A DNA stretch of 56,106 nucleotides, from positions 1-56,106 of the forward strand of contig CALQRA010000003.1 in assembly GCA_943332855.1 (NCBI GenBank). The letters run 5' to 3'. A program made the position numbers and the translations under genes. Of the stretch, positions 1 through 56,106 are shown piece by piece. Below the pieces are notes generated by a model. The model was not told the origin of the DNA and did no database searches. It saw nothing but the letters and a program-made list of their open reading frames with translations. Positions within the stretch are counted from its first letter, which is position 1. Each line of letters begins with the position of its first letter. This DNA is from Candidatus Kuenenia stuttgartensis. Lineage in GTDB: Bacteria; Planctomycetota; Planctomycetia; Pirellulales; UBA1268.

Positions 1-1659
1 CTCGGTGGCGTCGTCGGCACGGCCGTCGGACCGGCGTGGGCGCGGCTCCTCCTCGGGGCGCTCTCGTCGTCGTGGAACGCCTCGGTCGCGGCCGGGTCGA
101 GCTCGGCGTTCGGGGATGGGGCGATCCGCTGGGCGAGCCTCTGGCCCGGCGCCGTGGCCGGCTTTCTCCTCTCGATGGCGGCCATCGCGACAGCGGCGCG
201 GCGCGCGGCCCGGCAACCACCGCTCGCGCTCCTCCGGGGCGAGGGAGACCTGGCCGGTGCTGATCGGCCCCGCGCCGGGCGCCGGGCGATCGTGGTGGCG
301 GTCCTGGCGCTGGTCGGGGCGCTGGCCGTCGCGGCCGTGGCGGGGAAGTTTGAGGCCCAGGCGGCGGTGGGGATGTTTTTTCTCTCAGGTGTCCTGGCCT
401 TGGTAGGGCTGCTGGCGCTTGTCCGCCTTCTCCTCGCCCGTGGCCCGACGCGACGGGCCGGGCTGCGGTCGCTCGTTGGGCTGGCGTGGCGCGGGCTCGC
501 TCATCGTCCGTCGAGGGCGTTCTCGATCGCGGCGATCGTCGCGGTGGCGGAGTTTCTCATCGTGGCAGTGTCGGCGTTTTCGCTCAGCCCCCCCACCCGT
601 CCGCGGGAACGGTCCGGCCCGACCGGCGGCTGGACCGCGATCGCCACCTTCGCCGCCCCGACGAGCGTCGATCCGACCGATCCGCTCGTCGCCGCCGATC
701 TCGGGCTCTCCGATGCCGCCCGGCAGACGCTCGCCGGCGTCACGCTCGAACCGATCCGTGCCAGCGCCGGTGACGATGCCAGTTGCACGAATCTCTACGC
801 CCCGGCCCGGCCGATCGTCCTTGGCGTCGGCCCCCGCTTCGTCGGCCGCGGCGGCTTCCGGTTCACCGGCCACGCTCCCCTCCCCCGCTCGACCGACGCC
901 AATCCCTGGCAGCTCCTCGGTCGGAGGGGAGACGGGCCGATCCCGGCGATCCTCGACGACGCTACGGCGCGCTGGGCCCTCAAGCTCGGGGGCGTCGGTG
1001 CCCGCTTCACGCTCCCTGACGACGAAGGAACGCCGGTCCCCTATGAAATCGTCGGGCTCCTCGAACCGGGGATCCTCCAGGGCTGGGTGATCGTTGCCGA
1101 AGCGGATTTCCAGTCCGTCTTCCCGAGCCGTTCGGGGGCTGCGATGGCGCTGGTCGACGCCGGCGATCAGCCGCCGGCCGACGTCGATCGGGCTGTCCGC
1201 AGGCTGTGGGTCGACGCCGGCGTCACCCTGCAGCCGACCCTCGAACGGCTGCGGAGCCTGTCGGCTGTGCAAAACACCTTCCTCGCTGCCTTCCAGGCGC
1301 TCGGCACCCTGGGGCTCCTCCTGGGGACCGCCGGCGTCGCCGCCGCGCAGGTCCAGGGGGTGCTCGAGCGGATCGGCACGTTCGGCCTTCTCGGCGCGAT
1401 CGGTTTCCCACCGGGCCGGCTGCGGGCCATCGTTCTCCTCGAGACCTGCTTCATGGTCGGTCTGGGGCTGGCGGCCGGCGCCCTGGCCGGCACGGCGACC
1501 CTCCCGGCCCATGTCGCCGGCGGGCGGGCCGAAGTCCCCCTCGTCTGGATCGCCGCCACCTGTGGCCTCACGCTCCTGGTGGCGCTCCTGGCCGGGCTCG
1601 TCGCCACGCGCGCCGTGGCGCGCTTGTCCCCGCGCGATGCCCTCGCCGCCCGTGGCTGA
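1..1659 (+). CDS. ABC transporter permease, FtsX-like (5'-partial; frame open from base 1)
   Basis: Frame of ORF 154..1659 is open back to base 1. Multiple hydrophobic TM segments, a large extracytoplasmic loop and an FtsX-type C-terminus (LSAVQNTFLAAFQALGTLGLLLGTAG...ERIGTFGLLGAIGF). Confidence 0.8.
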   Translation, partial: LGGVVGTAVGPAWARLLLGALSSSWNASVAAGSSSAFGDGAIRWASLWPGAVAGFLLSMAAIATAARRAARQPPLALLRGEGDLAGADRPRAGRRAIVVAVLALVGALAVAAVAGKFEAQAAVGMFFLSGVLALVGLLALVRLLLARGPTRRAGLRSLVGLAWRGLAHRPSRAFSIAAIVAVAEFLIVAVSAFSLSPPTRPRERSGPTGGWTAIATFAAPTSVDPTDPLVAADLGLSDAARQTLAGVTLEPIRASAGDDASCTNLYAPARPIVLGVGPRFVGRGGFRFTGHAPLPRSTDANPWQLLGRRGDGPIPAILDDATARWALKLGGVGARFTLPDDEGTPVPYEIVGLLEPGILQGWVIVAEADFQSVFPSRSGAAMALVDAGDQPPADVDRAVRRLWVDAGVTLQPTLERLRSLSAVQNTFLAAFQALGTLGLLLGTAGVAAAQVQGVLERIGTFGLLGAIGFPPGRLRAIVLLETCFMVGLGLAAGALAGTATLPAHVAGGRAEVPLVWIAATCGLTLLVALLAGLVATRAVARLSPRDALAARG

Positions 1660-1738
1660 CGGCGAACCGCTGCGGCGGTCGCTCGGGGGGGCGAATTGCC
1701 TTTGAACGGGGGCCGGGCCACCGGGTAGGGTACCGGCC

Positions 1739-2830
1739 ATGGACATTCTCGTGATCCTCCCCCGCTGGGTCGGCGACCTCGTCATGACGACGCCGATGCT
1801 CCGCGCCCTGCGCGGTCATGTCGGCCCCGGCGCTCGGATCACGGGTGTCGTGAAGCCGCACTTCGCCGAGATTCTCGCCGGCACCGACTGGCTCGACGAC
1901 ATCGTCCCCTACGATCGCCGGGGCCGCTCCCCGGCCGTCCGTTTCCCGGGCGTCGTCCGCACCCTCCGGGCGCGCCGCTTCGACACGGCGCTGGTCGTGC
2001 CCAACTCCCTCTCGACAGCGACCCTGGCCTGGGCGGCTGGGGCCCGGCGGCGCGTCGGATTTGCCGGCCATTGGCGCCGCCTCCTCCTCACCGACGTCCT
2101 CCCGCCGCCGCGCCGCGCCGGCCGGATCGACATCCAATCGCCGACCCGCTCCGCGATGGCGATCGCCGAACGGATCGGCGTGCCGGCTGGCTCGCTCAAG
2201 CCGGAGTTGGCAACGAGCCCTGCCGACGAGCTCCTCGCAAGCGACGTCCTCGCCCGGCTCTTCCCCGGCGCCCCCTCTGGGCCGCTGGCTGTCTTCAATG
2301 ACAACGGCGCCTTCGGACCGTCAAAGAGCTGGGGAGCGGAGAAGTTTGCGGCGCTGGCGCGCCTCCTCCTGGAGAAGCACCCCGGGGCTCGGGTCGTGAT
2401 CCACTGCGGCCCAGGCGATCGCGACGAGGCGCGAAGGATCGTGGCCGGCGCGGCCCACCCTTCCGTGGCGAGCCTTGCCGACGAGCCGGCGCTCCCCTTT
2501 GGACTCGCGAAGGCCCTCATCCGCCGGGCCGACGTGGTCGTCTCCACCGACAGCGGCCCGCGCCACTTTGCCGCCGCCTTCAATACGCCCACCGTCGTCA
2601 TCCATGGCCCGATGGACATTCGCCTGGGTTGGTCTGATCACCCCAATCTCGAGGAGATGCGCCTCGATCTCCCCTGTTCCCCGTGCGGGAAGCGTGTCTG
2701 CCCGCTCGGCCACCACGATTGCATGCGGCTCCTGACCGTCGACGCGGTGGGGGGTATGATGCTTTCGCTCCTCGACCGGCACGCAGGCCGATCGATCGGG
2801 GCAGCCGACGCCGGCCACCGAGTTGCCTGA
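1739..2830 (+). CDS. Glycosyltransferase family 9, LPS heptosyltransferase II (WaaF/RfaF)-like
   Basis: N-terminal 'ILVILPRWVGDLVMTTPMLRALR', 'VVSTDSGPRHFAAAFNTPTVVIHGP', and C-terminal CSPC..RVCPLGHHDCM typical of GT9. Confidence 0.88.
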   Translation: MDILVILPRWVGDLVMTTPMLRALRGHVGPGARITGVVKPHFAEILAGTDWLDDIVPYDRRGRSPAVRFPGVVRTLRARRFDTALVVPNSLSTATLAWAAGARRRVGFAGHWRRLLLTDVLPPPRRAGRIDIQSPTRSAMAIAERIGVPAGSLKPELATSPADELLASDVLARLFPGAPSGPLAVFNDNGAFGPSKSWGAEKFAALARLLLEKHPGARVVIHCGPGDRDEARRIVAGAAHPSVASLADEPALPFGLAKALIRRADVVVSTDSGPRHFAAAFNTPTVVIHGPMDIRLGWSDHPNLEEMRLDLPCSPCGKRVCPLGHHDCMRLLTVDAVGGMMLSLLDRHAGRSIGAADAGHRVA

Positions 2831-2898
2831 CGTCGCCATCCGCCGCGGCACCAGCCGTTGCCCGTTCCCGTTCCCTCTTGCCCGTCCGGAGACCTCTG

Positions 2899-3996
2899 AT
2901 GCTGCAGTTCGTGAGCATGCTGGCCGCGATCGCCCTGACCGCCTTCTGTTGGGGGGTCTACGGACCGGTGCTCCACATCGGCAGCGGCCAACTCGGCTCC
3001 GCCCTGCGCGCGTTCATGTGTGTTGGCATGGCCTACTTCGGGATCGCGATCGTCGTCCCCCTGGCGATCCTCTGGAAAACGGGCGAGAAGGGATCGTGGA
3101 CGAAGACTGGGGTCCTGTGGAGCCTCCTGGCCGGCGCGGCTGGCGCCCTCGGGGCCCTCGGCGTGATCCTCGCCGTGCGCGTGTTCGGTGGGCAGCCGAT
3201 CTACGTCATGCCGCTGGTCTTCGGTGGCGCCCCGGTCGTCAACACGCTCCTCAATGCGACCATGACGAAGTCGTTCGGGCAGCTCAAAGCACCGTTCCTG
3301 GCTGGGCTGATCCTCGTCATCACCGGTGCCGCCACCGTGCTGATCTTCAAGCCGGTCGCCCCCCACTCCGCTCCGAAGGCTGTCGCCACGGCGACCGCTG
3401 CCGACACGGCCGTTGCCGACGCGTCGACCGCTGAGAAGCCCGCCGCTCACACGCTCGTGCCGAAGGTCGAGCAGCGCGCCGAAAAGTTTTTGGGCGTCCT
3501 CCTCGCCGCGGCGATGGCGATGCTCAGCTGGGGCGCTTACGGGCCGGTCCTCCACAAGGGGCAGACAGCGATGGGGGGGAGCCGGCTGCGGCCGCTGATC
3601 TGCATCGGCGTCTCCTACTTCCTGATCGCCGTCCTCGTGCCGCTGGGGCTCCTCGGGCCAACCGGCGACAAGGGGACGTGGGACACCACCGGGCTGCTCT
3701 GGAGCCTCGGTGCCGGCTCGCTCGGCGCCCTTGGCGCCCTCGGTACGATCCTCGCCTTCGCCAATGGCGGCAAGCCGTTCACCGTCATGCCGGTGGTCTT
3801 CGGGTGCGCTCCGGTGATCAACACCTTCACGACCCTCGCCCTGGCAGAGACCGCCCCAGAAACAGTCCGGCCGATCTTCCTGGCCGGGCTCATGGTTGTG
3901 GCGGCCGGTGCCGCGACCGTCCTCGCCTTCGGCCCCCGCGGCCATGCCCCGGGCAAGCCCCACGGCCCGGCAGGCGGTGCCCCGGCGGCGACGTGA
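2899..3996 (+). CDS. Polytopic membrane protein with two homologous halves (DMT/EamA-like)
   Basis: Start taken at ATG 2899 (MLQFVSML) within ORF 2683..3996. The motifs WG.YGPVLH.G and GALGALG.ILA...GG.P..VMP.VFG.APV.NT each occur twice. Confidence 0.7.
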   Translation: MLQFVSMLAAIALTAFCWGVYGPVLHIGSGQLGSALRAFMCVGMAYFGIAIVVPLAILWKTGEKGSWTKTGVLWSLLAGAAGALGALGVILAVRVFGGQPIYVMPLVFGGAPVVNTLLNATMTKSFGQLKAPFLAGLILVITGAATVLIFKPVAPHSAPKAVATATAADTAVADASTAEKPAAHTLVPKVEQRAEKFLGVLLAAAMAMLSWGAYGPVLHKGQTAMGGSRLRPLICIGVSYFLIAVLVPLGLLGPTGDKGTWDTTGLLWSLGAGSLGALGALGTILAFANGGKPFTVMPVVFGCAPVINTFTTLALAETAPETVRPIFLAGLMVVAAGAATVLAFGPRGHAPGKPHGPAGGAPAAT

Positions 3997-4083
3997 GACC
4001 GTTTCGTTTGGGGGGTGAGTAGGCTTGAAGCATCAAGCGGCGGCGGGCCGGGCATATCGGCCCGATCTGACGGAGGGAGTCCA

Positions 4084-4701
4084 ATGGTCACCATGCCTGG
4101 CGAACTGCTCACGCGGCACCGTTTGACCGTGGACCACTACCATCGGATGGTCGAGTCGGGCATTCTCGGGCCCGACGACCGGGTGGAACTCGTCAGCGGG
4201 GAGGTCCTCGATAGGTCGCCGATCGGCAGCCTCCACGCGGCGATCGTGCGGGCGCTTGCTCGATGGATGGCAGCGAGTGTGGGAGACCGGGCGATCGTTT
4301 CGGTGCAGAATCCAGTCTTCCTCGATGACGCGAGTGAGCCCCAGCCCGATATCGCGATTCTAGCGCCGCGCGTCGACTGCTACGCCGCAGCTCATCCCGG
4401 TCCGGGCGATGTGTTGTTGGTGGTCGAGGTCGCTGAAACGAGCTTGGCTTACGACTTGGGAGTCAAAGTGCCTCTCTACGCCCGGCACGGGATCGCGGAG
4501 GTGTGGGTGATCGATGCCGCCACCCGCACCACGCACCGCTTCCGTCGCCCGGCGCCCGCGGGATACCTCGACCGCGATCAGATTCCCCCCGCCGGTCTGC
4601 TGCAATGGGATGCGATGTCGACCGAAGCGACGAGTCTCACGTCGCTCCTACCGTGGTTGCCCGCCGGTGGTGCAGGACGCGAACCAGGGGCCAGCCGCTG
4701 A
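4084..4701 (+). CDS. Uma2/DUF820 family restriction-endonuclease-like protein
   Basis: 'LTVDHYHRMVESGIL..DDRVELVSGEV', 'SEPQPDIAIL', 'VLLVVEVAETSLAYDLGVKVPLYARHGIAEVWVID'. GGAGGGAG RBS precedes ATG 4084. Confidence 0.9.
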   Translation: MVTMPGELLTRHRLTVDHYHRMVESGILGPDDRVELVSGEVLDRSPIGSLHAAIVRALARWMAASVGDRAIVSVQNPVFLDDASEPQPDIAILAPRVDCYAAAHPGPGDVLLVVEVAETSLAYDLGVKVPLYARHGIAEVWVIDAATRTTHRFRRPAPAGYLDRDQIPPAGLLQWDAMSTEATSLTSLLPWLPAGGAGREPGASR

Positions 4702-4780
4702 AGGTGGGCAGATCCACTTTCCTGGCCCCCTTTCTGTCGCTCAATTGAAGAGCCATAAACACGGGAATGCGCCGCCCCAG

Positions 4781-5069
4781 ATGAAGACGACCGTCGATCT
4801 CCCTGATGACTTGTTCATCGCCGCCAAGCAAAGGGCGGCTGAACTACGACAGCCCCTGCGGGCACTCATCGAGCGTGGACTCCGGGCCGAACTTGGTCGC
4901 TCGACTGTCGCGGCGGGCAGGGCGAAGCCCGTCGCCATCCGTTGGGTGACCGTTCCCGGCGGACTTCCTGCCGGCGTCGATCTGTCGGATCGGTCTGCCA
5001 TGCACGATTGGCCTGCGGAGCCGCGCCTGGCCTGGAGGGCTCGGCGCCGGCCGAGCAAGCGACTCCTGA
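4781..5069 (+). pseudogene. Ribbon-helix-helix (VapB/DUF2191-like) antitoxin with an apparent +1 frameshift near 5012; no cognate toxin
   Basis: MKTTVDLPDDLFIAAKQRAAELRQPLRALIERGLRAEL... is a CopG/RHH antitoxin-type start. The frame has no stop until 5773 (running antisense through queE). Dropping one C at 5012 gives ...MHDWLRSR... and a TGA at 5067-5069. Confidence 0.6.
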
Positions 5070-5070
5070 G

Positions 5071-5790
5071 TCACGTGCCGCGGCGGTTGCCATACCAGGC
5101 GATGTGGTGGCGGGGGGCGAGGCGGAGCCCTTCGCTGGCACAGGCCGCAGCGAGCCAGGCGGTCGTTGCTTGCAGGGCTGTCGGGGCGGTTCCCTGCGGC
5201 ATCACAAACACCCTTCCCCGTGGCAGCCGCCCCGGGCCGAGGGCGGCTTCGAGATCGTCGAGCCAGGCGAGCACCTCGTCGAGATCGGCCCGCGACCCGA
5301 CGACAAACTTCAGCTGCCAGCGCGGCGCGCGGAGCATCGCCACGAGGATGTCGTCGCGGCGCCGAGCCGCGGCGTGGCGGGCGTGCCAGCCGCCGGGCGT
5401 GTCGGGCGGAGGGGCAGAGGAGGCGAGCTTGGGGCTGATCGAGAGGAGATCGGCGAGGGTCTCAGCGCCGGCCGCTGGCGGCAGGATCGTCCCGGCCGTC
5501 TCGATCGTCAGGTGTCGCCCCCCCTCCCTCAAGCTCGCGCAGAGATCGGCTGCATCGGCGGGCAAGAGTGGCTCGCCGCCGGTGAGGACGACGTGGGGGA
5601 GATCGAGGGCGGCGACGGCCGTGCGGACACGCTCGATCGACCATTCTTCCCCCACCGGCTTCCAGGAGGTGAAGGGGGTGTCGCACCAGTGGCAGCGGAG
5701 ATTGCAGCCGCTGGTTCGCACGAAGGTGCTCGGCGTGCCGGCGAGCAGCCCTTCTCCCTGCAGCGAGGCGTAGAGCTCGGCGATCCGCAC
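5071..5790 (-). CDS. queE: 7-carboxy-7-deazaguanine synthase (radical SAM)
   Basis: 'IAELYASLQGEG...TFVRTSGCNLRCHWCDT', 'VVLTGGEPLL', 'HLTIETAGT', 'SISPKL'; next to queC. Confidence 0.93.
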   Translation of the reverse strand: MRIAELYASLQGEGLLAGTPSTFVRTSGCNLRCHWCDTPFTSWKPVGEEWSIERVRTAVAALDLPHVVLTGGEPLLPADAADLCASLREGGRHLTIETAGTILPPAAGAETLADLLSISPKLASSAPPPDTPGGWHARHAAARRRDDILVAMLRAPRWQLKFVVGSRADLDEVLAWLDDLEAALGPGRLPRGRVFVMPQGTAPTALQATTAWLAAACASEGLRLAPRHHIAWYGNRRGT

Positions 5791-5798
5791 GTGGTCGG

Positions 5799-6536
5799 TC
5801 AGCTCCCCGAGACGCGCGGATCGTCGATGCCCACAGCCGCGAAGCCGGCGGCGCGGAGCCGGCAGGAATCGCAGTGGCCGCAGGGGCGGCCTGACGCGTC
5901 AGGGTCGTAGCAGCTCGTCGTCAGCCCCTGATCGAGGCCGAGCTCGACACCCAAGGCGACGATCTCGGCCTTCGTGAGGTCGACCAGCGGCGCCACGATC
6001 TCGGGGGCATGCCCCTCGACCCCCGCCTTTGTGGCGAGCGTCGCGAGGTGCCGAAAGGCGTCGAGGAACTCGGGGCGGCAGTCAGGATAGCCGCTGTAAT
6101 CGATGGCGTTGACGCCGACGCCGATCGCCGTCGCGCCGCGGGCCTCGGCGAGGGCCAGGGCGAGGGCGAGAAAGACGGTGTTGCGGGCCGGGACGTAGGT
6201 CGTGGGAATCTCGGCCGCCAGGGCTTCGTCGGGGCGGTCGCGGGGAACGGGGATCGCGGCATCGGTCAGGGCGCTGCCGCCGAAGGCCGCCAGGTCGACC
6301 CGGAGCACGACATGGTCAGTCAGGCCGAGGTGGGAGGCGAGGGCCTTTGCGGCGTCGAGCTCGCAGCGGTGGCGCTGGCCGTAATCGATCGACAGCCCGA
6401 TCACCGCAAAGCCCCGCGCCCGGGCCCAGGCGGCCACCGTCGCCGAATCGAGCCCTCCCGAGAGGAGGACCACCATCGTTCCCCGGGATCTGTTCGGGGG
6501 GGAGGGCAGGACCGCTTTCGGAAGCGGCGCGTTCAT
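5799..6536 (-). CDS. queC: 7-cyano-7-deazaguanine synthase
   Basis: '[12 protein letters not shown]', 'DYGQRH', '[11 protein letters not shown]', '[12 protein letters not shown]', 'TTSCY...CGHCDSC'. Start is ATG 6536 or 6476, not the ORF-track 7109. Confidence 0.95.
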
Positions 6537-6551
6537 GGCACACTCTCTTCT

Positions 6552-6944
6552 ATGACAACACCCATCCACGCCTCGCCTTCCCGCTCGCAACTTGAGGTCT
6601 TCGAAAACCGCTTCCCGGGTCGCGACTACCTCATCGAGATCATCTGTCCGGAGTTCACGTCGGTCTGCCCGAAGACGGGGCAGCCAGACTTCGGCACGCT
6701 CACCTTCCGCTACATCCCCGACAAGGTGTGCGTGGAGCTCAAGAGTTTGAAAGTGTATCTCCAGGCCTTCCGCAACGAAGGGATCTTCTACGAGAACGTC
6801 ACCAACTGCATCCTCGACGACCTCGTGGCGGTCGTCGCACCGCGGCGGATGACCCTCGTGGCCCACTTCACGCCCCGCGGGGGGATCTCGTCGCGGATCG
6901 TCGTCTCGCATCCCTCCGGGGCCGATCTCCCCCCGTCCGTCTGA
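6552..6944 (+). CDS. queF: preQ1 synthase (NADPH-dependent 7-cyano-7-deazaguanine reductase, type 1)
   Basis: '[16 protein letters not shown]', '[24 protein letters not shown]', 'FTPRGGI'; ATG at 6552. Confidence 0.95.
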
Positions 6945-7029
6945 CGCCAGCGGGCTCGGCCCGGGCGCTGTGGCCGACTTCCCTTTGACAGGCTTCCTCG
7001 ATCGCCCCCCTCCCCCGGGAATCCCCGCC

Positions 7030-8046
7030 ATGGCCCAAGCCTGCCCCGTTCTCCTCTCGGCCCTCGCCGACGAATCGGCCTTCGAACTGACGGCCGTCGA
7101 GCAGTTCACGGCGCTCTCGGCGATAGGACTTGAGTATTACTCCCTCCGGTTCATCGACGTCGGCAAGGGGGTGAAGAACGTCATGAAGCTGACGATGACG
7201 GAGATCCAGAAGATCCGGCACCTCGAGGATCGCTACGGGCTCAATGTCGCCTCGATCGCCTCGCCGATCGGCAAGATCAAGCTCGACGACGTCGACGACG
7301 GCACGAAGAACGCCTACGTCCCGTTCAAGACGTACCTCGCCAAGGATGTCGCCCGGGCCTGCGAACTGGCCCATGCCTTCGAGACAAAACTGATCCGCGG
7401 GTTCTCGTTCTATCCTCCCAAGGGGGCGCGGCCCGAGGAGTATCTGGAAGAGGCCGTCGACCGGATCGGCCGGATCGCCGAGGCCTGTCACCGCTCCGAC
7501 CTCACCTTCGGCCTCGAGGTCGAGGCGAATCTCGTCGGCCGCGACGGCCACCTCCTCGCCGAGATCCACCGCCGGGTCAATCACCCCGGCCTCGTCCTCG
7601 TCTTTGATGCCGCCAATCTCGTTGTCCAGGGCTTCTCCACCGCGGAGATCTTCAAGCAGTGGGAAGCGATGAAGCCGGGCCTCGGCTGGGTGCACATCAA
7701 GGATTATCGCAAGGTGGCCGGCAGCACTCGCGGCCGGCATGTCGACGAAGGGGGGCTGTTGAACTTCGTTCCCGCCGACCGCGGGGTCGGGGGCCACGAC
7801 CGGATCCTCGCCGATCTCAAGTCGTTCCTCCCCGCCCTCACCAAGCGACTCGATCGCCGGGGCATCCCCGGAGTGTTTCTCGATCTCGAGCCCCATGTCC
7901 GTGGCGGCGGGCAGTTCGGTGGCACGAGCGGGCCGGACGGAATGGGGATCGCCCTGCGCGGCCTGTGCCGCGTCCTCGACACAGTCAAGATCGCCTACCA
8001 CCTCCGCGACTTCGACGATCTCCTGGCTGTCCGCGGTCCTACCTGA
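7030..8046 (+). CDS. Sugar-phosphate isomerase/epimerase, xylose-isomerase-like TIM barrel (AP_endonuc_2 type)
   Basis: 'LSALADE', 'ASIASPIGK', '[10 protein letters not shown]', 'FGLEVE.NL', 'FDAANL', 'VHIKD', 'DLEPH' metal-ligand pattern. Start 7030 (or GTG 6970). Confidence 0.78.
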
Positions 8047-8063
8047 CGCTCCTCACGGTCCAT

Positions 8064-8089
8064 GGAAAAGTCATCCATGACCTTTTTCC
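8064..8089. repeat. REP-like hairpin with CATCCATG core (copy 1)
   Basis: ggaaaa-GTCAT-cc-ATGAC-ct-ttttcc, 18 nt after the stop at 8046. Confidence 0.6.
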
Positions 8090-8090
8090 G

Positions 8091-8208
8091 CTTGCTTCAA
8101 CTTGCTTCTACTCGCTTCCACTCGCTTCCACTCGCTTCCACTCGCTTCCACTCGCTTCCACTCGCTTCCACTCGCTTCCACTCGCTTCCACTCGCTTCCA
8201 CTCGCTTC
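8091..8208. repeat. 10-bp tandem repeat (CTCGCTTCCA)
   Basis: 9 exact copies at 8111-8200 plus degenerate units at 8091, 8101 and 8201; intergenic. Confidence 0.97.
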
Positions 8209-8310
8209 GGCTTGTGACGCCCCCAGAAAAGCCAAGGTTTTCGGGGGGTGGTCGGCCGCCGCATCGAGCGGCAGACATGTTGTTCACCGCCTGCTAGGGG
8301 CCATCCATCG

Positions 8311-9588
8311 ATGAGCGAATCGACCGAACCGGGCAGTTATTTCATCGCCAACTACCCCCCCTTCTCCGCCTGGACGACCGCCGCGGTCCCGGCGGTCCTC
8401 GAGGCTTTCGCCGCCCCCCCCACTGGCGCGGGCTTGGGCCTCTATCTCCACGTGCCGTTCTGCCGGAAACGGTGCAAGTTCTGCTATTTCCGCGTCTACA
8501 CCGACACCTCGGCCAGCGACGTCGAGCGCTATTCGCAGGGGCTGGCACGCGAGGCGGAGCTCGTCGCCGCGCAGCCCGCCGTCGCCGGCCGCAAGCTCCG
8601 CTACGTCTACTTCGGCGGTGGCACGCCCTCGTTCCTGTCGGTGAAGCAACTCGAGAGGCTCGTCGACGGCCTCCACCGGAGCTTCGGTTGGAGTGATGCC
8701 GAGGAGGTGACGTTTGAATGCGAGCCGGGGACACTGTCGGAGCCGAAGGTGAAAGCCCTCCGTGAGCTGGGGGTGACCCGGCTTTCGCTCGGCGTCGAGA
8801 ACTTCGACGATGGCGTCCTCGAGGTCAACGGCCGGGCCCATCTCAGCGCGGAGATCCTCCGCTGCTGGGAGTGGATCAAGCATGCCGGGTTTCCGAACAC
8901 GAATGTCGATCTGATCTCGGGCATGGTCGGCGAGACATCGGAGAGCTGGGATCGGACGATCGAGCGGACGCTGGCCCTCGAGCCCGACAGTCTGACGATC
9001 TACCAACTCGAGCTCCCTCTGAACACGACGTTTGTCCATGATGCCCGGGAGACCGGGGCACCGACGCCGGTGGCCGACTGGCGCACCAAGCGGGAGTGGG
9101 TCGGAAGGGCGTTCGACCGCTTCGTGGCGGCAGGGTACACGGTGTCGAGCGGCTACACGCTCGTCCGCGATCCCACGCGGGTCCATTTCCGCTACCGCGA
9201 CATGCTCTGGGAGGGGAGCGATCTCCTCGCCCTCGGCGTGGCGAGCTTCGGTCATCTCTCCGGCCGGCACTACCAGAACGCCCCCCACTGGGACGAATAT
9301 CTGGGGGCGGTCGAGGGGGGACGGTTGCCGATCGCCCGAGGGCTCGTTCCCACGGCCCGCGAGCTGTTCATCCGCGAGACCGTCCTCGGCCTCAAGAAGG
9401 GGGCCCTCGACGTCGAACGGCTGCGCGGCAAGTTCGGCGTCGATCCCCTCGAGGCCTTCGCCCCGCAGTGGCGGAGCCTCGAAGAGGAAGGCTGCCTGGA
9501 GCGGGATCGCCCCGCCCCCGTCCTCACGCGCCGGGGGTTGCTCATGGTCGACGCCCTCCTCCCCCGCTTCTTCGACGCCGCCCCGTGA
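8311..9588 (+). CDS. HemN/HemW-like (coproporphyrinogen III oxidase family) radical SAM protein
   Basis: 'LYLHVPFCRKRCKFCYF' (CxxxCxxC), 'YFGGGTPS', 'RLSLGVENFD', 'NVDLISG', 'LLALGVASFGHL'; ATG 8311. Confidence 0.85.
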   Translation: MSESTEPGSYFIANYPPFSAWTTAAVPAVLEAFAAPPTGAGLGLYLHVPFCRKRCKFCYFRVYTDTSASDVERYSQGLAREAELVAAQPAVAGRKLRYVYFGGGTPSFLSVKQLERLVDGLHRSFGWSDAEEVTFECEPGTLSEPKVKALRELGVTRLSLGVENFDDGVLEVNGRAHLSAEILRCWEWIKHAGFPNTNVDLISGMVGETSESWDRTIERTLALEPDSLTIYQLELPLNTTFVHDARETGAPTPVADWRTKREWVGRAFDRFVAAGYTVSSGYTLVRDPTRVHFRYRDMLWEGSDLLALGVASFGHLSGRHYQNAPHWDEYLGAVEGGRLPIARGLVPTARELFIRETVLGLKKGALDVERLRGKFGVDPLEAFAPQWRSLEEEGCLERDRPAPVLTRRGLLMVDALLPRFFDAAP

Positions 9589-9595
9589 CGGTGGG

Positions 9596-9612
9596 CAAAA
9601 GTCATCCATGAC
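9596..9612. repeat. REP-like palindrome GTCATCCATGAC (copy 2)
   Basis: caaaaGTCATCCATGAC just after the stop at 9588; shares AAAAGTCATCCATGACC with the copy at 8066. Confidence 0.6.
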
Positions 9613-9745
9613 CGGCCCCGGCGGCCGGGCAACCGGCGCCCGATTCGGGGGAAAACGGGGTTAACGCCTGCCGTGCCGTCCGGTTTACTCAGGGTAAGGA
9701 GCGCGGCACGCGGGGCCGATCAGGTCCGCTGCTCTCCCCCGACTT

Positions 9746-11641
9746 TTGGGAAAGGTGGCTGTTTCCGTGCCCAATCCCCCCGCTCTCGAGCTTCCCGGGA
9801 TCCCCGTCGATCGACCAGCGACGGCCGGGTATCCGTTGCCCGGCTCTGCACGGCCCGACGGGGGCCGAAGAACGATGAGTTGCCCCGGCGAGAAGGCGCT
9901 TCGCGATCGTCTCCGGGCGATGGCCGCTGACTTGGTGGCGTCGTGGCGGTCGGGGGGCATGCCCTCCGGGGTCCGTTCGGCGGCTGGATTGCGAGCGCAG
10001 GCCGAGTTGCTCTGTCAGCGGGCCGGGGCAGGAGCGGGCGACGTCGGCTGGATGATGGTCACGATCGTCTCCGAGCACTGGCGCGACAGGCTTGCAGCCG
10101 GTTCCAGCGGGCGGCGCCTCCTGCTCCTTCCCGATTGTCCGGTCGCTCCCCGCCTCGCGGCCGATGCCGCCCGCCCGCCACAGGTCTGTGGCCCGGGGTG
10201 TGTGATCGGGACCCTGTGGGGTGCCGCGCGGGAGCAGGGGTGGGTGGTGGAGTCGACACCGCGGGCCGTAGCCGGGATCGGCGGCCTTCTCACGGGCCAG
10301 TACGACGGCATTCTCGGAGTCGCGAGATTGGAGCATCTCGAAAAGGCCTTCGCGATGCTGCCGGCTTTCGCCCTGCCCATCGCCGCGGTTCCGTTCGATC
10401 CCTCGGCCGTGCCGCTCGTTGCCCAGTCGGCGGGCGGGGGAAGTGCCGCCTGTGCCGAAGCGGCCGCCCGATCGGGGCTCGACGCCGAGTGGGTCCTCGG
10501 TCTCCTCGGGGTGGCGGGGGGGCAGACGGCCCCGGTCGCCGATCATCTCCCGCTCCTCCGTGAGGCAGCCGAGCTTTTCCTGCCGGCAGCGCTCCGCTTG
10601 GTCGCGGCGGATGCCAGCGTGCCCGACGCCCTCGACTGGCTGGACGGGCGGCCGGAGCCGCTCATGTCCACGGCCCGCTTCGCGGCCGACTTTCTCGGTC
10701 GCGGAGGAAAGTTCCTCCGTCCCTTCATCACGCTGGCTTCCTTCGAAGCCCTCGCCGGCGCCGAATCGGGCGCGGCGCAGGTGGCCTGCCCCCCCGACCG
10801 TGTCCCCGTCCGCGCCGCGGCGGTGGCCGTCGAGGTGTTCCACAAAGCCTCACTGATCCACGACGACATCGAGGATGCCGACGGCATGCGCTACGGCCGA
10901 TCGGCCCTCCACGAAGAAGTTGGGATCCCGGTCGCCCTGAACACCGGCGACCACCTCGTCGGCCTCGGCTACCGGATCATTGCCACGCTCCCGAACGTCG
11001 ATGCAGCAACCCGTGCCGACCTCGTGGCGATGCTCTCCGATGCCCATCTGCGCCTGGCCCGCGGGCAGGGGGCCGAGTTGTGGTGGCGCGTCGGGCGCGA
11101 CACGCCGCTTTCGGTCCCGGAGGCGCTGTCGATTTATGCCCTCAAGACCTCGCCCGCGTTTGAGGTCGCGCTGTCGATCGGGATCCGACTGGCGGGCGTA
11201 CTCCCCGGGAATGCCGGGGCGGTCGAACGCTATGCCCGGCATGTGGGCGTCGGCTTCCAAGTGCTCAATGATCTGAAGGACTGGCACGGTGACCCGGAAA
11301 ACGCCCGGCAGGCTGCCGGCGACCTCCTCGGAGGGCGACCGACGGTGATGTGGGCCCTCGCCCGGGAGCGGGTCGCGGCCGACGAACTGCGGCGGCTCTC
11401 CCGCCTCGCCGCCGAGGCCCGCCAGCCAGGCGGCCCTTCCGCTGCCGAGGTCATCGCCGAGGCGCGGCGGCTGTATGGCGCAGCCGACGTCTTTGCCCGG
11501 GCCGCGAATATCGTCGATGCCGAGCGCGCAAACGCCCTCGCCGCGGCGGCCACCTGTCGGCAGCCAAGGCTCCGCGAAGTGTTCGAGTTTCTTCTCGACC
11601 TCGCTGTCCCCGAAGGGGCTGCGGCCCAACTCGTCGGCTGA
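9746..11641 (+). CDS. Polyprenyl diphosphate synthase with an N-terminal DUF116-like domain (start uncertain: 9746 or 9875)
   Basis: 'GGKFLRP', first Asp-rich motif 'FHKASLIHDDIEDADGMRYG', 'ALKTSPAF', second motif 'GFQVLNDLKD', 'GDLLGGRPT'. The N-terminal 'RRLLLLPDCP...GILGVARLEHLEK...IAAVP' resembles DUF116. Confidence 0.8.
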   Translation: MGKVAVSVPNPPALELPGIPVDRPATAGYPLPGSARPDGGRRTMSCPGEKALRDRLRAMAADLVASWRSGGMPSGVRSAAGLRAQAELLCQRAGAGAGDVGWMMVTIVSEHWRDRLAAGSSGRRLLLLPDCPVAPRLAADAARPPQVCGPGCVIGTLWGAAREQGWVVESTPRAVAGIGGLLTGQYDGILGVARLEHLEKAFAMLPAFALPIAAVPFDPSAVPLVAQSAGGGSAACAEAAARSGLDAEWVLGLLGVAGGQTAPVADHLPLLREAAELFLPAALRLVAADASVPDALDWLDGRPEPLMSTARFAADFLGRGGKFLRPFITLASFEALAGAESGAAQVACPPDRVPVRAAAVAVEVFHKASLIHDDIEDADGMRYGRSALHEEVGIPVALNTGDHLVGLGYRIIATLPNVDAATRADLVAMLSDAHLRLARGQGAELWWRVGRDTPLSVPEALSIYALKTSPAFEVALSIGIRLAGVLPGNAGAVERYARHVGVGFQVLNDLKDWHGDPENARQAAGDLLGGRPTVMWALARERVAADELRRLSRLAAEARQPGGPSAAEVIAEARRLYGAADVFARAANIVDAERANALAAAATCRQPRLREVFEFLLDLAVPEGAAAQLVG

Positions 11642-11859
11642 AGGATCACCGTGCAGGGGGGATGGTTGCGTCGTTCCGATCCGGGGGCGTAATCTTTCCC
11701 CCGCGGCGGCCGGTGGGTTGCTGGGTCTACCGTCGAGGGCGGTGGTCGACCATCCTGCCCTGGCCCCGGTGGAGGCGACCCTTGTCCGACCATCCAAGCG
11801 CCCCTTCCCTCCTGTCGCAGCCCGGCGTCACGGCCCCCACTTCAGCCGGGACCGGGAGC

Positions 11860-12435
11860 GTGGATGCCGTCACGCGGGCGGAGGAACTGGTTCGGTTGTT
11901 CGCTGAACCGGGCCCGGGCTTCGCGACCTTCAGGAATGTCGATCGGGCAGAGGTGCCGGAGCCTGACCGCACGCTCCTCGATCACACCAGCCACATGACC
12001 GTGGCGATGGAGGGGCATCACGGGGTTCCCTTGGGCCTCCGCGTCGTCGCCCGTGCCCGGGATACGGGCCCATCGGCGGATCAGTCCCCCTGGTACGCCC
12101 GGGAGATCCTCCTCCTCTCACCGCAAGGTGCGCCCGTTCAATACGGGATCGTGCGGATCAACCTCGACCATGTCGATCGAACGACGGCGGCGGCGATCCG
12201 GGCGGGGAGGATTCCGCTCGGCCGGGTGCTGATCAACGCCGGTCTGCTCCGGGAGGTCCACGACGTCAGCCTCCTCGAGGTCCGCCCCGGCCCCCGATTG
12301 GCGTCGTTGTTCGGGGGATTGCCGCAGCCGGGGGTACCGTCCCCGCCAACGTTCGGCCGCGTCGCCGAGATCTCGCTCGGTGGCCATCCAGCTGTGGAAC
12401 TGCTCGAAGTGGTGGTGCCCCCGGCGGCGGGCTGA
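11860..12435 (+). CDS. Chorismate-lyase (UbiC/UTRA-fold)-like protein
   Basis: 'LLDHTSHMTVAME', 'YAREILL', 'VQYGIVRINL', 'IPLGRVLI...LREV' recall the chorismate-lyase fold family. GTG 11860 follows GGGAG. Confidence 0.6.
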   Translation: MDAVTRAEELVRLFAEPGPGFATFRNVDRAEVPEPDRTLLDHTSHMTVAMEGHHGVPLGLRVVARARDTGPSADQSPWYAREILLLSPQGAPVQYGIVRINLDHVDRTTAAAIRAGRIPLGRVLINAGLLREVHDVSLLEVRPGPRLASLFGGLPQPGVPSPPTFGRVAEISLGGHPAVELLEVVVPPAAG

Positions 12436-12680
12436 TGCCCCCCGGGGTGGCCCGTCTGCTGCCGGCGACGAGGGCGCCGAGCCGAGCCCTGCGCTCCAGC
12501 CGCGAACGATGAATCTTGGTGGCGGTGGGCGAGGTTTAGGAACGCGGCAAAGGCGGGGGCCATCGGGGGCTGGAGGAGTGAAAAAAGGATTCGGGCTGTT
12601 TGCCCAAGGTGTTGCGCGAACAGTGTTTACGCTGACTGCATCGATATTGACTCAATGCGCAAGATGGCGTTAGAGTTGGC

Positions 12681-12906
12681 GACAGGTAAGGACGGTAAGC
12701 AGGGAGGATGTCGCGGGAAATGGATTTCCCCCCGATCTTCCCCCCCTGCCCCGGTTCGTCCGACCGGGAGTCCCTCGGGGTTCCCCAGTCGACCGGAACG
12801 GGTGATTCGTGGACCGGTCTTCCGGCAGCGGCACCGGTCAGAGGCGGGGTTGGGCACGCGTTGATGTGGCAACGCGTTGATCAGGCAACAAGGAGGCCTA
12901 GGCAAC
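12681..12906 (+). promoter_or_regulatory. Putative operator repeats upstream of the HTH-receiver regulator
   Basis: Direct repeat ACGCGTTGAT at 12856 and 12872, GGCAAC recurring at 12868/12884/12901 (~16-bp period), and tandem GAC(A)GGTAAG at 12681-12699. Confidence 0.35.
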
Positions 12907-12990
12907 CGGGGTGGCCTTTGTGGAAAAGGCGTTTCTCGGGAAGCCGTTTCGACTAGCTGCACCACGGCTAGGGAGAGGGTGGTAACGCAC

Positions 12991-13578
12991 ATGCAGAAGA
13001 CTGTCTACACGACCGGTGAAGCTGCCAAGATCTGCAAGGTCAGCCAGCAGACGATCATCCGTTGTTTCGACTCGGGGCAGCTCAAGGGTTTTCGGGTGCC
13101 GGGCAGCCGGTTCCGGAGGATTCCCAGGGATCAGCTGTTCACGTTCATGCGGGACAACGGGATTCCGACCGATGCCCTCGAGAGCGGCCGGCGCAAGATT
13201 CTCGTCGTCGACGACGACCAGGATCTCGTCGAGCTGATCACCGACGTCCTCGAGCGGGACGGCCGCTTCGAGACGCGGAGTGTCAACAATGGCTTCGACG
13301 CCGGCATGATGGTCAAGGACTACCGTCCCGACCTGATCGTGCTCGACGTCATGCTCCCGGACATCAACGGCAAAGAAGTTTGCCAGCGGGTCCGGAGTGA
13401 TTCCACGATGGACGAGGTGCGGATCATCTGCATTTCGGGCATGTGTGAGACTGACAAGATCGAGGAGTTGAAGGCGTCCGGTGCCAACGAGTTTCTCCAA
13501 AAGCCGTTCGAGGCGGAGGTTCTCGTCGATCGCATCTGCACGCTCCTCGACATCGAGTCGGTGGCTACCGGGTCCTGA
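12991..13578 (+). CDS. Response regulator with N-terminal excisionase/MerR-like HTH and C-terminal receiver domain
   Basis: 'YTTGEAAKICKVSQQTIIRCFDSGQLKGFRVPGSRFRRIPR', then 'ILVVDDD...PDLIVLDVMLP...FLQKPF'. GGGAGAGG RBS before ATG 12991. Confidence 0.9.
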   Translation: MQKTVYTTGEAAKICKVSQQTIIRCFDSGQLKGFRVPGSRFRRIPRDQLFTFMRDNGIPTDALESGRRKILVVDDDQDLVELITDVLERDGRFETRSVNNGFDAGMMVKDYRPDLIVLDVMLPDINGKEVCQRVRSDSTMDEVRIICISGMCETDKIEELKASGANEFLQKPFEAEVLVDRICTLLDIESVATGS

Positions 13579-13642
13579 TCGCAATTCCCCCGGTGCCCTG
13601 CCCCGATCCCGGGGCGGTGCCAGCGGTGGGGAGGGGGCAGAC

Positions 13643-15274
13643 GTGTCGCAGGATGGTTTGTCCGGCGTCAGACTGCTCATTCGTCCCGGGCCTCCGGCCT
13701 GGATCGCGTTGCCGGTTCCGCGCCAGGCCTGTTCCGGCCTGGCGCGGGCCGTGCTCGCGGCCGCCTCGGCGTTGACAGCAGCGCGGGAATCGCGGGCCGC
13801 GGAGCGAATGCCCCCTGGTCGGGGTGCGTCTTCCGTCACGCTCGCACCGGGCTTTCCGTCGCCACTGACAGCGGCCGAAGGGCGGCTTGCCGATCTGCTG
13901 ACAGGGGGTTCGACGCACCATCGCCACGATCTCGCTCTCGTCGCAGGGACGTCGGAGACGGGAAAAAGCCTAGGCGTCCGCGAGACGGCGCTTTCAGGCC
14001 CAGGGCGGGCCGGCCCGGCTGTCGGTCTTCCAGGGGCGGAGTCGCTGCTGGCGCTGTGGGGGCGGTTGCTCTCCGCCGCCGGCGGTAAGGACGCCCCCGG
14101 CGGGAGTTCTGCGCCCTGGACAGGCACCGACGGCGCGGCCTGGTCGAGGGTTCGCCCCGGAGCTTCCCGGTCGGCAAGCATGCCGCTGATGAGCCTGGCC
14201 CGTGATCTCGTGACCGGATCGCTCCCCGCCGACGTGATCGAGATCGACGAGGTCTCGTGGCTGGCCTGGGCAGCGCGGGGGCCGGTGGCGGCTGATCCAT
14301 TCGCCCAGGGAGCGATCTGGGGGGAGCGGCTGCGCGGAGGGGATGTCCCGACGCCGGGACGTCCTGGGGCCGCGCCGCTGACGGCCGAAGGGGGGGATCT
14401 CCTCAGCGTCGTCCGCCTCGCAGCGGACCAGGCGCACCTGTCGACGGCCTTCCAGGACGCACTCGGCGAGGCCCGCCTCGACGCGATCCGCGAACTGGCC
14501 TACGGCGCGGGGCACGAAATCAACAATCCGCTGGCCAACATCGCCACCCGAGCGCAGACGCTCCTGCTCGATGAACGCGATCCCGAGCGCCGCCGGCGTC
14601 TGGCGACGATCGTCGATCAGGCGTTCCGGGCCCGTGATCTCATCGGTGGGATGATGCTCTTCGCCCGGCCCCCGCGCCCCCACCGTGTGCTCACCGATGT
14701 CGATCGGATGGTGAGCGCTGTTGTCGATCTCCTCGCCCCGCTGGCGGCCCAACGGGGAGCCCGCCTCGATTATGGGCCGTCACCGGAGCCACTGGCGGTG
14801 TTGGTCGATCGCTCCCAGGTCGAGGAATCACTCCGCGCCGTCGTCGGCAACGCCCTCGAGGCGGTCGGTGATGGCGGGCAGGTGACCGTTACCGTGTCGG
14901 CCGGTCGACATCCGGGGGCGTGTGAGCTGATGGTTGCCGATGATGGCCCCGGGATGGACTCGGCCACGCTGCGCCGCGTCTTCGACCCATTCTTCAGCGG
15001 CCGCGAGGCTGGCCGCGGTGCCGGCCTGGGCCTCTCCAAGGCGTGGCGCTTTCTCGAGGCCAACGGGGGCACGATCGAGATCGAGAGCCGGGCCGGTCGG
15101 GGGACCCGCGTGCTGATCTCGCTGCCGCTGCCGGGGCGACCGGCAGCCGCCTCCTCCGCTGCCACGGACGCGGTGCCTGAAGAACACGCGGCTGGAAACC
15201 CATGCGCATCCACCGCATCTTCACCAAACCCCCAGGGCGTGGCCGGCAAAGTCGCCGCAGAGCCCCCGGCGTGA
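13643..15274 (+). CDS. Sensor histidine kinase (HisKA + HATPase_c) with a low-complexity N-terminus
   Basis: H-box 'GAGHEINNPLANI', N-box 'VVGNALEAV', 'VADDGPGM', 'FDPFFSGR', 'GAGLGLS'. Start uncertain (GTG 13643 after GGGAGGGG). Confidence 0.85.
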   Translation: MSQDGLSGVRLLIRPGPPAWIALPVPRQACSGLARAVLAAASALTAARESRAAERMPPGRGASSVTLAPGFPSPLTAAEGRLADLLTGGSTHHRHDLALVAGTSETGKSLGVRETALSGPGRAGPAVGLPGAESLLALWGRLLSAAGGKDAPGGSSAPWTGTDGAAWSRVRPGASRSASMPLMSLARDLVTGSLPADVIEIDEVSWLAWAARGPVAADPFAQGAIWGERLRGGDVPTPGRPGAAPLTAEGGDLLSVVRLAADQAHLSTAFQDALGEARLDAIRELAYGAGHEINNPLANIATRAQTLLLDERDPERRRRLATIVDQAFRARDLIGGMMLFARPPRPHRVLTDVDRMVSAVVDLLAPLAAQRGARLDYGPSPEPLAVLVDRSQVEESLRAVVGNALEAVGDGGQVTVTVSAGRHPGACELMVADDGPGMDSATLRRVFDPFFSGREAGRGAGLGLSKAWRFLEANGGTIEIESRAGRGTRVLISLPLPGRPAAASSAATDAVPEEHAAGNPCASTASSPNPQGVAGKVAAEPPA

Positions 15275-15498
15275 TCGCCCCCTCAAGCGCAACCCTCAAC
15301 CGAGGAAATCGGCCGATGCAGCCTGGCCATCGCCGGGCAGCGGACCTTGTGGGACTCCCCGGGTTTCCCTATTCTCCCCTCACAGCGGAGCGTCGTATTT
15401 CGCGGCGAAGGAACGCCCTCCGCGGACCGGCGGTGGCTGGCGGTCGGTTCTGGCACCGCTGCCGGTCGAACAGCCCTGCTCGGAGCACGGATGCCCCC

Positions 15499-17667
15499 AT
15501 GAGCGACAGAGGATCTGCGATCGAGACCGGGTTTGCCCAACCCGCGCCGGTTACCCCGGCTGGCAGTGGTGACGACGTTGGCATGGGGTCGCATCGCGGG
15601 CTTGGGGGGGCCGGCCCGTCCCCTTCCGCCCTTCGTCCCGGCGCGGAGACCCACGCCGGCGTCCTCGGGGCGTGTGCCGCGACCGCCGCTTGGCTCCGGC
15701 AGCGGCAGGCTGCCGACGGTCACTGGCGCGGGCCGCTCGAGGGAGACACGATCCTGGAGAGCGAGTATCTTCTCATTCTCGCCTGGTACGGCCGGCTCGA
15801 AGGGCCACATGTGCCTGGCGCGGTGCGGCGGATCCTCCGGGAGCAACTCCCCACCGGGGGCTGGGCGATCTACCGGGGCGGTCCCGTCGACGTCAGCGCA
15901 AGCGTGAAGGCCTACTTCGCCCTGAAGATCTTCGGGCAATCCCCCGACTCCGAACCGATGACGCGGGCGCGGCGGGCGATCGCGGCGGCTGGGGGGCCGT
16001 GGGCCGTCAATAGCTTCACGCGCTTCTACCTCGCCCTCCTCGGGCAGATGTCGTACGCCGACTGCCCGGCGGTTCCTCCCGAAATCGTTCTTCTCCCCGA
16101 CTGGTTCCCGGTCAATCTCCACCGGGTCTCGGCATGGTCGCGAACGATGATCGTGCCGCTGTCGTTGATCTGGGACTTCAAGCCCGTCAGGCATCTCCCA
16201 CCCGGGCAGCGGATCGACGAATTGTTCGCCGATTCCCCTCGGGCACCGCGCGAGCGGCGGCTTGGCGGGGATGATGGCTGGGCCCGTTTCTTCCGCGCGG
16301 TCGATCGGATCCTCAAGGCATGCGATGCCCTCGGCCTCCGGCCCCTCCGCAGCCGGGCCGTCGCCGAGTGCCGCCGCTGGATGCTCGAACGTTTTGACGG
16401 CAGCGACGGCCTCGGGGCGATCTTCCCGCCGATCCTCTGGAGCATCGTCGCTCTCCGGGCTTTTGGGTGCCCTGACGACGCCCCCGAGCTCCGCGAATGC
16501 TGGCGACAACTCGAGGGACTCATCGAACAGGAAGAGGATGGCACGACGCGGATCGAACCGTGCCGATCACCGGTCTGGGACACCGCGCTGACCCTCCGTG
16601 CCCTGGCCGTGGAACGGTTAGCGCGCCCCGGTCACGCCGATTCCGGTGACACCGATCGGTCTCTCGACGGGGCGGTCGACTGGCTCCTTGCCCAGGAGAT
16701 CCGTACCGATGGCGACTGGTCTCGACGGACCGTCGCGGTCGCCCCGTCGGGGTGGTGTTTCGAGTACGCCAACCGCTTCTACCCCGACGTCGACGACACG
16801 GCGATGGTGCTCATCAGCTTGGCGACGTGGCGCGAGGGGGAACGGTCTGGAGACACGGCGTCTCGGCAGCGTCGTTCCCTCGTCAATGCGGCCATCGACC
16901 GGGCCCGGCCGTGGCTCGAGGCCCTGCAAAACTCCGACGGCGGCTGGGGGGCGTTCGACAAGGACAACAACTGCGAGCTCCTCTGCAAGGTTCCGTTTGC
17001 CGACCACAACGCGATGATCGATCCGAGTTCCCCCGATCTCGCCGGGAGGGTGCTCGAGGCCTTCGGCAGAATCGGTTACCGCCTCGGCCATCCGGCGGTC
17101 GACCGGGCGGTCGCCTACCTGCGGCGCTCCCAGGAAGCCGATGGATCGTGGTACGGGCGCTGGGGGGTCAACTACGTCTACGGGACGTGGCAGGCGATCG
17201 AGGGATTGCGGGCCGTCGGGGTCCCTGCCGATGACCGCGGAGTGATCGCCGCCGCCGAGTGGCTCCTCGGGCACCAGCAACCGTGCGGCGGCTGGGGAGA
17301 ATCGGCCGACAGCTATGCCGATCCGAGCCTCGCTGGGCGGGGAGAACCGACCCCGTCGCAGACGGCATGGGCGCTGGCCGGGTTGCTCGCGGCCGGGCAT
17401 GCTGGATCCCCGGCGGCGCGGCGTGGCGTGGCGTGGCTTGTCGACCATCAGACGCCGGAGGGGGACTGGGTGGAGGAGAACTTCACCGGGACCGGTTTCC
17501 CGAAGGTCTTCTATCTGCGCTACCACTGGTACCGTGTCTATTTCCCCCTCATGGCCCTGGGGCGCTGGGCTGTGGCCCGCGCCGAAAGCGCTGCCGATGA
17601 CGGGCCGTCCGATGAAAAGATTCACTCCGCCCGCCGTGTGGGCCAGGTTCGGGAGAAGGTGGCATGA
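15499..17667 (+). CDS. shc: Squalene-hopene cyclase
   Basis: 'WRGPLEGDTILESEY', catalytic 'YPDVDDTAMV' (DXDD), QW repeats (QNSDGGWGAFD, QEADGSWYGRWGVNY), 'FTGTGFPKVFYLRYHWY'. Start uncertain. Confidence 0.95.
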   Translation: MSDRGSAIETGFAQPAPVTPAGSGDDVGMGSHRGLGGAGPSPSALRPGAETHAGVLGACAATAAWLRQRQAADGHWRGPLEGDTILESEYLLILAWYGRLEGPHVPGAVRRILREQLPTGGWAIYRGGPVDVSASVKAYFALKIFGQSPDSEPMTRARRAIAAAGGPWAVNSFTRFYLALLGQMSYADCPAVPPEIVLLPDWFPVNLHRVSAWSRTMIVPLSLIWDFKPVRHLPPGQRIDELFADSPRAPRERRLGGDDGWARFFRAVDRILKACDALGLRPLRSRAVAECRRWMLERFDGSDGLGAIFPPILWSIVALRAFGCPDDAPELRECWRQLEGLIEQEEDGTTRIEPCRSPVWDTALTLRALAVERLARPGHADSGDTDRSLDGAVDWLLAQEIRTDGDWSRRTVAVAPSGWCFEYANRFYPDVDDTAMVLISLATWREGERSGDTASRQRRSLVNAAIDRARPWLEALQNSDGGWGAFDKDNNCELLCKVPFADHNAMIDPSSPDLAGRVLEAFGRIGYRLGHPAVDRAVAYLRRSQEADGSWYGRWGVNYVYGTWQAIEGLRAVGVPADDRGVIAAAEWLLGHQQPCGGWGESADSYADPSLAGRGEPTPSQTAWALAGLLAAGHAGSPAARRGVAWLVDHQTPEGDWVEENFTGTGFPKVFYLRYHWYRVYFPLMALGRWAVARAESAADDGPSDEKIHSARRVGQVREKVA

Positions 17668-18833
17668 GTGTTCCTGTCGGGCAGATGATCGCGGTCGTTC
17701 GGCATGTCCTCCGCGAGCGGTGGCGTGGCAATCATCGCTACCCGCTCGTGCTCATGCTCGAGCCCCTCTTCCGCTGCAATCTCGCCTGCGGCGGGTGTGG
17801 AAAGATCCAGCAGCCGACGGAGATTCTGCGGTCGCACCTCACGCCGGAGCAGTGTTTCCAAGCGGTCGATGAGTGTGGCGCGCCGATCGTCTCGATCCCC
17901 GGTGGTGAGCCGCTCCTCCATCCGCAGATCGAGCAGATCGTCGCCGGGATCGTCGCCCGGAAGAAGTACCTCTATCTCTGCACCAACGCCCTGAAGTTGG
18001 AGGAGATGCTCCCCCACTTCACCCCCACCCCTTACCTGGCCTTTTCTGTCCACCTCGACGGACCGAAGGAGGAGCACGATCACGCCGTCTGCCGCGACGG
18101 GGTGTACGACGTGGCTGTCGCCGCCATCCGGGCTGCGCGGAGGGCCGGATTTCGGGTGACCACGAACTCGACCCTATTCTCCGACGCCGATCCGATCCGC
18201 TACCGGAGGTTCTTCGACGAGGTGATGGCCCTCGGGGTGGAGGGGATGATGATCTCGCCCGGCTACTCCTACGCGAAGGCCCCCGACCAGGAGCACTTCC
18301 TCGCTCGGCTCCGGAGCCAGTCGCTCTTCGCCCGCATCCTCGAGAACGCCCCGCGGCGCTGGAAGTTCAACCAGTCGCCGGTGTTCCTGGAGTTTCTCAA
18401 AGGCCGGTGGGACCTCGAATGCCGTCCCTGGGGGACGCCGACGTACAACCTCTTCGGCTGGCAGAAACCCTGCTACCTCCTCGATGAGGGCTATGCGACG
18501 AGCTTCGTCGGCCTGATGGAGGAGACGAACTGGTCGGGCTACGGGCGGGCCAGCGGCAATCCGAAGTGTGGGGATTGCATGGTCCACTGCGGCTATGAAC
18601 CGGCCGCCGTCGAGGCGACCTTCGGCTCGCTTGCCGGCCTTCTCGCCACCGCCCGGTTGACGCTCTTCGGGGCACCGAAGCGGCCCCTGCCTCCGCTTCC
18701 CGAGCCGGCCCACCCTGCCCCGCTTCGGGTCCAGGCCAATGGGCTCCACGCGCTCCCGGTGCTGGGGCAGGCGCCGATCCCCCTGCCACTCCCCCTGGAG
18801 AACAACGCACCTGCCTGCGGCCGGGTGGCGTGA
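17664..18833 (+). CDS. hpnH: Adenosyl-hopene transferase (hopanoid radical SAM)
   Basis: 'LMLEPLFRCNLACGGCGKI', 'SIPGGEPLLH', 'PWGTPTYNLFGWQKPCYLL', 'PKCGDCMVHCGYE'; overlaps the shc stop (ATGA). Confidence 0.93.
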   Translation: MSVPVGQMIAVVRHVLRERWRGNHRYPLVLMLEPLFRCNLACGGCGKIQQPTEILRSHLTPEQCFQAVDECGAPIVSIPGGEPLLHPQIEQIVAGIVARKKYLYLCTNALKLEEMLPHFTPTPYLAFSVHLDGPKEEHDHAVCRDGVYDVAVAAIRAARRAGFRVTTNSTLFSDADPIRYRRFFDEVMALGVEGMMISPGYSYAKAPDQEHFLARLRSQSLFARILENAPRRWKFNQSPVFLEFLKGRWDLECRPWGTPTYNLFGWQKPCYLLDEGYATSFVGLMEETNWSGYGRASGNPKCGDCMVHCGYEPAAVEATFGSLAGLLATARLTLFGAPKRPLPPLPEPAHPAPLRVQANGLHALPVLGQAPIPLPLPLENNAPACGRVA

Positions 18834-18859
18834 CCGCGGTCCCACGGATGGGGCTTCGG

Positions 18860-18883
18860 TCAGCCGAGCGTTCAGCCGAGCGT
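18860..18883. repeat. 12-bp direct duplication spanning the ROK stop codon
   Basis: TCAGCCGAGCGT x2 at the convergent hpnH/ROK junction. Confidence 0.7.
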
Positions 18884-19882
18884 TCTTGAGGCTTCGATCG
18901 CCGCCCCTCGGGCTCCGGCGGTGTCGCCGTCGCGGATGACGTGGATCGGGATCCCGGCCTGCTCCTCCCGTTGGGTCGGCATGCCCCGGCGGATCTCGTC
19001 GACGAACCAATCGCGAAAAGCGGCGCTCGTCTCGACGGCCCCGCCCCCCACGATCAGGGCGTCGGGATCGAAGACGTTGACCATCTCGTCGAAGAACAGG
19101 CCGAGAGCCCGGGCCTGCACGCGGAAGATCTCCCGGCAAAGCTCGTCGCCGCGCTCCGCCATCCCGCGGACGCGTTTGGCCGCCTCGGCGGGGTTGGCCA
19201 GCCGGGCGAGCTCGTGCCCGGGGTGCTTGGCGAGGAACCAGGGGAGGAGCGTCCGGCGGATCGCCGTCAGCGAGCAGAGCGACTCCAAATCACCCCTCCG
19301 CCCGCAGTTGCACTGCGGATCGATCCCCTCAATCCCCGGAATCAGGGTCCAGGGGATGAGAACGTGCCCCAGCTCGCCGCCGAATCCCCGCCTCCCCACC
19401 ACGACCCTGCCGCCATGGATCACACCGCCACCGAGCCCGGTGCCGACGATCGCCGCGACGCTCGTGGCATCTGGATCGTTGCCGAACAGGGCGACGTGGC
19501 CCCACAGGGCGGCCGCGTTGCCGTCGTTGAGGTAGGTGACCGGGAGGCCGGTCCGCGCGGAGACAGCGGCGCGGATGTCGAAGCCGGCCCAGTCGGCGTG
19601 GGCAAAGTTCGTCGAGCCGCGCCGGCTCAAGACGCCGCCGGCACTCGCCGGCCCGGGGGTGTCGAGGCCGATCGCCGCCACGTCGGCGAGCTCCAAGCCG
19701 GCCTGGCCGGCGGCGATCGCCAGCCCGTCGACGATCTGACCGAGGCAGACATCGGGCCCCTCGACGCTCCGGGCGGGGTGCTCGCAGAGACCATCGATGA
19801 GGAACCGGCCGGCCGAATCGAGGAACGTGAAGTTGATGGCCGTCCCCCCGAGATCGATACCGGCGACGACACGACGGATCAT
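18872..19882 (-). CDS. ROK family sugar kinase (glucokinase-like)
   Basis: 'GIDLGGT', 'NDGNAAALW', 'GTGLGGG', 'GELGH', Zn motif 'CNCGRRGDLESLCS'. Confidence 0.9.
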   Translation of the reverse strand: MIRRVVAGIDLGGTAINFTFLDSAGRFLIDGLCEHPARSVEGPDVCLGQIVDGLAIAAGQAGLELADVAAIGLDTPGPASAGGVLSRRGSTNFAHADWAGFDIRAAVSARTGLPVTYLNDGNAAALWGHVALFGNDPDATSVAAIVGTGLGGGVIHGGRVVVGRRGFGGELGHVLIPWTLIPGIEGIDPQCNCGRRGDLESLCSLTAIRRTLLPWFLAKHPGHELARLANPAEAAKRVRGMAERGDELCREIFRVQARALGLFFDEMVNVFDPDALIVGGGAVETSAAFRDWFVDEIRRGMPTQREEQAGIPIHVIRDGDTAGARGAAIEASRTLG

Positions 19883-20331
19883 GGGGAATCCTTCCCAGTG
19901 GGGGTGGAGGCGGCAAGCACGCCACGTTTGACATGCCCCAGAATCGCCCGCAGGCCCCGCGTGCGGAGGATTCCGAGCACCTGCGACAGCCCCATCCGAT
20001 CGAGGAGATCGTCACGAACGGAGAGCACTTCATCGACGGGGCGGCCGTCGACCGCCTCCGCGAGGATCGCGACGAACCCCATCACGGTCGGAGCCTCGGG
20101 GGCGACCTCGGCGTGGAGCTTTGCCCCCTCGGCGGTCATCTCCGGCCAGAGGTAGACCGGCGTCTGGCATTCATGGACGCGGTGATCCCCGCTGGCACGG
20201 CGGGAGACGATGTGGGGTGGGAGCGCAGGGAGCCGGGCAGCGAACTCGAGGAGCAGTTCGAGTTTCTCCCGCCCTTCAAGGTCGCTGAAATCGTCGACGA
20301 TCGAATCGATCCGTTGGGCGACGCTGCTCAT
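19879..20331 (-). CDS. sufE: SufE family sulfur-acceptor protein
   Basis: 'EKLELLLEFAARLP', conserved Cys in 'RVHECQTPV', 'APTVMGFVAIL', 'GLSQVL...RTRGL'; stop overlaps the ROK start. Confidence 0.82.
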   Translation of the reverse strand: MSSVAQRIDSIVDDFSDLEGREKLELLLEFAARLPALPPHIVSRRASGDHRVHECQTPVYLWPEMTAEGAKLHAEVAPEAPTVMGFVAILAEAVDGRPVDEVLSVRDDLLDRMGLSQVLGILRTRGLRAILGHVKRGVLAASTPTGKDSP

Positions 20332-20434
20332 GTCGAAAGGTTCAGGAGGACGGGACCGGCTGGATCGATCGCTGCCCACATAAGCAGCGACAGCCGGAGG
20401 AGCCACGACCGCCCGGCCCCCCGGGAATGACGAG

Positions 20435-21304
20435 TCACGCCGGCGAACCATCGGGCGTGGTTCCCTTGACGACCGGGACACCGACGCAATTGCCCCACTC
20501 CATCCAGGAGCCGTCGTAGTTCTTCACCTTCGCGAAACCGAGCAGGTAGGTGAGGACGAACCAGGTCAGGCTCGACCGCTCGCCGATCCGGCAATAGGCG
20601 ATCGTGGGGGAACGGCGTTTCAGTCCCGCCCCCTTCACATACAGCTTCTCGAGATCCTTGGCCGATTTGAAGGTCCCATCCTCGTTGACCGACAGCGGCC
20701 AGGGGATGTTGACGGCACCGGGGATGTGGCCACCCCGCAGGGCACCCTCGTTGGGGTAGTCGGGCATGTGGAGGCGATCACCGCAGTATTCCTCCGGGGA
20801 GCGGACGTCGACGAGGGGCCTGCCCCCCTTCTGGTGCCTGAGAACCTCGTCGCGGAAGGCCCGCACCGAGCCGTCCTGCTCCGGGGCGGTGTAGTGCCCC
20901 GGCTTCACGTGGACGCGGTCGGTCGACCAGGGGCGCTCATCAAGTTGCCACTTCTTGCGGCCGCCGTCCATGATCCGGCAGTCTTTGTGGCCATAGAGCT
21001 TGAACACCCAAAACGCATAGCAGGCCCACCAGTTGTTCCTGTCGCCGTAGAAGACGACGGTCGTGTCGTTGGAGATCCCGTTGGCCTGGCAGAGCTTCTC
21101 GAAGCCTGCCCGGTCGACGTAGTCCCGCCGCACCTGGTCCTGGAGGTCGACCTGCCAGTCGATCTCGACGGCCCCGGCCACGTGCCCCTGGGTGTAGAGC
21201 GCCCGATCCTCGTTCGATTCGACGATCCGCACGTGCGGATCGTGGGCATGCTCGGCCACCCACTCGGTGGTCACCAGGACATCGGGATTCGCGTAGCCAG
21301 CCAT
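20435..21304 (-). CDS. Tandem-domain rhodanese / thiosulfate sulfurtransferase (SseA/CysA type)
   Basis: '[13 protein letters not shown]', '[10 protein letters not shown]', 'GHIPGA', active-site '[10 protein letters not shown]', 'YDGSWMEWG'. Confidence 0.92.
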
Positions 21305-21552
21305 GGATTCGGATTCTCCTCGCCGTTGGTCGGGGCGGCTGCCTCGGATGGAGACCGCCGCGGGAATCGTAGTGGATGGGGATCCCACCGTCCATCAGCC
21401 CCCCGCCACCGCGACCAGCGGCGGGCAAGGGGGGGCGGGAGCATGCCCCTCTCCGGCACGGTCCACGGTCCCGGCTCCGGGTGGTATCATGTTCGATCTT
21501 TCCTGCCCGCGGCCTGGCCGCGATCCCACCCCTCCGCACAGAAGACTTCCCG

Positions 21553-23226
21553 ATGGGCGCCGCCTTCATCTATCAGATCACCGACCTGACCAAGAAGTTC
21601 GGACAGCGGGAACTGCTCAAGAACATCAATATCGCCTTCTACCCGGGGGCGAAGATCGGCCTCCTCGGCCGCAACGGCTCCGGCAAGAGCACGCTCATGA
21701 AGATCATGGCGGGCATCGACCGGGAGTACGAGGGGGAAACCCGCCTCGCCGACGGCTACACGGCCGGCTATCTGGAGCAGGAGCCGAAGCTCGACCCGAC
21801 GAAGTCGGTGTTTGAGAACGTCATGGAGGCCGTCGCCCCGACGCGGGCCATCCTCACCCGGTTCGAGGCGATCAACGCCCGTCTGGGGGAGCCGATGGAG
21901 CCGGAAGAGATGGAGAAACTGCTCTCGGAGCAGGCGACCGTCCAAGACCAGATCGAGGCCCGCGGGGCCTGGGATCTCGACCGACGCGTGGAGATCGCGA
22001 TGGACGCGATGAATCTCCCGCCCGGTGACTGGGAGGTGACCAACCTCTCCGGCGGCGAGCGGCGGCGCGTGGCGCTGTGCAAGCTCCTCCTCGAACGCCC
22101 CGACATGCTCCTTCTCGACGAACCGACGAACCATCTCGACGCCGAGAGCGTCAACTGGCTCGAGAAGCACCTCGCGGAATATGCCGGCACCGTCGTGGCC
22201 GTGACCCACGACCGCTACTTCCTCGACAACGTCGCGAAATGGATCCTCGAGGTCGACCACGGGCGGGGAATCCCCTTCGAGGGGAATTATTCGTCGTGGC
22301 TCTTTCAGAAGAAGGCCCGCCTCGAGCTCGAGGAGAAGCAGGCCAGCGTCCGCCAGAAAACGCTCGACAAGGAGCTGGAGTGGATCCGGATGTCGCCGAA
22401 GGCGCGGCAGGCCAAGAGCAAGGCGCGCGTCTCCTCCTACGAGAAGCTGGCCGCCGAACAGGCCTCCACCCGCGACTCCGAGGTGGAGATCTTCATCCCG
22501 GCCAGCCGTCCGCTCGGCGATCTGGTCATCGAGGGGGTGGGGCTCTCCAAGGCCTTCGGCGACAAGGTGCTGTTTGAAAACCTCTCCTTCCGCCTTCCCC
22601 CCGGGGGGATCGTCGGCATCATCGGGCCCAACGGCGCCGGCAAGACGACGCTCTTCCGGATGCTCGTCGGCCAGGAGAAGCCCGATTCCGGCATCCTCCG
22701 CATCGGGGCCACCGTCGACATCGGCTACGTCGACCAGAGCCGCGATGCCCTCGATCCCACCAAGACGGTGTTCCAGGAGATCTCCGGCGGGCATGACACG
22801 ATCGAGCTCGGCAAGCGGACGGTCAATGCGCGGAGCTACGTCGCCAAGTTCAACTTCCAAGGGCCCGACCAGCAGAAGAAGGTCGGGACGCTCTCCGGCG
22901 GCGAACGCAACCGCGTCCATCTCGCCAAGCTTCTCCGCGGTGGCGCCAACCTCCTCCTCCTCGACGAACCGACCAACGACCTCGACATCGATACGCTCCG
23001 TTCCCTCGAGGAGGGGATCACGAGCTTCGCAGGCTCGGTCGTGGTCATCACCCACGACCGGTGGTTCCTCGATCGCCTCGCCACCCACATCATCGCCTTC
23101 GAAGGGGACGGCTACGTCCACGTCTGCGAGGGGAACTTCGAGGCCTACGAGGTCAACCGGCGCGAGCGCCAGGGGATGGGGGCCGACGAGCCGCACCGCT
23201 TTCGCTACAAGAAGCTCCAACACTGA
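21553..23226 (+). CDS. ettA: Energy-dependent translational throttle protein (ABC-F)
   Basis: Two ABC domains (GRNGSGKST / LSGGERRRVALC / DEPTNHLD; GPNGAGKTT / LSGGERNRVHLA), no TM segments, 'ELEWIRMSPKARQAKSKAR' linker. Confidence 0.93.
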   Translation: MGAAFIYQITDLTKKFGQRELLKNINIAFYPGAKIGLLGRNGSGKSTLMKIMAGIDREYEGETRLADGYTAGYLEQEPKLDPTKSVFENVMEAVAPTRAILTRFEAINARLGEPMEPEEMEKLLSEQATVQDQIEARGAWDLDRRVEIAMDAMNLPPGDWEVTNLSGGERRRVALCKLLLERPDMLLLDEPTNHLDAESVNWLEKHLAEYAGTVVAVTHDRYFLDNVAKWILEVDHGRGIPFEGNYSSWLFQKKARLELEEKQASVRQKTLDKELEWIRMSPKARQAKSKARVSSYEKLAAEQASTRDSEVEIFIPASRPLGDLVIEGVGLSKAFGDKVLFENLSFRLPPGGIVGIIGPNGAGKTTLFRMLVGQEKPDSGILRIGATVDIGYVDQSRDALDPTKTVFQEISGGHDTIELGKRTVNARSYVAKFNFQGPDQQKKVGTLSGGERNRVHLAKLLRGGANLLLLDEPTNDLDIDTLRSLEEGITSFAGSVVVITHDRWFLDRLATHIIAFEGDGYVHVCEGNFEAYEVNRRERQGMGADEPHRFRYKKLQH

Positions 23227-23263
23227 TTGGCGGCGGGGGCGATTGCCCTCGTCGGAGACTCGA

Positions 23264-24292
<1,029 letters not shown>

Positions 24293-24365
24293 CGTGCGTT
24301 CCAGGCTGAAATTGGCGGGAGCGGGGGCGATCAGAAGGAGAAGCCGATATCCTAGCTTTCCGCTG

Positions 24366-24388
24366 ACAAAGCCATCCATGGCTTTTGT
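24366..24388. repeat. REP-like hairpin with CATCCATG core (copy 3)
   Basis: acaaa-GCCAT-cc-ATGGC-t-tttgt in the divergent ispH/hpnC intergenic region. Confidence 0.6.
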
Positions 24389-24423
24389 TCACGCCGTGCA
24401 CCCTTGAAAAAGCCGTCCGCCCC

Positions 24424-25422
24424 ATGGTCCGCCCCACCATCCAGCCGACGATTGCCGCCCGGAACGCCGATCCCGACTCTCGCGATCCCACCCCCTGGGC
24501 CCTCCACGAGGTGCCGCGCGACCTCGATCTGGCCACCGCCGAGACCTGGTGCCGGCGGGTCGCGGAGAGTCACTACGAGAACTTCACCGTCGCCAGTCGG
24601 ATCGTTCCGGCCCGGCTCCGTCAGGATCTCGCCAACGTCTACGCCTACGCCCGGTGGAGCGACGACCTCGCCGACGAGGCGGCCTCCCCTGCGGCGGCGG
24701 AGGAAGCGCTCGGCGCGTGGCGGCGCCGGCTCGAGTCCTGCTTCGCAGGCCGGCCCGATCATCCGGTGTTTGTGGCGCTGGCCGACACGGTGCGCCGCAC
24801 CGCGGTGGGGATCGAGCCTTTCGCCCACCTCCTCGACGCCTTCGACGAGGACCAGCGGTTCGATGCCGCTGCGATCACCGTCAGGTATGGGACGCGCGAC
24901 GAACTGGTCGCCTACTGTCGGCGCTCCGCCGATCCGGTCGGCCGGATCGTCCTCGCGCTCGACGGCTGTCGGGATCCGGAGTTGGTGGCGATGTCGGATC
25001 GGATCTGCACGGGGCTCCAATTGGTGAACTTCTGGCAGGATGTCTGCCGCGATCGGCGCGCTGGCCGGGTCTACCTGCCGGCCGAGGATCTCCGCCGTCA
25101 CGGTGTCGCCGAATCGTGCCTCGACGAGCCTGTTGGCCCCCCGCCCTTCAGGGCCCTGATCCGTGACGAGGTCGACTGGGCCCGGAGCCTGTTCGATGCC
25201 GGCGCCCCCCTGGCCCGCCTGGCACCACGGAGCCTGCGCGGGGCGATTGGGATGTTTCTCGCCGGAGGACGTGCCGTGGCTGATGCAATCGAGACGATCG
25301 GCTTCGACACCCTCCGTGCCCGCCCGTCGCTGGGCCGATGGCAGAAGGCCCGCCTGGCGGCCCGGGCGGCGTGTGCCGTCGCCGGCGGGGCCCTCGCCGA
25401 CGCGTTGCGGGGGAAGCGATGA
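24424..25422 (+). CDS. hpnC: Hydroxysqualene synthase
   Basis: 'HYENFTVAS', 'YAYARWSDDLADE', 'YCRRSADPVGRIVL', 'ICTGLQLVNFWQDV', 'GRVYLP'. Start uncertain (24385/24424). Confidence 0.9.
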   Translation: MVRPTIQPTIAARNADPDSRDPTPWALHEVPRDLDLATAETWCRRVAESHYENFTVASRIVPARLRQDLANVYAYARWSDDLADEAASPAAAEEALGAWRRRLESCFAGRPDHPVFVALADTVRRTAVGIEPFAHLLDAFDEDQRFDAAAITVRYGTRDELVAYCRRSADPVGRIVLALDGCRDPELVAMSDRICTGLQLVNFWQDVCRDRRAGRVYLPAEDLRRHGVAESCLDEPVGPPPFRALIRDEVDWARSLFDAGAPLARLAPRSLRGAIGMFLAGGRAVADAIETIGFDTLRARPSLGRWQKARLAARAACAVAGGALADALRGKR

Positions 25423-26303
25423 GCGGGCTTGCTGCTGATCACGACGCCTGCGCCACGGCTTTGAGACGGAGCGGTTCGAGCTTCAGCTTGCCGATTCGTC
25501 TCCTCCCCGCGGAGAAACGCCGTGGCACCACGGCGCTCTATGCCTTCTGCCGCCGCGCGGATGACATCGTCGACGGTGGCTCGGGGGAGCGGGTCGATCC
25601 CCAGGCTGCGGAAGCGGCCCTCGATGCCTTCGCCGCCGATCTCGAAGGGGCCTTGCGGGGGGCTGGTTCGGCCGACCCGGTGATCCGTGCGCTCGTCGAC
25701 ACCGTCCGCCGCTACGGCATCCCCCCCGACTACCTCCGGGCCGTGCTCGACGGCGTGCGGATGGATCTCCATCCACTGGAGATTCCCGATGTCGAGGCGC
25801 TCGAGCGCTACTGCGGCCGCGTCGCCAGCGCTGTCGGTCTGGCGGCGATCCACATTTGGGGATTCCGTTCGTCGGAGGCGATCCCCGCCGCTCACGCCTG
25901 CGGATTGGCTTTCCAACTGACGAACATCCTCCGCGACATCCCCGAGGATCTCGACCGCGGCAGGCTCTATCTCCCCGCCGCGGATCTGGCCGCTGCCGGA
26001 TGCAGCCGCGCCGACCTCTGTCGTCCGGATGTGACCGATGCCCTCCGTCGACTCGCCGCGATCGAGGTGGCCAGGGCCGATGGCTATTACCGGTGCGCCC
26101 GGGCCCTCGACGGACTCCTCTCCACCGACGGGCGGATCGTTTTCCGGGCGATGTATGGGGCCTACCGGACCATCTTCCATGCCGTGCGACGGAGCGGTGC
26201 CGGGATTTTTTCTTTGCGTGTCAGCCCACCGAAAATGCTCCTGGCAGGGGCGGCCTTGGTATCGGTTGCCACCGGCCCCCGGGGAATCGGTGACTCATGG
26301 TGA
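25419..26303 (+). CDS. hpnD: Presqualene diphosphate synthase
   Basis: 'SGSSFSL', 'LYAFCRRADDIVD', 'YCGRVASAVG', 'AFQLTNILRDIPED...RLYLP'; overlaps the hpnC stop (ATGA). Confidence 0.9.
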   Translation: MSGLAADHDACATALRRSGSSFSLPIRLLPAEKRRGTTALYAFCRRADDIVDGGSGERVDPQAAEAALDAFAADLEGALRGAGSADPVIRALVDTVRRYGIPPDYLRAVLDGVRMDLHPLEIPDVEALERYCGRVASAVGLAAIHIWGFRSSEAIPAAHACGLAFQLTNILRDIPEDLDRGRLYLPAADLAAAGCSRADLCRPDVTDALRRLAAIEVARADGYYRCARALDGLLSTDGRIVFRAMYGAYRTIFHAVRRSGAGIFSLRVSPPKMLLAGAALVSVATGPRGIGDSW

Positions 26304-27700
26304 AGGCTCCCACCACGCCTCATGTTGTTGTCGTCGGTGCGGGCTTGGCCGGCCTGGCGGCTGCCGCGGCGCTCGTCGAGGGGGGCTGTCGGGTGACGGT
26401 GCTCGAGGCGCGGCGGCGGGTCGGGGGCCGCGCCGCCTCGTTCGATGATCCCGTCGGTGGCGGGCTCGTCGATGCCTGCCAGCATGTCGCCATGGGGTGT
26501 TGCACGAACTTCCTCGATCTCGCCCGTCGGGCGGGGTTTGCCGGGAGCCTGCGGCACGACCGGACGCTGTGGTTCATCTCGCCGGAGGGGGATCGTTCGG
26601 CATGCACCCCATGGTCGAGCCTGCCGGCGCCGCTCCACCTCGCTCCGCTCCTCTTCGGGATGCGGCACTTCTCCTGGTGGGAGCGTGCCCGGCTCGGCCT
26701 CGGAATGCTCCGCCTCGCCCGCGCTCGCGGTGCGGCGCTCGATGACACCGCGGCGGCGTGGCTCAAGCGAATCGGCCAGCCGGAGCGGGTCGTGCGGCTC
26801 TTCTGGCAACCGGTCCTGGAAAGTGCCCTCGGCGAATCGATCGATCTCGTCAGCGTGTCGGCGGCACGGAAGGTGGCCGTCGATGGGTTTCTCGCCCACC
26901 CTCAAGCCGCCGATCTCCATGTCCCCGTGGAGCCGCTCGGCGTCCTCTTCGGTGAGCGATTGCTCGACTGGTTGCGGGAGACCGGCGTCCGGATCGAGAC
27001 CGGCACGCCCGTCCAGGGCATCGAGCGCGACGGAGGCGAAGTTCGTGGTGTCTGTATCCCGGGCGGTGTGGTGGCCTGTGATGGTGTCGTCGTCGCCGTC
27101 CCGTGGCGGGCCGCGGCACGACTGGTGCCGGAGTTGGTTCCGCAGGCCGAGGAACGACTCGCGGCGTCGCCGATCACGGCCGTCCATCTGTGGTTCGACC
27201 GGCAAGCCATCGATCTGCCCCATGCCGTGCTCGTGGGGCGCGTGTCGCAGTGGGTGTTTCGGTCCGAGGCCGCTGCCGGCGCGCCCGGGCTTGGCTACTG
27301 CCAGGTCGTGATCAGCGCTTCGCGCGGCCTCCTCGGGGGTGATCGCGATCGACTCGTGGCCACGGTCGTGGACGAGCTCCGGGAGGTGTTTCCGGAAGCG
27401 CGGACCGCAACGCTCCTCGGGAGCCGGGTGGTGACCGATCCGACCGCCGTCCTCTCGGTGCGCCCCGGCGTCGATGCCGTCCGCCCCGGGGCCGCCACCA
27501 GGATCAGGAATATGGCGCTGGCGGGGGATTGGACTGCCACGGGGTGGCCATCGACGATGGAAGGAGCCGTGCGAAGTGGTCGAATCGCCGCGGCGACGCT
27601 GCTGCCGGTGGTCGTGCCGGAGGGACTTCGCCGCAACGACCGCGGGCTTTCCCCCGATTTGCCCCGCGGCCTGCTTGCCCGCCTGCTCTTCGGGGCCTGA
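26297..27700 (+). CDS. hpnE: Hydroxysqualene dehydroxylase (flavin amine-oxidase family)
   Basis: 'VVVVGAGLAGLAAA', 'GGRAASF...DACQHVAMGCCTNF', 'LAGDWTATGWPSTMEGAVRSG'; follows hpnCD. Confidence 0.9.
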   Translation: MVKAPTTPHVVVVGAGLAGLAAAAALVEGGCRVTVLEARRRVGGRAASFDDPVGGGLVDACQHVAMGCCTNFLDLARRAGFAGSLRHDRTLWFISPEGDRSACTPWSSLPAPLHLAPLLFGMRHFSWWERARLGLGMLRLARARGAALDDTAAAWLKRIGQPERVVRLFWQPVLESALGESIDLVSVSAARKVAVDGFLAHPQAADLHVPVEPLGVLFGERLLDWLRETGVRIETGTPVQGIERDGGEVRGVCIPGGVVACDGVVVAVPWRAAARLVPELVPQAEERLAASPITAVHLWFDRQAIDLPHAVLVGRVSQWVFRSEAAAGAPGLGYCQVVISASRGLLGGDRDRLVATVVDELREVFPEARTATLLGSRVVTDPTAVLSVRPGVDAVRPGAATRIRNMALAGDWTATGWPSTMEGAVRSGRIAAATLLPVVVPEGLRRNDRGLSPDLPRGLLARLLFGA

Positions 27701-27742
27701 TCCGCGCGGCAGCGGCCTCCTCCGGGCCGCGGCGCCCTTCGA

Positions 27743-28492
27743 TCATGCTTCCGGAAGGGCGGCGACGAGGCGTTCGAGCGCCGCGGCGAGGGTCCGACCA
27801 TCGACAACGGCGTGCTCCCACAGCCGCCACAGGGTCCCGGCGGCGGCGGGCTTCCGGCCGATCGCGGCCAGGGCGGCCCCGGCGCGCCGGAAGGCCGACT
27901 GGGGGGTCACGAGCCGGGCGATGTCGGCGGGAAGTTCATCCCCCGCCGCGTCCGACACGACTCGCACCGAGGCACAGGGGATCTTCGCCGCGGCGGCGGC
28001 CGCGGCCACGGCGTGGGTCTCCATGTCGACGATGGCAGCGCCAGTGGCGGCGCAGAGGTCGCGCTTCGCCGCGGTCGTGGCCACGACTGAGTCGACGGTA
28101 ACGATGTCCACGTCGGTGGAGGCTGCCGGAAGCAGCGAGGCGAACCGAGCGAGAGGAAATCGTGGAGCACCCCCGCGCACCGTGCCGGTGGCAAGCACCA
28201 CAGCCCCCCGGGCGAGCGCCGGGTCGAGGCCCCCTGCGAATCCAGCGCTGACCAAGAGTGCGGGGGCGTGCCCCTCAAGGAGCACCGTGGCGGCCCGGCC
28301 GGCAGCGGCGATCCCGGCGCCCGAGACGACCCAGGTCACCCGTCGTCCGGCGATCGTCCCCTCGTGGAACGACAGCACCGGGCCGCGGAAGGTCGTCGCG
28401 TCGCGAACGCGCGCGGCGAACGGGTCGGCCTCGATCTCGAGGGCAAAGATGAAGCCGGCGGCACAGCGTTGGGGGGGGAATCGAGTCATCAC
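27743..28492 (-). CDS. Nucleoside phosphorylase / MTA-SAH nucleosidase family, HpnG-like
   Basis: 'FALEIEA', 'SGAG...A', 'LVSAGFAGGLDPAL', 'AIVDMETHAVA', 'VRVVSD'; adjacent to hpnE. Confidence 0.72.
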   Translation of the reverse strand: MMTRFPPQRCAAGFIFALEIEADPFAARVRDATTFRGPVLSFHEGTIAGRRVTWVVSGAGIAAAGRAATVLLEGHAPALLVSAGFAGGLDPALARGAVVLATGTVRGGAPRFPLARFASLLPAASTDVDIVTVDSVVATTAAKRDLCAATGAAIVDMETHAVAAAAAAAKIPCASVRVVSDAAGDELPADIARLVTPQSAFRRAGAALAAIGRKPAAAGTLWRLWEHAVVDGRTLAAALERLVAALPEA

Positions 28493-28510
28493 ACCTGTCC
28501 GGGACGGGAA

Positions 28511-30157
28511 TCAGAAATCGAAGGCAAGCCGGCTCCCGAAGCCGTGGATCGTCCCGCTGCCGTCGTACGACGGGACTGGGACTGGTCCGGAAGGGCTGTT
28601 GGCCCACGGCGTGCTCCGGTACTCACGGTGGGTGAGGTCGTAATTGAACACGATCCGGGCGTTCGGCGTGAGGAGCCAATTGAGGCCGAGCGTCATGCCG
28701 TTGAGAAGGCCACCGTTGACCTGCCCATCATTCAGGCAGAGGTAATTGTAGCGGGCGGCTGCCTGCCAGGCCCCGAACCCGCGCGGCCTGTGCGGCGAGA
28801 GCGCGAGCAGGTGACGGGGTTGCGGGCGGTCGAAGCGGTGCTCGACGAGGGAGTAGGTCCGGCTCTCGCCGGTGAGAAAGTAGGTCGTCTCTACATAGCC
28901 TCCTTGATAGAAGACCGTTCCCACCGGAGTGCCCGGGGGCGGTTGCCACCCGGCGGTCGACAGCGGGCCGATGTCGGTCGTGGCAGCGTCGTAGAGCCAC
29001 GAGCCGAAGTATTCGGCCTGCATCGACCAGGGGCCGGCATTGGCGACCAACTCGGTGCCGAGCATGTTTTGCCACGAGCCGGCCAGGACGCCGGAGTCGG
29101 CATAGATGGCGTTGTCGGGGCCCGGGGGGCCGTTCCACAGCCCGCCACGGCTGCGAAAGCGCACGAGGCCGTTGCGGGGTTGCATCGTCCGTCCGGCGAG
29201 GCCGAGATGGAGGAGTCTGCGACCTCCATCCTCGTAGGTCGGCACCCAGACGACCCGGCCGGATGTCATGCTTCCCCCGGCGAAGTCGGAGAATCCGAAC
29301 GGGGCGGCGGTGTTGGCGAACTCGCCGGCCTCCCAGCCGAGGAGTCCGTCGGCCGTGCCGTTGCGCGCCGCGATCCCGGGAACGAAGCCGTCGTTGAAGG
29401 GGCCGACAAAGGCATCCTGGCAGAACGACCGCTCCATGAAGTCGAGGGAACGGCAACTGGAGAGATGTTCGTAGCCAAACGGATCCTTTTGATTGCCGAC
29501 GCGGACGGCACCGAGAAGTGGCACGTCACTCATTCGCAGCCACAGGTCGGTCAGCGCGGGGAGCGGCCCGAGGCTGTTCAAAAGTGGATCGATCTGGTTG
29601 TTGGCGTTGATCTGGTTGGCGAAGTCGTATTCGGTGGCCCAATCGAATTGATCCCCCCGCCGCCCATCGACGCGGAGGCGGGCGCGGCGGAAGTTCACCG
29701 CGTCGGAAAGCGGTGGGGCGAGGCCGGCTCGATCGATCGGTTGCATGGGCCCCGCACTCGCCGCATAGGCGGTGTCATCGAGTTGAACGAGGCCGCCGAT
29801 GCGGACCGAGGCTGTCGCCGGCTCGTCGCCGTGGAGCGGGTCGTCCCCGAATCGGACCGCAGCGCTCTCGTGGCCACTCCCCTCCCAGATCGGCGGCGAC
29901 GGGATCGGACGGCGTTCCTCGTCGGCCGGTGGTGACGGTGACTGCGATGAAGGGGCAGGTGATGGCGGGGGCGGAAGGGGCTCGACCATTCCCTCGGCCA
30001 CGCCAGCGATGCCGAACGGACGACGAGGCTCCGCCGCCGGGGGAGGACCGGCAATGCCCGAGACGGGACAGCCGATGGCGACGAGGGCGGCGAGGAGGGC
30101 CGTCAGTCCTGCGGCGCGCTTGCGGCGGGCGCAGCGGGGGGGCGATCCGCTGGCCAT
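28511..30157 (-). CDS. OprO/OprP-family (phosphate-selective porin-like) outer membrane porin, copy 1
   Basis: Signal peptide, 'NFRRARLRVDG', 'RVGNQKDPFGYEHLSSCRSLDFMERS', 'GGYVETTYFLTGESR', 'TLGLNWLLTPN', C-terminal '...RLAFDF'. Start uncertain. Confidence 0.85.
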   Translation of the reverse strand: MASGSPPRCARRKRAAGLTALLAALVAIGCPVSGIAGPPPAAEPRRPFGIAGVAEGMVEPLPPPPSPAPSSQSPSPPADEERRPIPSPPIWEGSGHESAAVRFGDDPLHGDEPATASVRIGGLVQLDDTAYAASAGPMQPIDRAGLAPPLSDAVNFRRARLRVDGRRGDQFDWATEYDFANQINANNQIDPLLNSLGPLPALTDLWLRMSDVPLLGAVRVGNQKDPFGYEHLSSCRSLDFMERSFCQDAFVGPFNDGFVPGIAARNGTADGLLGWEAGEFANTAAPFGFSDFAGGSMTSGRVVWVPTYEDGGRRLLHLGLAGRTMQPRNGLVRFRSRGGLWNGPPGPDNAIYADSGVLAGSWQNMLGTELVANAGPWSMQAEYFGSWLYDAATTDIGPLSTAGWQPPPGTPVGTVFYQGGYVETTYFLTGESRTYSLVEHRFDRPQPRHLLALSPHRPRGFGAWQAAARYNYLCLNDGQVNGGLLNGMTLGLNWLLTPNARIVFNYDLTHREYRSTPWANSPSGPVPVPSYDGSGTIHGFGSRLAFDF

Positions 30158-30382
30158 AGGCCTGCGGAGGGACCGTCGCTTTGAGTTCCCGGCAGGGTCT
30201 TCCACGTCGCGACAATCCTCATGGGAGGTATCCCAGGAAGAATCGTCAGAGTCGGGGAAATGAGGGGAGCGACCGGTTCAGAAGTGAGCGTCAGGCAGGA
30301 TGCCGTGGAGATGCCGGGCGCGATGGCGCTCCCGGATCGGCTGATTGGGGGAGATGCGTTGGCTTTCCGACCGGCTTGGCCC

Positions 30383-30997
30383 TCAATGACACCAGGAGAA
30401 CACCCGCTCGAAGGCCGAGCCGAGGCAGCGACAGCCGAGGCAGCGGCAGGCTGGCTCCGGCTCACAGCACGGGGCTGCCGGCTTCATCACCACCTCGTAC
30501 TTGAGAACCCGCTCCACCTTCTCCTCTTCCGTCTTGAAGAGCTTTTTCTTCGTGTGAACGTTGCCGCAGGGGGTGGTCTTCTCCTCGCAGCAGTTGCCCT
30601 GGTGGTAGGGCTCCCACGGCCGGGTGCACTCGAAGTCGCACTTCTGGGTGAATGTCGCCTTCTTCGTCTTCTTGTCGTCCCACTTCGCCTTGCAGGTGGC
30701 CACTTGGGGGATGCACGAGGTGCAGCCGGGCTTTCCACAGCCCTTCCCCTTGGTCGCTGCTTCAGTTCCCCCCTTCTCTGCGCTTTGGGAGGGAACAGCC
30801 GGATCGGGGACGGGAGCGACCTTCTGGCCGCTGGGCGGCCGGGCCGGAAGGTCCTCCGGTAACGCGGGCTGCTTGCTGCCGGCCTGGGCCAGACGCGGCG
30901 GAAGAGTCTGCCCACGATCGGCCGGCGGGGCTGCGGTCACGATGCCAACGGTCGCCACGAGGATCGCCAGCGACAGGGGAGCAGGGTGGAGACGCAT
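30383..30997 (-). CDS. Secreted cysteine/lysine-rich hypothetical protein
   Basis: Signal peptide (MRLHPAPLSLAILVATVGIVTA), Pro-rich linker, then 16 Cys in the C-terminal ~120 aa; lies between the two porin genes on the same strand. Confidence 0.75.
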   Translation of the reverse strand: MRLHPAPLSLAILVATVGIVTAAPPADRGQTLPPRLAQAGSKQPALPEDLPARPPSGQKVAPVPDPAVPSQSAEKGGTEAATKGKGCGKPGCTSCIPQVATCKAKWDDKKTKKATFTQKCDFECTRPWEPYHQGNCCEEKTTPCGNVHTKKKLFKTEEEKVERVLKYEVVMKPAAPCCEPEPACRCLGCRCLGSAFERVFSWCH

Positions 30998-31040
30998 GTC
31001 GAGAAACTCCTTCGCTTCCGGCGGTCGGCCGGATGTGGGA

Positions 31041-32810
31041 TCAGAAGTCGAAGGCCAGCCGGGTGCCGAAGCCGGTGATCCAACCGCTGGCGTTGTTGTT
31101 GAGGTTGTTGGTGAAATCGCGGTAGGCGAAGTCGTAGTTGAAGTAGAGACGCGAGTTGGGATTGAACATCCAGTTCACGCCGAACGTCAGCGCGTTGAGC
31201 GTGCCACCGTTGATCTGGTGATCGGAGAGACAGGCGTACTGGTACCGCATCGCCACCTGGACCGCACCTTCGCTTGCCCGCAGCCGGCCGGTGGGATCGC
31301 GGACGACATAGAAATTGTTTCGCGGGATCGGGCGGTCGAAGCGGGCCTCGAGTCGGTCGTAGGCCCGCGATTCACCGGTCACGAAATAGAGCACCTCGGC
31401 ATAGCCGGAGTTCGTGAAGTAGGTTCCGCAGGGCGCTCCATTGGGCTGGAGTCCGGCCGTGCCGTAATTGGGCGACTTGGGATCGAAGGCTCCGGTCGCT
31501 GACGTGGTGTTGTAGAGCCAATTGGCGAAGTACTCCGATTGGAATGACCACGGGCCGTTGTTCCCCACCAGCTCGAGCCCCATCTGGTTGATCCAGTCCC
31601 CCCTCAGCAATCCGGAGTCGATGTAGATCGCGTTGAGCGGGCCGGGGGGGCCATCGCGGAGGTTGCCACGGGTGCGGTAGCGGACCTGGCCGTTGTTGGT
31701 CTGCATCGCCCGGCCGGCGACACCGAGGTGGAGGAGCTTCTTCCCCTCGTCCTCGTAGTACGGCAGCCAGGTGAGCCGGCCGACCGCGGCATTGCCGGAG
31801 GAGTTGTCGATGAAGCCGAACGGATTGACGGTGTTCTTGAACGCTCCCACCGACCAGGTCGCTCTCTGGTCATCGGTGGTGTTGAGGAGCCGGACGCCGG
31901 GCACGAAGCCGTTGTTGAAGGGGCCCTCGTAGAGGTCCTGGGCATAGGACCGTTCCATGAAGTTGAGCCAGCGACTGCTCGTCAGGTGCTCGAAGCCGAA
32001 GGGATCCTTCTGGTTGCCGCCACGGATGATGCCGACGCCGGGGACCTCGCGGATCTGGATCCAGTTTTCGGTGATCGCGGCGTAGTTGCCCAGCGACGAC
32101 TCCGTGGGAAAGGTCGCGGCGTTGGCGTTCAATTGGTTCGAGAAGTCGTATTCACCGACGAAGTCGTAGAGCTCGTACATCCGGCCGTCGACGCGGAGAC
32201 GGGCGCGACGGAAGTCCATCGCGTTTCGGAGCAGCGGTGCCAGGCCGCCTTGAGCCTGGGGTTGGGCTGGGCCGGGGCCCTCCGTGAACGACACCTCGTC
32301 CATCTGGATCCGGCCCCCCACCTTGACGCGGAAGTCCTTGTGGGCGCTCTCCGCCTGGAGTCCGTAATTCCACTTCGCCGTCATCCCCAGGTCACTGCCG
32401 ACCTCGTAGGGCTCCTCCGGCTTTTTTTCATCCTTCTTGGCGTCTTTGGCGCCGCCATCCTGAGCGCCGGCGTCCATGCCCGCCGGCTTCGGGTCGGGAA
32501 CGGGAATCGATTCGACGCGCTTTGCCGCCTTCTTTTCGAGCTCCGCCAACCGCTTTTCGAGGGCCGCCACCTTCTTCCGGTCGTCCTGGAAGGCCTCGCT
32601 GACGTCATCGAAGGAATTGAAGCCAGCGGTGACACTCGGCAGCGTGAGGGCCGGGGCGTCGTCGGTTTCGGCGATCACCAGATAGGGCTCGGCAGCCGCC
32701 GCCGGGGCGGACCCTTGGTTGGCCAAGCCGACGAGGGCAGCGGCCCCCCAGGCCAGCCGCCTCCACGGTTTGCCCCAGGGCAAAATAGGTTGGTCGGTGG
32801 GGAGGGGCAT
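31041..32810 (-). CDS. OprO/OprP-family outer membrane porin, copy 2
   Basis: Signal peptide, coiled coil (KKVAALEKRLAELEKK), 'DFRRARLRVDG', 'GNQKDPFGFEHLTSSRWLNFMERS', 'GYAEVLYFVTGESR', 'TFGVNWMFNPN', C-terminal 'RLAFDF'. Confidence 0.88.
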   Translation of the reverse strand: MPLPTDQPILPWGKPWRRLAWGAAALVGLANQGSAPAAAAEPYLVIAETDDAPALTLPSVTAGFNSFDDVSEAFQDDRKKVAALEKRLAELEKKAAKRVESIPVPDPKPAGMDAGAQDGGAKDAKKDEKKPEEPYEVGSDLGMTAKWNYGLQAESAHKDFRVKVGGRIQMDEVSFTEGPGPAQPQAQGGLAPLLRNAMDFRRARLRVDGRMYELYDFVGEYDFSNQLNANAATFPTESSLGNYAAITENWIQIREVPGVGIIRGGNQKDPFGFEHLTSSRWLNFMERSYAQDLYEGPFNNGFVPGVRLLNTTDDQRATWSVGAFKNTVNPFGFIDNSSGNAAVGRLTWLPYYEDEGKKLLHLGVAGRAMQTNNGQVRYRTRGNLRDGPPGPLNAIYIDSGLLRGDWINQMGLELVGNNGPWSFQSEYFANWLYNTTSATGAFDPKSPNYGTAGLQPNGAPCGTYFTNSGYAEVLYFVTGESRAYDRLEARFDRPIPRNNFYVVRDPTGRLRASEGAVQVAMRYQYACLSDHQINGGTLNALTFGVNWMFNPNSRLYFNYDFAYRDFTNNLNNNASGWITGFGTRLAFDF

Positions 32811-32838
32811 GACAGTCGACTCCGGATGGCACAGCCTG

Positions 32839-32877
32839 CCTGATCGTCACAGTCGGTCGCCGACCTTGACGATCAGG
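32839..32877 (-). promoter_or_regulatory. Long stem-loop / palindrome in the porin leader region
   Basis: CCTGATCGTCA (32839-49) and TGACGATCAGG (32867-77) form a perfect 11-bp inverted repeat with an inner GTCGG/CCGAC stem. Confidence 0.5.
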
Positions 32878-32999
32878 AAAACAATGACGGATTCGGCAGG
32901 CCCGCAGGCCCCCCTCCCCTTCGCTTCCCCCGCAGAGTGCCAAGGGGGCGGCCGATGCACCCCCTGGGGCAACCCCGCCGCCGGAACTGGCGCCCGCCG

Positions 33000-34463
33000 T
33001 TAGGCCGACTGCCGGCGCACTGGCCGCAGCGGGATGACGACGGTGACCGTCACTCCCTGGCCGACGCCGCGGCTCTCGAGACCGATCCTGCCGCCGTGGC
33101 GTTCGACGATCGAACGGCAGATCGAGAGCCCCAGCCCACCCCCCCGTTTGATGTCCCCGCGATCGCGGGCGGCCTCCGCTTGGAAGAAGCGGTCAAACAC
33201 CCGTGTGAGGTGCTCTTCATCGACTCCCCGGCCGTTGTCCGAAACCGTCACGACCGCTTCGGCGTTTGCCTGGCTGGCCTCAACGGCGAGGTCGATCTGC
33301 CCGCCTTCAGGGGTGAAGCGGAGGGCATTGTCGACGAGGTTGCTGATCACCTGACGAAGTTGACGCTCATCCCCCCGGACAACCGCCTTCCCGTTGGACT
33401 GGATGGTCATCGAGATCGACCGCTCCTCGGCGGTGCCGCCGAACATCGCCGCGGTCTGCCGGACGACCTGTTCGAGGTCGCAGACCTGATTGAATACGGA
33501 GCCGAGGCTGTTGCCGACCTCGGCGAGGAGGAGGAGATCGTTGGCCAATTTGGTGAGATGGCGGGTCTCGCCGAGCGCCTCCTCGAGGGTCCCCTGATAC
33601 GAATCGAGGCTCCTGTCCTTGGCCGTCGCCACCTCGAGGGCGTTTTGCATCGCGGCCAGCGGTCCGCGGAGTTCGTGGGCTGCATCGGCGACGAACTGCT
33701 GCTGTTGCTCCACATGTCGGGCCACCTGGTCGAGGAGGCGGTTGATCGTGCGCGAGAGTTGGTCGAGTTCGTCCTCCGTACCCCGCGTCGGCAAACGGTC
33801 GCCAAGTTTCGTCGGTTTGAGGCGGCCGGCCGTCTTGAGAATCCCGGCAATCGGCCGGAGCGCGCGGAGTGCCAGCCAGTAACCGGCCAGCGGCGTCAGG
33901 AGGGTGAAGCCGACGCCGATGGGAAGGAGGAACCAGGTCAAATCGTCGACATCCTGCTCGATGACCTTGTCGGGCATGCCGATCCGCACATAGAGCTTTT
34001 CCCCTTCGCTGGTGTCGATGAGTCGCCGCGCCCAGCGGTGCTTCGCGAATCGTCTCACCGTCTCCTTCACTGATTCGTCGACCGGCAGGTGGAGGATCGC
34101 CTCCGGGCAGTTTGGGCTGGCCCAGAGCGTCTTAGAACCGTCGAGGAGATGGAGGAACCAGGCGCGATCGCGATGGCTCTCCGCCTTGCGCCGCAGTTCC
34201 GCCACGAGCAGATCGCGGCTGGCGATGAAATCGGCGGAATTCGGCCGGAACTCATCGAGCGACATCGCCACCTCGCGAACTTCCCCGAGGAGCGTCTCCT
34301 CGGTCTCGCGGAACAGCGCCTCGCGCACCCCGACGCGCACGGCGGAGAGGAGGATGAGCATGGCCAGGAGGACGGCCGCCGAATTGAGGAGCGTGAGCCG
34401 GACGCGAAGCGATCCCCAGGGGATGAGCCTGAAGAACGGCACGTCAATCGATGGCCAGGGCAT
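33000..34463 (-). CDS. Membrane sensor histidine kinase (HAMP-HisKA-HATPase; CusS/CzcS-like)
   Basis: Two TM segments, HAMP ('EDELDQLSRTINRLLD'), 'ADAAHELRGPL', 'NLVDNALRF', 'GGGLGLSIC'; start overlaps the upstream regulator. Confidence 0.9.
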   Translation of the reverse strand: MPWPSIDVPFFRLIPWGSLRVRLTLLNSAAVLLAMLILLSAVRVGVREALFRETEETLLGEVREVAMSLDEFRPNSADFIASRDLLVAELRRKAESHRDRAWFLHLLDGSKTLWASPNCPEAILHLPVDESVKETVRRFAKHRWARRLIDTSEGEKLYVRIGMPDKVIEQDVDDLTWFLLPIGVGFTLLTPLAGYWLALRALRPIAGILKTAGRLKPTKLGDRLPTRGTEDELDQLSRTINRLLDQVARHVEQQQQFVADAAHELRGPLAAMQNALEVATAKDRSLDSYQGTLEEALGETRHLTKLANDLLLLAEVGNSLGSVFNQVCDLEQVVRQTAAMFGGTAEERSISMTIQSNGKAVVRGDERQLRQVISNLVDNALRFTPEGGQIDLAVEASQANAEAVVTVSDNGRGVDEEHLTRVFDRFFQAEAARDRGDIKRGGGLGLSICRSIVERHGGRIGLESRGVGQGVTVTVVIPLRPVRRQSA

Positions 34464-35115
34464 AGCCTCGTCCGCGGATGGTTTGGATGAAGGAATCCTC
34501 ACGCCCCTTGTCGAGCTTGCCCCGGAGCCGGTTGATGTGGACCTCGATGACGTTCGTGGGGCCGTCCCAGTCGAAGGCCCAGACATGCTCACAGAGCATC
34601 TTCCGGGTTACTACTTGGCCGTTGAAGCGCATGAGGAGTTCGAGAATGCTGAACTCGGTCGGGGTCAGGTCGATGGTCCGCTCGTTGAGCGACAAACGCT
34701 TTGTCGACAGGCTCAAATGGAGTGGGCCGGCCTCGATCTCCATCGTCGGCTTGTTCGACGTGCGGCGGTGGATCGCCTGGATCCGGGCGAGGAGCTCATC
34801 GATGGCGAACGGCTTGACGAGGTAGTCGTCGGCCCCAGAGCGGAAGCCGGCGAGCTTATCGGCGACGGTGCCCAGGGCCGTGAGGAGGATCACCGGCGTC
34901 CGCACGCCGGCATCGCGGGCCGCAGTCAGCACCTCGAGGCCGCCCATCTTCGGGAGCATGAGGTCGAGGATGACGAGGTCATTGGAGAGGAGCGTGTTTT
35001 GGCGGACGGCGGTCTCGCCGTCGGGAACCCACGTGCATTCATGGCCGGCTTCCCGAACCGCCGTGGTGACGGCCCTGGCAATGACCGGATCGTCTTCGAC
35101 GATGGCGACGTGCAT
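34444..35115 (-). CDS. OmpR/CusR-family response regulator
   Basis: 'AIVEDD', 'DLVILDLMLP', 'GADDYLVKPF', 'DLTPTEF', 'NVIEVHINRLRGKLD', 'IQTIRGRGY'. Confidence 0.93.
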   Translation of the reverse strand: MHVAIVEDDPVIARAVTTAVREAGHECTWVPDGETAVRQNTLLSNDLVILDLMLPKMGGLEVLTAARDAGVRTPVILLTALGTVADKLAGFRSGADDYLVKPFAIDELLARIQAIHRRTSNKPTMEIEAGPLHLSLSTKRLSLNERTIDLTPTEFSILELLMRFNGQVVTRKMLCEHVWAFDWDGPTNVIEVHINRLRGKLDKGREDSFIQTIRGRGYALAID

Positions 35116-35259
35116 GGTGTCTCTCGCGGGGTATGGGACTCAGCGTTAAGATACCACGCGGCCGAGTCGGTGTGTCCCTGCCTGGGTCGGGGCTTCGATG
35201 GCTGAAGAAAATGCAGTTGTGATGGTCTCGTTCGATCGTTCTATCAAGGAGAAACGCGC

Positions 35260-36951
35260 GTGCGAGAGCCTTCCCCCACCAGAGTGACGCTGCCGCTCCC
35301 TTCCGACCCGCCACGGGGAGATGCCGACGGTTTCCGTCGGTGGATCCGGGAGGATATGACGGCCGGTTTCCTCGTGTTCCTGATCGCCCTCCCCTTGTGC
35401 CTGGGAATCTCGGTCGCCTCCGGTTTTCCGCCGGTGGCGGGGGTCTTCACCGCGGTCGTCGGTGCCTGTTTGACGACCTTTCTCAGCGACTCGGAGTTGA
35501 CGATCAAGGGTCCCGCAGCGGGGTTGATCGTCATCGTTCTCGGAGCCATGCAGGCCTTCGGCTACACCGCAGGGCAGGATCCCGCCAAGGATCTCGAGGC
35601 CTATCGGCTGACGCTGGCGGTCGGTTGCGTGGCGGGCGTCGTTCAGGTGGCCTTCGGACTCCTGCGCACGGGCTTGCTCGGCGAGTTCTTTCCGACCGCG
35701 GTCGTCCACGGGATGCTCGCTGGCATCGGGGTGATCATCATCCTCAAACAGGTGCCGGTCATGCTCGGCGGAAAGGCCGCGTCCGAGCCCCTCGAAATAC
35801 TCCGCGAGATGCCGGAGACGATCCTCCATCTCAATCCGGCGATCGCCTTCATCGGCCTGGCGAGCCTGGCGATCCTCATGGCCATGCCCTGGCTCAAGCG
35901 ACGCGCTTCCGGTTCTTGGCTGGGGGGCGTGCCGGCGCAGTTGGTGGTCCTGGTGGTGGCCGTACCGATGGCCTGGTGGCTGGGCCTCGCCACAGACCAC
36001 ACCTATGCGTTCGGCGGGCAAGACTATCCGCTCGGACCGCGGTTCCTCGTCAATGTCCCGGCAAGCCTCCGTTCGGCGCTGACCTTCCCGGACTTCGGGG
36101 CCTTCTCCGATCCGTCGCTCGTGTGGGGGTCGATCAAGTGGGTTGTGATGTTCGCACTCGTCGGAAACCTTGAATCAATGCTCAGCGCCAAGGCGATCGA
36201 CATGGTCGATCCCTGGAAGCGGAAGACGACGCTGGACCGTGACCTCGTGGCCGTGGGCACGGCAAACGTCGTGGCTGCGGCCGTCGGTGGTCTTCCGATG
36301 ATCTCGGAGATCGTTCGCAGCAAAGCGAACATCGACAACGGCGCGCGGACTCGATTCGCCGACTTCTGGCACGGAATCTTCCTGTTGGCGTTCGTGGCAC
36401 TCGCGCCCTGGTTGATCCGCAGCATCCCGTTGGCGGCCCTGGCTGCCATGCTCGTCTACACCGGGTCAAGGCTTGCCTCGCCTTCCGAGTTCATCAGTAT
36501 CTGGCGGATCGGGCGGGAGCAGATGGTCATTTTCGCAAGCACGATCGTGGGGGTGCTGGCGACCGATCTGCTCGTCGGGGTGATCATCGGTGTGGGGGTG
36601 AAGTTCCTGATCCATGCCATCAACGGTCTGCCGTTGTCGACGATCTTCAAGCCCTTCCTCGAGGTCCGCGTCATCGACGACAAGACCGTGCAGATCGATG
36701 CGGTCGGCTCGGCAGTCTTCAGCAACTGGCTGCCATTCCGCGCCCAGATCGAGAAACTCGGGCTCCTCGAGGGAAACAACGTGATCGTCAACCTCGAAGG
36801 CACTCGGCTGGTTGATCACAGCGTCCTCGAGAAACTGCATGAGCTCGAGGACGACTTCTCCCGGGCGGGACTCCGGCTCGAGATTGTGGGGCTGGAGGGG
36901 CATAGGCCGCTGTCGAGTCACCCCTTCGCGACGAGGAAGCGGGCGGTGTGA
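35260..36951 (+). CDS. SulP/SLC26 inorganic anion transporter with STAS-like C-terminus
   Basis: 'GFLVFLIALPLCLGISVASG', 'IKGPAAGL', 'GLPMISEIVRS', C-terminal 'VIVNLEGTRLVDHS'. AAGGAG RBS precedes GTG 35260. Confidence 0.9.
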   Translation: MREPSPTRVTLPLPSDPPRGDADGFRRWIREDMTAGFLVFLIALPLCLGISVASGFPPVAGVFTAVVGACLTTFLSDSELTIKGPAAGLIVIVLGAMQAFGYTAGQDPAKDLEAYRLTLAVGCVAGVVQVAFGLLRTGLLGEFFPTAVVHGMLAGIGVIIILKQVPVMLGGKAASEPLEILREMPETILHLNPAIAFIGLASLAILMAMPWLKRRASGSWLGGVPAQLVVLVVAVPMAWWLGLATDHTYAFGGQDYPLGPRFLVNVPASLRSALTFPDFGAFSDPSLVWGSIKWVVMFALVGNLESMLSAKAIDMVDPWKRKTTLDRDLVAVGTANVVAAAVGGLPMISEIVRSKANIDNGARTRFADFWHGIFLLAFVALAPWLIRSIPLAALAAMLVYTGSRLASPSEFISIWRIGREQMVIFASTIVGVLATDLLVGVIIGVGVKFLIHAINGLPLSTIFKPFLEVRVIDDKTVQIDAVGSAVFSNWLPFRAQIEKLGLLEGNNVIVNLEGTRLVDHSVLEKLHELEDDFSRAGLRLEIVGLEGHRPLSSHPFATRKRAV

Positions 36952-36985
36952 CCGGCCGCGGGGCTGCCGCATGGTCCGACCGGTC

Positions 36986-38569
<1,584 letters not shown>

Positions 38570-38772
38570 GGCTGGGGGCCGCGTGGGGCGGGAGCGGAAA
38601 AGCCCGAGAGTATAGGTGTTGGACCGATCGTTGTCGCAATCGGACGGGAATTCCCTCCGACGCCTCCGCCGGGCGGGGAACGGCTGCTCCGGGGAACTTC
38701 CCGCCTCAGACGCGCAGGGGGTACGATCGCGGCCGGCCCGTTGGCGTCGCCAGTCCCCCCCGAGGAGGTCCA

Positions 38773-39534
38773 GTGCTCACCCTGCTCACGAATGACGACG
38801 GGATTTTTGCCCCCGGTCTGGCCGCGATGGAGCGGGCCCTGACCCGCCTCGGCGAGGTCGTCGCCGTTGCCCCATCGACCGAGCAGAGCGGGGTCGGGCA
38901 TGCGATCACCTTCCTCACACCGCTGACGGCGAAGCAGGTATTCAACGGTCATTCAAGCCGGGGATGGGCCGTCGACGGCAGCCCGGCCGATGCCGTCAAG
39001 CTGGGGATCACCCAGTTCCTCCCGCGCCGGCCCGATGTGGTTGTCAGCGGGATCAACAGCGGCCTCAATGCCGGGATCAATGTCCTCTATTCGGGCACGG
39101 TGGCGGCGGCGATCGAGGGGGCCTTCTTCGGGATCACGAGCGTCGCCGTCAGCCTCGAGTGGGACGAGCATGCCGACTACGACCGGGCCGCCGCGATCGC
39201 CATCGACGTGATCGCCGAACTGCTCCGCCGCTCCCCGCCGGCTGGAAGCCTCTTCAATCTCAACATCCCGACGTCCGCCCTGACCGGGCGCCGTGAGCTG
39301 CGGGTCGTGCCGATGAGCACGGCCCGCTACGGCGAGGCCTACGAGCGACGCGTCGATCCACGCGGCCGATCCTACTACTGGGCGACGAACGATCCGCCCC
39401 CGCCGCCGTCGCTGAACGAATCGGATGTCACGGCCCTCGCAGCGGGCCATGTCACGCTCACGCCGCTCGACTACGACCTCACCCACCGCGCCGCCCTCGA
39501 CGAGCTCGCCGAGGGGGTGTGGAAGCTGGGGTGA
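38773..39534 (+). CDS. surE: 5'/3'-nucleotidase SurE
   Basis: '[13 protein letters not shown]', '[11 protein letters not shown]', '[25 protein letters not shown]'. GAGGAGG RBS. Confidence 0.95.
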
Positions 39535-39540
39535 CCCGCC

Positions 39541-39588
39541 TTTGGCCCGCGTTTGGCCCGCGTTTGGCCCGCGTTTGGCCCGCGTTTG
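39541..39588. repeat. 11-bp tandem repeat (GTTTGGCCCGC)
   Basis: 4 units plus a partial, starting just after the surE stop, between convergent genes. Confidence 0.93.
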
Positions 39589-39600
39589 AAAAGGGGGGGG

Positions 39601-39616
39601 CGCGGGGGAGCCCGCG
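39601..39616. terminator. Small GC hairpin at the convergent surE/kinase junction
   Basis: CGCGGG-GGAG-CCCGCG; no clear U-tract on either side. Confidence 0.3.
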
Positions 39617-39618
39617 GC

Positions 39619-41181
39619 TCACCCGCGCGAGCGAACAAACGCGATGGCCAGCGCGACCGCGGCGCCGATCCCGGCAAGGAACAAGATCCAAAACAGGATC
39701 GGCAGCCCCTGGAAATGGATGTCAGTCCAGGCGGTCTTGGGCTTCGGCCGCGAAGGCTCCTCGGCGGGAGCGGCCGGCGGGGCCTGCGGGGAAGCCGCAG
39801 GCTTGGCGCGGAGGGGTGGTGATGCTCCGCCGGCCCGCGTCCCCGAGCCCTTCCGTGCCGGGGCCGACGACGTGTCGATGCGTGGCAGGCCCTCGACCCC
39901 GGAACGGTCGGAGCTCTCCTCGCCGGCGCGCCCCGAGTCGGGGAGCGATCCGGAGCCTGGGCCGCTGCCGATCAGCCCCGAGGAGCCGATCGGTCCGGAC
40001 CCACTCTCGGGTCCGCTGCGCACCACCGGGCCGGGTTGCCGGCGTGGCCCCGGCGTGGCTTGGCCCTCGGCGGAGGAACGCCGCGGGGCCCGGCGCGGGG
40101 GATCGATCCGGCCGGAGCGCTGCGGTGCCGGCGTCGAACCGAGCCAGGCGCCCAAGGCGTCGGCGACATCTTGCGCGGTCTGGGGGCGGGCGTCGGGATG
40201 CTTCTCCATCATCCGGAAGTAGAGCTCGGCGATCGCGGTCGGGACGTCTGGCCGTTTCTCGAGGAGATTCGGCGGAGGCTCGTTCATGTGAGCGCGGAGC
40301 CGCTCGGCGAGCGGTCCGGTGGCGAACGGCGCTCTGCCGACAAGGAGAAAGTAGAGGGTGCAGCCGAGGGAGTAGACGTCGCTGCGCCGGTCGGCCTTGT
40401 GGCTGTCGCGGGCCTGTTCCGGCGCCAGGTAATCGGCGGTGCCGAGCACCTTCTCGTCATGCTCGCGCGTCAGGGACGCCCCCTCGTCGCCGTTGGCTAG
40501 GGCCAGCCCCATGTCGAGGATCTTCACCGTCCCCCGCTTGTCGAGCATCAGGTTGGCCGGCTTGATGTCGCGGTGGATGAGCCCCTCGTCGTGGGCGTAC
40601 TGGAGCCCTGTCGCCGCCTGCCGGAGATAGTCCGCCGCCTCGCGGACATCGAGTGGCCCCTCAGCTTTGACCTTGGCGTAGAGATCCATGCCGTCGATGT
40701 ATTCGAGCACGATGAAATGGATCGATCCCGACGACTCAAGGTCGAACGCCCGGGCGATGTTGGGATGGTTGAGCCTGGCGGAGGCCTGCGCCTCCCGCTC
40801 GAAGCGCGCCAGATAGGAGCTCTGGTCGACGCGCTTTACCGGCAGGACCTTGATCGCCACCTTGTGATGGAGGGTGGCGTGTTCGGCGAGGTAAACGCTG
40901 CTCATGCCGCCGGCGCCGAGGAGCCTCAGCAGCTTGTACTTGCCGAGAACGAAGCCCTTGTGGCGCCCCTTGCGGAGCTGATCGACCTGCCACGGCGTCA
41001 GCTGCCCTGACTCGACCAGCACCGTGACGAGCCCCTCCGGGACCGGCTCGCCGCCGAGCGGCCGCCGCCCCTCCGTGTCGGTCCACGGGCTGAGAGCCTG
41101 ATCGATCTTGGCAGGATCGACGAGGCCGCTGGCGCGGAGCACGCGGAGGAAGTCGTCCAGCGTCTGCGAGGAGTCGCTCAT
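39619..41181 (-). CDS. Hanks-type Ser/Thr protein kinase with Pro-rich linker and C-terminal TM anchor
   Basis: 'LGAGGMSSVY', 'VAIK', 'HRDIKPAN', 'DMGLA', 'GTADYLAPE', 'SDVYSLG'; C-terminal hydrophobic helix. Confidence 0.95.
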   Translation of the reverse strand: MSDSSQTLDDFLRVLRASGLVDPAKIDQALSPWTDTEGRRPLGGEPVPEGLVTVLVESGQLTPWQVDQLRKGRHKGFVLGKYKLLRLLGAGGMSSVYLAEHATLHHKVAIKVLPVKRVDQSSYLARFEREAQASARLNHPNIARAFDLESSGSIHFIVLEYIDGMDLYAKVKAEGPLDVREAADYLRQAATGLQYAHDEGLIHRDIKPANLMLDKRGTVKILDMGLALANGDEGASLTREHDEKVLGTADYLAPEQARDSHKADRRSDVYSLGCTLYFLLVGRAPFATGPLAERLRAHMNEPPPNLLEKRPDVPTAIAELYFRMMEKHPDARPQTAQDVADALGAWLGSTPAPQRSGRIDPPRRAPRRSSAEGQATPGPRRQPGPVVRSGPESGSGPIGSSGLIGSGPGSGSLPDSGRAGEESSDRSGVEGLPRIDTSSAPARKGSGTRAGGASPPLRAKPAASPQAPPAAPAEEPSRPKPKTAWTDIHFQGLPILFWILFLAGIGAAVALAIAFVRSRG

Positions 41182-41340
41182 GCCGCAGGGGGGCGGGAGA
41201 AGGGAGTGGAAGAAGACGATATTCTATCAGTCGTGGGTCGGCGTGCCGACTCGCTCCCCTCCCCGCCGGGAGTTCCGGGGGAAGGGCCTGCCAAAGGGCC
41301 ACCCCGGCGGCCGTCCCACGCCCCGGGCATCCGGTTCCCC

Positions 41341-41580
41341 ATGGACGTCGTCCTCTATACCCGCCGCGGCTGCCACCTCTGCGAAGCCGTCGAGGACCTT
41401 CTCTCCCACCATGCTCCCCGGGCCCGGATCGTGGAGATCGGCGGCGACAGTGCCCTCGAGGGTGCGTATGGCCTCCGGGTTCCCGTTGTCACCGTCGACG
41501 GTCGTGCCGTCGCGGAGGGGCGGATCGACGAAGCGTGCTTGATCGTGGCCTTGGCGGCTGCCCTCACAGCCCGAGATTGA
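41341..41580 (+). CDS. Glutaredoxin-like protein (DUF836 type)
   Basis: 'VVLYTRRGCHLCE' (CxxC), 'YGLRVPVVTVDG'. Confidence 0.8.
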   Translation: MDVVLYTRRGCHLCEAVEDLLSHHAPRARIVEIGGDSALEGAYGLRVPVVTVDGRAVAEGRIDEACLIVALAAALTARD

Positions 41581-42199
41581 GGCCGCGGGCTTGGAGGTCG
41601 TCGGCGAGCCGGGCAGCCGTCGTGAACACCTCCGCATCCCAGCCGGCCGCGCGGGCCGCCTCGACATGCTCCGGGACGTCGTCGGTGAAGAAGATCGCCT
41701 CGGGGGGCACGCCTGCCATCCGGGCCGCGATCCCGTAGATCGAAGGATCGGGCTTGAGGGCACCGACCTCGTGCGAGAGGACGAGCACGGAGAACCGGCC
41801 GGGAAGCACCGCGTAGCGCTTGGCGAGGAGATGGTTCCAGTGCGGGGCGCAGGTGTTGGAGAGGATCCCCGTCGGCAAACCGGCCCGCTCGACGGCGGCG
41901 ATCACCGGCAGCATCGCCACGTTGAGGCTGAACATGTCGCTGGCCGCATCAGCGAGCCGCGCCGGGTCGCTCGTCGACCCGGTCGTCCGGCTGAAGGCGT
42001 CGTGGAAGGCCTTCCAATCGATCTCCCCCCGTTCGAGCTTCGCCTGCAGCCCCCCCTCGAAGACGGCGGCGTGGGTCGCCGCGGGGGTGATTCCGGCGAC
42101 CTCTGCCATCTGGCGGACGGCATGTTCGCGGTCGAAATTGACGATCACGTTGCCGAGATCGAAGTAGACGAACTTCGGCGGGCGGAGGTGGGTCGACAT
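41564..42199 (-). CDS. HAD-family phosphatase (YihX-like)
   Basis: 'YFDLGNVI', 'ILSNT', 'SHEVGALKPDPSIY', 'FFTDD..EHVEAARAAG'. Confidence 0.88.
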   Translation of the reverse strand: MSTHLRPPKFVYFDLGNVIVNFDREHAVRQMAEVAGITPAATHAAVFEGGLQAKLERGEIDWKAFHDAFSRTTGSTSDPARLADAASDMFSLNVAMLPVIAAVERAGLPTGILSNTCAPHWNHLLAKRYAVLPGRFSVLVLSHEVGALKPDPSIYGIAARMAGVPPEAIFFTDDVPEHVEAARAAGWDAEVFTTAARLADDLQARGLNLGL

Positions 42200-42329
42200 G
42201 GTGGCGCGGGAGTCTCCGGTCGCTTTCCAACGGGTTTGTGAAAGACTATTCTGCCCGCTCGGCGCCGCTCCGGGCTAGGCCGCTTCGCCCCCTCCGCCGC
42301 GAACACTTCCCCAAGGATCCCTCCGCGCC

Positions 42330-44015
42330 ATGGCCGCCATCAACCGCACCAGTTCCCGGATCACGCAGCCCCGCTCGCAGGGCGCCTCGCAGGCCATGCT
42401 CCTCGGCACCGGCCTCCAGCCGGCCGACCTCGACAAGGCCCAGGTCGGGATCGCGAGCATGTGGTACGACGGGAACACCTGCAACATGCATCTCGGTGAG
42501 CTGGCGGCGGTCGTCAAGGAGGGGGTGACGGCTGCCGGCATGGTGGGGATGCGGTTCAACACCATCGGTGTCAGCGACGGGATCTCGATGGGGACCGACG
42601 GGATGAGCTTCTCGCTCCCCTCCCGCGACATCATCGCCGACTCGATCGAGACGGTGATGCAGGCCCAGTGGTACGACGGCATGGTGGCGATCCCCGGCTG
42701 CGACAAGAACATGCCCGGCTGTCTGATCGCGATGGGACGGCTCAATCGGCCGGCGTTGATGGTGTATGGCGGCACGATCCGGGCCGGCCACCTCGCCGAC
42801 GGCACGCCGCTCGACATCGTCTCGGCCTTCCAGTGCTACGGGGAATACGTCTCCGGGCGGATCGACGACACGCGCCGTGCGAGTGTCGTTCGTCAGGCCT
42901 GCCCCGGCGCCGGTGCCTGCGGCGGCATGTATACCGCCAACACCATGGCCACGGCGATCGAGGCCCTCGGCATGTCGCTTCCCGACAGCGCCAGCATCCC
43001 GGCGGTCGATCCAGCCAAGCTCGACGAATGCCGCCGAGCCGGTGCCGCGGTCAAGAACCTCCTCGAGCGTGACATCAAGCCCCGCGACATCATGACCCGC
43101 CGCGCCTTCGAAAACGCGATCGTGGTGACGATGGCCCTTGGCGGCTCGACGAACGCCGTCCTCCACCTCATCGCCATGGCCCGCGCCGTCGACGTCGAGC
43201 TCACGCCGGCCGACTTCCAGGCCGTCGCCCGCCGCATTCCCTACATCGCCGATTTGAAGCCGAGTGGCCGCTATGTCCAGGAGGATCTCCACGCCGTCGG
43301 CGGCACCAGCGGCTTCATGAAATACATGCTCGACAAGGGGCTCCTCGACGGCGACTGCCTCACCTGCACTGGAAAAACGCTGGCCGAGAACCTTGCCACG
43401 AACAAAGGCCTCACGCCGGGGCAGAAGGTGATCCATCCGCTCGAGGAGCCGATCAAGGCGACCGGCCACATCACGATCCTCCAGGGCAACCTCGCCCCCG
43501 GCACCGCCGTCGGGAAGATCACCGGCAAGGAAGGGGCCCGGTTCGAGGGGCCGGCCCGCGTCTTCGACAGCGAGGAGGCGATGCTCGCCGCCCTCGAGCA
43601 TGGAAAGATCCAGCGTGGCGACGTGATCATCATCCGCTATGAGGGGCCCAAGGGGGGCCCGGGGATGCCCGAGATGCTCACGCCGACCTCGGCCCTGATG
43701 GGCGCCGGCATGGGCAACGATGTGGCGCTGATCACCGACGGCCGCTTCTCCGGCGGCTCCCACGGCTTCATCGTTGGGCATGTCGTGCCAGAGGCGCAGG
43801 AAGGGGGAGCGATCGCGCTGGTCCACGATGGCGACATGGTGACGATCGACGGCGACAGCGGCCGCCTCGATGTTGCCGTCTCCGACGCCGATCTCGCCAA
43901 ACGCCGCGCTGCCTGGACCGCGCCGCCGCTGAAAGCCACGCGTGGGATCCTCGCCAAGTACATCCGCTGCGTCGCCCCGGCAAGCGAGGGCTGCGTCACC
44001 GACGAGCCGCGGTGA
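42330..44015 (+). CDS. ilvD: Dihydroxy-acid dehydratase
   Basis: 'CNMHL', 'VSDGISMG', 'PGCDKNMPG', '[16 protein letters not shown]', '[10 protein letters not shown]', 'GPGMPEML', 'TDGRFSG'. Confidence 0.96.
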
Positions 44016-44201
44016 CGGGGGGCGGGTTTCGCCCAATCTTCAGGATTGCGGTGCTGGGATAAGGCCTGTGGGTGGTTCGTCGGCGGGGCCGGCAAAAGTT
44101 TCGTCGTTTCTCGGAGGACCTCGTCACTCCTCAAGCGTTCGCCGATCCCCGCCTCGCCTGCGCGTTGTCAAGAAGCGGCCCGCTGTGACGCTCTGCAGCG
44201 A

Positions 44202-44333
44202 GGGGTCGCCCGTGTTCCGAGAGCCGGCGTAGGATGCGAGCGCAGCCATGGATGGCGGAGCGAAGCAGGCTCCGAGAGAGCGGCGGCCACGAAGGCCGAC
44301 GCGAACGTCCGGCGACGGGGCACGGGCGACCCC
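44202..44333. mobile_element. MITE-like element A (132 bp, 13-bp perfect terminal inverted repeats)
   Basis: GGGGTCGCCCGTG (44202-14) ... CACGGGCGACCCC (44321-33). Contains GCCATGGATGGC at 44245-56, is homologous to 48929-49064, and is flanked by GA on both sides. Confidence 0.65.
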
Positions 44334-44370
44334 GAAGCCACGCTTGAGCCTGAATCGCTCCCGCCCGAGG

Positions 44371-45555
44371 CTATCTCGGTGCTGGCAGCGGGAGCGACTC
44401 GATCGGCACGGGGGGCCCGGGGGCGACGAGGGCGCCGGGGGGGAGTTGGTCGGGGCGGAGGGGGGCTCCGTAGACCGGGCCTGTCGGCAGCGGGGCGGCA
44501 CTCGTCGTGCTGGCAGCCGGGCCGGGGAGCGTGGCGGGGAGGCCGGTGGCGGGATCGGCGGCTTGGTAGGCGGGGCCGGCCTGTGGCACCGGCGCCACGC
44601 CGAGCCGGCCGAGGATTATGCCGAGCATCTTCTGCTCGAGGAGCGGGTCGCGGCCGAGGGGGATCCAGCCGAGGTTCGGCGTCGGATTGGCGACGGGCCG
44701 CGGCTGGTCGCCGACCTGCTGGCCGAGCGTGGGGAGCGGTGTGCCGTAGCGGTAAAGCGAATCGTCGTTGCGAAACGACGCCCCGCCGGCGGTGGCCCGC
44801 ATCGGCCGGGAAAGGTTTTCGAGCTCCTTGAGCACCACCGTCTCGACCCGCCACCCGGATGGATCGGGGATCAGCCGCATTGAGCCCGAGCGGCGGATCG
44901 ACTGGAGCGTCGATTCGAGCCGCTCACGGAAGCCGACCGAATCGCCGCGCCACGGCTCGAGGAGCGTCGCGCCGGTCTGCGGGTAGGTGTCGATCCGCCC
45001 CTCGGCCGGGATGCCATTGGCAAACACGACGCGCTGCTCCGACTGGATCTTGAAGAAGTCGTCCATCGTATCGACCATCTGCTGCCAGACGACCTCGGCA
45101 TCGAGTGGCGGGATGACGACGCTGTTGCTTTGGGTCAGCGGCGGGCCGGACGCGACCTGGCCACCGGGGCCGATGACCGCGCCGGGGGGGAGCGGCGCGA
45201 AGGGGTCGGGGGACGTTGTCGGCGAGGAGAATCCGGGGAACGGGAAGAGGGGCGTCGGCGGCGGCGGGGGGAGCGGCTGTACGATGCCAGGGAGCGTTCC
45301 GGCCGGCACGGTGGCAGCGGGGGGAACGGCTGGAAGAGGCGAGACCATCGGCGCGGGCAATGTCTGGCCGGGGGCTGGGAGTTGGAGCGTGGGGACGACT
45401 GCGCCGTAGGGAGCGGCGGCGGGGGGAAGCGGCGCCTGGGCCAGGACCGTGGGCGACGCGAGCACCATGGCCGTCATGGCCAGCGCCACGGCGAGCGCAG
45501 GGAGGCGCGGAAGGAAGGCAAACAGCCGGTGGGCGGGGCGTGGCATCGGCGGCAT
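44371..45555 (-). CDS. Secreted Pro-rich hypothetical protein with a conserved-looking core domain
   Basis: Signal peptide and Pro/Ala-rich flanks. The core 'WQQMVDTMDDFFKIQSEQRV...EGRIDTYPQTGATLLEPWRGDS...ERLESTLQSIRR' resembles a planctomycete-type family. Confidence 0.7.
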   Translation of the reverse strand: MPPMPRPAHRLFAFLPRLPALAVALAMTAMVLASPTVLAQAPLPPAAAPYGAVVPTLQLPAPGQTLPAPMVSPLPAVPPAATVPAGTLPGIVQPLPPPPPTPLFPFPGFSSPTTSPDPFAPLPPGAVIGPGGQVASGPPLTQSNSVVIPPLDAEVVWQQMVDTMDDFFKIQSEQRVVFANGIPAEGRIDTYPQTGATLLEPWRGDSVGFRERLESTLQSIRRSGSMRLIPDPSGWRVETVVLKELENLSRPMRATAGGASFRNDDSLYRYGTPLPTLGQQVGDQPRPVANPTPNLGWIPLGRDPLLEQKMLGIILGRLGVAPVPQAGPAYQAADPATGLPATLPGPAASTTSAAPLPTGPVYGAPLRPDQLPPGALVAPGPPVPIESLPLPAPR

Positions 45556-45618
45556 CCCGGATTCGCTGCGGTCTTGTGTCCGCAGGGAGCGGGATCGTCG
45601 CGGCGCGGAGCCTGTGGC

Positions 45619-47823
45619 TCAAGCCCAGTTCCGGCCGCGTCGCCGGCGGATCGCACGGATCGCCAGCGCCATTCCAAACCCGATCGCGCAGATCACACCG
45701 AGGCCCAAGCCGGTGGGCACCCAGACCTTTTCGCGGAAAGCCTCGGCGGGGGTGGAGGCCGAACGTGGCTCCGACTCGAGGACCGGAAACCGGGGCGACG
45801 GGGCGGGCTCGGTTGGATGGGAGAGATCCTGGGGCGACGCTGGCCCGAGCTCGGCCTCGGCCTGCGGCAGTGTTGGCTGCAGAGGCAATTCGCGTTTGGT
45901 CGTCATGTCGCGGACCATTGCTTCACGTTGGCTCCCGTTTCTGATGGCCATCACGACCAGGGGAATGGCCAGAGCCCCCGCGATTGCCGCGATCACCAGA
46001 AGACGCATCGCTCGATAGTCGACGCGCGGGCCGGCCCCGTTCCAGCGATCTGACGGTGGACGGCGCCGATCCTTCTGGCCGAGCGCCTCGCCAAACACCC
46101 CGGCGATGCTGTCGGCGTCGCGACCTCGCCCTCCCCTTCCCTGCCGATGGGCGCGGAGGATGGCGCGGACTTCACCGGCGTCGAGGTTGAGCTCGCGGGC
46201 GATATCGGTGACGGTCTGCTCGCCGAGGAGATCGTGGCCACTGGCCTCGAGCGCCGCGGCCCGGTCGAGCACGCCGTCGAAGCGCGCGTCAGCTGCTGCT
46301 CCTCGTTCGCGAGCGGCCGTCGGCGTCGCCCGCCGGTGCCAGGGAGCGGCATCGGGCAGTGGCGGCGGGGCCGCGGGGCCCATCGGGGGCATGAACCGGA
46401 GATCGGTCGTTGCGCCGGCGGCTGCGGGCAGGCCCGCGAGGGTGGCGGCGGCCGATGCGGCCGAGCGGAACCGCTCGGCGGGATCGGGCTTGAGGAGTCT
46501 GTCGAGCCAGGCGGCGACGTCGGCCGGAAGGTCGGGGCACACCGAACCAATCGGCGGGACCGTCTCGGTCGTGATTTTCCGGAGGAGCTTGAGGGGGCTC
46601 GAGGCCGACAGCGGCGGATGACCGGTGAGCATTTCGTGGAGCGTGGCGCCAAGGCTGTAGAGATCGCTCGACGGAGTGGCCTCGTCGCCGAGGGCGACTT
46701 CCGGCGCGAGGTAGGTGAGCGTGCCGAGGAGCGAGCCCGAGGCGGTGAGCGTGTGCTGTCGATCGGGGCTGCGGGCGAGGCCGAAATCGGTGAGCTTGTA
46801 GGTGCCGGCGGCGGGGCCGGTCGTGGCGAGGAGAATGTTTGCCGGCTTGATGTCGCGGTGGACGATCCCCGCCGCGTGGGCGGTGGCGAGCCCGTCGAGG
46901 ACCTGCAGCGCGCAGTCGATCACCGTCGCCGCCGGGATCGCCCCCCTCCCCTTCACCATCTGCTGGAGGCTCGCCCCCGGCACGAGCTCCATCGCCAGGA
47001 ATGGCAGCCTGGCGGCCGGGTCGAACTCATAGATCTGGACGATGTGGGGAGAGGCGAGCGACGCAGCAGCGCGGGCCTCTTCGCCGAAGCGGCCAAGCGC
47101 CCCCGCATCCTCCCCCGGCAGCGGTCGAATCACTTTCACAGCAGCGTCGCGGTGCAGCGCCTCGTCGCGGCCGCGGTAGACCGTCCCCATGCCGCCGCGA
47201 CCGAGCTCGCCAACGATCCGGTAGCGGCCGATGCGTTGCGGGCCGGGGCCCGGGGCGCTCCATGAAGCGGCTCGGTCGAAAGCCCCCGGCACATCGTGGC
47301 GGATCTCGTCAAGCGAGCGGGCGAAACGGCCAAGCGACCGCCGGGCATGATCGGTGTGGAGGAAAGCGGCCAGGCAATAAAGAATCAAACCGGGGGCGAC
47401 GCCGGTGAACAGCGTGGCCAAGACGACGAGGAGTCGGACCGGAGCCACCGGCACATCGAGCCGGGCCGCGAGTCTCCGGCAGACGCCGAGGAGGACGGGC
47501 CCGCGATCGGTCGTAGCGAAGCCTGGAGAGGAGTCTTCGGGGGGGCTGTCAGACCACGACATCACCACCCCCGCGGCAAGATAAAGGAGCACGCCGGGGA
47601 GGATCCCCGTGAACAGCGTGATCAGCGCGACGAGGAACCGGACGCCACGCACGGGGACGTCGAGGCTTCTCGCCAGACGCGCGCAGACGCCGAGGAAGCA
47701 CGAACTCCGTGACGGCGCCAGCGCGACGCCCGCGAGGGCCATCGCCACGGTGGAGATCACCCCGAACGACATCAGGGTGATCGCCCCGACGCCGAAGAGA
47801 ACGAGAAGCTCGAGGATTCCCAT
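45619..47823 (-). CDS. PspC-PspC-Ser/Thr kinase fusion membrane protein
   Basis: Two PspC-like repeats ('FLGVCARLARSLDVPVRGVRFL...PGVLLYL', 'LLGVCRRLAARLDVPVAPVRLL...PGLILYC'), an intact Hanks kinase (GRGGMG, AVK, HRDIKPAN, DFG, APE, SDLYSLG), then two further hydrophobic helices. Confidence 0.88.
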   Translation of the reverse strand: MGILELLVLFGVGAITLMSFGVISTVAMALAGVALAPSRSSCFLGVCARLARSLDVPVRGVRFLVALITLFTGILPGVLLYLAAGVVMSWSDSPPEDSSPGFATTDRGPVLLGVCRRLAARLDVPVAPVRLLVVLATLFTGVAPGLILYCLAAFLHTDHARRSLGRFARSLDEIRHDVPGAFDRAASWSAPGPGPQRIGRYRIVGELGRGGMGTVYRGRDEALHRDAAVKVIRPLPGEDAGALGRFGEEARAAASLASPHIVQIYEFDPAARLPFLAMELVPGASLQQMVKGRGAIPAATVIDCALQVLDGLATAHAAGIVHRDIKPANILLATTGPAAGTYKLTDFGLARSPDRQHTLTASGSLLGTLTYLAPEVALGDEATPSSDLYSLGATLHEMLTGHPPLSASSPLKLLRKITTETVPPIGSVCPDLPADVAAWLDRLLKPDPAERFRSAASAAATLAGLPAAAGATTDLRFMPPMGPAAPPPLPDAAPWHRRATPTAARERGAAADARFDGVLDRAAALEASGHDLLGEQTVTDIARELNLDAGEVRAILRAHRQGRGGRGRDADSIAGVFGEALGQKDRRRPPSDRWNGAGPRVDYRAMRLLVIAAIAGALAIPLVVMAIRNGSQREAMVRDMTTKRELPLQPTLPQAEAELGPASPQDLSHPTEPAPSPRFPVLESEPRSASTPAEAFREKVWVPTGLGLGVICAIGFGMALAIRAIRRRRGRNWA

Positions 47824-47824
47824 G

Positions 47825-48100
47825 TCAGATGCGATCCGTGGTGGCGGGGAGGACGCAGCCGAGGATCAGATACGCCACGAGCCCCGGGCCGATGCCCGAG
47901 AGAAAAATCGCCGCCACGGCGAGGATCCGGACGGCGAGCACCGGCAGCCCCTGCCGGCGGGCCAGCCGCCAGCAGACGCCGAGGCAGCGGGGCCCGGGGC
48001 GCGACGGCCAGGCCGACAGAAGCGCGGGCAGGACGATCGCCGCCACCGCCGCGTAGACGACGATCTCGAAGAAGCCGAACATGCCGAGGAGCGGAGTCAT
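47825..48100 (-). CDS. pspC: PspC-domain membrane protein
   Basis: N-terminal TM helix, then 'CLGVCWRLARRQGLPVLAVRILAV...GIGPGLVAYLILGCVLP'; lies between pspA and the kinase. Confidence 0.75.
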   Translation of the reverse strand: MTPLLGMFGFFEIVVYAAVAAIVLPALLSAWPSRPGPRCLGVCWRLARRQGLPVLAVRILAVAAIFLSGIGPGLVAYLILGCVLPATTDRI

Positions 48101-48157
48101 GGGAGCCTCGTGAAGAGAGGGTGAGCGGAAGGGTTTGGCAGGGAATCGCGGCGCCGG

Positions 48158-48829
48158 TCAGTTCGCCGCCGGTCGCCGCGGTTCCCGCTTCAGCCGAGCC
48201 AATTCCTCCTCGATCGCGTCTGATTCCTTGAGGGCCGCAAACGCCTCCTCGAGCGACGGCTTCTGAAGATCGGGATCGATCTCCTGAAAAGCCTCCATCC
48301 GCTCGATCCGCTGCTCGAGCTGGTCGAACTTCGTCACCGCATCGTACCGGGTGACGCGCTCGATCACTCCCCGGGTGCGCTCGTGCGTCTTGGCACGCTT
48401 GTGCCTCTGGACGAGGAGCCGGTGACGCTGACGGGCATCGACGAGCTTCGCCTCGACCGCGCCGATGTCCTCCTTGTAGCGGGCGACGACCTCGTCACAG
48501 CCAGACACCTCCTTGGCATGGGCGTCGCGGAGTTCCTCGAGCCGGCGCCGCTCGCGGATCGCCTCCCGGGCGAGGTCTTCGCGCCCTTTCTCGATCGCGA
48601 GCCGCGCCCGCTCTTCCCAGGTGGCTGTTCCTGACTCGGCCGTGGCCACGGCCCGCTCGGCCCGCTTCCGGGCGGCGATAGCGCCGGCGCAGTTGGCCTT
48701 CACCTCAACGAGCGTGTCTTCCATCTCCTGGATCATCAGCCGGATCAGCTTGTCGGGATCCTCGGCCGCGTCGAGCATCGAATTGAGGTTGGAGTTGATG
48801 ATGTCCTTGAGTCGCGTGAAGACACCCAT
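48158..48829 (-). CDS. pspA: Phage shock protein A (PspA/IM30)
   Basis: 'MGVFTRLKDIINSNLNSMLDAAEDPDKLIRLMIQEMEDTLVEVK', 'KGREDLAREA', 'KFDQLEQRIERME', 'IEEELARLK'. Confidence 0.95.
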   Translation of the reverse strand: MGVFTRLKDIINSNLNSMLDAAEDPDKLIRLMIQEMEDTLVEVKANCAGAIAARKRAERAVATAESGTATWEERARLAIEKGREDLAREAIRERRRLEELRDAHAKEVSGCDEVVARYKEDIGAVEAKLVDARQRHRLLVQRHKRAKTHERTRGVIERVTRYDAVTKFDQLEQRIERMEAFQEIDPDLQKPSLEEAFAALKESDAIEEELARLKREPRRPAAN

Positions 48830-48876
48830 GGGAAAGGCTCCTGGCCAAGGGGGGGTGGGTTGATGGACGGATGAGA

Positions 48877-48893
48877 TGCACGTGGCGTGCCGA
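48877..48893 (-). promoter_or_regulatory. Sigma54 (-24/-12) promoter of pspA
   Basis: Minus strand TCGGCACGCCACGTGCA = GG-N10-GC, close to the consensus TGGCACG-N4-TTGC; 48 nt above the pspA ATG and adjacent to a divergent bEBP gene. Confidence 0.85.
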
Positions 48894-48928
48894 AGGCGTG
48901 TCGGGGAGTCGCTGTCTGGCGGACGGTC

Positions 48929-49064
48929 GGGGGGACGCCCCTGCGCCTCGCCGGACGCTCGCTTCGGCCATCCATGGCTTCTCGCTCGCTCGACGCCGGC
49001 CGCGCTTCGCCCTCCTATCCTGCGCTTGCCGACGGCGCCGCCTCGGCTGCAGGGACGTCCCCCC
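48929..49064. mobile_element. MITE-like element B (136 bp, 16-bp terminal inverted repeats with 1 mismatch)
   Basis: GGGGGGACGCCCCTGC ... GCAGGGACGTCCCCCC. Contains GCCATCCATGGC, its left ~50 nt align with the reverse complement of element A, and it is flanked by TC on both sides. Confidence 0.65.
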
Positions 49065-49100
49065 TCCCTGGCAACACGAAGAAGTGGAAAGAGAACTGTG

Positions 49101-49154
49101 TGGTTAAAATTGCCAGGTATGGCAGAATATGCCTTGGATTGGTTTTTATGACCT
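49101..49154. promoter_or_regulatory. Three candidate PspF upstream activator sites
   Basis: TGGTTAAAATTGCCA (49101), TGGCAGAATATGCCT (49120) and TGGTTTTTATGACCT (49140): all TGG-N9-CCW with AT-rich cores, spaced 19-20 bp. Confidence 0.65.
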
Positions 49155-49175
49155 TTTTTCCCGGGGAGTGCTCTC

Positions 49176-50183
49176 TTGCGTGTCGAAGAGGCGATCGGTC
49201 GCTCGGAAGCGTTCCTGGCGTTCACGGAGCGGCTCTCCCGGGCCGCGGCCGTCGATCGGCCGGTCCTGCTGATTGGCGAGCGGGGGACCGGCAAGGAGCT
49301 GGCAGCGGCCAAGCTTCACTACCTCTCGCGGCGCTGGGAGGGGCCCTTGGTGGCCCTCAATTGCGCGGCGCTGGTGCCGGCGCTGGTCGAGGCGGAGCTC
49401 TTCGGGCACGAACAGGGGGCGTTCACCGGCGCCACCCGGGAGCGGGCGGGGAGGTTTGAGGCGGCCGATGGCGGCACGCTCCTCCTCGACGAAATAGGCC
49501 TGGTGCCACTCGAGGCCCAGGAAAAGCTCCTCCGGGTCGTGGAGTATGGCACGTTCGAGCGGGTGGGGAGCTCGCGGCCGATGCGGGTCGACGTCCGCAT
49601 CGTCGCCGCCACCAACGCCGATCTCCCCGCCCTCGCCCGGGCCGGGCGTTTCAAAGAGGATCTCCTCGACCGGCTGTCGTTCGAGGTCCTCCGTGTGCCG
49701 CCGCTCCGCGAGCGGCGGGAAGACATTGCCATCCTCGCCAGGCACTTCGCCGGCCGGATGGGGCGCGAGGTCGGGGGTGATGCGGCGCCGGAGCTCACCC
49801 CTGAGGCGCGCGCGAAGCTCGACGCCCACCCTTGGCCGGGCAACATCCGCGAACTCAAAAACGTTGTCGAGCGGGCGGTTCACCGGGCCGACGGGGGGCC
49901 GGTGGGCGCCGACTCCGTCGACTTCGATCCCTTTCGGCGCCCCGGTGAGCCGGTCGCCGGGCCAACCAGTGGCCCTTCTTCAGTCGATCCGCCGGCGGTG
50001 CCAGGCCGCCCCACGCTCCCATCGTCGCTGCCCGAGGCGGTCGCCAGTCTCGAGATCGAGGCCCTCCGGGGCGCCCTCCGGGCCACCCGTCACCATCAGC
50101 GGAAGGCGGCCGCGCTCCTCGGCCTCAGCTACCATCAGTTTCGTGGCCTGTTCCGCAAGCATGCGGCGCAGCTCGAGGAATGA
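49176..50183 (+). CDS. pspF: Psp operon transcriptional activator (sigma54 bEBP lacking a receiver domain)
   Basis: '[11 protein letters not shown]', '[15 protein letters not shown]', 'LLLDEIG', '[14 protein letters not shown]', PspF-type HTH '[19 protein letters not shown]'; no N-terminal sensor; divergent from pspA. Confidence 0.93.
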
Positions 50184-50278
50184 CCGCAGGGGGTCGAAGC
50201 GAGTCCCAAAGCGACAGGGCCGCCCCGGAACATGTCCGGGACGGCCCTGCGAGGATCATGCCGTGGGGGGCGGCGGCG

Positions 50279-50953
50279 TCAGCCGGCGCCGAGACGCTGC
50301 GCCAATTCCTCGAAGCGAGCGGCAAAGCGCTCGTGGGAGGTGTGGAGGTGCTCCCCCTGCGAGATGAACCGCATCCGGTCGTCGCGCCCCAAGCCGAGGT
50401 CGGCAAAGACGCGTTCGAAGGGGCTGCGGGCATGGGCGTAAACAATCAGCAGCTTGTGCTCGTCGAGCTGAACCTCGATCGGCCGCTCCGGATGGAGGAC
50501 CGCGATCCCGGTGCAGCCGTCGTCGAGGAGGAGATTCTCGAAGTCCCAAAGGACGCTCTCGAGCACCGTCCGCTCGACCCCTTCGCGGGTGACCTCGACG
50601 GGTGAGCCGCCGTCGCCATGGCTCGATTCGAGAACGACATCGACCGTGTCGCCAAGCGGTTCGAGGAGGCCGAGGAAGGCCTCGAAGAGATCCTCGCTCG
50701 AGACGGCACCGACCAGTGCCGGCAGCTTGGCCCCGCCGGAGGGATCGACGTAGGTGTCGAAGCGGTACCCGGCCTGGGGCACGACGTCGAGCTGCCAACT
50801 GGGGCGGACGGCGTCGGTGAGGGTGAAGCGGCCGTAACGACGGCGGGCGAGATGGGCCTCGAGCGTCGCGCGGTCGGGGGACGACACATCGGCGATGGTC
50901 GGGGCACGGCGGCCAGACTGGGTGGCGGCGAGGTAGTCGTCGAGGAAGCGCAT
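50279..50953 (-). CDS. Conserved hypothetical protein (planctomycete-type); start uncertain
   Basis: Protein-like sequence 'YGRFTLTDAVRPS...GYRFDTY...DTVDVVLESSH...LLDDGCTGIAV...EVQLDEHKLLIVYA' in ORF 50279..51220. Confidence 0.7.
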   Translation of the reverse strand: MRFLDDYLAATQSGRRAPTIADVSSPDRATLEAHLARRRYGRFTLTDAVRPSWQLDVVPQAGYRFDTYVDPSGGAKLPALVGAVSSEDLFEAFLGLLEPLGDTVDVVLESSHGDGGSPVEVTREGVERTVLESVLWDFENLLLDDGCTGIAVLHPERPIEVQLDEHKLLIVYAHARSPFERVFADLGLGRDDRMRFISQGEHLHTSHERFAARFEELAQRLGAG

Positions 50954-51157
50954 GATGGGGGTGCAGAGGAGAAGTGCGGTGATGGGAGGACCGTCAGGGA
51001 CTTCCCTCGGCGGTTCGCACAAACCTAGGCCACGCTGGCCCGCCGTGCGCCGCCGGCCCCCCCACGGCCGCGGATTCCCCGTGGCCCGGCGGCGGTCGTT
51101 GCCCTCCAGCCACACGACCCGCATAATCCGCGCTTCGCCACCACCAGGAGACGCCTC

Positions 51158-52630
51158 ATGGACGGGAAAATCGTCGCCACCGGGATCACCTTCGACGACG
51201 TGCTGCTGGTTCCCCGGCACTCCAGCGTCGTCCCCGCCGAGGTCGATGTCGCCACCCGCCTGACGCGCGGGATCGCCCTCAAGATCCCGATCGTCAGCTC
51301 ACCGATGGACACGGTGACGGAGAGCGAGATGGCGATCGCCCTGGCCCAGGAGGGGGGGCTGGGAGTGATCCACAAGAATCTCTCCGTCGAGCGCCAGGCG
51401 GAGGAGGTCGACAAGGTCAAGCGGAGCGCCAACGGGATCATCGTCGATCCTGTCACCCTTCCCCCCACCGCGACGGTGGCCCGGGCCCGCGACGTGATGG
51501 ATCAGCACAACATCTCCGGGGTGCCGATCACCTCCGACGGGAGGAAGCTCGTCGGCATCATCACCCGCCGCGATCTGCGGTTCCTCGAGAGCGGCGACAC
51601 TCCGATCTCCGACATCATGACGGGGAGCGGCCTGGTGACGGCCACCGGCAACGTCACGCTCGACGAGGCCGAGAAGGTGCTGATGGCCAACAAGGTGGAG
51701 AAGCTCCTTCTTGTCGATGCCAGGGGGCATCTCACCGGGCTGATCACGATCAAAGACATCGACATGATGAAACGCTTCCCCCACGCCTGCAAGGATCCGC
51801 AGGGGCGGCTGCGGGTCGGGGCGGCGATTGGTGTCTTCGATTTCGAGCGGGCCGAGAGCCTGATAGCCAAGGGGGTCGACGTCCTCGTCGTCGACAGTGC
51901 CCACGGCCATTCCGACAACGTCATCGAGACCGTCGCGGCAATCAAGAAACGCTGGGCAATTGAGGTGGTTGCGGGGAACGTGGCAACCCGGGAAGGCTGT
52001 CGCGATCTCATCAAGGCTGGCGCAGATGGAGTCAAAGTCGGGATAGGTCCCGGGTCGATCTGTACCACACGGGTCATCTCCGGTGTCGGCGTTCCCCAGA
52101 TCACGGCGGTCTGGGAAGCGGCGCAGGAGGCGGCCGGTGCCGGCGTGCCGGTGATCGCGGACGGAGGGATTCGCTACTCGGGAGACATCACCAAGGCGAT
52201 CGCCGCCGGGGCCCATTGCTGCATGCTCGGCGGGTTGCTGGCGGGTGTGGCGGAAAGCCCGGGCCAGACGGTGCTCTACCAAGGGCGCACGTTCAAGGCC
52301 TACCGCGGCATGGGATCGCTCGGGGCGATGGTCCAGGGGTCGAGTGAACGCTACCGGCAGCGATCGAGCGGGCGCGGCGGAGACAAGTTGGTTCCGGAAG
52401 GGGTCGAGGGGCGTGTGCCCTTCAAGGGACCCTTGAGCGTGTTCGTCTATCAGCTCGTCGGCGGCCTGCGGGCCGGGATGGGCTATTGCGGCACGCGGAC
52501 GATCGATGAACTGCGGCGCGATGCCCGGTTCATTCAGGTGTCGGCGGCCGCCGTGCGGGAAAGTCATCCACATGACATCGTCATCACCCAAGAAGCCCCA
52601 AATTACAGCGCTCATCCGAAGCAGGAGTGA
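51158..52630 (+). CDS. guaB: IMP dehydrogenase
   Basis: '[10 protein letters not shown]', 'SSPMDTVTE', CBS pair, '[14 protein letters not shown]', '[10 protein letters not shown]', 'VPEGVEG'. Confidence 0.97.
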
Positions 52631-53642
52631 GTGGCGCCGCGGACGGCTTGCCGTCGGCGGTCTCTGTGCCGCCCTCGTGGCCGGCGCCGGGCTGCTCCTG
52701 GTCGGGCGCGGAAACGGGGCCGCCACCCCCGTCCCAATCCTCGCCCCAACCTCTGTCTCGTCCCCGGCTCCACAGACTCCCGAGGAATCCGAACTCGTGG
52801 TGTTCCCCGAGCGGCCGGAGATCGAGGCCCCTGCGGAGCTCCTCACGGCTGGGATCCTCCTCGTCTCCGGGGCGTCCAACTCGGCCGCCGATGCACCGGC
52901 GGCCGAGATCGTCCTCGCTGCCGGCACGAGCCTGGAAGGAGTCGGCGACAACGACCACGGGATCATCCTCGTCTCCGCCGGGTCCACGGAGGCCGATGCG
53001 GTGATCGAACCGGCGATCGACCTTTCCGAGGTGCCGGTGATCGCGCTGGCAGACGAACCGGCTCCTCCCAATCCCCTCCGCGACCGCGACCGGGGGCAGG
53101 CCGGCAGCCGTCTCCGTTCCCGCGATGCCGGGACGGCGCGGCGGGATGCTGCCCGGAAGGATCCCTGCGGCGAGGCGTCGAAGGCCTGCAGCGATGCCCT
53201 CCAGTTCCTCCGTGAAGACGACATCGCATCGATCGACCTCGACATCCGCGTCGGCGGCACGCCCGGGAACGACTACCCATGCGAGTGCCGTCTCGAGGGC
53301 GAAACCTTCCAACAGCGCCGCTTCGCCTCCATGACAATGACCTGGAAGGCGGCCGGCTACTGCCACAAGCCGCTCTACTTCGAGGATTGGGAACTGGAGC
53401 GTTACGGCCACTCCCGTGGGATGTTTCTCGATCCGTTCATCGCCGGAGCGCACTTCTTCGTGACGCTGCCGATCCTCCCCTACAAGGCCGGGATGCAGGC
53501 ACCGTGGGAATGCGTTTATCCGCTCGGCTACTACCGCCCCGGCAGCTGCGCTCCCTGGACCGTCCCGGGGGTGCCTTACAGCCCACGTGGATTCGCGGTT
53601 CAGGCGGCCACGGTCACCGGCTTGGTCTTCCTTCTCCCCTGA
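52572..53642 (+). CDS. Exported hypothetical protein with a planctomycete-type conserved C-terminal domain; start uncertain
   Basis: Hydrophobic N-terminal segment, acidic linker, and C-terminal '[23 protein letters not shown]...[15 protein letters not shown]...[15 protein letters not shown]'. Confidence 0.68.
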
Positions 53643-53684
53643 CAGCGGTGCACGTCGTCGCGGAGGCGGCCACGGCGGCGGGCA

Positions 53685-54434
53685 CTACGGACCGGTTCGT
53701 ACGGTGGCCAGGTACGCGTACCGGCGGGCAACCGATTCGATCCGGACATCGGCTCTGCCCGACCGACCGAGCTCGACGAGGGCCTGGTGGACCTCCGGCC
53801 ATTCGGCGGCCTGACGCCCGAAGAACCAAGCCCTGAGGCCGGCGGAGAACGCCGTCGGCAGATCGCGCTGATCCCAGTGGTCGACGATGAGGATCACGCC
53901 CCCGGGCACGAGGTTGGCCATCGCGGCCCGGAGGGCCTGCTGCCAGGCGGGCACCATCGACAGGCAGTAGGAAAAGAAGATGGTGTCGAATCGTTCCTCG
54001 CGTCCGAACATCCGCCGGGCATCGAGGTCCTCGGCCAGCCCCTGACGGAGGACGACCCCGGCCCGCCCTGGTTCGCGGCCGGCCACGCGCCGGATGCTCC
54101 GCTCGGCCGTGGTCAGCATCGCGTGGGAGGCGTCGAGCCCGTAGAGCCGTCCCGGCTCGCGCCGCGCCGCGAGTCGGAGCAGGTTGCGGGCGGTGCCGCA
54201 ACCGACCTCGAGGGTGGCGGTCGACGGACCGGTGATCACCCGGTCGAGAAGTTTGTCGCATCCGAGGAGCGTGTAGCGCCGGGTGACGTCGTAGAGATGG
54301 CGGCCGTAGCGGTACTTGCGGTCCATGGCCAGAGCCTGCGCCGCGATCCACGGGCCGGGATTATTGGACGACGACCTCGGCCAGCCCCCAGGCGGCGGAT
54401 CGGGACGGGAGCCGTCACGACCCGCCCGGCTCAT
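53685..54434 (-). CDS. btaB: SAM-dependent methyltransferase of betaine lipid (DGTS) synthesis
   Basis: 'MDRKYRYGRHLYDVTRRYTLLG', 'LEVGCGTARNL', 'FDTIFFSYCLSMVPAW', 'VDHWDQ'; ATG overlaps the btaA stop. Confidence 0.85.
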   Translation of the reverse strand: MSRAGRDGSRPDPPPGGWPRSSSNNPGPWIAAQALAMDRKYRYGRHLYDVTRRYTLLGCDKLLDRVITGPSTATLEVGCGTARNLLRLAARREPGRLYGLDASHAMLTTAERSIRRVAGREPGRAGVVLRQGLAEDLDARRMFGREERFDTIFFSYCLSMVPAWQQALRAAMANLVPGGVILIVDHWDQRDLPTAFSAGLRAWFFGRQAAEWPEVHQALVELGRSGRADVRIESVARRYAYLATVRTGP

Positions 54435-55750
54435 GCCACCCCCGGTTTTCCGTCCTCGGCGGCGTCGGCAAAGCGATAGAGATGGAACATCCCGTAGATC
54501 GCCGAGCGGTCCTGAAGATGGAGTTGGCGGGCCTCCTCCTGCTCGTAGACAAACTTCGCCCGCGTGGCCGGCTCGAGGGACGTTTCCACCGGTGACTTCT
54601 CCCCGGCGGTCCTGAAGATCACCCGCGTACCAGGGGCACCGACCTTGGCGACGTGATCCCACAGCTCCTCGATCACTGGCGGCGGCATCCAGTCCTGGCT
54701 GTCGAGGAAGATGAAGCTGTTGAGGGCGCCTTGCTTCTCCGTCCGGAGGTGGTCGGCGAGCGAGGCGACGTGGGTCTCGACGCGGCCGACCATCGACTTG
54801 ATCGTCTCGTAGTTCTCCGGCTTGAGGTAGTCGGGGAGGGCCTTGCGCCCGTCGTGGTCATAGCGGCGACCGAAGGCCTGCCAAGCGAAATAGTTGTCGT
54901 CCAGCGGGAATCCGCAGGCGAGACGGCGGACACGGTCGCGGTACATGTCGAACAGCTTCGAACCGTTGTTCTCCTGCTCCGCGAGCATGGCGGCGTGCTG
55001 GCTCGGGGGGATCCCGAGGCTGTACACCGCCACTGGCTGGCGGCCGAACCAGCGGACGATCCGATTCTGGAACAACGGATCGAAGAGCCCGTCGAAGATT
55101 TTTTCCTGCTCCGCGACGCTCTTGGCGGTGAGGAGTTTCGCCGGGTCGCGGCCGAGGGTCTTGGCGAGCCCGTGGACGACCCGGAAGAATTGCCCGAGCT
55201 TCGACTGTTCGTAGTAGCCGCGGCGGAAATAACTGATCCGCTTCGGCCCCACCGCCCGCCCGGGCCAGTCGGTTGTCTCCCAGAATGACCGGGTCATCGG
55301 GTCGAGGTGATTCCGCAGGTAGCGCTGATAGTTGGTGACGTTTTCCGGGTGCTTGCCGTAGCCGAAGAACTTGTAGAACGCGTCGTAGTCGGGGAGGTGC
55401 TCGAGGGCGGCGAGCTTCAGCCGCGTCACCGCCATGTGATTCGCGTTGAGGTCGACCGCGACGATCCGCTCCGGCCTGTGGATGAGGTAGTTGAGGACGT
55501 TGCAGCCGCCGCTGGAGATCGTCATGATCCGCGATCCAGGCCCCATGTGGAGGGCCTGGGCGTCGACGCGCGGATCCTCCCAGATCTGGTTGTAGACGAA
55601 GCCCTTGAACCAGAGGGTGAACATCCGCTCGAGCATCCCCCGCCGGCTCGTCGCCTTGTGGTGATGGACCGCCTTGCGGAGATGGGCCGTGGTCACGGCG
55701 TGGGCCGCATCGGCTTGGGAGGAGGCGGGCCGGGCTGCGGAACGGGCCAT
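54431..55750 (-). CDS. btaA: SAM:diacylglycerol 3-amino-3-carboxypropyltransferase (DUF3419 family)
   Basis: 'FVYNQIWEDPRVD', 'TISSGGCNVLNYL', 'AVDLNANH', 'DDNYFAWQAFGRRY', 'FLDSQDWM', 'DRSAIYG.FHLY'. Confidence 0.9.
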   Translation of the reverse strand: MARSAARPASSQADAAHAVTTAHLRKAVHHHKATSRRGMLERMFTLWFKGFVYNQIWEDPRVDAQALHMGPGSRIMTISSGGCNVLNYLIHRPERIVAVDLNANHMAVTRLKLAALEHLPDYDAFYKFFGYGKHPENVTNYQRYLRNHLDPMTRSFWETTDWPGRAVGPKRISYFRRGYYEQSKLGQFFRVVHGLAKTLGRDPAKLLTAKSVAEQEKIFDGLFDPLFQNRIVRWFGRQPVAVYSLGIPPSQHAAMLAEQENNGSKLFDMYRDRVRRLACGFPLDDNYFAWQAFGRRYDHDGRKALPDYLKPENYETIKSMVGRVETHVASLADHLRTEKQGALNSFIFLDSQDWMPPPVIEELWDHVAKVGAPGTRVIFRTAGEKSPVETSLEPATRAKFVYEQEEARQLHLQDRSAIYGMFHLYRFADAAEDGKPGVA

Positions 55751-55887
55751 GGTGATCGGGGCTCGCAGGGAAGGGGGAACCAAGCGGAGAACGAGTGTAC
55801 CGCACGCCGGCGAGGCTGCGGAGGGTGGGCCACGAAACGACCCCGCCACCGAGGGGCGTGTGCGGGCCCGCGAGTCGTGCCCCCAAG

Positions 55888-55966
55888 TGCCCGCAGCCAG
55901 GCAGTTGCCCGCAGCCAGGCGGTTGCCCGCAGCCAGGCGGTTGCCCGCAGCCAGGCGGCTGCCCGC
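55888..55966. repeat. 18-bp tandem repeat (TGCCCGCAGCCAGGCGGT-like)
   Basis: 4 near-identical units plus 7 nt, just downstream of a minus-strand stop at 55972 and upstream of btaA. Confidence 0.93.
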
Positions 55967-55971
55967 GCCGG

Positions 55972-56106
55972 TCAGCGGCTGATGTCGGTCGGCACGGGCG
56001 GCCGCGACGGGGCCGGGGCCGACTGGTCGATCGCCCGGGTCAGCGAATCGATCGTGGCGGTCAGGTCACGCCCGAGCGCACCGATCGCCTTCTCCTCGGT
56101 TGCCAG
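55972..56106 (-). CDS. 3' end of an unidentified gene running off the window
   Basis: Open frame LATEEKAIGALGRDLTATIDSLTRAIDQSAPAPSRPPVPTDISR* ending at TGA 55974-55972; too short to assign. Confidence 0.5.
   Translation of the reverse strand: MATEEKAIGALGRDLTATIDSLTRAIDQSAPAPSRPPVPTDISR

Follow-up and report, generated by a model that had tools for sequence, protein, structure and literature searches.

A conserved psp operon with a PspC-anchored Ser/Thr kinase in one family of Pirellulales

Membrane repair by the Psp/IM30/ESCRT-III machinery is thought to be signalled either by sequestration among PspBC, PspA and PspF or, in Firmicutes and Actinobacteria, by two-component systems. In a survey of Psp (Ravi et al. 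2024; PMC11237479), PspC is fused only to histidine kinase, HAAS, Toastrack, PspB and zinc ribbon. The survey includes actinobacterial PspC/LiaF-LiaI-TM-HISKIN proteins with a REC-HTH partner, in which PspC is inferred by the authors to sense a signal close to the membrane (PMC11237479).

Here we analyse a psp locus within a window of 56,106 nucleotides (the whole stretch of DNA that was studied), which comes from a 91% complete genome; the hosts are uncultured freshwater Pirellulales. With the enterobacterial system (pspF divergent from pspABC(DE) in E. coli and Yersinia) the locus shares a divergent pspF devoid of regulatory domain, the GAFTGA motif, a conserved tryptophan, a predicted sigma54 promoter before pspA and a PspC-domain membrane protein encoded downstream. 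Unlike that system, it has no PspB, its standalone PspC is limited to a core of 91 aa that lacks a C-terminal tail, and its operon encodes a Hanks kinase that combines two PspC domains with an HTH-like module and a further pair of transmembrane helices.

The psp genes and their control region

The original prediction described pspF as divergent from a packed run of pspA, a small pspC and a gene for a 734-aa PspC-PspC-Hanks kinase. Gene order and coordinates, rechecked on the window, match this description (pspF on the plus strand, the run on the minus strand), and an HMM scan for PspC, Pkinase, PspA_IM30 and Sigma54_activat placed every domain above its Pfam threshold. The product of pspF (49176..50183, plus strand) is an enhancer-binding protein for sigma54 that lacks a regulatory domain at its N-terminus: the AAA+ domain, which contains GAFTGA, begins at residue 7 and is accompanied by an AAA lid and a Fis-type HTH. 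It scores 443.8 against TIGR02974 (cutoff 443.55) and 199 bits against Sigma54_activat, and AAA_lid and HTH_8 are also present. Its W54 aligns with the tryptophan of E. coli PspF at the same aligned position, which we take to be the PspA-contact residue W56; the column is W in 77 of 78 PspF sequences. The pspA gene (48158..48829, minus strand) encodes a classical PspA/IM30 protein of 223 aa. It reaches 138.5 bits against PF04012 (PspA_IM30, cutoff 33.9) and 236.7 against the equivalog TIGR02977, slightly below the cutoff of 242.95. The protein is 43% identical to enterobacterial PspA, and its N-terminal helices are almost identical to those of E. coli.

The run continues on the minus strand with mini-pspC (47825..48100) and the gene of the membrane kinase (45619..47823). 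Their junction reads ATC TGA C ATG, i.e. a gap of 1 nt divides the stop of pspC from the start of the kinase gene, and the frames differ; this gap, part of the original description, can be read directly from the sequence. Searches for terminator-like sites between the operon genes found none, and there is no ORF between pspA and pspC.

A sigma54 -24/-12 promoter element of the GG-N10-GC type, GGCACGCCACGTGCA (48877..48891, minus strand), is predicted about 48 nt before the pspA ATG from pattern match and conservation. The bare pattern is no commoner than chance, since the window holds 13 two-mismatch matches to the sigma54 consensus against 13.6 expected. The box before pspA is credible because it is conserved across loci. 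A GGCAC-N5-xxGC/GT box occurs at the equivalent position in 6/6 genus-level loci, with a variable spacer, and a sigma54 box is also found in 9/9 loci from other genera of the family. The sigma54 promoter proposed at the outset is thus upheld as a predicted box present in every relative compared, and rpoN is encoded in the same genome (at C25). Directly upstream of the pspF start are AT-rich, UAS-like quasi-palindromes (TGGCAATTTTAACCA, GCATATTCTGCCA and others; 49101..49154, minus strand). These candidate PspF binding sites are conserved across the loci of the genus, and the site is perfect in genome G010 (TGGCTTTTAAAGCCA). Between them and the sigma54 promoter is inserted a GC-rich, inverted-repeat MITE-like element (48925..49068, unstranded), which has 14 genomic copies at 73-87% identity, folds as a hairpin (z = -5.3) and is found in 0, 1 or 2 copies in orthologous intergenic regions.

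PspC modules and the membrane kinase

The kinase is built, from its N-terminus, of a first transmembrane segment (TM0), PspC1, PspC2, the Hanks kinase domain, the HTH-like module, a transmembrane helix, a variable Pro-rich loop, another transmembrane helix and an Arg-rich tail. Scored on DNA, PspC domain 1 (47560..47709, minus strand) matches PF04024 with 31.6 bits and PspC domain 2 (47359..47505, minus strand) with 37.7 bits; in the protein HMM scan, the two stretches of the 734-aa protein together give 50.3 bits (cutoff 25). The mini-PspC scores 31.1 bits against the same model, so that each of the three copies exceeds the gathering cutoff. The identification of the N-terminal repeats of the kinase as PspC was therefore correct, each repeat being above the Pfam threshold. 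Both copies in the kinase hold the invariant pattern LGVC..R...V..VR......TG..PG...Y, and the traits of the PspC family are present: an Arg-rich amphipathic helix, a conserved Arg and a hydrophobic segment centred on G-x-x-P-G.

The mini-PspC consists of one N-terminal transmembrane helix and a PspC core. Its hydrophobic segments span residues 1-33 and 49-88, and the protein ends 3 residues past the PspC hydrophobic segment. It lacks the leucine-zipper-like C-terminal domain of a full-length PspC. Other genera of the family retain a PspC of about 134 aa with a C-terminal Arg/Leu-rich tail, which we read as a coiled coil. Compared with the proteins of these genera, the mini-PspC is closer to the PspC module of their kinases (64-67% identity) than to the PspC that they encode as a separate protein (about 44%). 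A search for PspB (PF06667) in the 91%-complete genome gave no match at E <= 0.1. PspA binding by enterobacterial PspC is not known to involve the Pfam PspC core. Because of this, and because the tail of the mini-PspC and PspB are both missing, sensing may differ from the E. coli model.

The Hanks-type Ser/Thr kinase domain (residues 201-453; 46465..47223, minus strand) scores 152.8 bits against Pkinase (cutoff 31.7). The Gly-rich loop (G205-V215), the VAIK lysine K230, the alpha-C glutamate E249, H322-D324 (HRD), the catalytic asparagine N329, D346-G348 (DFG) and A373-E375 (APE) are invariant in 22 orthologues. By these residues the kinase is catalytically intact, and it is predicted to be active. 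The domain also matches the PADLOC models PD-T4-6 and mad6 strongly (up to 268 bits), as well as the NCBIfam models MAD6 and PglW, as one would expect of a kinase for defence against phages (PD-T4-6, Stk2 or MADS type) that happens to stand beside the psp genes. We find such a role very improbable: the matches cover the generic kinase domain only (residues ~196-470) and fall far below the NCBIfam equivalog cutoffs (e.g. 166.9 against 460 for MAD6), there are no other defence genes, and the kinase is fused to PspC within a conserved psp operon.

The kinase domain is followed by a three-helix, HTH-like module of about 46 aa (residues ~512-562, including EQTVTDIARELNLDAGEVRAILRAHR; 46138..46290, minus strand), which is conserved in and private to the psp-operon kinases and is kept in all of them, including paralogues without PspC. 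Among the genomes of the family, 19/81 have the module, nearly all with one match, in the psp-linked kinase (G530 has four); two of the matches are weak. Its AF2 model (pLDDT 77) shows a helix-helix-turn-helix arrangement. We name it HTH-like, and not HTH, because no fold or sequence match is significant: the best Pfam hit is HTH_Tnp_ISL3 with 18.5 bits, below the cutoff of 27.4 (E = 1.4e-3), the PDB profile search gave E >= 0.12, and Foldseek returned a list of mostly HTH domains with E >= 1.4 and TM <= 0.46 by query. The kinase could conceivably be a membrane-tethered transcription regulator, in the manner of ToxR or CadC, whose module binds DNA (e.g. the psp control region) or the HTH of PspF under the control of the kinase domain. 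The privacy of the module to the operon kinases, its conservation across genera and the nature of its weak neighbours, nearly all HTH DNA-binding domains (homeodomain, GerE, Rex, DeoR), would fit such a role. But small three-helix bundles easily resemble HTH folds, and together with the lack of a significant match this makes the role improbable.

Two transmembrane helices complete the protein: helix 4 (residues 604-630; 45934..46014, minus strand), supported by a hydropathy of 2.77 and an AF2 helix, and helix 5 (residues 700-726; 45646..45726, minus strand), supported by hydropathy and alignment and followed by the tail RRRRGRNWA. The AF2 model of the full-length kinase, made from 22 close orthologues, is poor (pLDDT 44.9), and we used its secondary structure alone. 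The N-terminus is probably outside, with the kinase domain and the HTH-like module in the cytoplasm between the PspC anchor and the two C-terminal transmembrane helices; the Arg-rich helix of PspC2 is ambiguous in this respect.

Distribution of the cassette and other kinase-Psp links

The cassette (4.6 kb) was inserted at this locus: in sister genera guaB-up313-down394-ilvD follow one another with nothing between these genes. Only in this genus does the cassette separate up313 from down394; in other genera it takes another position. We rejected down394 as a member of the operon, as it is a widespread planctomycete hypothetical protein whose gene occupied the locus before the insertion. Within the genus, 12/16 metagenome-assembled genomes have the operon in synteny. 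The original prediction envisaged a search for pspF-pspA-pspC-kinase synteny across Planctomycetota and PVC. Such synteny exists, in that an operon with a single-PspC kinase is found in at least four genera, but it is patchy and confined to one family of Pirellulales, and it is not spread across Planctomycetota or PVC. In genera g303, g305 and g310, PspA is ~60-64% identical and the kinase 47-52%. The cassette is duplicated in G530, and the G010/P0019 lineage has lost the standalone pspC and retained the PspC-kinase. Judged from these comparisons, the cassette behaves as a unit.

In the kinase tree, the operon kinases group in a single clade (100/99 support). Paralogous kinases without PspC are also found in the operon in G530 and G711. 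An arrangement of tandem kinases at locus L098 might have been an assembly artefact, an explanation we rejected because the arrangement recurs in these same two genomes. Could an ordinary membrane kinase simply have landed beside psp, with no functional link? Planctomycete genomes encode Hanks kinases by the dozen (this one gives 23 matches), and the patchiness of the cassette in the family could be taken in the same sense. Yet the kinase carries PspC domains, which are found nowhere else in the genome, and its operon is conserved across genera despite the divergence of the kinase. Coupling to pspC at 1 nt and the grouping of the operon kinases in one clade also speak against chance. Fortuitous adjacency is, in our view, highly unlikely.

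Other planctomycetes link kinases to Psp by other routes. Fusions of Pkinase to PspC occur in four further families (f27, f43, f100 and f89). Like the protein described here, they are single membrane proteins in which a Hanks kinase is joined with one PspC domain or two. Unlike it, they have the kinase at the N-terminus, i.e. the opposite order, often with a zinc ribbon and then a multi-TM or PDZ region, and they do not adjoin pspA. Their kinase domains fall in two clades separate from that of the operon kinases, hence these fusions are independent of the latter. In families f80, f85 and f59, proteins combining Pkinase and a PspA_IM30-like segment are encoded directly downstream of pspA; in two of the three the PspA_IM30-like match is below the Pfam cutoff (26.4 and 24.0 bits). 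The independent origin of kinase-PspC fusions in several families, together with kinases that adjoin pspA in others, suggests selection rather than accident. Long apparent fusion frames with PspA matches at loci L083-L088 were rejected as stop-free read-through in high-GC DNA. A word-indexed search with a kinase-PspC query returned only the query and the known PspC-HATPase and Toastrack types, and is uninformative on breadth.

Possible mechanism and comparison with known systems

The PspC-anchored kinase psp operon is real and conserved. The central claim of the original prediction, a PspC module joined to a Ser/Thr kinase inside a psp operon, is borne out by the domain scores, the conserved predicted promoter, the tight packing and the presence in at least four genera. 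We interpret the locus as a lineage-specific Psp cassette in which a PspF/sigma54/PspA circuit is joined to an active membrane Hanks kinase with an N-terminal anchor built of PspC, with a probability of roughly 0.55; its mechanism, phosphorylation included, is what we infer from sequence. At rest, PspA would inhibit PspF. Membrane stress would alter the state or the oligomerisation of the PspC modules (the two of the kinase and the mini-PspC), which would then engage PspA at the membrane and lead to the release of PspF. The altered modules would also activate the kinase, probably via dimerisation and autophosphorylation of the activation loop, and the kinase might then phosphorylate PspA and/or PspF or other envelope targets, these substrates being purely conjectural. 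Because the kinase gene lies within the operon predicted to depend on PspF, the level of the kinase would rise with stress, in a feed-forward loop.

Several observations would also suit a kinase that is an output of the regulon and not a sensor. It would be induced by PspF and sigma54 and phosphorylate non-Psp targets, in envelope biogenesis or division, with PspC doing no more than anchoring it in the membrane or docking PspA. The kinase gene is within the predicted sigma54 operon, and in our column comparison none of the Ser/Thr columns of PspA is peculiar to the operons with a kinase. In PspF there are two such columns only (T17 and S/T284), which we treat as a lead, as phylogeny alone or clade-specific drift could explain them. 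Moreover, the operon kinases without PspC in G530 and G711 imply that this family of kinases can do without the PspC anchor. A neutral anchor would hardly explain at least two further independent PspC-Hanks fusions, however, and the kinase-PspA-like proteins adjoining pspA point to direct contact with Psp components. We thus see the output role as possible and rather unlikely; with it, a regulon of one operon would widen into a global response.

A wider proposal can be made. Control by Ser/Thr phosphorylation has been reported for ESCRT-III subunits in eukaryotes. Tentatively, the ESCRT-III homologue PspA may be under direct Ser/Thr phosphorylation in Planctomycetota, Hanks kinases having been recruited to Psp several times independently, by fusion to PspC in either order or to a PspA-like segment. 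The operon in the window would be the clearest case, with a PspC-gated kinase that acts on PspA and/or PspF and switches polymerisation and transcription upon membrane damage. As four genes and conserved cis elements make a compact and testable case, the operon could reveal what the poorly understood PspC core senses, whose output here would be an assayable enzymatic activity.

Full-text searches for PspC combined with a Ser/Thr kinase gave nothing relevant. This agrees with the initial statement that no characterised example was known: none turned up in the literature searched, and the Psp survey holds no Ser/Thr kinase fusion (PMC11237479). The closest NCBIfam model is PknB_PASTA_kin, which matches the kinase domain only (268.7 bits, equivalog cutoff 450). 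The kinase shares with PknB/Stk1 PASTA kinases a membrane anchor and a Thr/Ser-rich activation loop but, unlike these, it is devoid of PASTA or other extracellular sensor domains and has an intramembrane PspC sensor N-terminal to the kinase domain. The actinobacterial PspC-histidine kinases resemble it in placing PspC, as a membrane sensor module, at the N-terminus of a signalling kinase. They differ in being two-component systems with a response regulator, in loci without PspA and PspF, whereas here a Hanks Ser/Thr kinase with no cognate regulator is encoded inside a PspF/sigma54/PspA operon. With a Hanks kinase on a PspC sensor in such an operon, envelope-stress sensing would gain Ser/Thr phosphorylation as a third logic of signalling.

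The cassette genes and the PspC-kinase

The original prediction described a pspF gene divergent from pspA, a small pspC and a gene encoding a PspC-PspC-Hanks kinase. This order and the coordinates hold, and Pfam and NCBIfam confirmed each domain assignment (PspC, Pkinase, PspA_IM30 and Sigma54_activat). The divergent pspF (49176-50183, forward strand, 335 aa) matches Sigma54_activat (199 bits), an AAA lid, HTH_8 and the TIGR02974 equivalog (443.8, cutoff 443.55). On the reverse strand, pspA (48158-48829, 223 aa) scores 138.5 bits for PspA_IM30 and 236.7 for TIGR02977 (cutoff 242.95). It is followed by a 91-aa PspC-domain protein, the mini-PspC (47825-48100, reverse, 31.1 bits), and by the 734-aa PspC-kinase (45619-47823, reverse), which has a Pkinase match at residues 201-453 (152.8 bits) and two PspC stretches. 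Scanned in six frames, the entire 4.9-Mb genome (all genomes compared are MAGs) encodes PspC in these three places only, each above cutoff. The mini-pspC/kinase junction reads directly as ATC TGA C ATG, i.e. the predicted 1 nt between stop and start, with a change of frame. No terminator-like sites were detected between the cassette genes; the few found lie inside ORFs, at chance frequency. A second divergent PspA/IM30-like gene (PF04012, 48 bits) is present outside the window, on contig C19 of the same genome (1342-1920), unlinked to the cassette.

Hydropathy, AF2 secondary structure and alignment agree on the layout of the PspC-kinase: TM0 (residues 1-38), PspC1 (~40-91) and an acidic linker, PspC2 (~107-156) and a basic juxtamembrane helix, the Hanks kinase domain (201-453) and a Pro-rich linker, a three-helix module (~512-562), a transmembrane helix (604-630) followed by a variable Pro-rich loop, and another (700-726) followed by an RRRRGRNWA tail. 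The N-terminus is predicted to be outside in both topologies with a cytoplasmic kinase domain; each PspC may cross the membrane once or form a hairpin ('cryptic TM' in PMC11237479). The Gly loop, K230, E249, HRD, N329, DFG and APE do not vary among 22 orthologues, which marks an active-type kinase rather than a pseudokinase.

The three-helix module is kept in all operon kinases, PspC-less paralogues included. Within the family, there is nearly always one match per genome having it, in the psp-linked kinase; the exception is genome G530, with four, three of them on the contigs examined. Its sequence and fold neighbours (a separate AF2 model has pLDDT 77) are nearly all HTH DNA-binding domains, none of them significant, and hence we call it HTH-like only. 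These neighbours bear on the idea that the kinase is a membrane-tethered regulator acting via this module, which we consider unlikely.

The mini-PspC consists of one transmembrane helix and the PspC core, and stops three residues after the core. It lacks the C-terminal Arg/Leu-rich tail, a putative coiled coil, that sister genera retain on their ~134-aa standalone PspC, and is more similar to the TM0-PspC module of other genera's kinases (64-67% identity) than to their standalone PspC (~44%). The G010/GCA_003669605.1 lineage has no mini-pspC, and there the kinase directly follows pspA. Since the small PspC was lost there and the kinase kept, we read the PspC-kinase, not the small PspC, as the conserved partner of pspA.

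Control region and proposed mechanism

The sigma54 promoter claimed ahead of pspA corresponds to a GG-N10-GC element, GGCACGCCACGTGCA (48877-48891), ~48 nt upstream of the pspA ATG. Taken alone this element is without significance: the window contains about as many two-mismatch matches to the sigma54 consensus as expected by chance. Yet the box keeps its position in all six orthologous intergenic regions compared at genus level, where spacer and flanks vary. In other genera of the family, TGGCAC-N5-xxG(C/T) precedes pspA at nine of nine loci; the GT variant of the box is also seen at the pspA locus of E. coli, which served as a comparison. It is the conservation among relatives that makes the box a credible promoter. 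Next to the pspF start, AT-rich quasi-palindromes (49101-49154) that fit TGGC-N7-(G/A)CCA are conserved and make candidate PspF sites. Between these UAS-like sites and the promoter lies a GC-rich inverted-repeat element of ~140 bp (48925-49068), MITE/REP-like, with a strong predicted hairpin (z = -5.3) and 14 copies in the genome (73-87% identity). Orthologous pspF-pspA intergenic regions range from no copy (G010) to two in tandem (G012); others have a single one, which is inverted in G011. As a consequence, the enhancer-promoter distance varies from ~110 to >350 bp among these loci.

PspF has the GAFTGA motif and lacks an N-terminal regulatory domain. Its W54 aligns with the corresponding E. 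coli tryptophan, which we take to be W56, the PspA-contact residue. The N-terminal helices of PspA are nearly identical to those of E. coli, and rpoN is found on contig C25 of the same genome, from which PspB is absent. Together, the sigma54 box, rpoN, PspF W54 and GAFTGA, and the E. coli-like PspA helices indicate that the classical PspA-PspF-sigma54 core is very probably intact.

The analysis establishes which parts are present, that they are intact and conserved, and which cis elements go with them; from these we infer a mechanism. At rest, PspF would be inhibited by PspA. Membrane stress would act on the kinase's own PspC modules and on the mini-PspC, and the stressed modules would engage PspA, thereby freeing PspF, while the kinase would be activated too. 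The activated kinase might then phosphorylate PspA and/or PspF, or other targets, and its own level would be stress-induced via the sigma54 promoter. Kinase-linked PspA shows no Ser/Thr column specific to it. Kinase-linked PspF has two (T17 and S/T284), which could be clade drift. That the kinase is instead an output of the regulon acting on non-Psp targets is a less probable alternative, to be kept in mind; that it is a defence kinase seems very improbable.

Distribution and history of the cassette

The synteny search proposed across Planctomycetota/PVC recovered the arrangement in relatives, all within one family, where it is patchy. Of 16 MAGs from the same genus, 12 have the complete order guaB-up313-pspF||pspA-(pspC)-kinase-down394-ilvD (kinase identity 54-91%), where up313 is the ORF between guaB and pspF and down394 encodes a hypothetical protein. 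The same-genus relatives with the cassette are lake-derived Planctomycetaceae or Pirellulales bacteria. In two sister genera, guaB-up313-down394-ilvD form an unbroken run with no psp genes in it, which argues that the 4.6-kb cassette, extending exactly over 45619-50183, is an insertion. Three further genera of the family (g303, g305 and g310) encode, at another genomic position, pspF divergent from pspA-pspC, an optional PspC-less kinase and a TM0-PspC-kinase-HTH-like-TM protein, with a single PspC and about 540-560 aa. Genome G530 has the entire cassette in two copies. The PspC-less paralogue, located between pspC and the PspC-kinase in some genera, has the same HTH-like module and a multi-TM C-terminus (locus L174 on contig C34 of G530, 6618-7688; L179 in G711, 3298-4356; L098 and L175, 3367-5187).

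The kinase-specific module occurs in 19 of 81 genomes and 5 of 12 genera of the family. Elsewhere in the order, PspC is found in short frames only. An exhaustive phmmer search with the N-terminal 200 aa of the kinase against 1.84 billion representatives returned only a handful of clusters, each made up of this group's PspC-kinases or of relatives with a single PspC.

The neighbouring down394 (44371-45555, reverse, 394 aa) has a signal peptide, a Pro-rich N-terminus and no Pfam match. Planctomycete metagenomes contain >500 close homologues, at 65-75% identity across the C-terminal ~70%, and the protein appears to be a planctomycete envelope protein, widespread and uncharacterised. We rejected it as a cassette member, because it is widespread and also lies beside ilvD without psp genes. 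The conserved ORF between guaB and pspF (50279-51220, reverse; ~224 aa from a probable true start near 50953, as the long call overlaps the guaB start) has no match in Pfam or NCBIfam and keeps its place in all relatives, psp-less ones included. Another Hanks kinase (~40150-40947, reverse), about 5 kb from the cassette, is a conserved neighbour of ilvD and a glutaredoxin-like gene in relatives; its domain falls in an unrelated clade of the kinase tree (own_C3_40947 with other_L023_14493).

Kinase-Psp links in Planctomycetota and known Psp systems

Among 401 evenly drawn Planctomycetota genomes, 41 encode PspC and 106 PspA. PspC-Hanks kinase fusions occur in 11 of the 41, the window's own included. 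The ten others (families f27, f43, f100 and f89) have the opposite order, with the kinase N-terminal. A Pfam scan covering 7 of the 11 fusion proteins, L060 not among them, found Pkinase and PspC in all seven. The kinase-first proteins often have a zinc ribbon, with multi-TM or PDZ regions after, and show no linkage to pspA. Their layout is (zinc-ribbon)-Pkinase-PspC(-PspC)-multi-TM at loci L058, L059, L060 and L065 (f27), L068 and L069 (f43), L070 (f100) and L071 (f89). L069 adds a PDZ domain, and a gene for a PspF-like sigma54 activator adjoins the fusion gene in L068 and L065.

In families f80, f85 and f59, a bona fide pspA is directly followed by a kinase with a PspA_IM30-like coiled segment (L080 in G127, 7949-10672; L082 in G222, 4176-6905; L081 in G150, 6350-8407). 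One segment scores above the cutoff (45.5 bits) and two below (26.4 and 24.0 bits). A transmembrane helix follows the segment, and two of the three kinases have an extracytoplasmic Kelch beta-propeller. This makes a second, independent kinase-Psp linkage.

In a maximum-likelihood tree of kinase domains, the ten psp-operon kinases form one clade (support 100/99), apart from the kinase-first proteins, which form two well-supported clades of their own. Hanks kinases have thus become joined to Psp modules independently at least two to three times. Such repeated joining is our strongest argument that the association is functional. That the kinase lies beside the psp genes by chance we consider very improbable.

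A systematic survey of Psp systems (Ravi et al. 2024, PMC11237479) lists histidine kinases, HAAS, Toastrack, PspB and a zinc ribbon as fusion partners of PspC; as hosts of pspFABC it gives Proteobacteria, Nitrospirae and some spirochaetes. Ser/Thr kinases and Planctomycetes both go unmentioned in this context in the main text of the survey. Full-text literature searches for the PspC domain with threonine kinase, and for planctomycetes with phage shock protein and kinase, gave nothing relevant, in line with the earlier statement that no characterised example was known. Hence, we take the wiring as new and the modules as known: PspC, found on histidine kinases in the surveyed systems, is here carried by a Hanks kinase, and the Psp core, the PspC sensor and the kinase are combined in a way for which we found no description in the literature searched.

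Follow-up and report, generated by a model that had tools for sequence, protein, structure and literature searches.

A planctomycete psp operon encodes a Hanks-type kinase with two N-terminal PspC domains, a putative route from membrane stress to Ser/Thr phosphorylation

Analysis of a 56,106-nt stretch of DNA from a planctomycete metagenome-assembled genome (hereafter the window) revealed a gene encoding a 734-aa membrane protein in which two PspC domains precede a Hanks-type Ser/Thr kinase. The gene is the third in a psp operon composed of a sigma54 -24/-12 box, pspA, a 91-aa pspC and the kinase gene, with pspF in divergent orientation. This position inside a sigma54/PspF psp operon, of which the initial annotation made no mention, is the most informative fact about the gene. 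The best explanation of the data, and one that we consider reasonably likely, is that the gene product is a PspC-input membrane Hanks kinase turning membrane stress into Ser/Thr phosphorylation.

The open reading frame runs along the minus strand at 45619..47823 and is open throughout, and its ATG, with which the N-termini of homologues agree, lies 1 nt past the stop codon of the small pspC gene (47825..48100, minus strand). The latter encodes a stand-alone protein composed of a TM helix (TM0) and a PspC domain (Pfam, 31.1 bits), which is tail-less as judged from its sequence and alignment. Further upstream, pspA (48158..48829, minus strand) encodes a 223-aa protein with a PspA_IM30 match at E 3e-40, a TIGR02977 score of 236.7 bits, just below the cut-off of 242.95, and 42% identity to E. 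coli PspA. A sigma54-type -24/-12 element, GGCACGccacgTGCA (48877..48891, minus strand), was read by eye and by pattern scan approximately 50 nt upstream of pspA; the pattern GGCACG-N5-TGCA matches the window once, where 0.22 matches are expected, and 20 of 100 shuffles contain at least one match. On the plus strand, pspF (49176..50183) encodes a 335-aa sigma54 activator with AAA+ (from residue 7) and HTH_8 domains and with neither a receiver nor an FHA domain according to Pfam, and its TIGR02974 score of 443.8 bits passes the equivalog cut-off of 443.55. This protein is 51% identical to E. coli PspF, and the Trp aligned to E. coli Trp56, which we take to be the site of contact with PspA, is invariant. 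A search of the genome, which is 91% complete, returned no match to PspB (PF06667) at E <= 0.1.

Downstream of the kinase gene, after a gap of 63 nt, a gene at 44371..45555 (minus strand) encodes a Pro-rich protein of 394 aa whose hydrophobic N-terminus resembles, by eye, a signal peptide. The protein, for which no match was found in Pfam, NCBIfam or the PDB, is syntenic in relatives (71% identity to the L004 orthologue), and its gene is possibly the last of the operon. A scan of 44000-49300 revealed no sigma70-like promoter and few terminator-like hairpins, all of them within coding sequence and at about the rate expected by chance. A reading of the 91-aa pspC and the kinase gene as a single gene split by a frameshift was rejected because the two-gene form is kept in L006 and L008. 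In the L004 lineage, the small pspC gene has been cleanly lost in frame.

The pspF / pspA-(pspC)-kinase order is kept in L004/L005 (59% identity), L006 (87%) and L008 (51%), and the arrangement remains syntenic in related MAGs of Planctomycetota at identities as low as about 50%. The same order is found at the single-PspC kinase loci L007 and L104, the latter of which also harbors, within the psp operon, a PspC-less kinase beside the single-PspC one. The stand-alone PspC of this single-PspC sister lineage has retained a coiled-coil-like tail, alignable with the C-terminal region of E. coli PspC; in the double-PspC lineage, the alignment reveals a stand-alone PspC without C-terminal tail. The architecture of the kinase protein recurs in many independent assemblies (ENA, JGI, NCBI, Logan) at 48-88% identity, and the full-length matches of a family profile run over a 401-genome sample of the phylum all fall in the genus to which the window belongs. 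A back-translated pattern search of the genome contigs returned unrelated kinases at all 80 of its 80 loci, the patterns being generic kinase motifs.

From N- to C-terminus, the protein is composed of a TM helix, two PspC domains, the Hanks kinase, a three-helix module, a TM helix, a loop, a second TM helix and an Arg-rich tail. The Kyte-Doolittle profile shows hydrophobic segments at residues 1-38, 60-91, 120-157, 603-631 (peak 2.77) and 700-726 (peak 2.05). An AlphaFold model of the protein alone, a check proposed by the initial annotation, has a confident kinase core and helices at both membrane ends (3-34, 43-54, 58-90, 110-122, 126-155, 603-635 and 705-727); AF2 confidence is moderate in the PspC regions (pLDDT 56-86), and partly disordered linkers of about 40 and 150 residues join the kinase to its anchors. 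The initial annotation had described two similar PspC-like repeats, a catalytically complete kinase from about residue 198, two hydrophobic helices after it, and a tether to the membrane on both sides of the kinase. All of these are borne out by the evidence below, and both the N-terminal PspC/TM part and the C-terminal TM segments are conserved in relatives.

TM0 of the kinase protein (residues ~3-34; 47722..47817, minus strand) was assigned from hydropathy and the first AF2 helix. It is followed by PspC domain 1 (residues ~40-89; 47557..47706, minus strand) and PspC domain 2 (residues ~107-157, with the best Pfam stretch at 107-155; 47353..47505, minus strand), both of which were supported by Pfam, the genome scan and the alignment of the repeats. 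The Pfam PspC model (PF04024) matches the protein in two stretches with 50.3 bits against a cut-off of 25, single-domain scores in the genome scan are 31.6 and 37.7 bits, and the alignment of residues 38-92 with residues 105-160 scores 135, compared to 25.5+-5.5 for shuffled controls (z ~20). Domain 1 consists of a basic amphipathic head and a 27-aa core with TGILPG at its centre, the equivalent centre in domain 2 being TGVAPG. The signature residues are GVC at 45 and 113 and VR at 61-62 and 129-130, the latter standing before the hydrophobic core, and when E. coli PspC is added to the alignment, these G, V, C, V and R positions do not vary. Under the TIGR02978 equivalog model for PspC proper, with a cut-off of 104 bits, the kinase protein scores 57.3 bits and the 91-aa protein 30.5 bits; by this measure, the two share only the PspC domain with E. 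coli PspC and are not its orthologues. In the alignment, neither PspC-bearing protein of this locus has a C-terminal coiled-coil/leucine-zipper tail, and the stand-alone PspC stops right after its core, which supports the earlier proposal that the kinase stands in the place of the PspC C-terminal tail. The genome scan found three PspC domains in total, all at this locus.

The Hanks-type Ser/Thr kinase domain (residues ~198-455; 46459..47232, minus strand) was delimited using Pfam, invariant motifs and Foldseek. The Pkinase model (PF00069) covers residues 201-453 with E 1.6e-44 and 152.8 bits (cut-off 31.7). The set of catalytic residues is complete (G-loop 208-213, K230, E249, H322-R323-D324, N329, D346-F347-G348 and A373-P374-E375) and invariant across 54 relatives. 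As judged from these residues, the domain is catalytically complete, and phosphotransfer is predicted. Foldseek superpositions of the AF2 model with PknB, PknA and Stk1 gave target-normalised TM-scores of 0.83-0.86 at 33-38% identity and E ~1e-17, the identity to PknB and PknA being 36-38%. The PASTA kinase model NF033483 scored 268.7 bits against a cut-off of 450, through the kinase part only, and Pfam returned neither a PASTA match nor a HisKA/HATPase_c output domain in the protein.

The kinase is followed by a conserved, HTH-like module of three helices (residues 508-566; 46126..46302, minus strand), modelled by AF2 with a pLDDT of 84. Its best Pfam match, HTH_Tnp_ISL3, is sub-threshold (18.9 against 27.4 bits); a profile search against PDB sequences gave E values of 0.008-0.16, confined to a 20-residue HTH stretch; and the best Foldseek hits, the DeoR DNA-binding domain and homeodomains, all have E > 1. 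As these HTH-like matches are all marginal or sub-threshold, we did not adopt the label of DNA-binding domain for the module. Only 51 clusters among 1.84e9 representatives contain it, and the full-length ones that were checked are kinases. In each of the six scanned matches whose kinase domain is intact or partial, the module lies after that domain, and five of the six carry CsgG/LpoB-like, FecR_C/STN or Laminin_G domains further C-terminal.

The C-terminal membrane part begins with TM helix 1 (residues ~603-631; 45931..46017, minus strand), followed by a loop rich in Pro, Ala, Ser and Glu (residues ~632-703; 45715..45930, minus strand) and by TM helix 2 with the Arg-rich tail (residues ~704-726 for the helix; 45622..45714, minus strand). 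Hydropathy, the AF2 helices and conservation of position agree that both helices are transmembrane: the segments occupy the same position in all 15 full-length double-PspC relatives, a sixteenth (P0028) having been left out because the contig end cuts the protein. The loop, of about 75 aa, is poorly conserved and predicted from composition and pLDDT (<50 at 639-669, 678-690 and 698-704) to be extracytoplasmic and disordered. The hairpin is bordered by basic residues, both towards the kinase and in the tail, which ends in RNWA, a form of the conserved R-rich ...(N/K)W(P/A/H) motif. Since the module and TM segment are also present in ordinary kinases with an N-terminal kinase, a C-terminal anchor and periplasmic sensor domains, the post-kinase anchor was probably inherited, the PspC module having been added at the N-terminus of a kinase-module-TM-ectodomain kinase. 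The double tether is best explained by this history, which is simpler than purpose-built sensing.

To orient the protein in the membrane, we counted charged residues on either side of its helices. The N-tail before TM0 contains no Lys or Arg in any relative, and TM0 is predicted to be N-out because this tail is uncharged; in 28 single-PspC relatives, the tail likewise has 0 K+R, and the loop that joins TM0 to the PspC core averages 5.8 K+R and 0.5 D+E. These positive-inside counts place the PspC head, by prediction, in the cytoplasm, and it is independently placed there by fusions of reverse order, (Zn-ribbon)-kinase-PspC(-PspC)-multi-TM, which we found in 8 other planctomycete genomes. The kinase domains of the reverse-order fusions are 28-40% identical to this kinase, compared to 40-49% for unrelated kinases, indicating an independent origin. 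With a basic loop before it and a cytoplasmic kinase after it, the core would start and end inside; the existence of both kinase-PspC and PspC-kinase orders likewise argues that both PspC ends are cytoplasmic. In that case, a re-entrant in-in hairpin is the most likely form of the PspC core, and the kinase and three-helix module should be cytoplasmic. A polytopic topology of Yersinia PspC is cited by Ravi et al.

Each PspC core might instead cross the membrane once, with the inter-repeat loop and the PspC2 head in the periplasm and the two domains antiparallel, an arrangement that we judge unlikely. It would accommodate the AF2 model, which draws the PspC1 core as one continuous 33-residue helix (58-90) with no hairpin, as well as the 27-residue core, which is long enough for a membrane span, and the acidic, extracytoplasmic-looking stretch at 90-104 (0 K+R, 3 D+E), and it also puts the kinase inside. 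In single-PspC relatives, however, a single pass would leave outside either a loop of +3 to +8 charges or the kinase itself, and two homologous domains would hardly be expected to adopt different topologies; moreover, the PspC2 head has 4-6 K+R, and the head adjoins a cytoplasmic kinase in the reverse-order fusions. The inter-core loop of double-PspC proteins is charge-neutral (K+R 5.75 against D+E 5.0). For the double-PspC protein taken by itself, single-pass cores leave the kinase inside just as hairpins do.

If the hairpin reading is correct, the basic amphipathic heads of both PspC domains would lie on the cytoplasmic face and the 27-residue core, with its central (T/S)G-x-x-PG, would dip into the bilayer and return, while the C-terminal TM/external loop/TM hairpin and the cytoplasmic Arg-rich tail would provide the second anchor. 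The ancestor was probably an ordinary kinase-module-TM-ectodomain kinase, later given an N-terminal PspC sensor. Membrane stress would alter the conformation or association of the PspC hairpin, probably with the co-translated 91-aa PspC. As in PknB, kinase domains would thereby be brought into contact and autophosphorylate at the activation loop, where T358, T360, S362, S364, T368 and T370 are candidate residues. The active kinase would then phosphorylate cytoplasmic targets, the prime candidates being PspA and PspF, encoded at the same locus. The kinase may have taken over the role that in enterobacteria falls to PspB and to the C-terminal PspC tail that binds PspA, neither of which is present here. 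Because its gene lies behind the psp promoter, we propose that the kinase would itself be stress-induced, in a feed-forward manner. The output of PspC-sensed membrane stress is thus envisaged as Ser/Thr phosphorylation, probably, and possibly of PspA or PspF. When PspA sequences encoded in kinase-linked operons are aligned with E. coli PspA, no lineage-specific Ser/Thr site is seen, and the FHA route of other lineages does not apply directly, since the PspF encoded here has no FHA domain. With dozens of other kinases encoded in the genome (about 50 first-look candidates), gene linkage is the one tie between this kinase and Psp targets.

The PspC domains could also do no more than place a general-purpose kinase at the membrane or at PspA/PspC assemblies, where it would respond to other cues and act on non-Psp targets such as envelope growth or division, on which PknB acts. 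This is improbable in our view: the affinity of the kinase domain to PknB and PknA, the existence of PspC-free sister forms (class C), the many kinases of the genome and the lack of a Psp substrate site in the PspA alignment are what such an account would predict, but even the PspC-less sister kinase examined (L104) lies in a psp operon, the pspF-pspA linkage persists to about 50% identity, every PspC domain of the genome is at this locus, and PspC-input kinases recur as independent cases within the phylum, two of them next to FHA-sigma54 activators. The initial annotation had put forward a more mechanical proposal, in which double anchoring itself senses bilayer deformation or the distance between anchors. 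We regard this as very unlikely, given that the C-terminal anchor and module are common to kinases without an N-terminal anchor, and so were inherited rather than purpose-built, that the linkers and external loop are poorly conserved and variable in length, and that the number of TMs in the C-terminal part ranges across the family from a single one to many; in its favor, both anchors are real and conserved in double- and single-PspC forms, and the linkers that join them to the kinase are long and partly disordered. That the fusion arose from a mis-assembly or frameshift join, or is a pseudogene in decay, is hardly credible: the source MAG is fragmented (361 contigs), but the frame is open, the catalytic residues are all invariant, and the independent assemblies carry the same architecture.

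Taken together, these data suggest that the planctomycetes concerned report membrane damage by protein phosphorylation. Most work on PspC signalling has dealt with the switching of protein partners in enterobacteria, and a stress-responsive PspC-kinase would extend Psp regulation to Hanks-type signalling. As a natural fusion of PspC to an enzyme, the protein may furthermore serve as a readable reporter of PspC activation, and the occurrence of PspC both before and after a kinase bears on the disputed topology of PspC by pointing to two cytoplasmic ends. We hold more tentatively, and with some doubt, the joint proposition that Psp is here switched by the kinase phosphorylating PspA/PspF, in replacement of the PspB/PspC-tail switch, and that the two fusion orders prove the in-in hairpin; if true, this Psp system would be the first to have a Hanks kinase as its gate, and the two orders would constitute genetic proof of a cytoplasm-to-cytoplasm PspC hairpin. 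Our literature search found no paper combining 'PspC domain' with 'threonine kinase', and none on PspA with Hanks-type kinases or on FHA-sigma54 activators in Planctomycetes; histidine-kinase fusions are the only kinase fusions mentioned in the consulted parts of two large Psp surveys. In the literature searched, the PspC-fused Ser/Thr kinase is thus a variant, without earlier description, of PspC-input histidine kinases and PknB-like kinases.

The locus resembles the enterobacterial Psp system (E. coli/Yersinia pspF / pspABCDE) in its divergent PspF without regulatory domain, 51% identical and with the Trp56 equivalent kept, in its sigma54 -24/-12 box and PspA (42% identity), and in encoding PspC-domain membrane proteins downstream of pspA. 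It differs from that system in having no PspB in the genome and no PspC with a C-terminal coiled-coil tail, and in the presence of a Hanks kinase after PspC domains that form a tandem duplicate, with a third copy as a separate gene. The fold and catalytic motifs of the kinase, and the kinase-juxtamembrane-TM order of its C-terminal half, are those of PknB, PknA and Stk1; in contrast with these proteins, the protein described here lacks a folded ectodomain, of the PASTA type or otherwise, has its sensor within the membrane at the N-terminus, and carries the kinase in the interior of the polypeptide.

A parallel for the input side is the three-component envelope-stress system of Corynebacterium glutamicum, whose PspC-input histidine kinase is cited in PMC9239133 and PMC11237479. 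As described there, in actinobacterial PspC-input histidine kinases, too, a PspC at the N-terminus provides a signalling kinase with its membrane input, whereas the output here is a eukaryote-like Ser/Thr kinase rather than HisKA/HATPase, the gene belongs to a PspF/PspA operon and is not paired with a response regulator, and there is a second, C-terminal membrane anchor. The reverse-order planctomycete fusions also combine a Hanks kinase with one or two PspC domains in one polypeptide, within the same phylum and in the opposite domain order. No pspA lies within +-3 kb of the reverse-order genes, and two of them adjoin genes for sigma54 activators that carry FHA domains. Considered with these pairs of a kinase-PspC and an FHA-sigma54 activator, the kinase described here suggests that PspC serves across the phylum as an input to Ser/Thr phosphorylation, which in turn feeds sigma54 transcription.

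The kinase ORF (45619-47823, minus strand) comprises 734 open codons, and the order proposed for its product in the initial annotation (TM-PspC-PspC-kinase-helical module-TM-loop-TM) proved correct throughout by Pfam, hydropathy and AlphaFold2. Pfam assigns residues 201-453 to a protein-kinase domain (E 1.6e-44) and two stretches to PspC (50.3 bits combined, against a cut-off of 25), which map to 47560-47709 and 47359-47505 in a whole-genome six-frame scan. Together with an alignment score of one repeat against the other ~20 SD over shuffled controls, these two stretches uphold the earlier reading of two similar PspC-like repeats. The Hanks catalytic motifs form a complete set, invariant across 54 relatives, bearing out the claim of a catalytically complete kinase. 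Kyte-Doolittle hydropathy reveals hydrophobic segments at residues 1-38, 60-91, 120-157, 603-631 and 700-726, and an AlphaFold2 model built on the 54 relatives (mean pLDDT 65.6; kinase core mostly >85) predicts helices at 3-34, 43-54, 58-90, 110-122, 126-155, 158-175, 603-635 and 705-727, both methods recovering the two C-terminal hydrophobic helices initially described; pLDDT falls below 50 at 92-110, 479-532 and most of 639-704. The kinase model superposes on PknB, PknA and Stk1 with TM-scores of 0.83-0.86, normalised to the target.

The kinase gene is preceded on its strand by pspA (48829-48158, minus strand), whose product matches PspA_IM30 (E 3e-40), shares 42% identity with E. coli PspA and scores 236.7 bits against TIGR02977, slightly below the cut-off of 242.95, and by a gene for a 91-aa protein made up of a TM helix at the N-terminus and a PspC domain (48100-47825, minus strand), with the kinase ATG 1 nt past its stop codon. 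Divergent from this operon, positions 49176-50183 (plus strand) encode a 335-aa PspF-type sigma54 activator without an N-terminal regulatory domain, which at 443.8 bits clears the 443.55-bit threshold of the NCBIfam PspF equivalog, has 51% identity with E. coli PspF and retains a Trp aligned with E. coli Trp56, which we take to be the PspA-contact residue. Upstream of pspA reads a sigma54-type -24/-12 element (GGCACGccacgTGCA; 48891-48877, minus strand), the sole match in the window (expected 0.22); since 20 of 100 shuffles contained at least one match, the motif by itself is modest evidence. GGCAC (-24-like) elements lie 5' of pspA in every relative examined, with GG-N10-GC spacing at L004:7116-7246 and L008:4823-4953 (L-handles denote loci from other Planctomycetota assemblies), and with GG-N10-GT and a less canonical -12 at the single-PspC loci L007:3854-3984 and L104:4843-4973. 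The window's genome (4.9 Mb, 91% complete) holds two PspA-family genes and only three PspC domains, all in the psp locus; no PspB was found in this 91% complete sequence.

Downstream of the kinase gene by 63 nt and on the same strand, positions 44371-45555 encode a Pro-rich 394-aa protein with a hydrophobic N-terminus, signal-peptide-like by eye, and zero matches in Pfam, NCBIfam and PDB. Its central ~170 aa are strongly conserved, and it is 71% identical to its L004 orthologue, exceeding the 59% of the kinase. Another Hanks kinase gene, encoding 520 aa (39619-41181, minus strand), lies ~4.4 kb from the PspC-fused one, separated from it by ilvD, a HAD hydrolase and a glutaredoxin-like gene, and its position is kept in L004 and L006.

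Searching 5.8 billion proteins, we recovered proteins of 713-754 aa that have the full architecture, at 48-88% identity and from many independent metagenome assemblies, one such relative being labelled 'Planctomycetota bacterium' by its source; among the genomes searched, full-length matches are confined to the window's own genus. Sorting the 54 relatives on motifs and hydropathy defined three classes: class A (TM-PspC-PspC-kinase-module-TM-loop-TM, basic tail), class B (TM-PspC-kinase-module-TM) and class C (kinase-module-multi-TM, without PspC). Among 15 full-length class A proteins, the basic tail closes with (N/K)W(P/A/H) in 13 and with other residues in two, the class A relative P0028 being cut by a contig end; in the window the tail (45622-45660, minus strand) reads, for example, RRRRGRNWA, and this ending may be a binding motif.

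The order pspF / pspA-(pspC)-kinase is kept in class A (L004/L005, L006, L008) and class B (L007, L104) loci. At L104, class C and class B kinases stand in tandem behind pspA-pspC; these paralogues (L104:6178-8001 and L104:8001-9818), one PspC-less (kinase-module-multi-TM) and the other with a single PspC, have overlapping stop and start codons. The stand-alone PspC of class B loci (118-124 aa) has a coiled-coil-like tail, to which the C-terminal region of E. coli PspC can be aligned; that of class A loci (91 aa) ends directly past the membrane core, and therefore the class A lineage lacks both PspB and the PspC tail, its kinase being the sole PspC-domain protein with any attached part. L004 (59% identity) is without the 91-aa pspC (L004:8001-10154, compared with window 47825-48100), and the first residues of its kinase, MTTLLGML, are those that open the small PspC protein; the kinase's own N-terminus follows, as if the small gene had been lost by in-frame deletion.

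Kinases require ATP, and the kinase domain must therefore be cytoplasmic. The C-terminal hairpin, with 8 K+R before helix 603-631 and 6 K+R in the tail past 700-726, fits a predicted in-out-in arrangement with an external, disordered loop. At the other end, class B N-tails lack K/R in 28/28 sequences, and the loop from the first TM to the PspC core carries 3-8 K+R (mean 5.8) and 0.5 D+E in these 28 sequences, so that by the positive-inside rule the basic PspC head is cytoplasmic. With head and kinase both cytoplasmic, the 27-residue PspC core, centred on an invariant (T/S)G-x-x-PG, must enter and exit on the cytoplasmic side. A single membrane pass per core, which in the class A protein alone would likewise leave the kinase inside and which matches the AlphaFold drawing of the first core as one helix, we regard as unlikely: the opposite fusion (kinase, then PspC head), present in eight other planctomycete genomes, independently puts the head in a predicted cytoplasmic position, and, taken together, the two orders of fusion speak for a cytoplasmic location of both PspC domain ends. 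This placement of both ends agrees with the two-helix description of PspC in PMC11237479, and with the polytopic Yersinia PspC topology cited there.

The reverse-order kinase domains share 28-40% identity with that of the PspC-PspC kinase, compared with 40-49% for unrelated non-PspC kinases, indicating that PspC and Hanks kinases were joined more than once. Of 301 Planctomycetota genomes sampled, only 31 have PspC domains, and kinase-then-PspC fusions account for 8 of 13 long PspC-bearing frames inspected (L105, L106, L109-L112, L114, L116); three of the eight carry two PspC-like motifs, although Pfam itself gives two stretches only for L105, and a PDZ domain is present in one. At two loci (L109:2692-4371 with L109:4401-5801, and L114:1935-4229 with L114:213-1922, all minus strand), a Zn-ribbon-kinase-PspC fusion adjoins a same-strand FHA + Sigma54_activat + HTH_8 gene, with no pspA found within 3 kb. 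These pairs look like a pathway from PspC through a Hanks kinase and phosphothreonine to an FHA-activator and sigma54.

The post-kinase module (residues 508-566, 59 aa; 46126-46302, minus strand) is a predicted three-helix bundle (pLDDT 84) with only marginal matches to HTH families. It is very rare, a profile search of 1.84 billion representatives yielding 51 clusters at E <= 1e-3. Among ten matches examined by Pfam, six had an intact or partial kinase domain; the module sits C-terminal to it in all six, and CsgG/LpoB-like, FecR_C/STN or Laminin_G domains lie further on in five. The module and C-terminal anchor therefore belong to a small clade of PknB-like kinases that are otherwise conventional, the TM-PspC unit having apparently been gained N-terminally. 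With the C-terminal anchor inherited, the layout anchored at both ends, initially proposed as a sensing device, needs no purpose-built mechanical ruler.

Architecture and genomic context being solid, we infer a function that they motivate well. The PspC hairpins would sense membrane stress, probably jointly with the co-translated 91-aa PspC, and their response would prompt the kinase, in the manner of PknB, to dimerise and autophosphorylate on its activation loop. The active kinase would then phosphorylate cytoplasmic targets, PspA and PspF being the genetically linked candidates, thereby standing in for the missing PspB/PspC-tail switch, and its induction from the psp promoter would provide feed-forward. 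The PspC-kinases beside FHA-sigma54 activators in two planctomycete families offer a supporting analogy, a seemingly coherent signalling chain. Against this mechanism counts the window PspF, which has no FHA domain; furthermore, aligning PspA of kinase-linked operons with E. coli PspA revealed no candidate phosphorylation site. The window's own genome (G000) contains 12 strong sigma54-activator matches; one of these, on another contig (G000:C2:74699-76153, minus strand), lies in an 808-aa open frame together with an FHA domain, making it a possible alternative, phosphothreonine-responsive target.

Scores of 57 bits against 104 for the PspC-proper equivalog and 269 against 450 for the PASTA-kinase model indicate that the window kinase is neither a PspC orthologue nor a PASTA kinase. 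Our literature search found no published description of a PspC-Hanks kinase fusion, and the matched passages of two large Psp surveys mention kinase fusions with histidine kinases only. Automatic annotation has already picked up the domain pair, naming some relatives 'serine/threonine protein kinase/phage shock protein PspC'. The window protein is a Hanks kinase with bona fide PspC domains; it shares with the actinobacterial PspC-input histidine kinases a PspC sensor and a kinase output, but falls outside that group because its type of output and its operon differ.

Follow-up and report, generated by a model that had tools for sequence, protein, structure and literature searches.

A structured repeat between the candidate activator sites and the sigma-54-type promoter of a planctomycete psp locus: probably an old insertion and not a phase-tuned spacer

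The window, a stretch of 56,106 nucleotides, belongs to the genome of a freshwater member of the Pirellulales, available as a metagenome-assembled 4.9-Mb draft of 361 contigs that is 91% complete. It contains a phage-shock locus of the E. coli type, in which pspA and pspF are divergently oriented and separated by an intergenic region of 346 bp. pspA is the first gene of a string that continues with a pspC-like gene and a gene for a PspC-domain kinase. The product of pspF is a sigma-54 activator that consists of an AAA+ domain and an HTH and lacks an N-terminal receiver domain. Its start codon is TTG, and ATG or GTG stands at the aligned position in the orthologs. The features of the locus, together with a second repeat copy within the window, are listed below; G010 is a species of the same genus whose psp spacer is described further on.

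44202 to 44333, minus strand: second repeat copy, between the convergent ilvD gene and a gene for a secreted protein, flanked by other repeat modules
48161 to 48829, minus strand: pspA (PspA/IM30); PF04012 with E = 3e-40, TIGR02977 with 236.7 bits, just below the cut-off of 242.95
48877 to 48892, minus strand: sigma-54 type -24/-12 box of pspA, CGGCACGCCACGTGCA, with GG and GC 12 nt apart and 10 of 12 consensus positions
48893 to 48928, no strand: left spacer from promoter to element, GC-rich and fast-evolving, aligning to the left side of the empty site in G010
48929 to 49064, plus strand: palindromic repeat copy of 136 bp (the 'A-type' psp copy), identified by terminal inverted repeats, fold and family membership
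49065 to 49100, no strand: right spacer from element to activator site 1; its CCCTGGCAACA aligns to CCTTGGCAGCA, the right side of the empty site in G010
49101 to 49115, no strand: candidate PspF site 1, TGGTTAAAATTGCCA, centre at about -242; its TGG-N9-CCA palindrome is kept in all orthologs and in the outgroup genus
49120 to 49134, no strand: candidate PspF site 2, TGGCAGAATATGCCT, centre at about -261, 19 bp after site 1 in every ortholog
49140 to 49154, no strand: candidate PspF site 3, TGGTTTTTATGACCT, centre at about -281, 20 bp after site 2 in every ortholog
49176 to 50183, plus strand: pspF; PF00158 with E = 5e-59, TIGR02974 with 443.8 bits against a cut-off of 443.55 (passed)

The site centres were computed with the pspA +1 placed at about 48866. 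The GC-N7-GTGCC core of the box is kept in all orthologous loci, 60-72 nt from the pspA ATG. All three sites are TGG-N9-CC(A/T)-like and dyad-like, and their 19- and 20-bp spacing is invariant in all orthologs. Since both the box and the three sites recur in every orthologous locus, we refer to them as promoter and enhancer. Site 3 lies 34-43 nt before the pspF start across the orthologs, where it overlaps the likely promoter region of pspF. The genome also contains rpoN. The correctly spaced box upstream of pspA and the presence of both rpoN and pspF point to a PspF-dependent sigma-54 promoter, and we infer that PspF binds at the three conserved dyad-like sites.

The psp operon extends downstream of pspA (window positions 45619-48100) to genes for a 91-aa PspC-domain protein and then for a 734-aa protein, in which two PspC-like membrane segments are joined to a Ser/Thr protein kinase domain. 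The latter is an unusual output or sensor partner for the Psp system.

In E. coli, the pspF-pspA region comprises two UAS, an IHF site, a sigma-54 promoter and a divergent, autoregulated pspF (PMC3709507). The planctomycete locus resembles it in the divergent arrangement of pspF and pspA, the activator without a receiver domain, the -24/-12 promoter and the multiple (candidate) activator sites overlapping the pspF promoter side. It differs in having three candidate sites instead of two and in their distance from the -24 box, which is 210 bp here in comparison to within about 130 bp in E. coli. Furthermore, no IHF site is recognisable, and two thirds of the spacer between enhancer and promoter are filled by the 136-bp repeat.

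An earlier note, written from the letters of the window, had described an inverted-repeat element lying wholly between the sigma-54 box and activator sites at about -242, -261 and -281. Coordinates and positions are correct, and the element is real. Its arms (48929-48944 and 49049-49064) are 16 nt each, 104 nt apart and, with one mismatch, 94% complementary. As single-stranded DNA, the element folds with -37.4 kcal/mol (z = -2.4), a stability equalled by 1 of 200 shuffles. Searches of the same genome by blastn and with an nhmmer profile returned about 26 full-length and about 10 partial copies, far more than chance would produce. Thus, the element is not specific to the psp locus but one of about 36 copies in the genome.

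Throughout the genome, the repeat is 132-136 bp long, with 126-134 bp between its terminal motifs, and the consensus termini read GGGGTCGCCCGTGC...GCACGGGCGACCCC. The dinucleotide TC stands outside both arms in every copy. The empty psp site of G010 reads TG there, and a duplication of TC would be indistinguishable from a TC belonging to the element itself. The arms are the most variable part of the repeat, yet they are still complementary, and the interior is conserved. Double compensatory changes were found in 13 of 24 consensus pairs, including those of an internal hairpin (GGCC...GGCC versus GGGC...GCCC). The consensus of the whole element folds into a closing stem with internal hairpins in a three-way arrangement; its two halves are loosely inverse-similar, and no short REP unit was defined.

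The majority of copies follow the 3' end of a gene or are situated between convergent genes, in many cases next to further repeat modules, and only two are placed between divergent genes. None of the other copies among the approximately 36 lies within 400 bp of a sigma-54-like box. A general association of the repeat family with sigma-54 promoters was therefore rejected, as the psp copy is the only one near such a box.

Several observations were made on copies elsewhere in the genome. Downstream of ilvD (window positions 44013-44370), the second copy forms a mosaic with the modules GGTTCGTCGGCGGGGCCGGCAAAAGTTTCGTC and CTCAAGCGTTCGCCGATCCCCGCCTCGCC, both of which recur beside many copies genome-wide in a BIME-like arrangement. 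At position 3560-3600 of contig C147, only a 10-nt arm remnant, GCTTCGGGGCGGCCCTCAC, is left where G010 (locus L286, contig C3) holds a full copy with a short tandem array of GGGGTGAGGCTTCG units in front of it; this is a further example of footprint-type loss. Many contigs of the draft end in or beside a repeat copy (C1:1-52, C140, C164, C43, C269, C202, C192 and C302). The count of copies is consequently too low, with the repeat among the main reasons for breaks in the assembly.

Of 61 genomes belonging to the same taxonomic family, 52 carry the repeat, at about 80% identity and covering 11 of 12 genera; all 67 genomes taken from 29 further families of the order lack it. It did not match any Rfam family at E <= 10 on 48700-49300, and on 44000-44500 the sole hit was a sub-threshold chance match to CRISPR-DR20 (19.9 bits against a gathering threshold of 42). 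No known RNA family was thus found for either window copy among the curated Rfam models, and a plasmid origin was rejected as blastn gave no match in PLSDB.

A Y1 transposase gene (PF01797) is absent from the 91%-complete draft. Three species of the genus encode one near-identical 244-aa HUH/Y1 transposase-like gene (L251-L253, at G008:C12, G002:C23 and G007:C18), and no repeat copy was detected within about 1.5 kb of it (E <= 10) in any of the three genomes; this gene behaves like a domesticated or host gene and not like an active insertion sequence. Mobilisation by a RAYT or TIRYT was rejected on these grounds, namely no Y1 gene in the genome itself and no element flanking the Y1 gene of the congeners. 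To look for a parent insertion sequence, matches to the 14-nt terminus in the draft, in which up to 2 mismatches were allowed, were paired in inverted orientation. The 18 pairs found 126-134 bp apart are the elements themselves, and all wider pairings involve loose 14-mer matches or solo termini. An autonomous insertion sequence with the same termini was rejected because no transposase-sized element was identified among the pairs, an absence that in a 91%-complete draft is not proof.

Being multi-copy and structured, with no match in Rfam or among plasmids and no mobilising gene found, the element is therefore assigned to the small, non-coding, multi-copy repeats with terminal inverted repeats, as a MITE/REP/ERIC-like family. 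MITE-type repeats of bacteria include Correia/NEMIS of Neisseria, the 127-bp ERIC/IRU of enterobacteria and the 168-bp YPAL/RU-2 of Yersinia (Delihas 2008, PMC2229807). With these, the present repeat shares a non-coding nature, a length below 200 bp, terminal inverted repeats, the potential to form a long stem-loop, tens of intergenic copies and filled and empty sites between relatives. Like Correia elements, copies can land in promoter regions and, like YPAL, the repeat is not AT-rich and has no TA ends. In contrast to MITE-type repeats, its termini are GC-rich (GGGG...CCCC) instead of TA, the arms are the most variable yet complementary part around a conserved interior, and no clear target-site duplication is visible beyond the invariant TC on both sides. 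Neither a partner insertion sequence nor an IHF consensus was found.

A second group for comparison comprises REP/BIME/REPIN with their RAYT and the TIR repeats with TIRYT tyrosine transposases (Di Nocera 2013, PMC3733652). Similar to REP/BIME, the repeat is palindromic and extragenic, enriched after genes and between convergent genes, and often found in mosaic clusters with other modules. The TIRs of TIRYTs share GGGGWSAS (PMC3733652), which is close to GGGGTCGC of the present repeat. Unlike in REP/RAYT systems, PF01797 is missing here and the single Y1 gene of the congeners is not flanked by the element; unlike a REP, the unit measures about 136 bp with a three-way fold and is not a 20-40-bp hairpin or a simple doublet.

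Orthologous psp loci were collected from twelve congeneric genomes and from genome or metagenome contigs, yielding thirteen architectures. The distance from the -24 box to the start of activator site 1 is given for each locus below.

G010: 79 bp, no element, AT-rich spacer
L067 (outgroup genus): 79 bp, no element
L144: 99 bp, footprint only
L146: 203 bp, degenerate copy
Window locus, G003, G014 and L141: 209-210 bp, one copy
L145: 214 bp, one copy
G013, G008 and L147: 220-221 bp, one copy
G011: 249 bp, copy inverted
L142: 284 bp, copy with extra DNA and a solo arm
G012: 329 bp, 1.8 copies
L143: 368 bp, two full copies

Across the loci, distances of 79, 99, 203, 209, 210, 214, 220, 221, 249, 284, 329 and 368 bp were thus recorded. 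When the flanks of the element in the window are joined, they align to G010 over the insertion point (...ACGG(TC) followed by (TC)CCTGGCAACA, in comparison to ...ACGGAAGTG CCTTGGCAGCA), which identifies G010 as the unoccupied site. The earlier note had regarded the element as an insertion, and the empty-site allele in this one species of the genus bears that out. It had also proposed that removal of the element would bring the activator sites into the usual range of bacterial enhancer-binding proteins (bEBPs). This agrees with the 79-bp spacers of G010 and of the outgroup genus, which put the centre of site 1 at about -111. The usual bEBP enhancer range includes a site centre at about -111. 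With G010 unoccupied, the ancestral geometry is typical for a bEBP promoter.

The footprint allele L144 was considered as a pre-insertion target and rejected in this role. Its flanks are homologous to those of G013 and G008 on both sides, and of the arms it keeps only GGGGCAGC and CCCC after a deletion of 120-121 bp. The 12 nt that are left match the B-type-specific arm at 11 of 12 positions, and the allele is therefore a deletion remnant. In a further MAG contig (L064, CAJAYZ010000277.1), the sequence beyond pspA and a B-type element is unrelated and stands in place of enhancer and pspF, owing either to a genuine rearrangement at the repeat or to chimeric joining during assembly.

The relationships among copies were studied in a tree of 75 repeat copies. 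Those at psp in the window, G003, L141, L147, G011 and G012 are united in an exclusive clade (100/99 support) on a long stem, also when the best non-psp copies of G011, G012, G006 and others are added; these are the A-type copies. As the inverted copy of G011 falls within this clade, it represents the same insertion turned in place. Loci of the A-type are found on both sides of the deepest supported split in the pspA tree, which indicates that the psp insertion is old. The B-type psp copies (G013, G008, G014, L142, L143, L145 and L064) are near the family consensus, carry the usual flank modules of the family and look like a replacement or conversion of an older psp copy. A single origin of all A-type and B-type psp copies was not rejected (AU p = 0.38); two independent insertions, one for each type, are conceivable as well. 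Elsewhere in the genome, the copy on contig C270 and its positional ortholog in G010 (contig C55) come from different subfamilies; copy replacement seems common in the repeat family. The ilvD-side copy of the window shows a different history, with an empty orthologous site in G010, G011 and G012 and a footprint in G013, from which we read it as a young insertion already lost in G013.

Taken together, the psp element is probably an old, locus-fixed copy of a structured non-coding repeat of one freshwater Pirellulales family, which was inserted and is not phase-tuned. In the ancestor of most of the genus, one copy would have been inserted into a short, AT-rich spacer of about 79 bp between PspF sites and promoter, shifting the three sites from about -111, -130 and -150 to about -242, -261 and -281. 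The insertion may have persisted because bEBP activation of the sigma-54 holoenzyme, which proceeds by DNA looping, would tolerate the added distance. The spacer would later have changed in several ways, by in-situ inversion, by partial and full tandem duplication, by replacement with a consensus-like copy and by an internal deletion leaving a 12-nt footprint. 

It is conceivable, if rather unlikely, that the element was taken into the psp control region once inserted and works there at the DNA level, as a co-opted architectural module. In such a role, it might offer a nucleoid or IHF-like protein a binding platform or, as a structure-prone spacer, aid formation of the loop; in both cases it could take the place of the AT-rich, bendable spacer of element-free relatives. 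Conservation in situ speaks for this idea. The orthologous psp copies are 81-90% identical at a constant length of 135-136 bp (window copy versus L147 88%, versus G012 81%, versus G011 84%). In the same three comparisons, identity is 42-67% in the adjoining spacers, which also have indels, and 64-72% in the 54-nt enhancer; 4-fold degenerate sites in pspA and pspF show 57-68%. Among six orthologous psp copies, five or six stem pairs are changed on both sides and few are broken. Compensatory changes in its stems are found even though the element, situated upstream of both divergent promoters, is not expected to be transcribed. Since conservation of the psp copies exceeds that of their flanks and of synonymous sites, as would not be expected of a neutral passenger, and their stems change in a compensatory manner, there is still room for a co-opted architectural role.

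Additional observations fit such a role. An AT-rich tract (14-15 of 20 nt) occurs only in element-free spacers and is missing from all element-bearing ones. Together with the in-situ conservation, this tract is a hint that bears on the suggestion of the earlier note that the internal hairpins may replace an IHF-type bend. The psp copy was retained across the deepest split of the genus, in contrast to the ilvD-side copy, which turned over quickly. The genome encodes an IHF-like protein of the HU family (contig C55, 16632-16898), and a functional IHF site within a 155-bp Correia element provides a precedent (PMC2229807). On the other hand, the footprint allele L144 has neither the element nor the AT-rich tract, and the psp copy is the only one of about 36 near a sigma-54 box. 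None of 16 spacers contains a match to the IHF consensus WATCAANNNNTTR at 8 or more of its 9 positions; this consensus is of the E. coli type and may not be that of the host protein. The element is moreover reversed in orientation in G011 and present in 0, 1, 1.8 or 2 copies among the loci.

The conservation itself can be read in another way. The whole family is about 80% conserved even between genera, so that conversion, from copy to copy and from arm to arm, may explain it, and positional orthologs at other loci belong to different subfamilies. The in-situ conservation therefore fits either an acquired role at the DNA level or a non-selective upkeep by arm-to-arm and copy-to-copy conversion. 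The inversion, the variation in copy number and a footprint allele that looks viable all speak against the element being strictly required. A fuller version, in which a selfish repeat would have been domesticated as the spacer of an enhancer-dependent promoter and kept in an untranscribed position by purifying and structure-preserving selection on the DNA, and would act as a protein-bound or structure-prone architectural element in place of an AT-rich, IHF-type bend, appears improbable to us to a similar degree.

The earlier note had further suggested that an insertion of 136-138 bp, or about 13 turns, was tolerated or selected because it holds enhancer and promoter on the same face of the DNA. 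The length of the element does correspond to 12.95 turns at 10.5 bp per turn, and the alleles of 209, 210, 220, 221, 284 and 368 bp are within 0.1 turn of one phase. However, the element has the family length at every locus, so that the approximately 13 turns are not a feature of the psp promoter. The real differences between alleles are 131 bp or 12.5 turns between the window locus and the empty G010, and 121 bp or 11.5 turns between the filled G013 and G008 and the footprint L144, both at 10.5 bp per turn. The alleles of 79, 99, 203, 214, 249 and 329 bp are off that phase. Over all thirteen architectures, the mean resultant length R was 0.14 for a helical repeat of 10.5 bp (Rayleigh p about 0.78), and the best R between 9.5 and 12 bp per turn, 0.48 at 10.0, was equalled by 42% of randomised sets. 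A mod-10 pattern that was apparent in the first six distances was gone with more loci.

In a post-hoc grouping at 10.5 bp per turn, the spacers of 209, 210, 220, 221, 284 and 368 bp are about in phase with each other, those of 79, 99, 203, 214 and 329 bp are about a third to half a turn off, and 249 bp belongs to neither group.

Toleration of the insertion agrees with loop-mediated, distance-tolerant activation of bEBP/sigma-54 systems, as in E. coli psp (PMC3709507), and this part of the suggestion would hold. The proposed preservation of helical phase is not supported, as the loci show no common phase, and we regard tuning of the element to the helical repeat as very unlikely. That the element acts as RNA at psp, as a leader, a terminator or a small RNA hairpin, would suit the strong conserved fold with covariation and the location of most family copies in probably transcribed 3' regions, but is scarcely credible at a position upstream of both divergent promoters, where the box at 48877-48892 points to the left and pspF starts 22 nt after site 3, with no Rfam family matching the element, no terminator-like or sigma-70-like matches in 48700-49300 and an inverted copy retained in G011.

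On the favoured reading, an old insertion of a family repeat, the event itself is ordinary, a small repeat having entered a promoter region. What is unusual is the location, which separates a bacterial enhancer from its sigma-54 promoter, and the lineage is one of uncultured planctomycetes. The genus provides a natural experiment, in which the distance between one promoter and its three conserved sites ranges from 79 to 368 bp and the element occurs in both orientations. This series shows how little the distance and phase between enhancer and promoter were held constant in evolution. If the conservation of the psp copies should reflect function, the locus would exemplify the co-option of a repeat element into promoter architecture, and the genus would hold a natural allelic series of it, comprising empty, footprint, one-copy, inverted and two-copy states.
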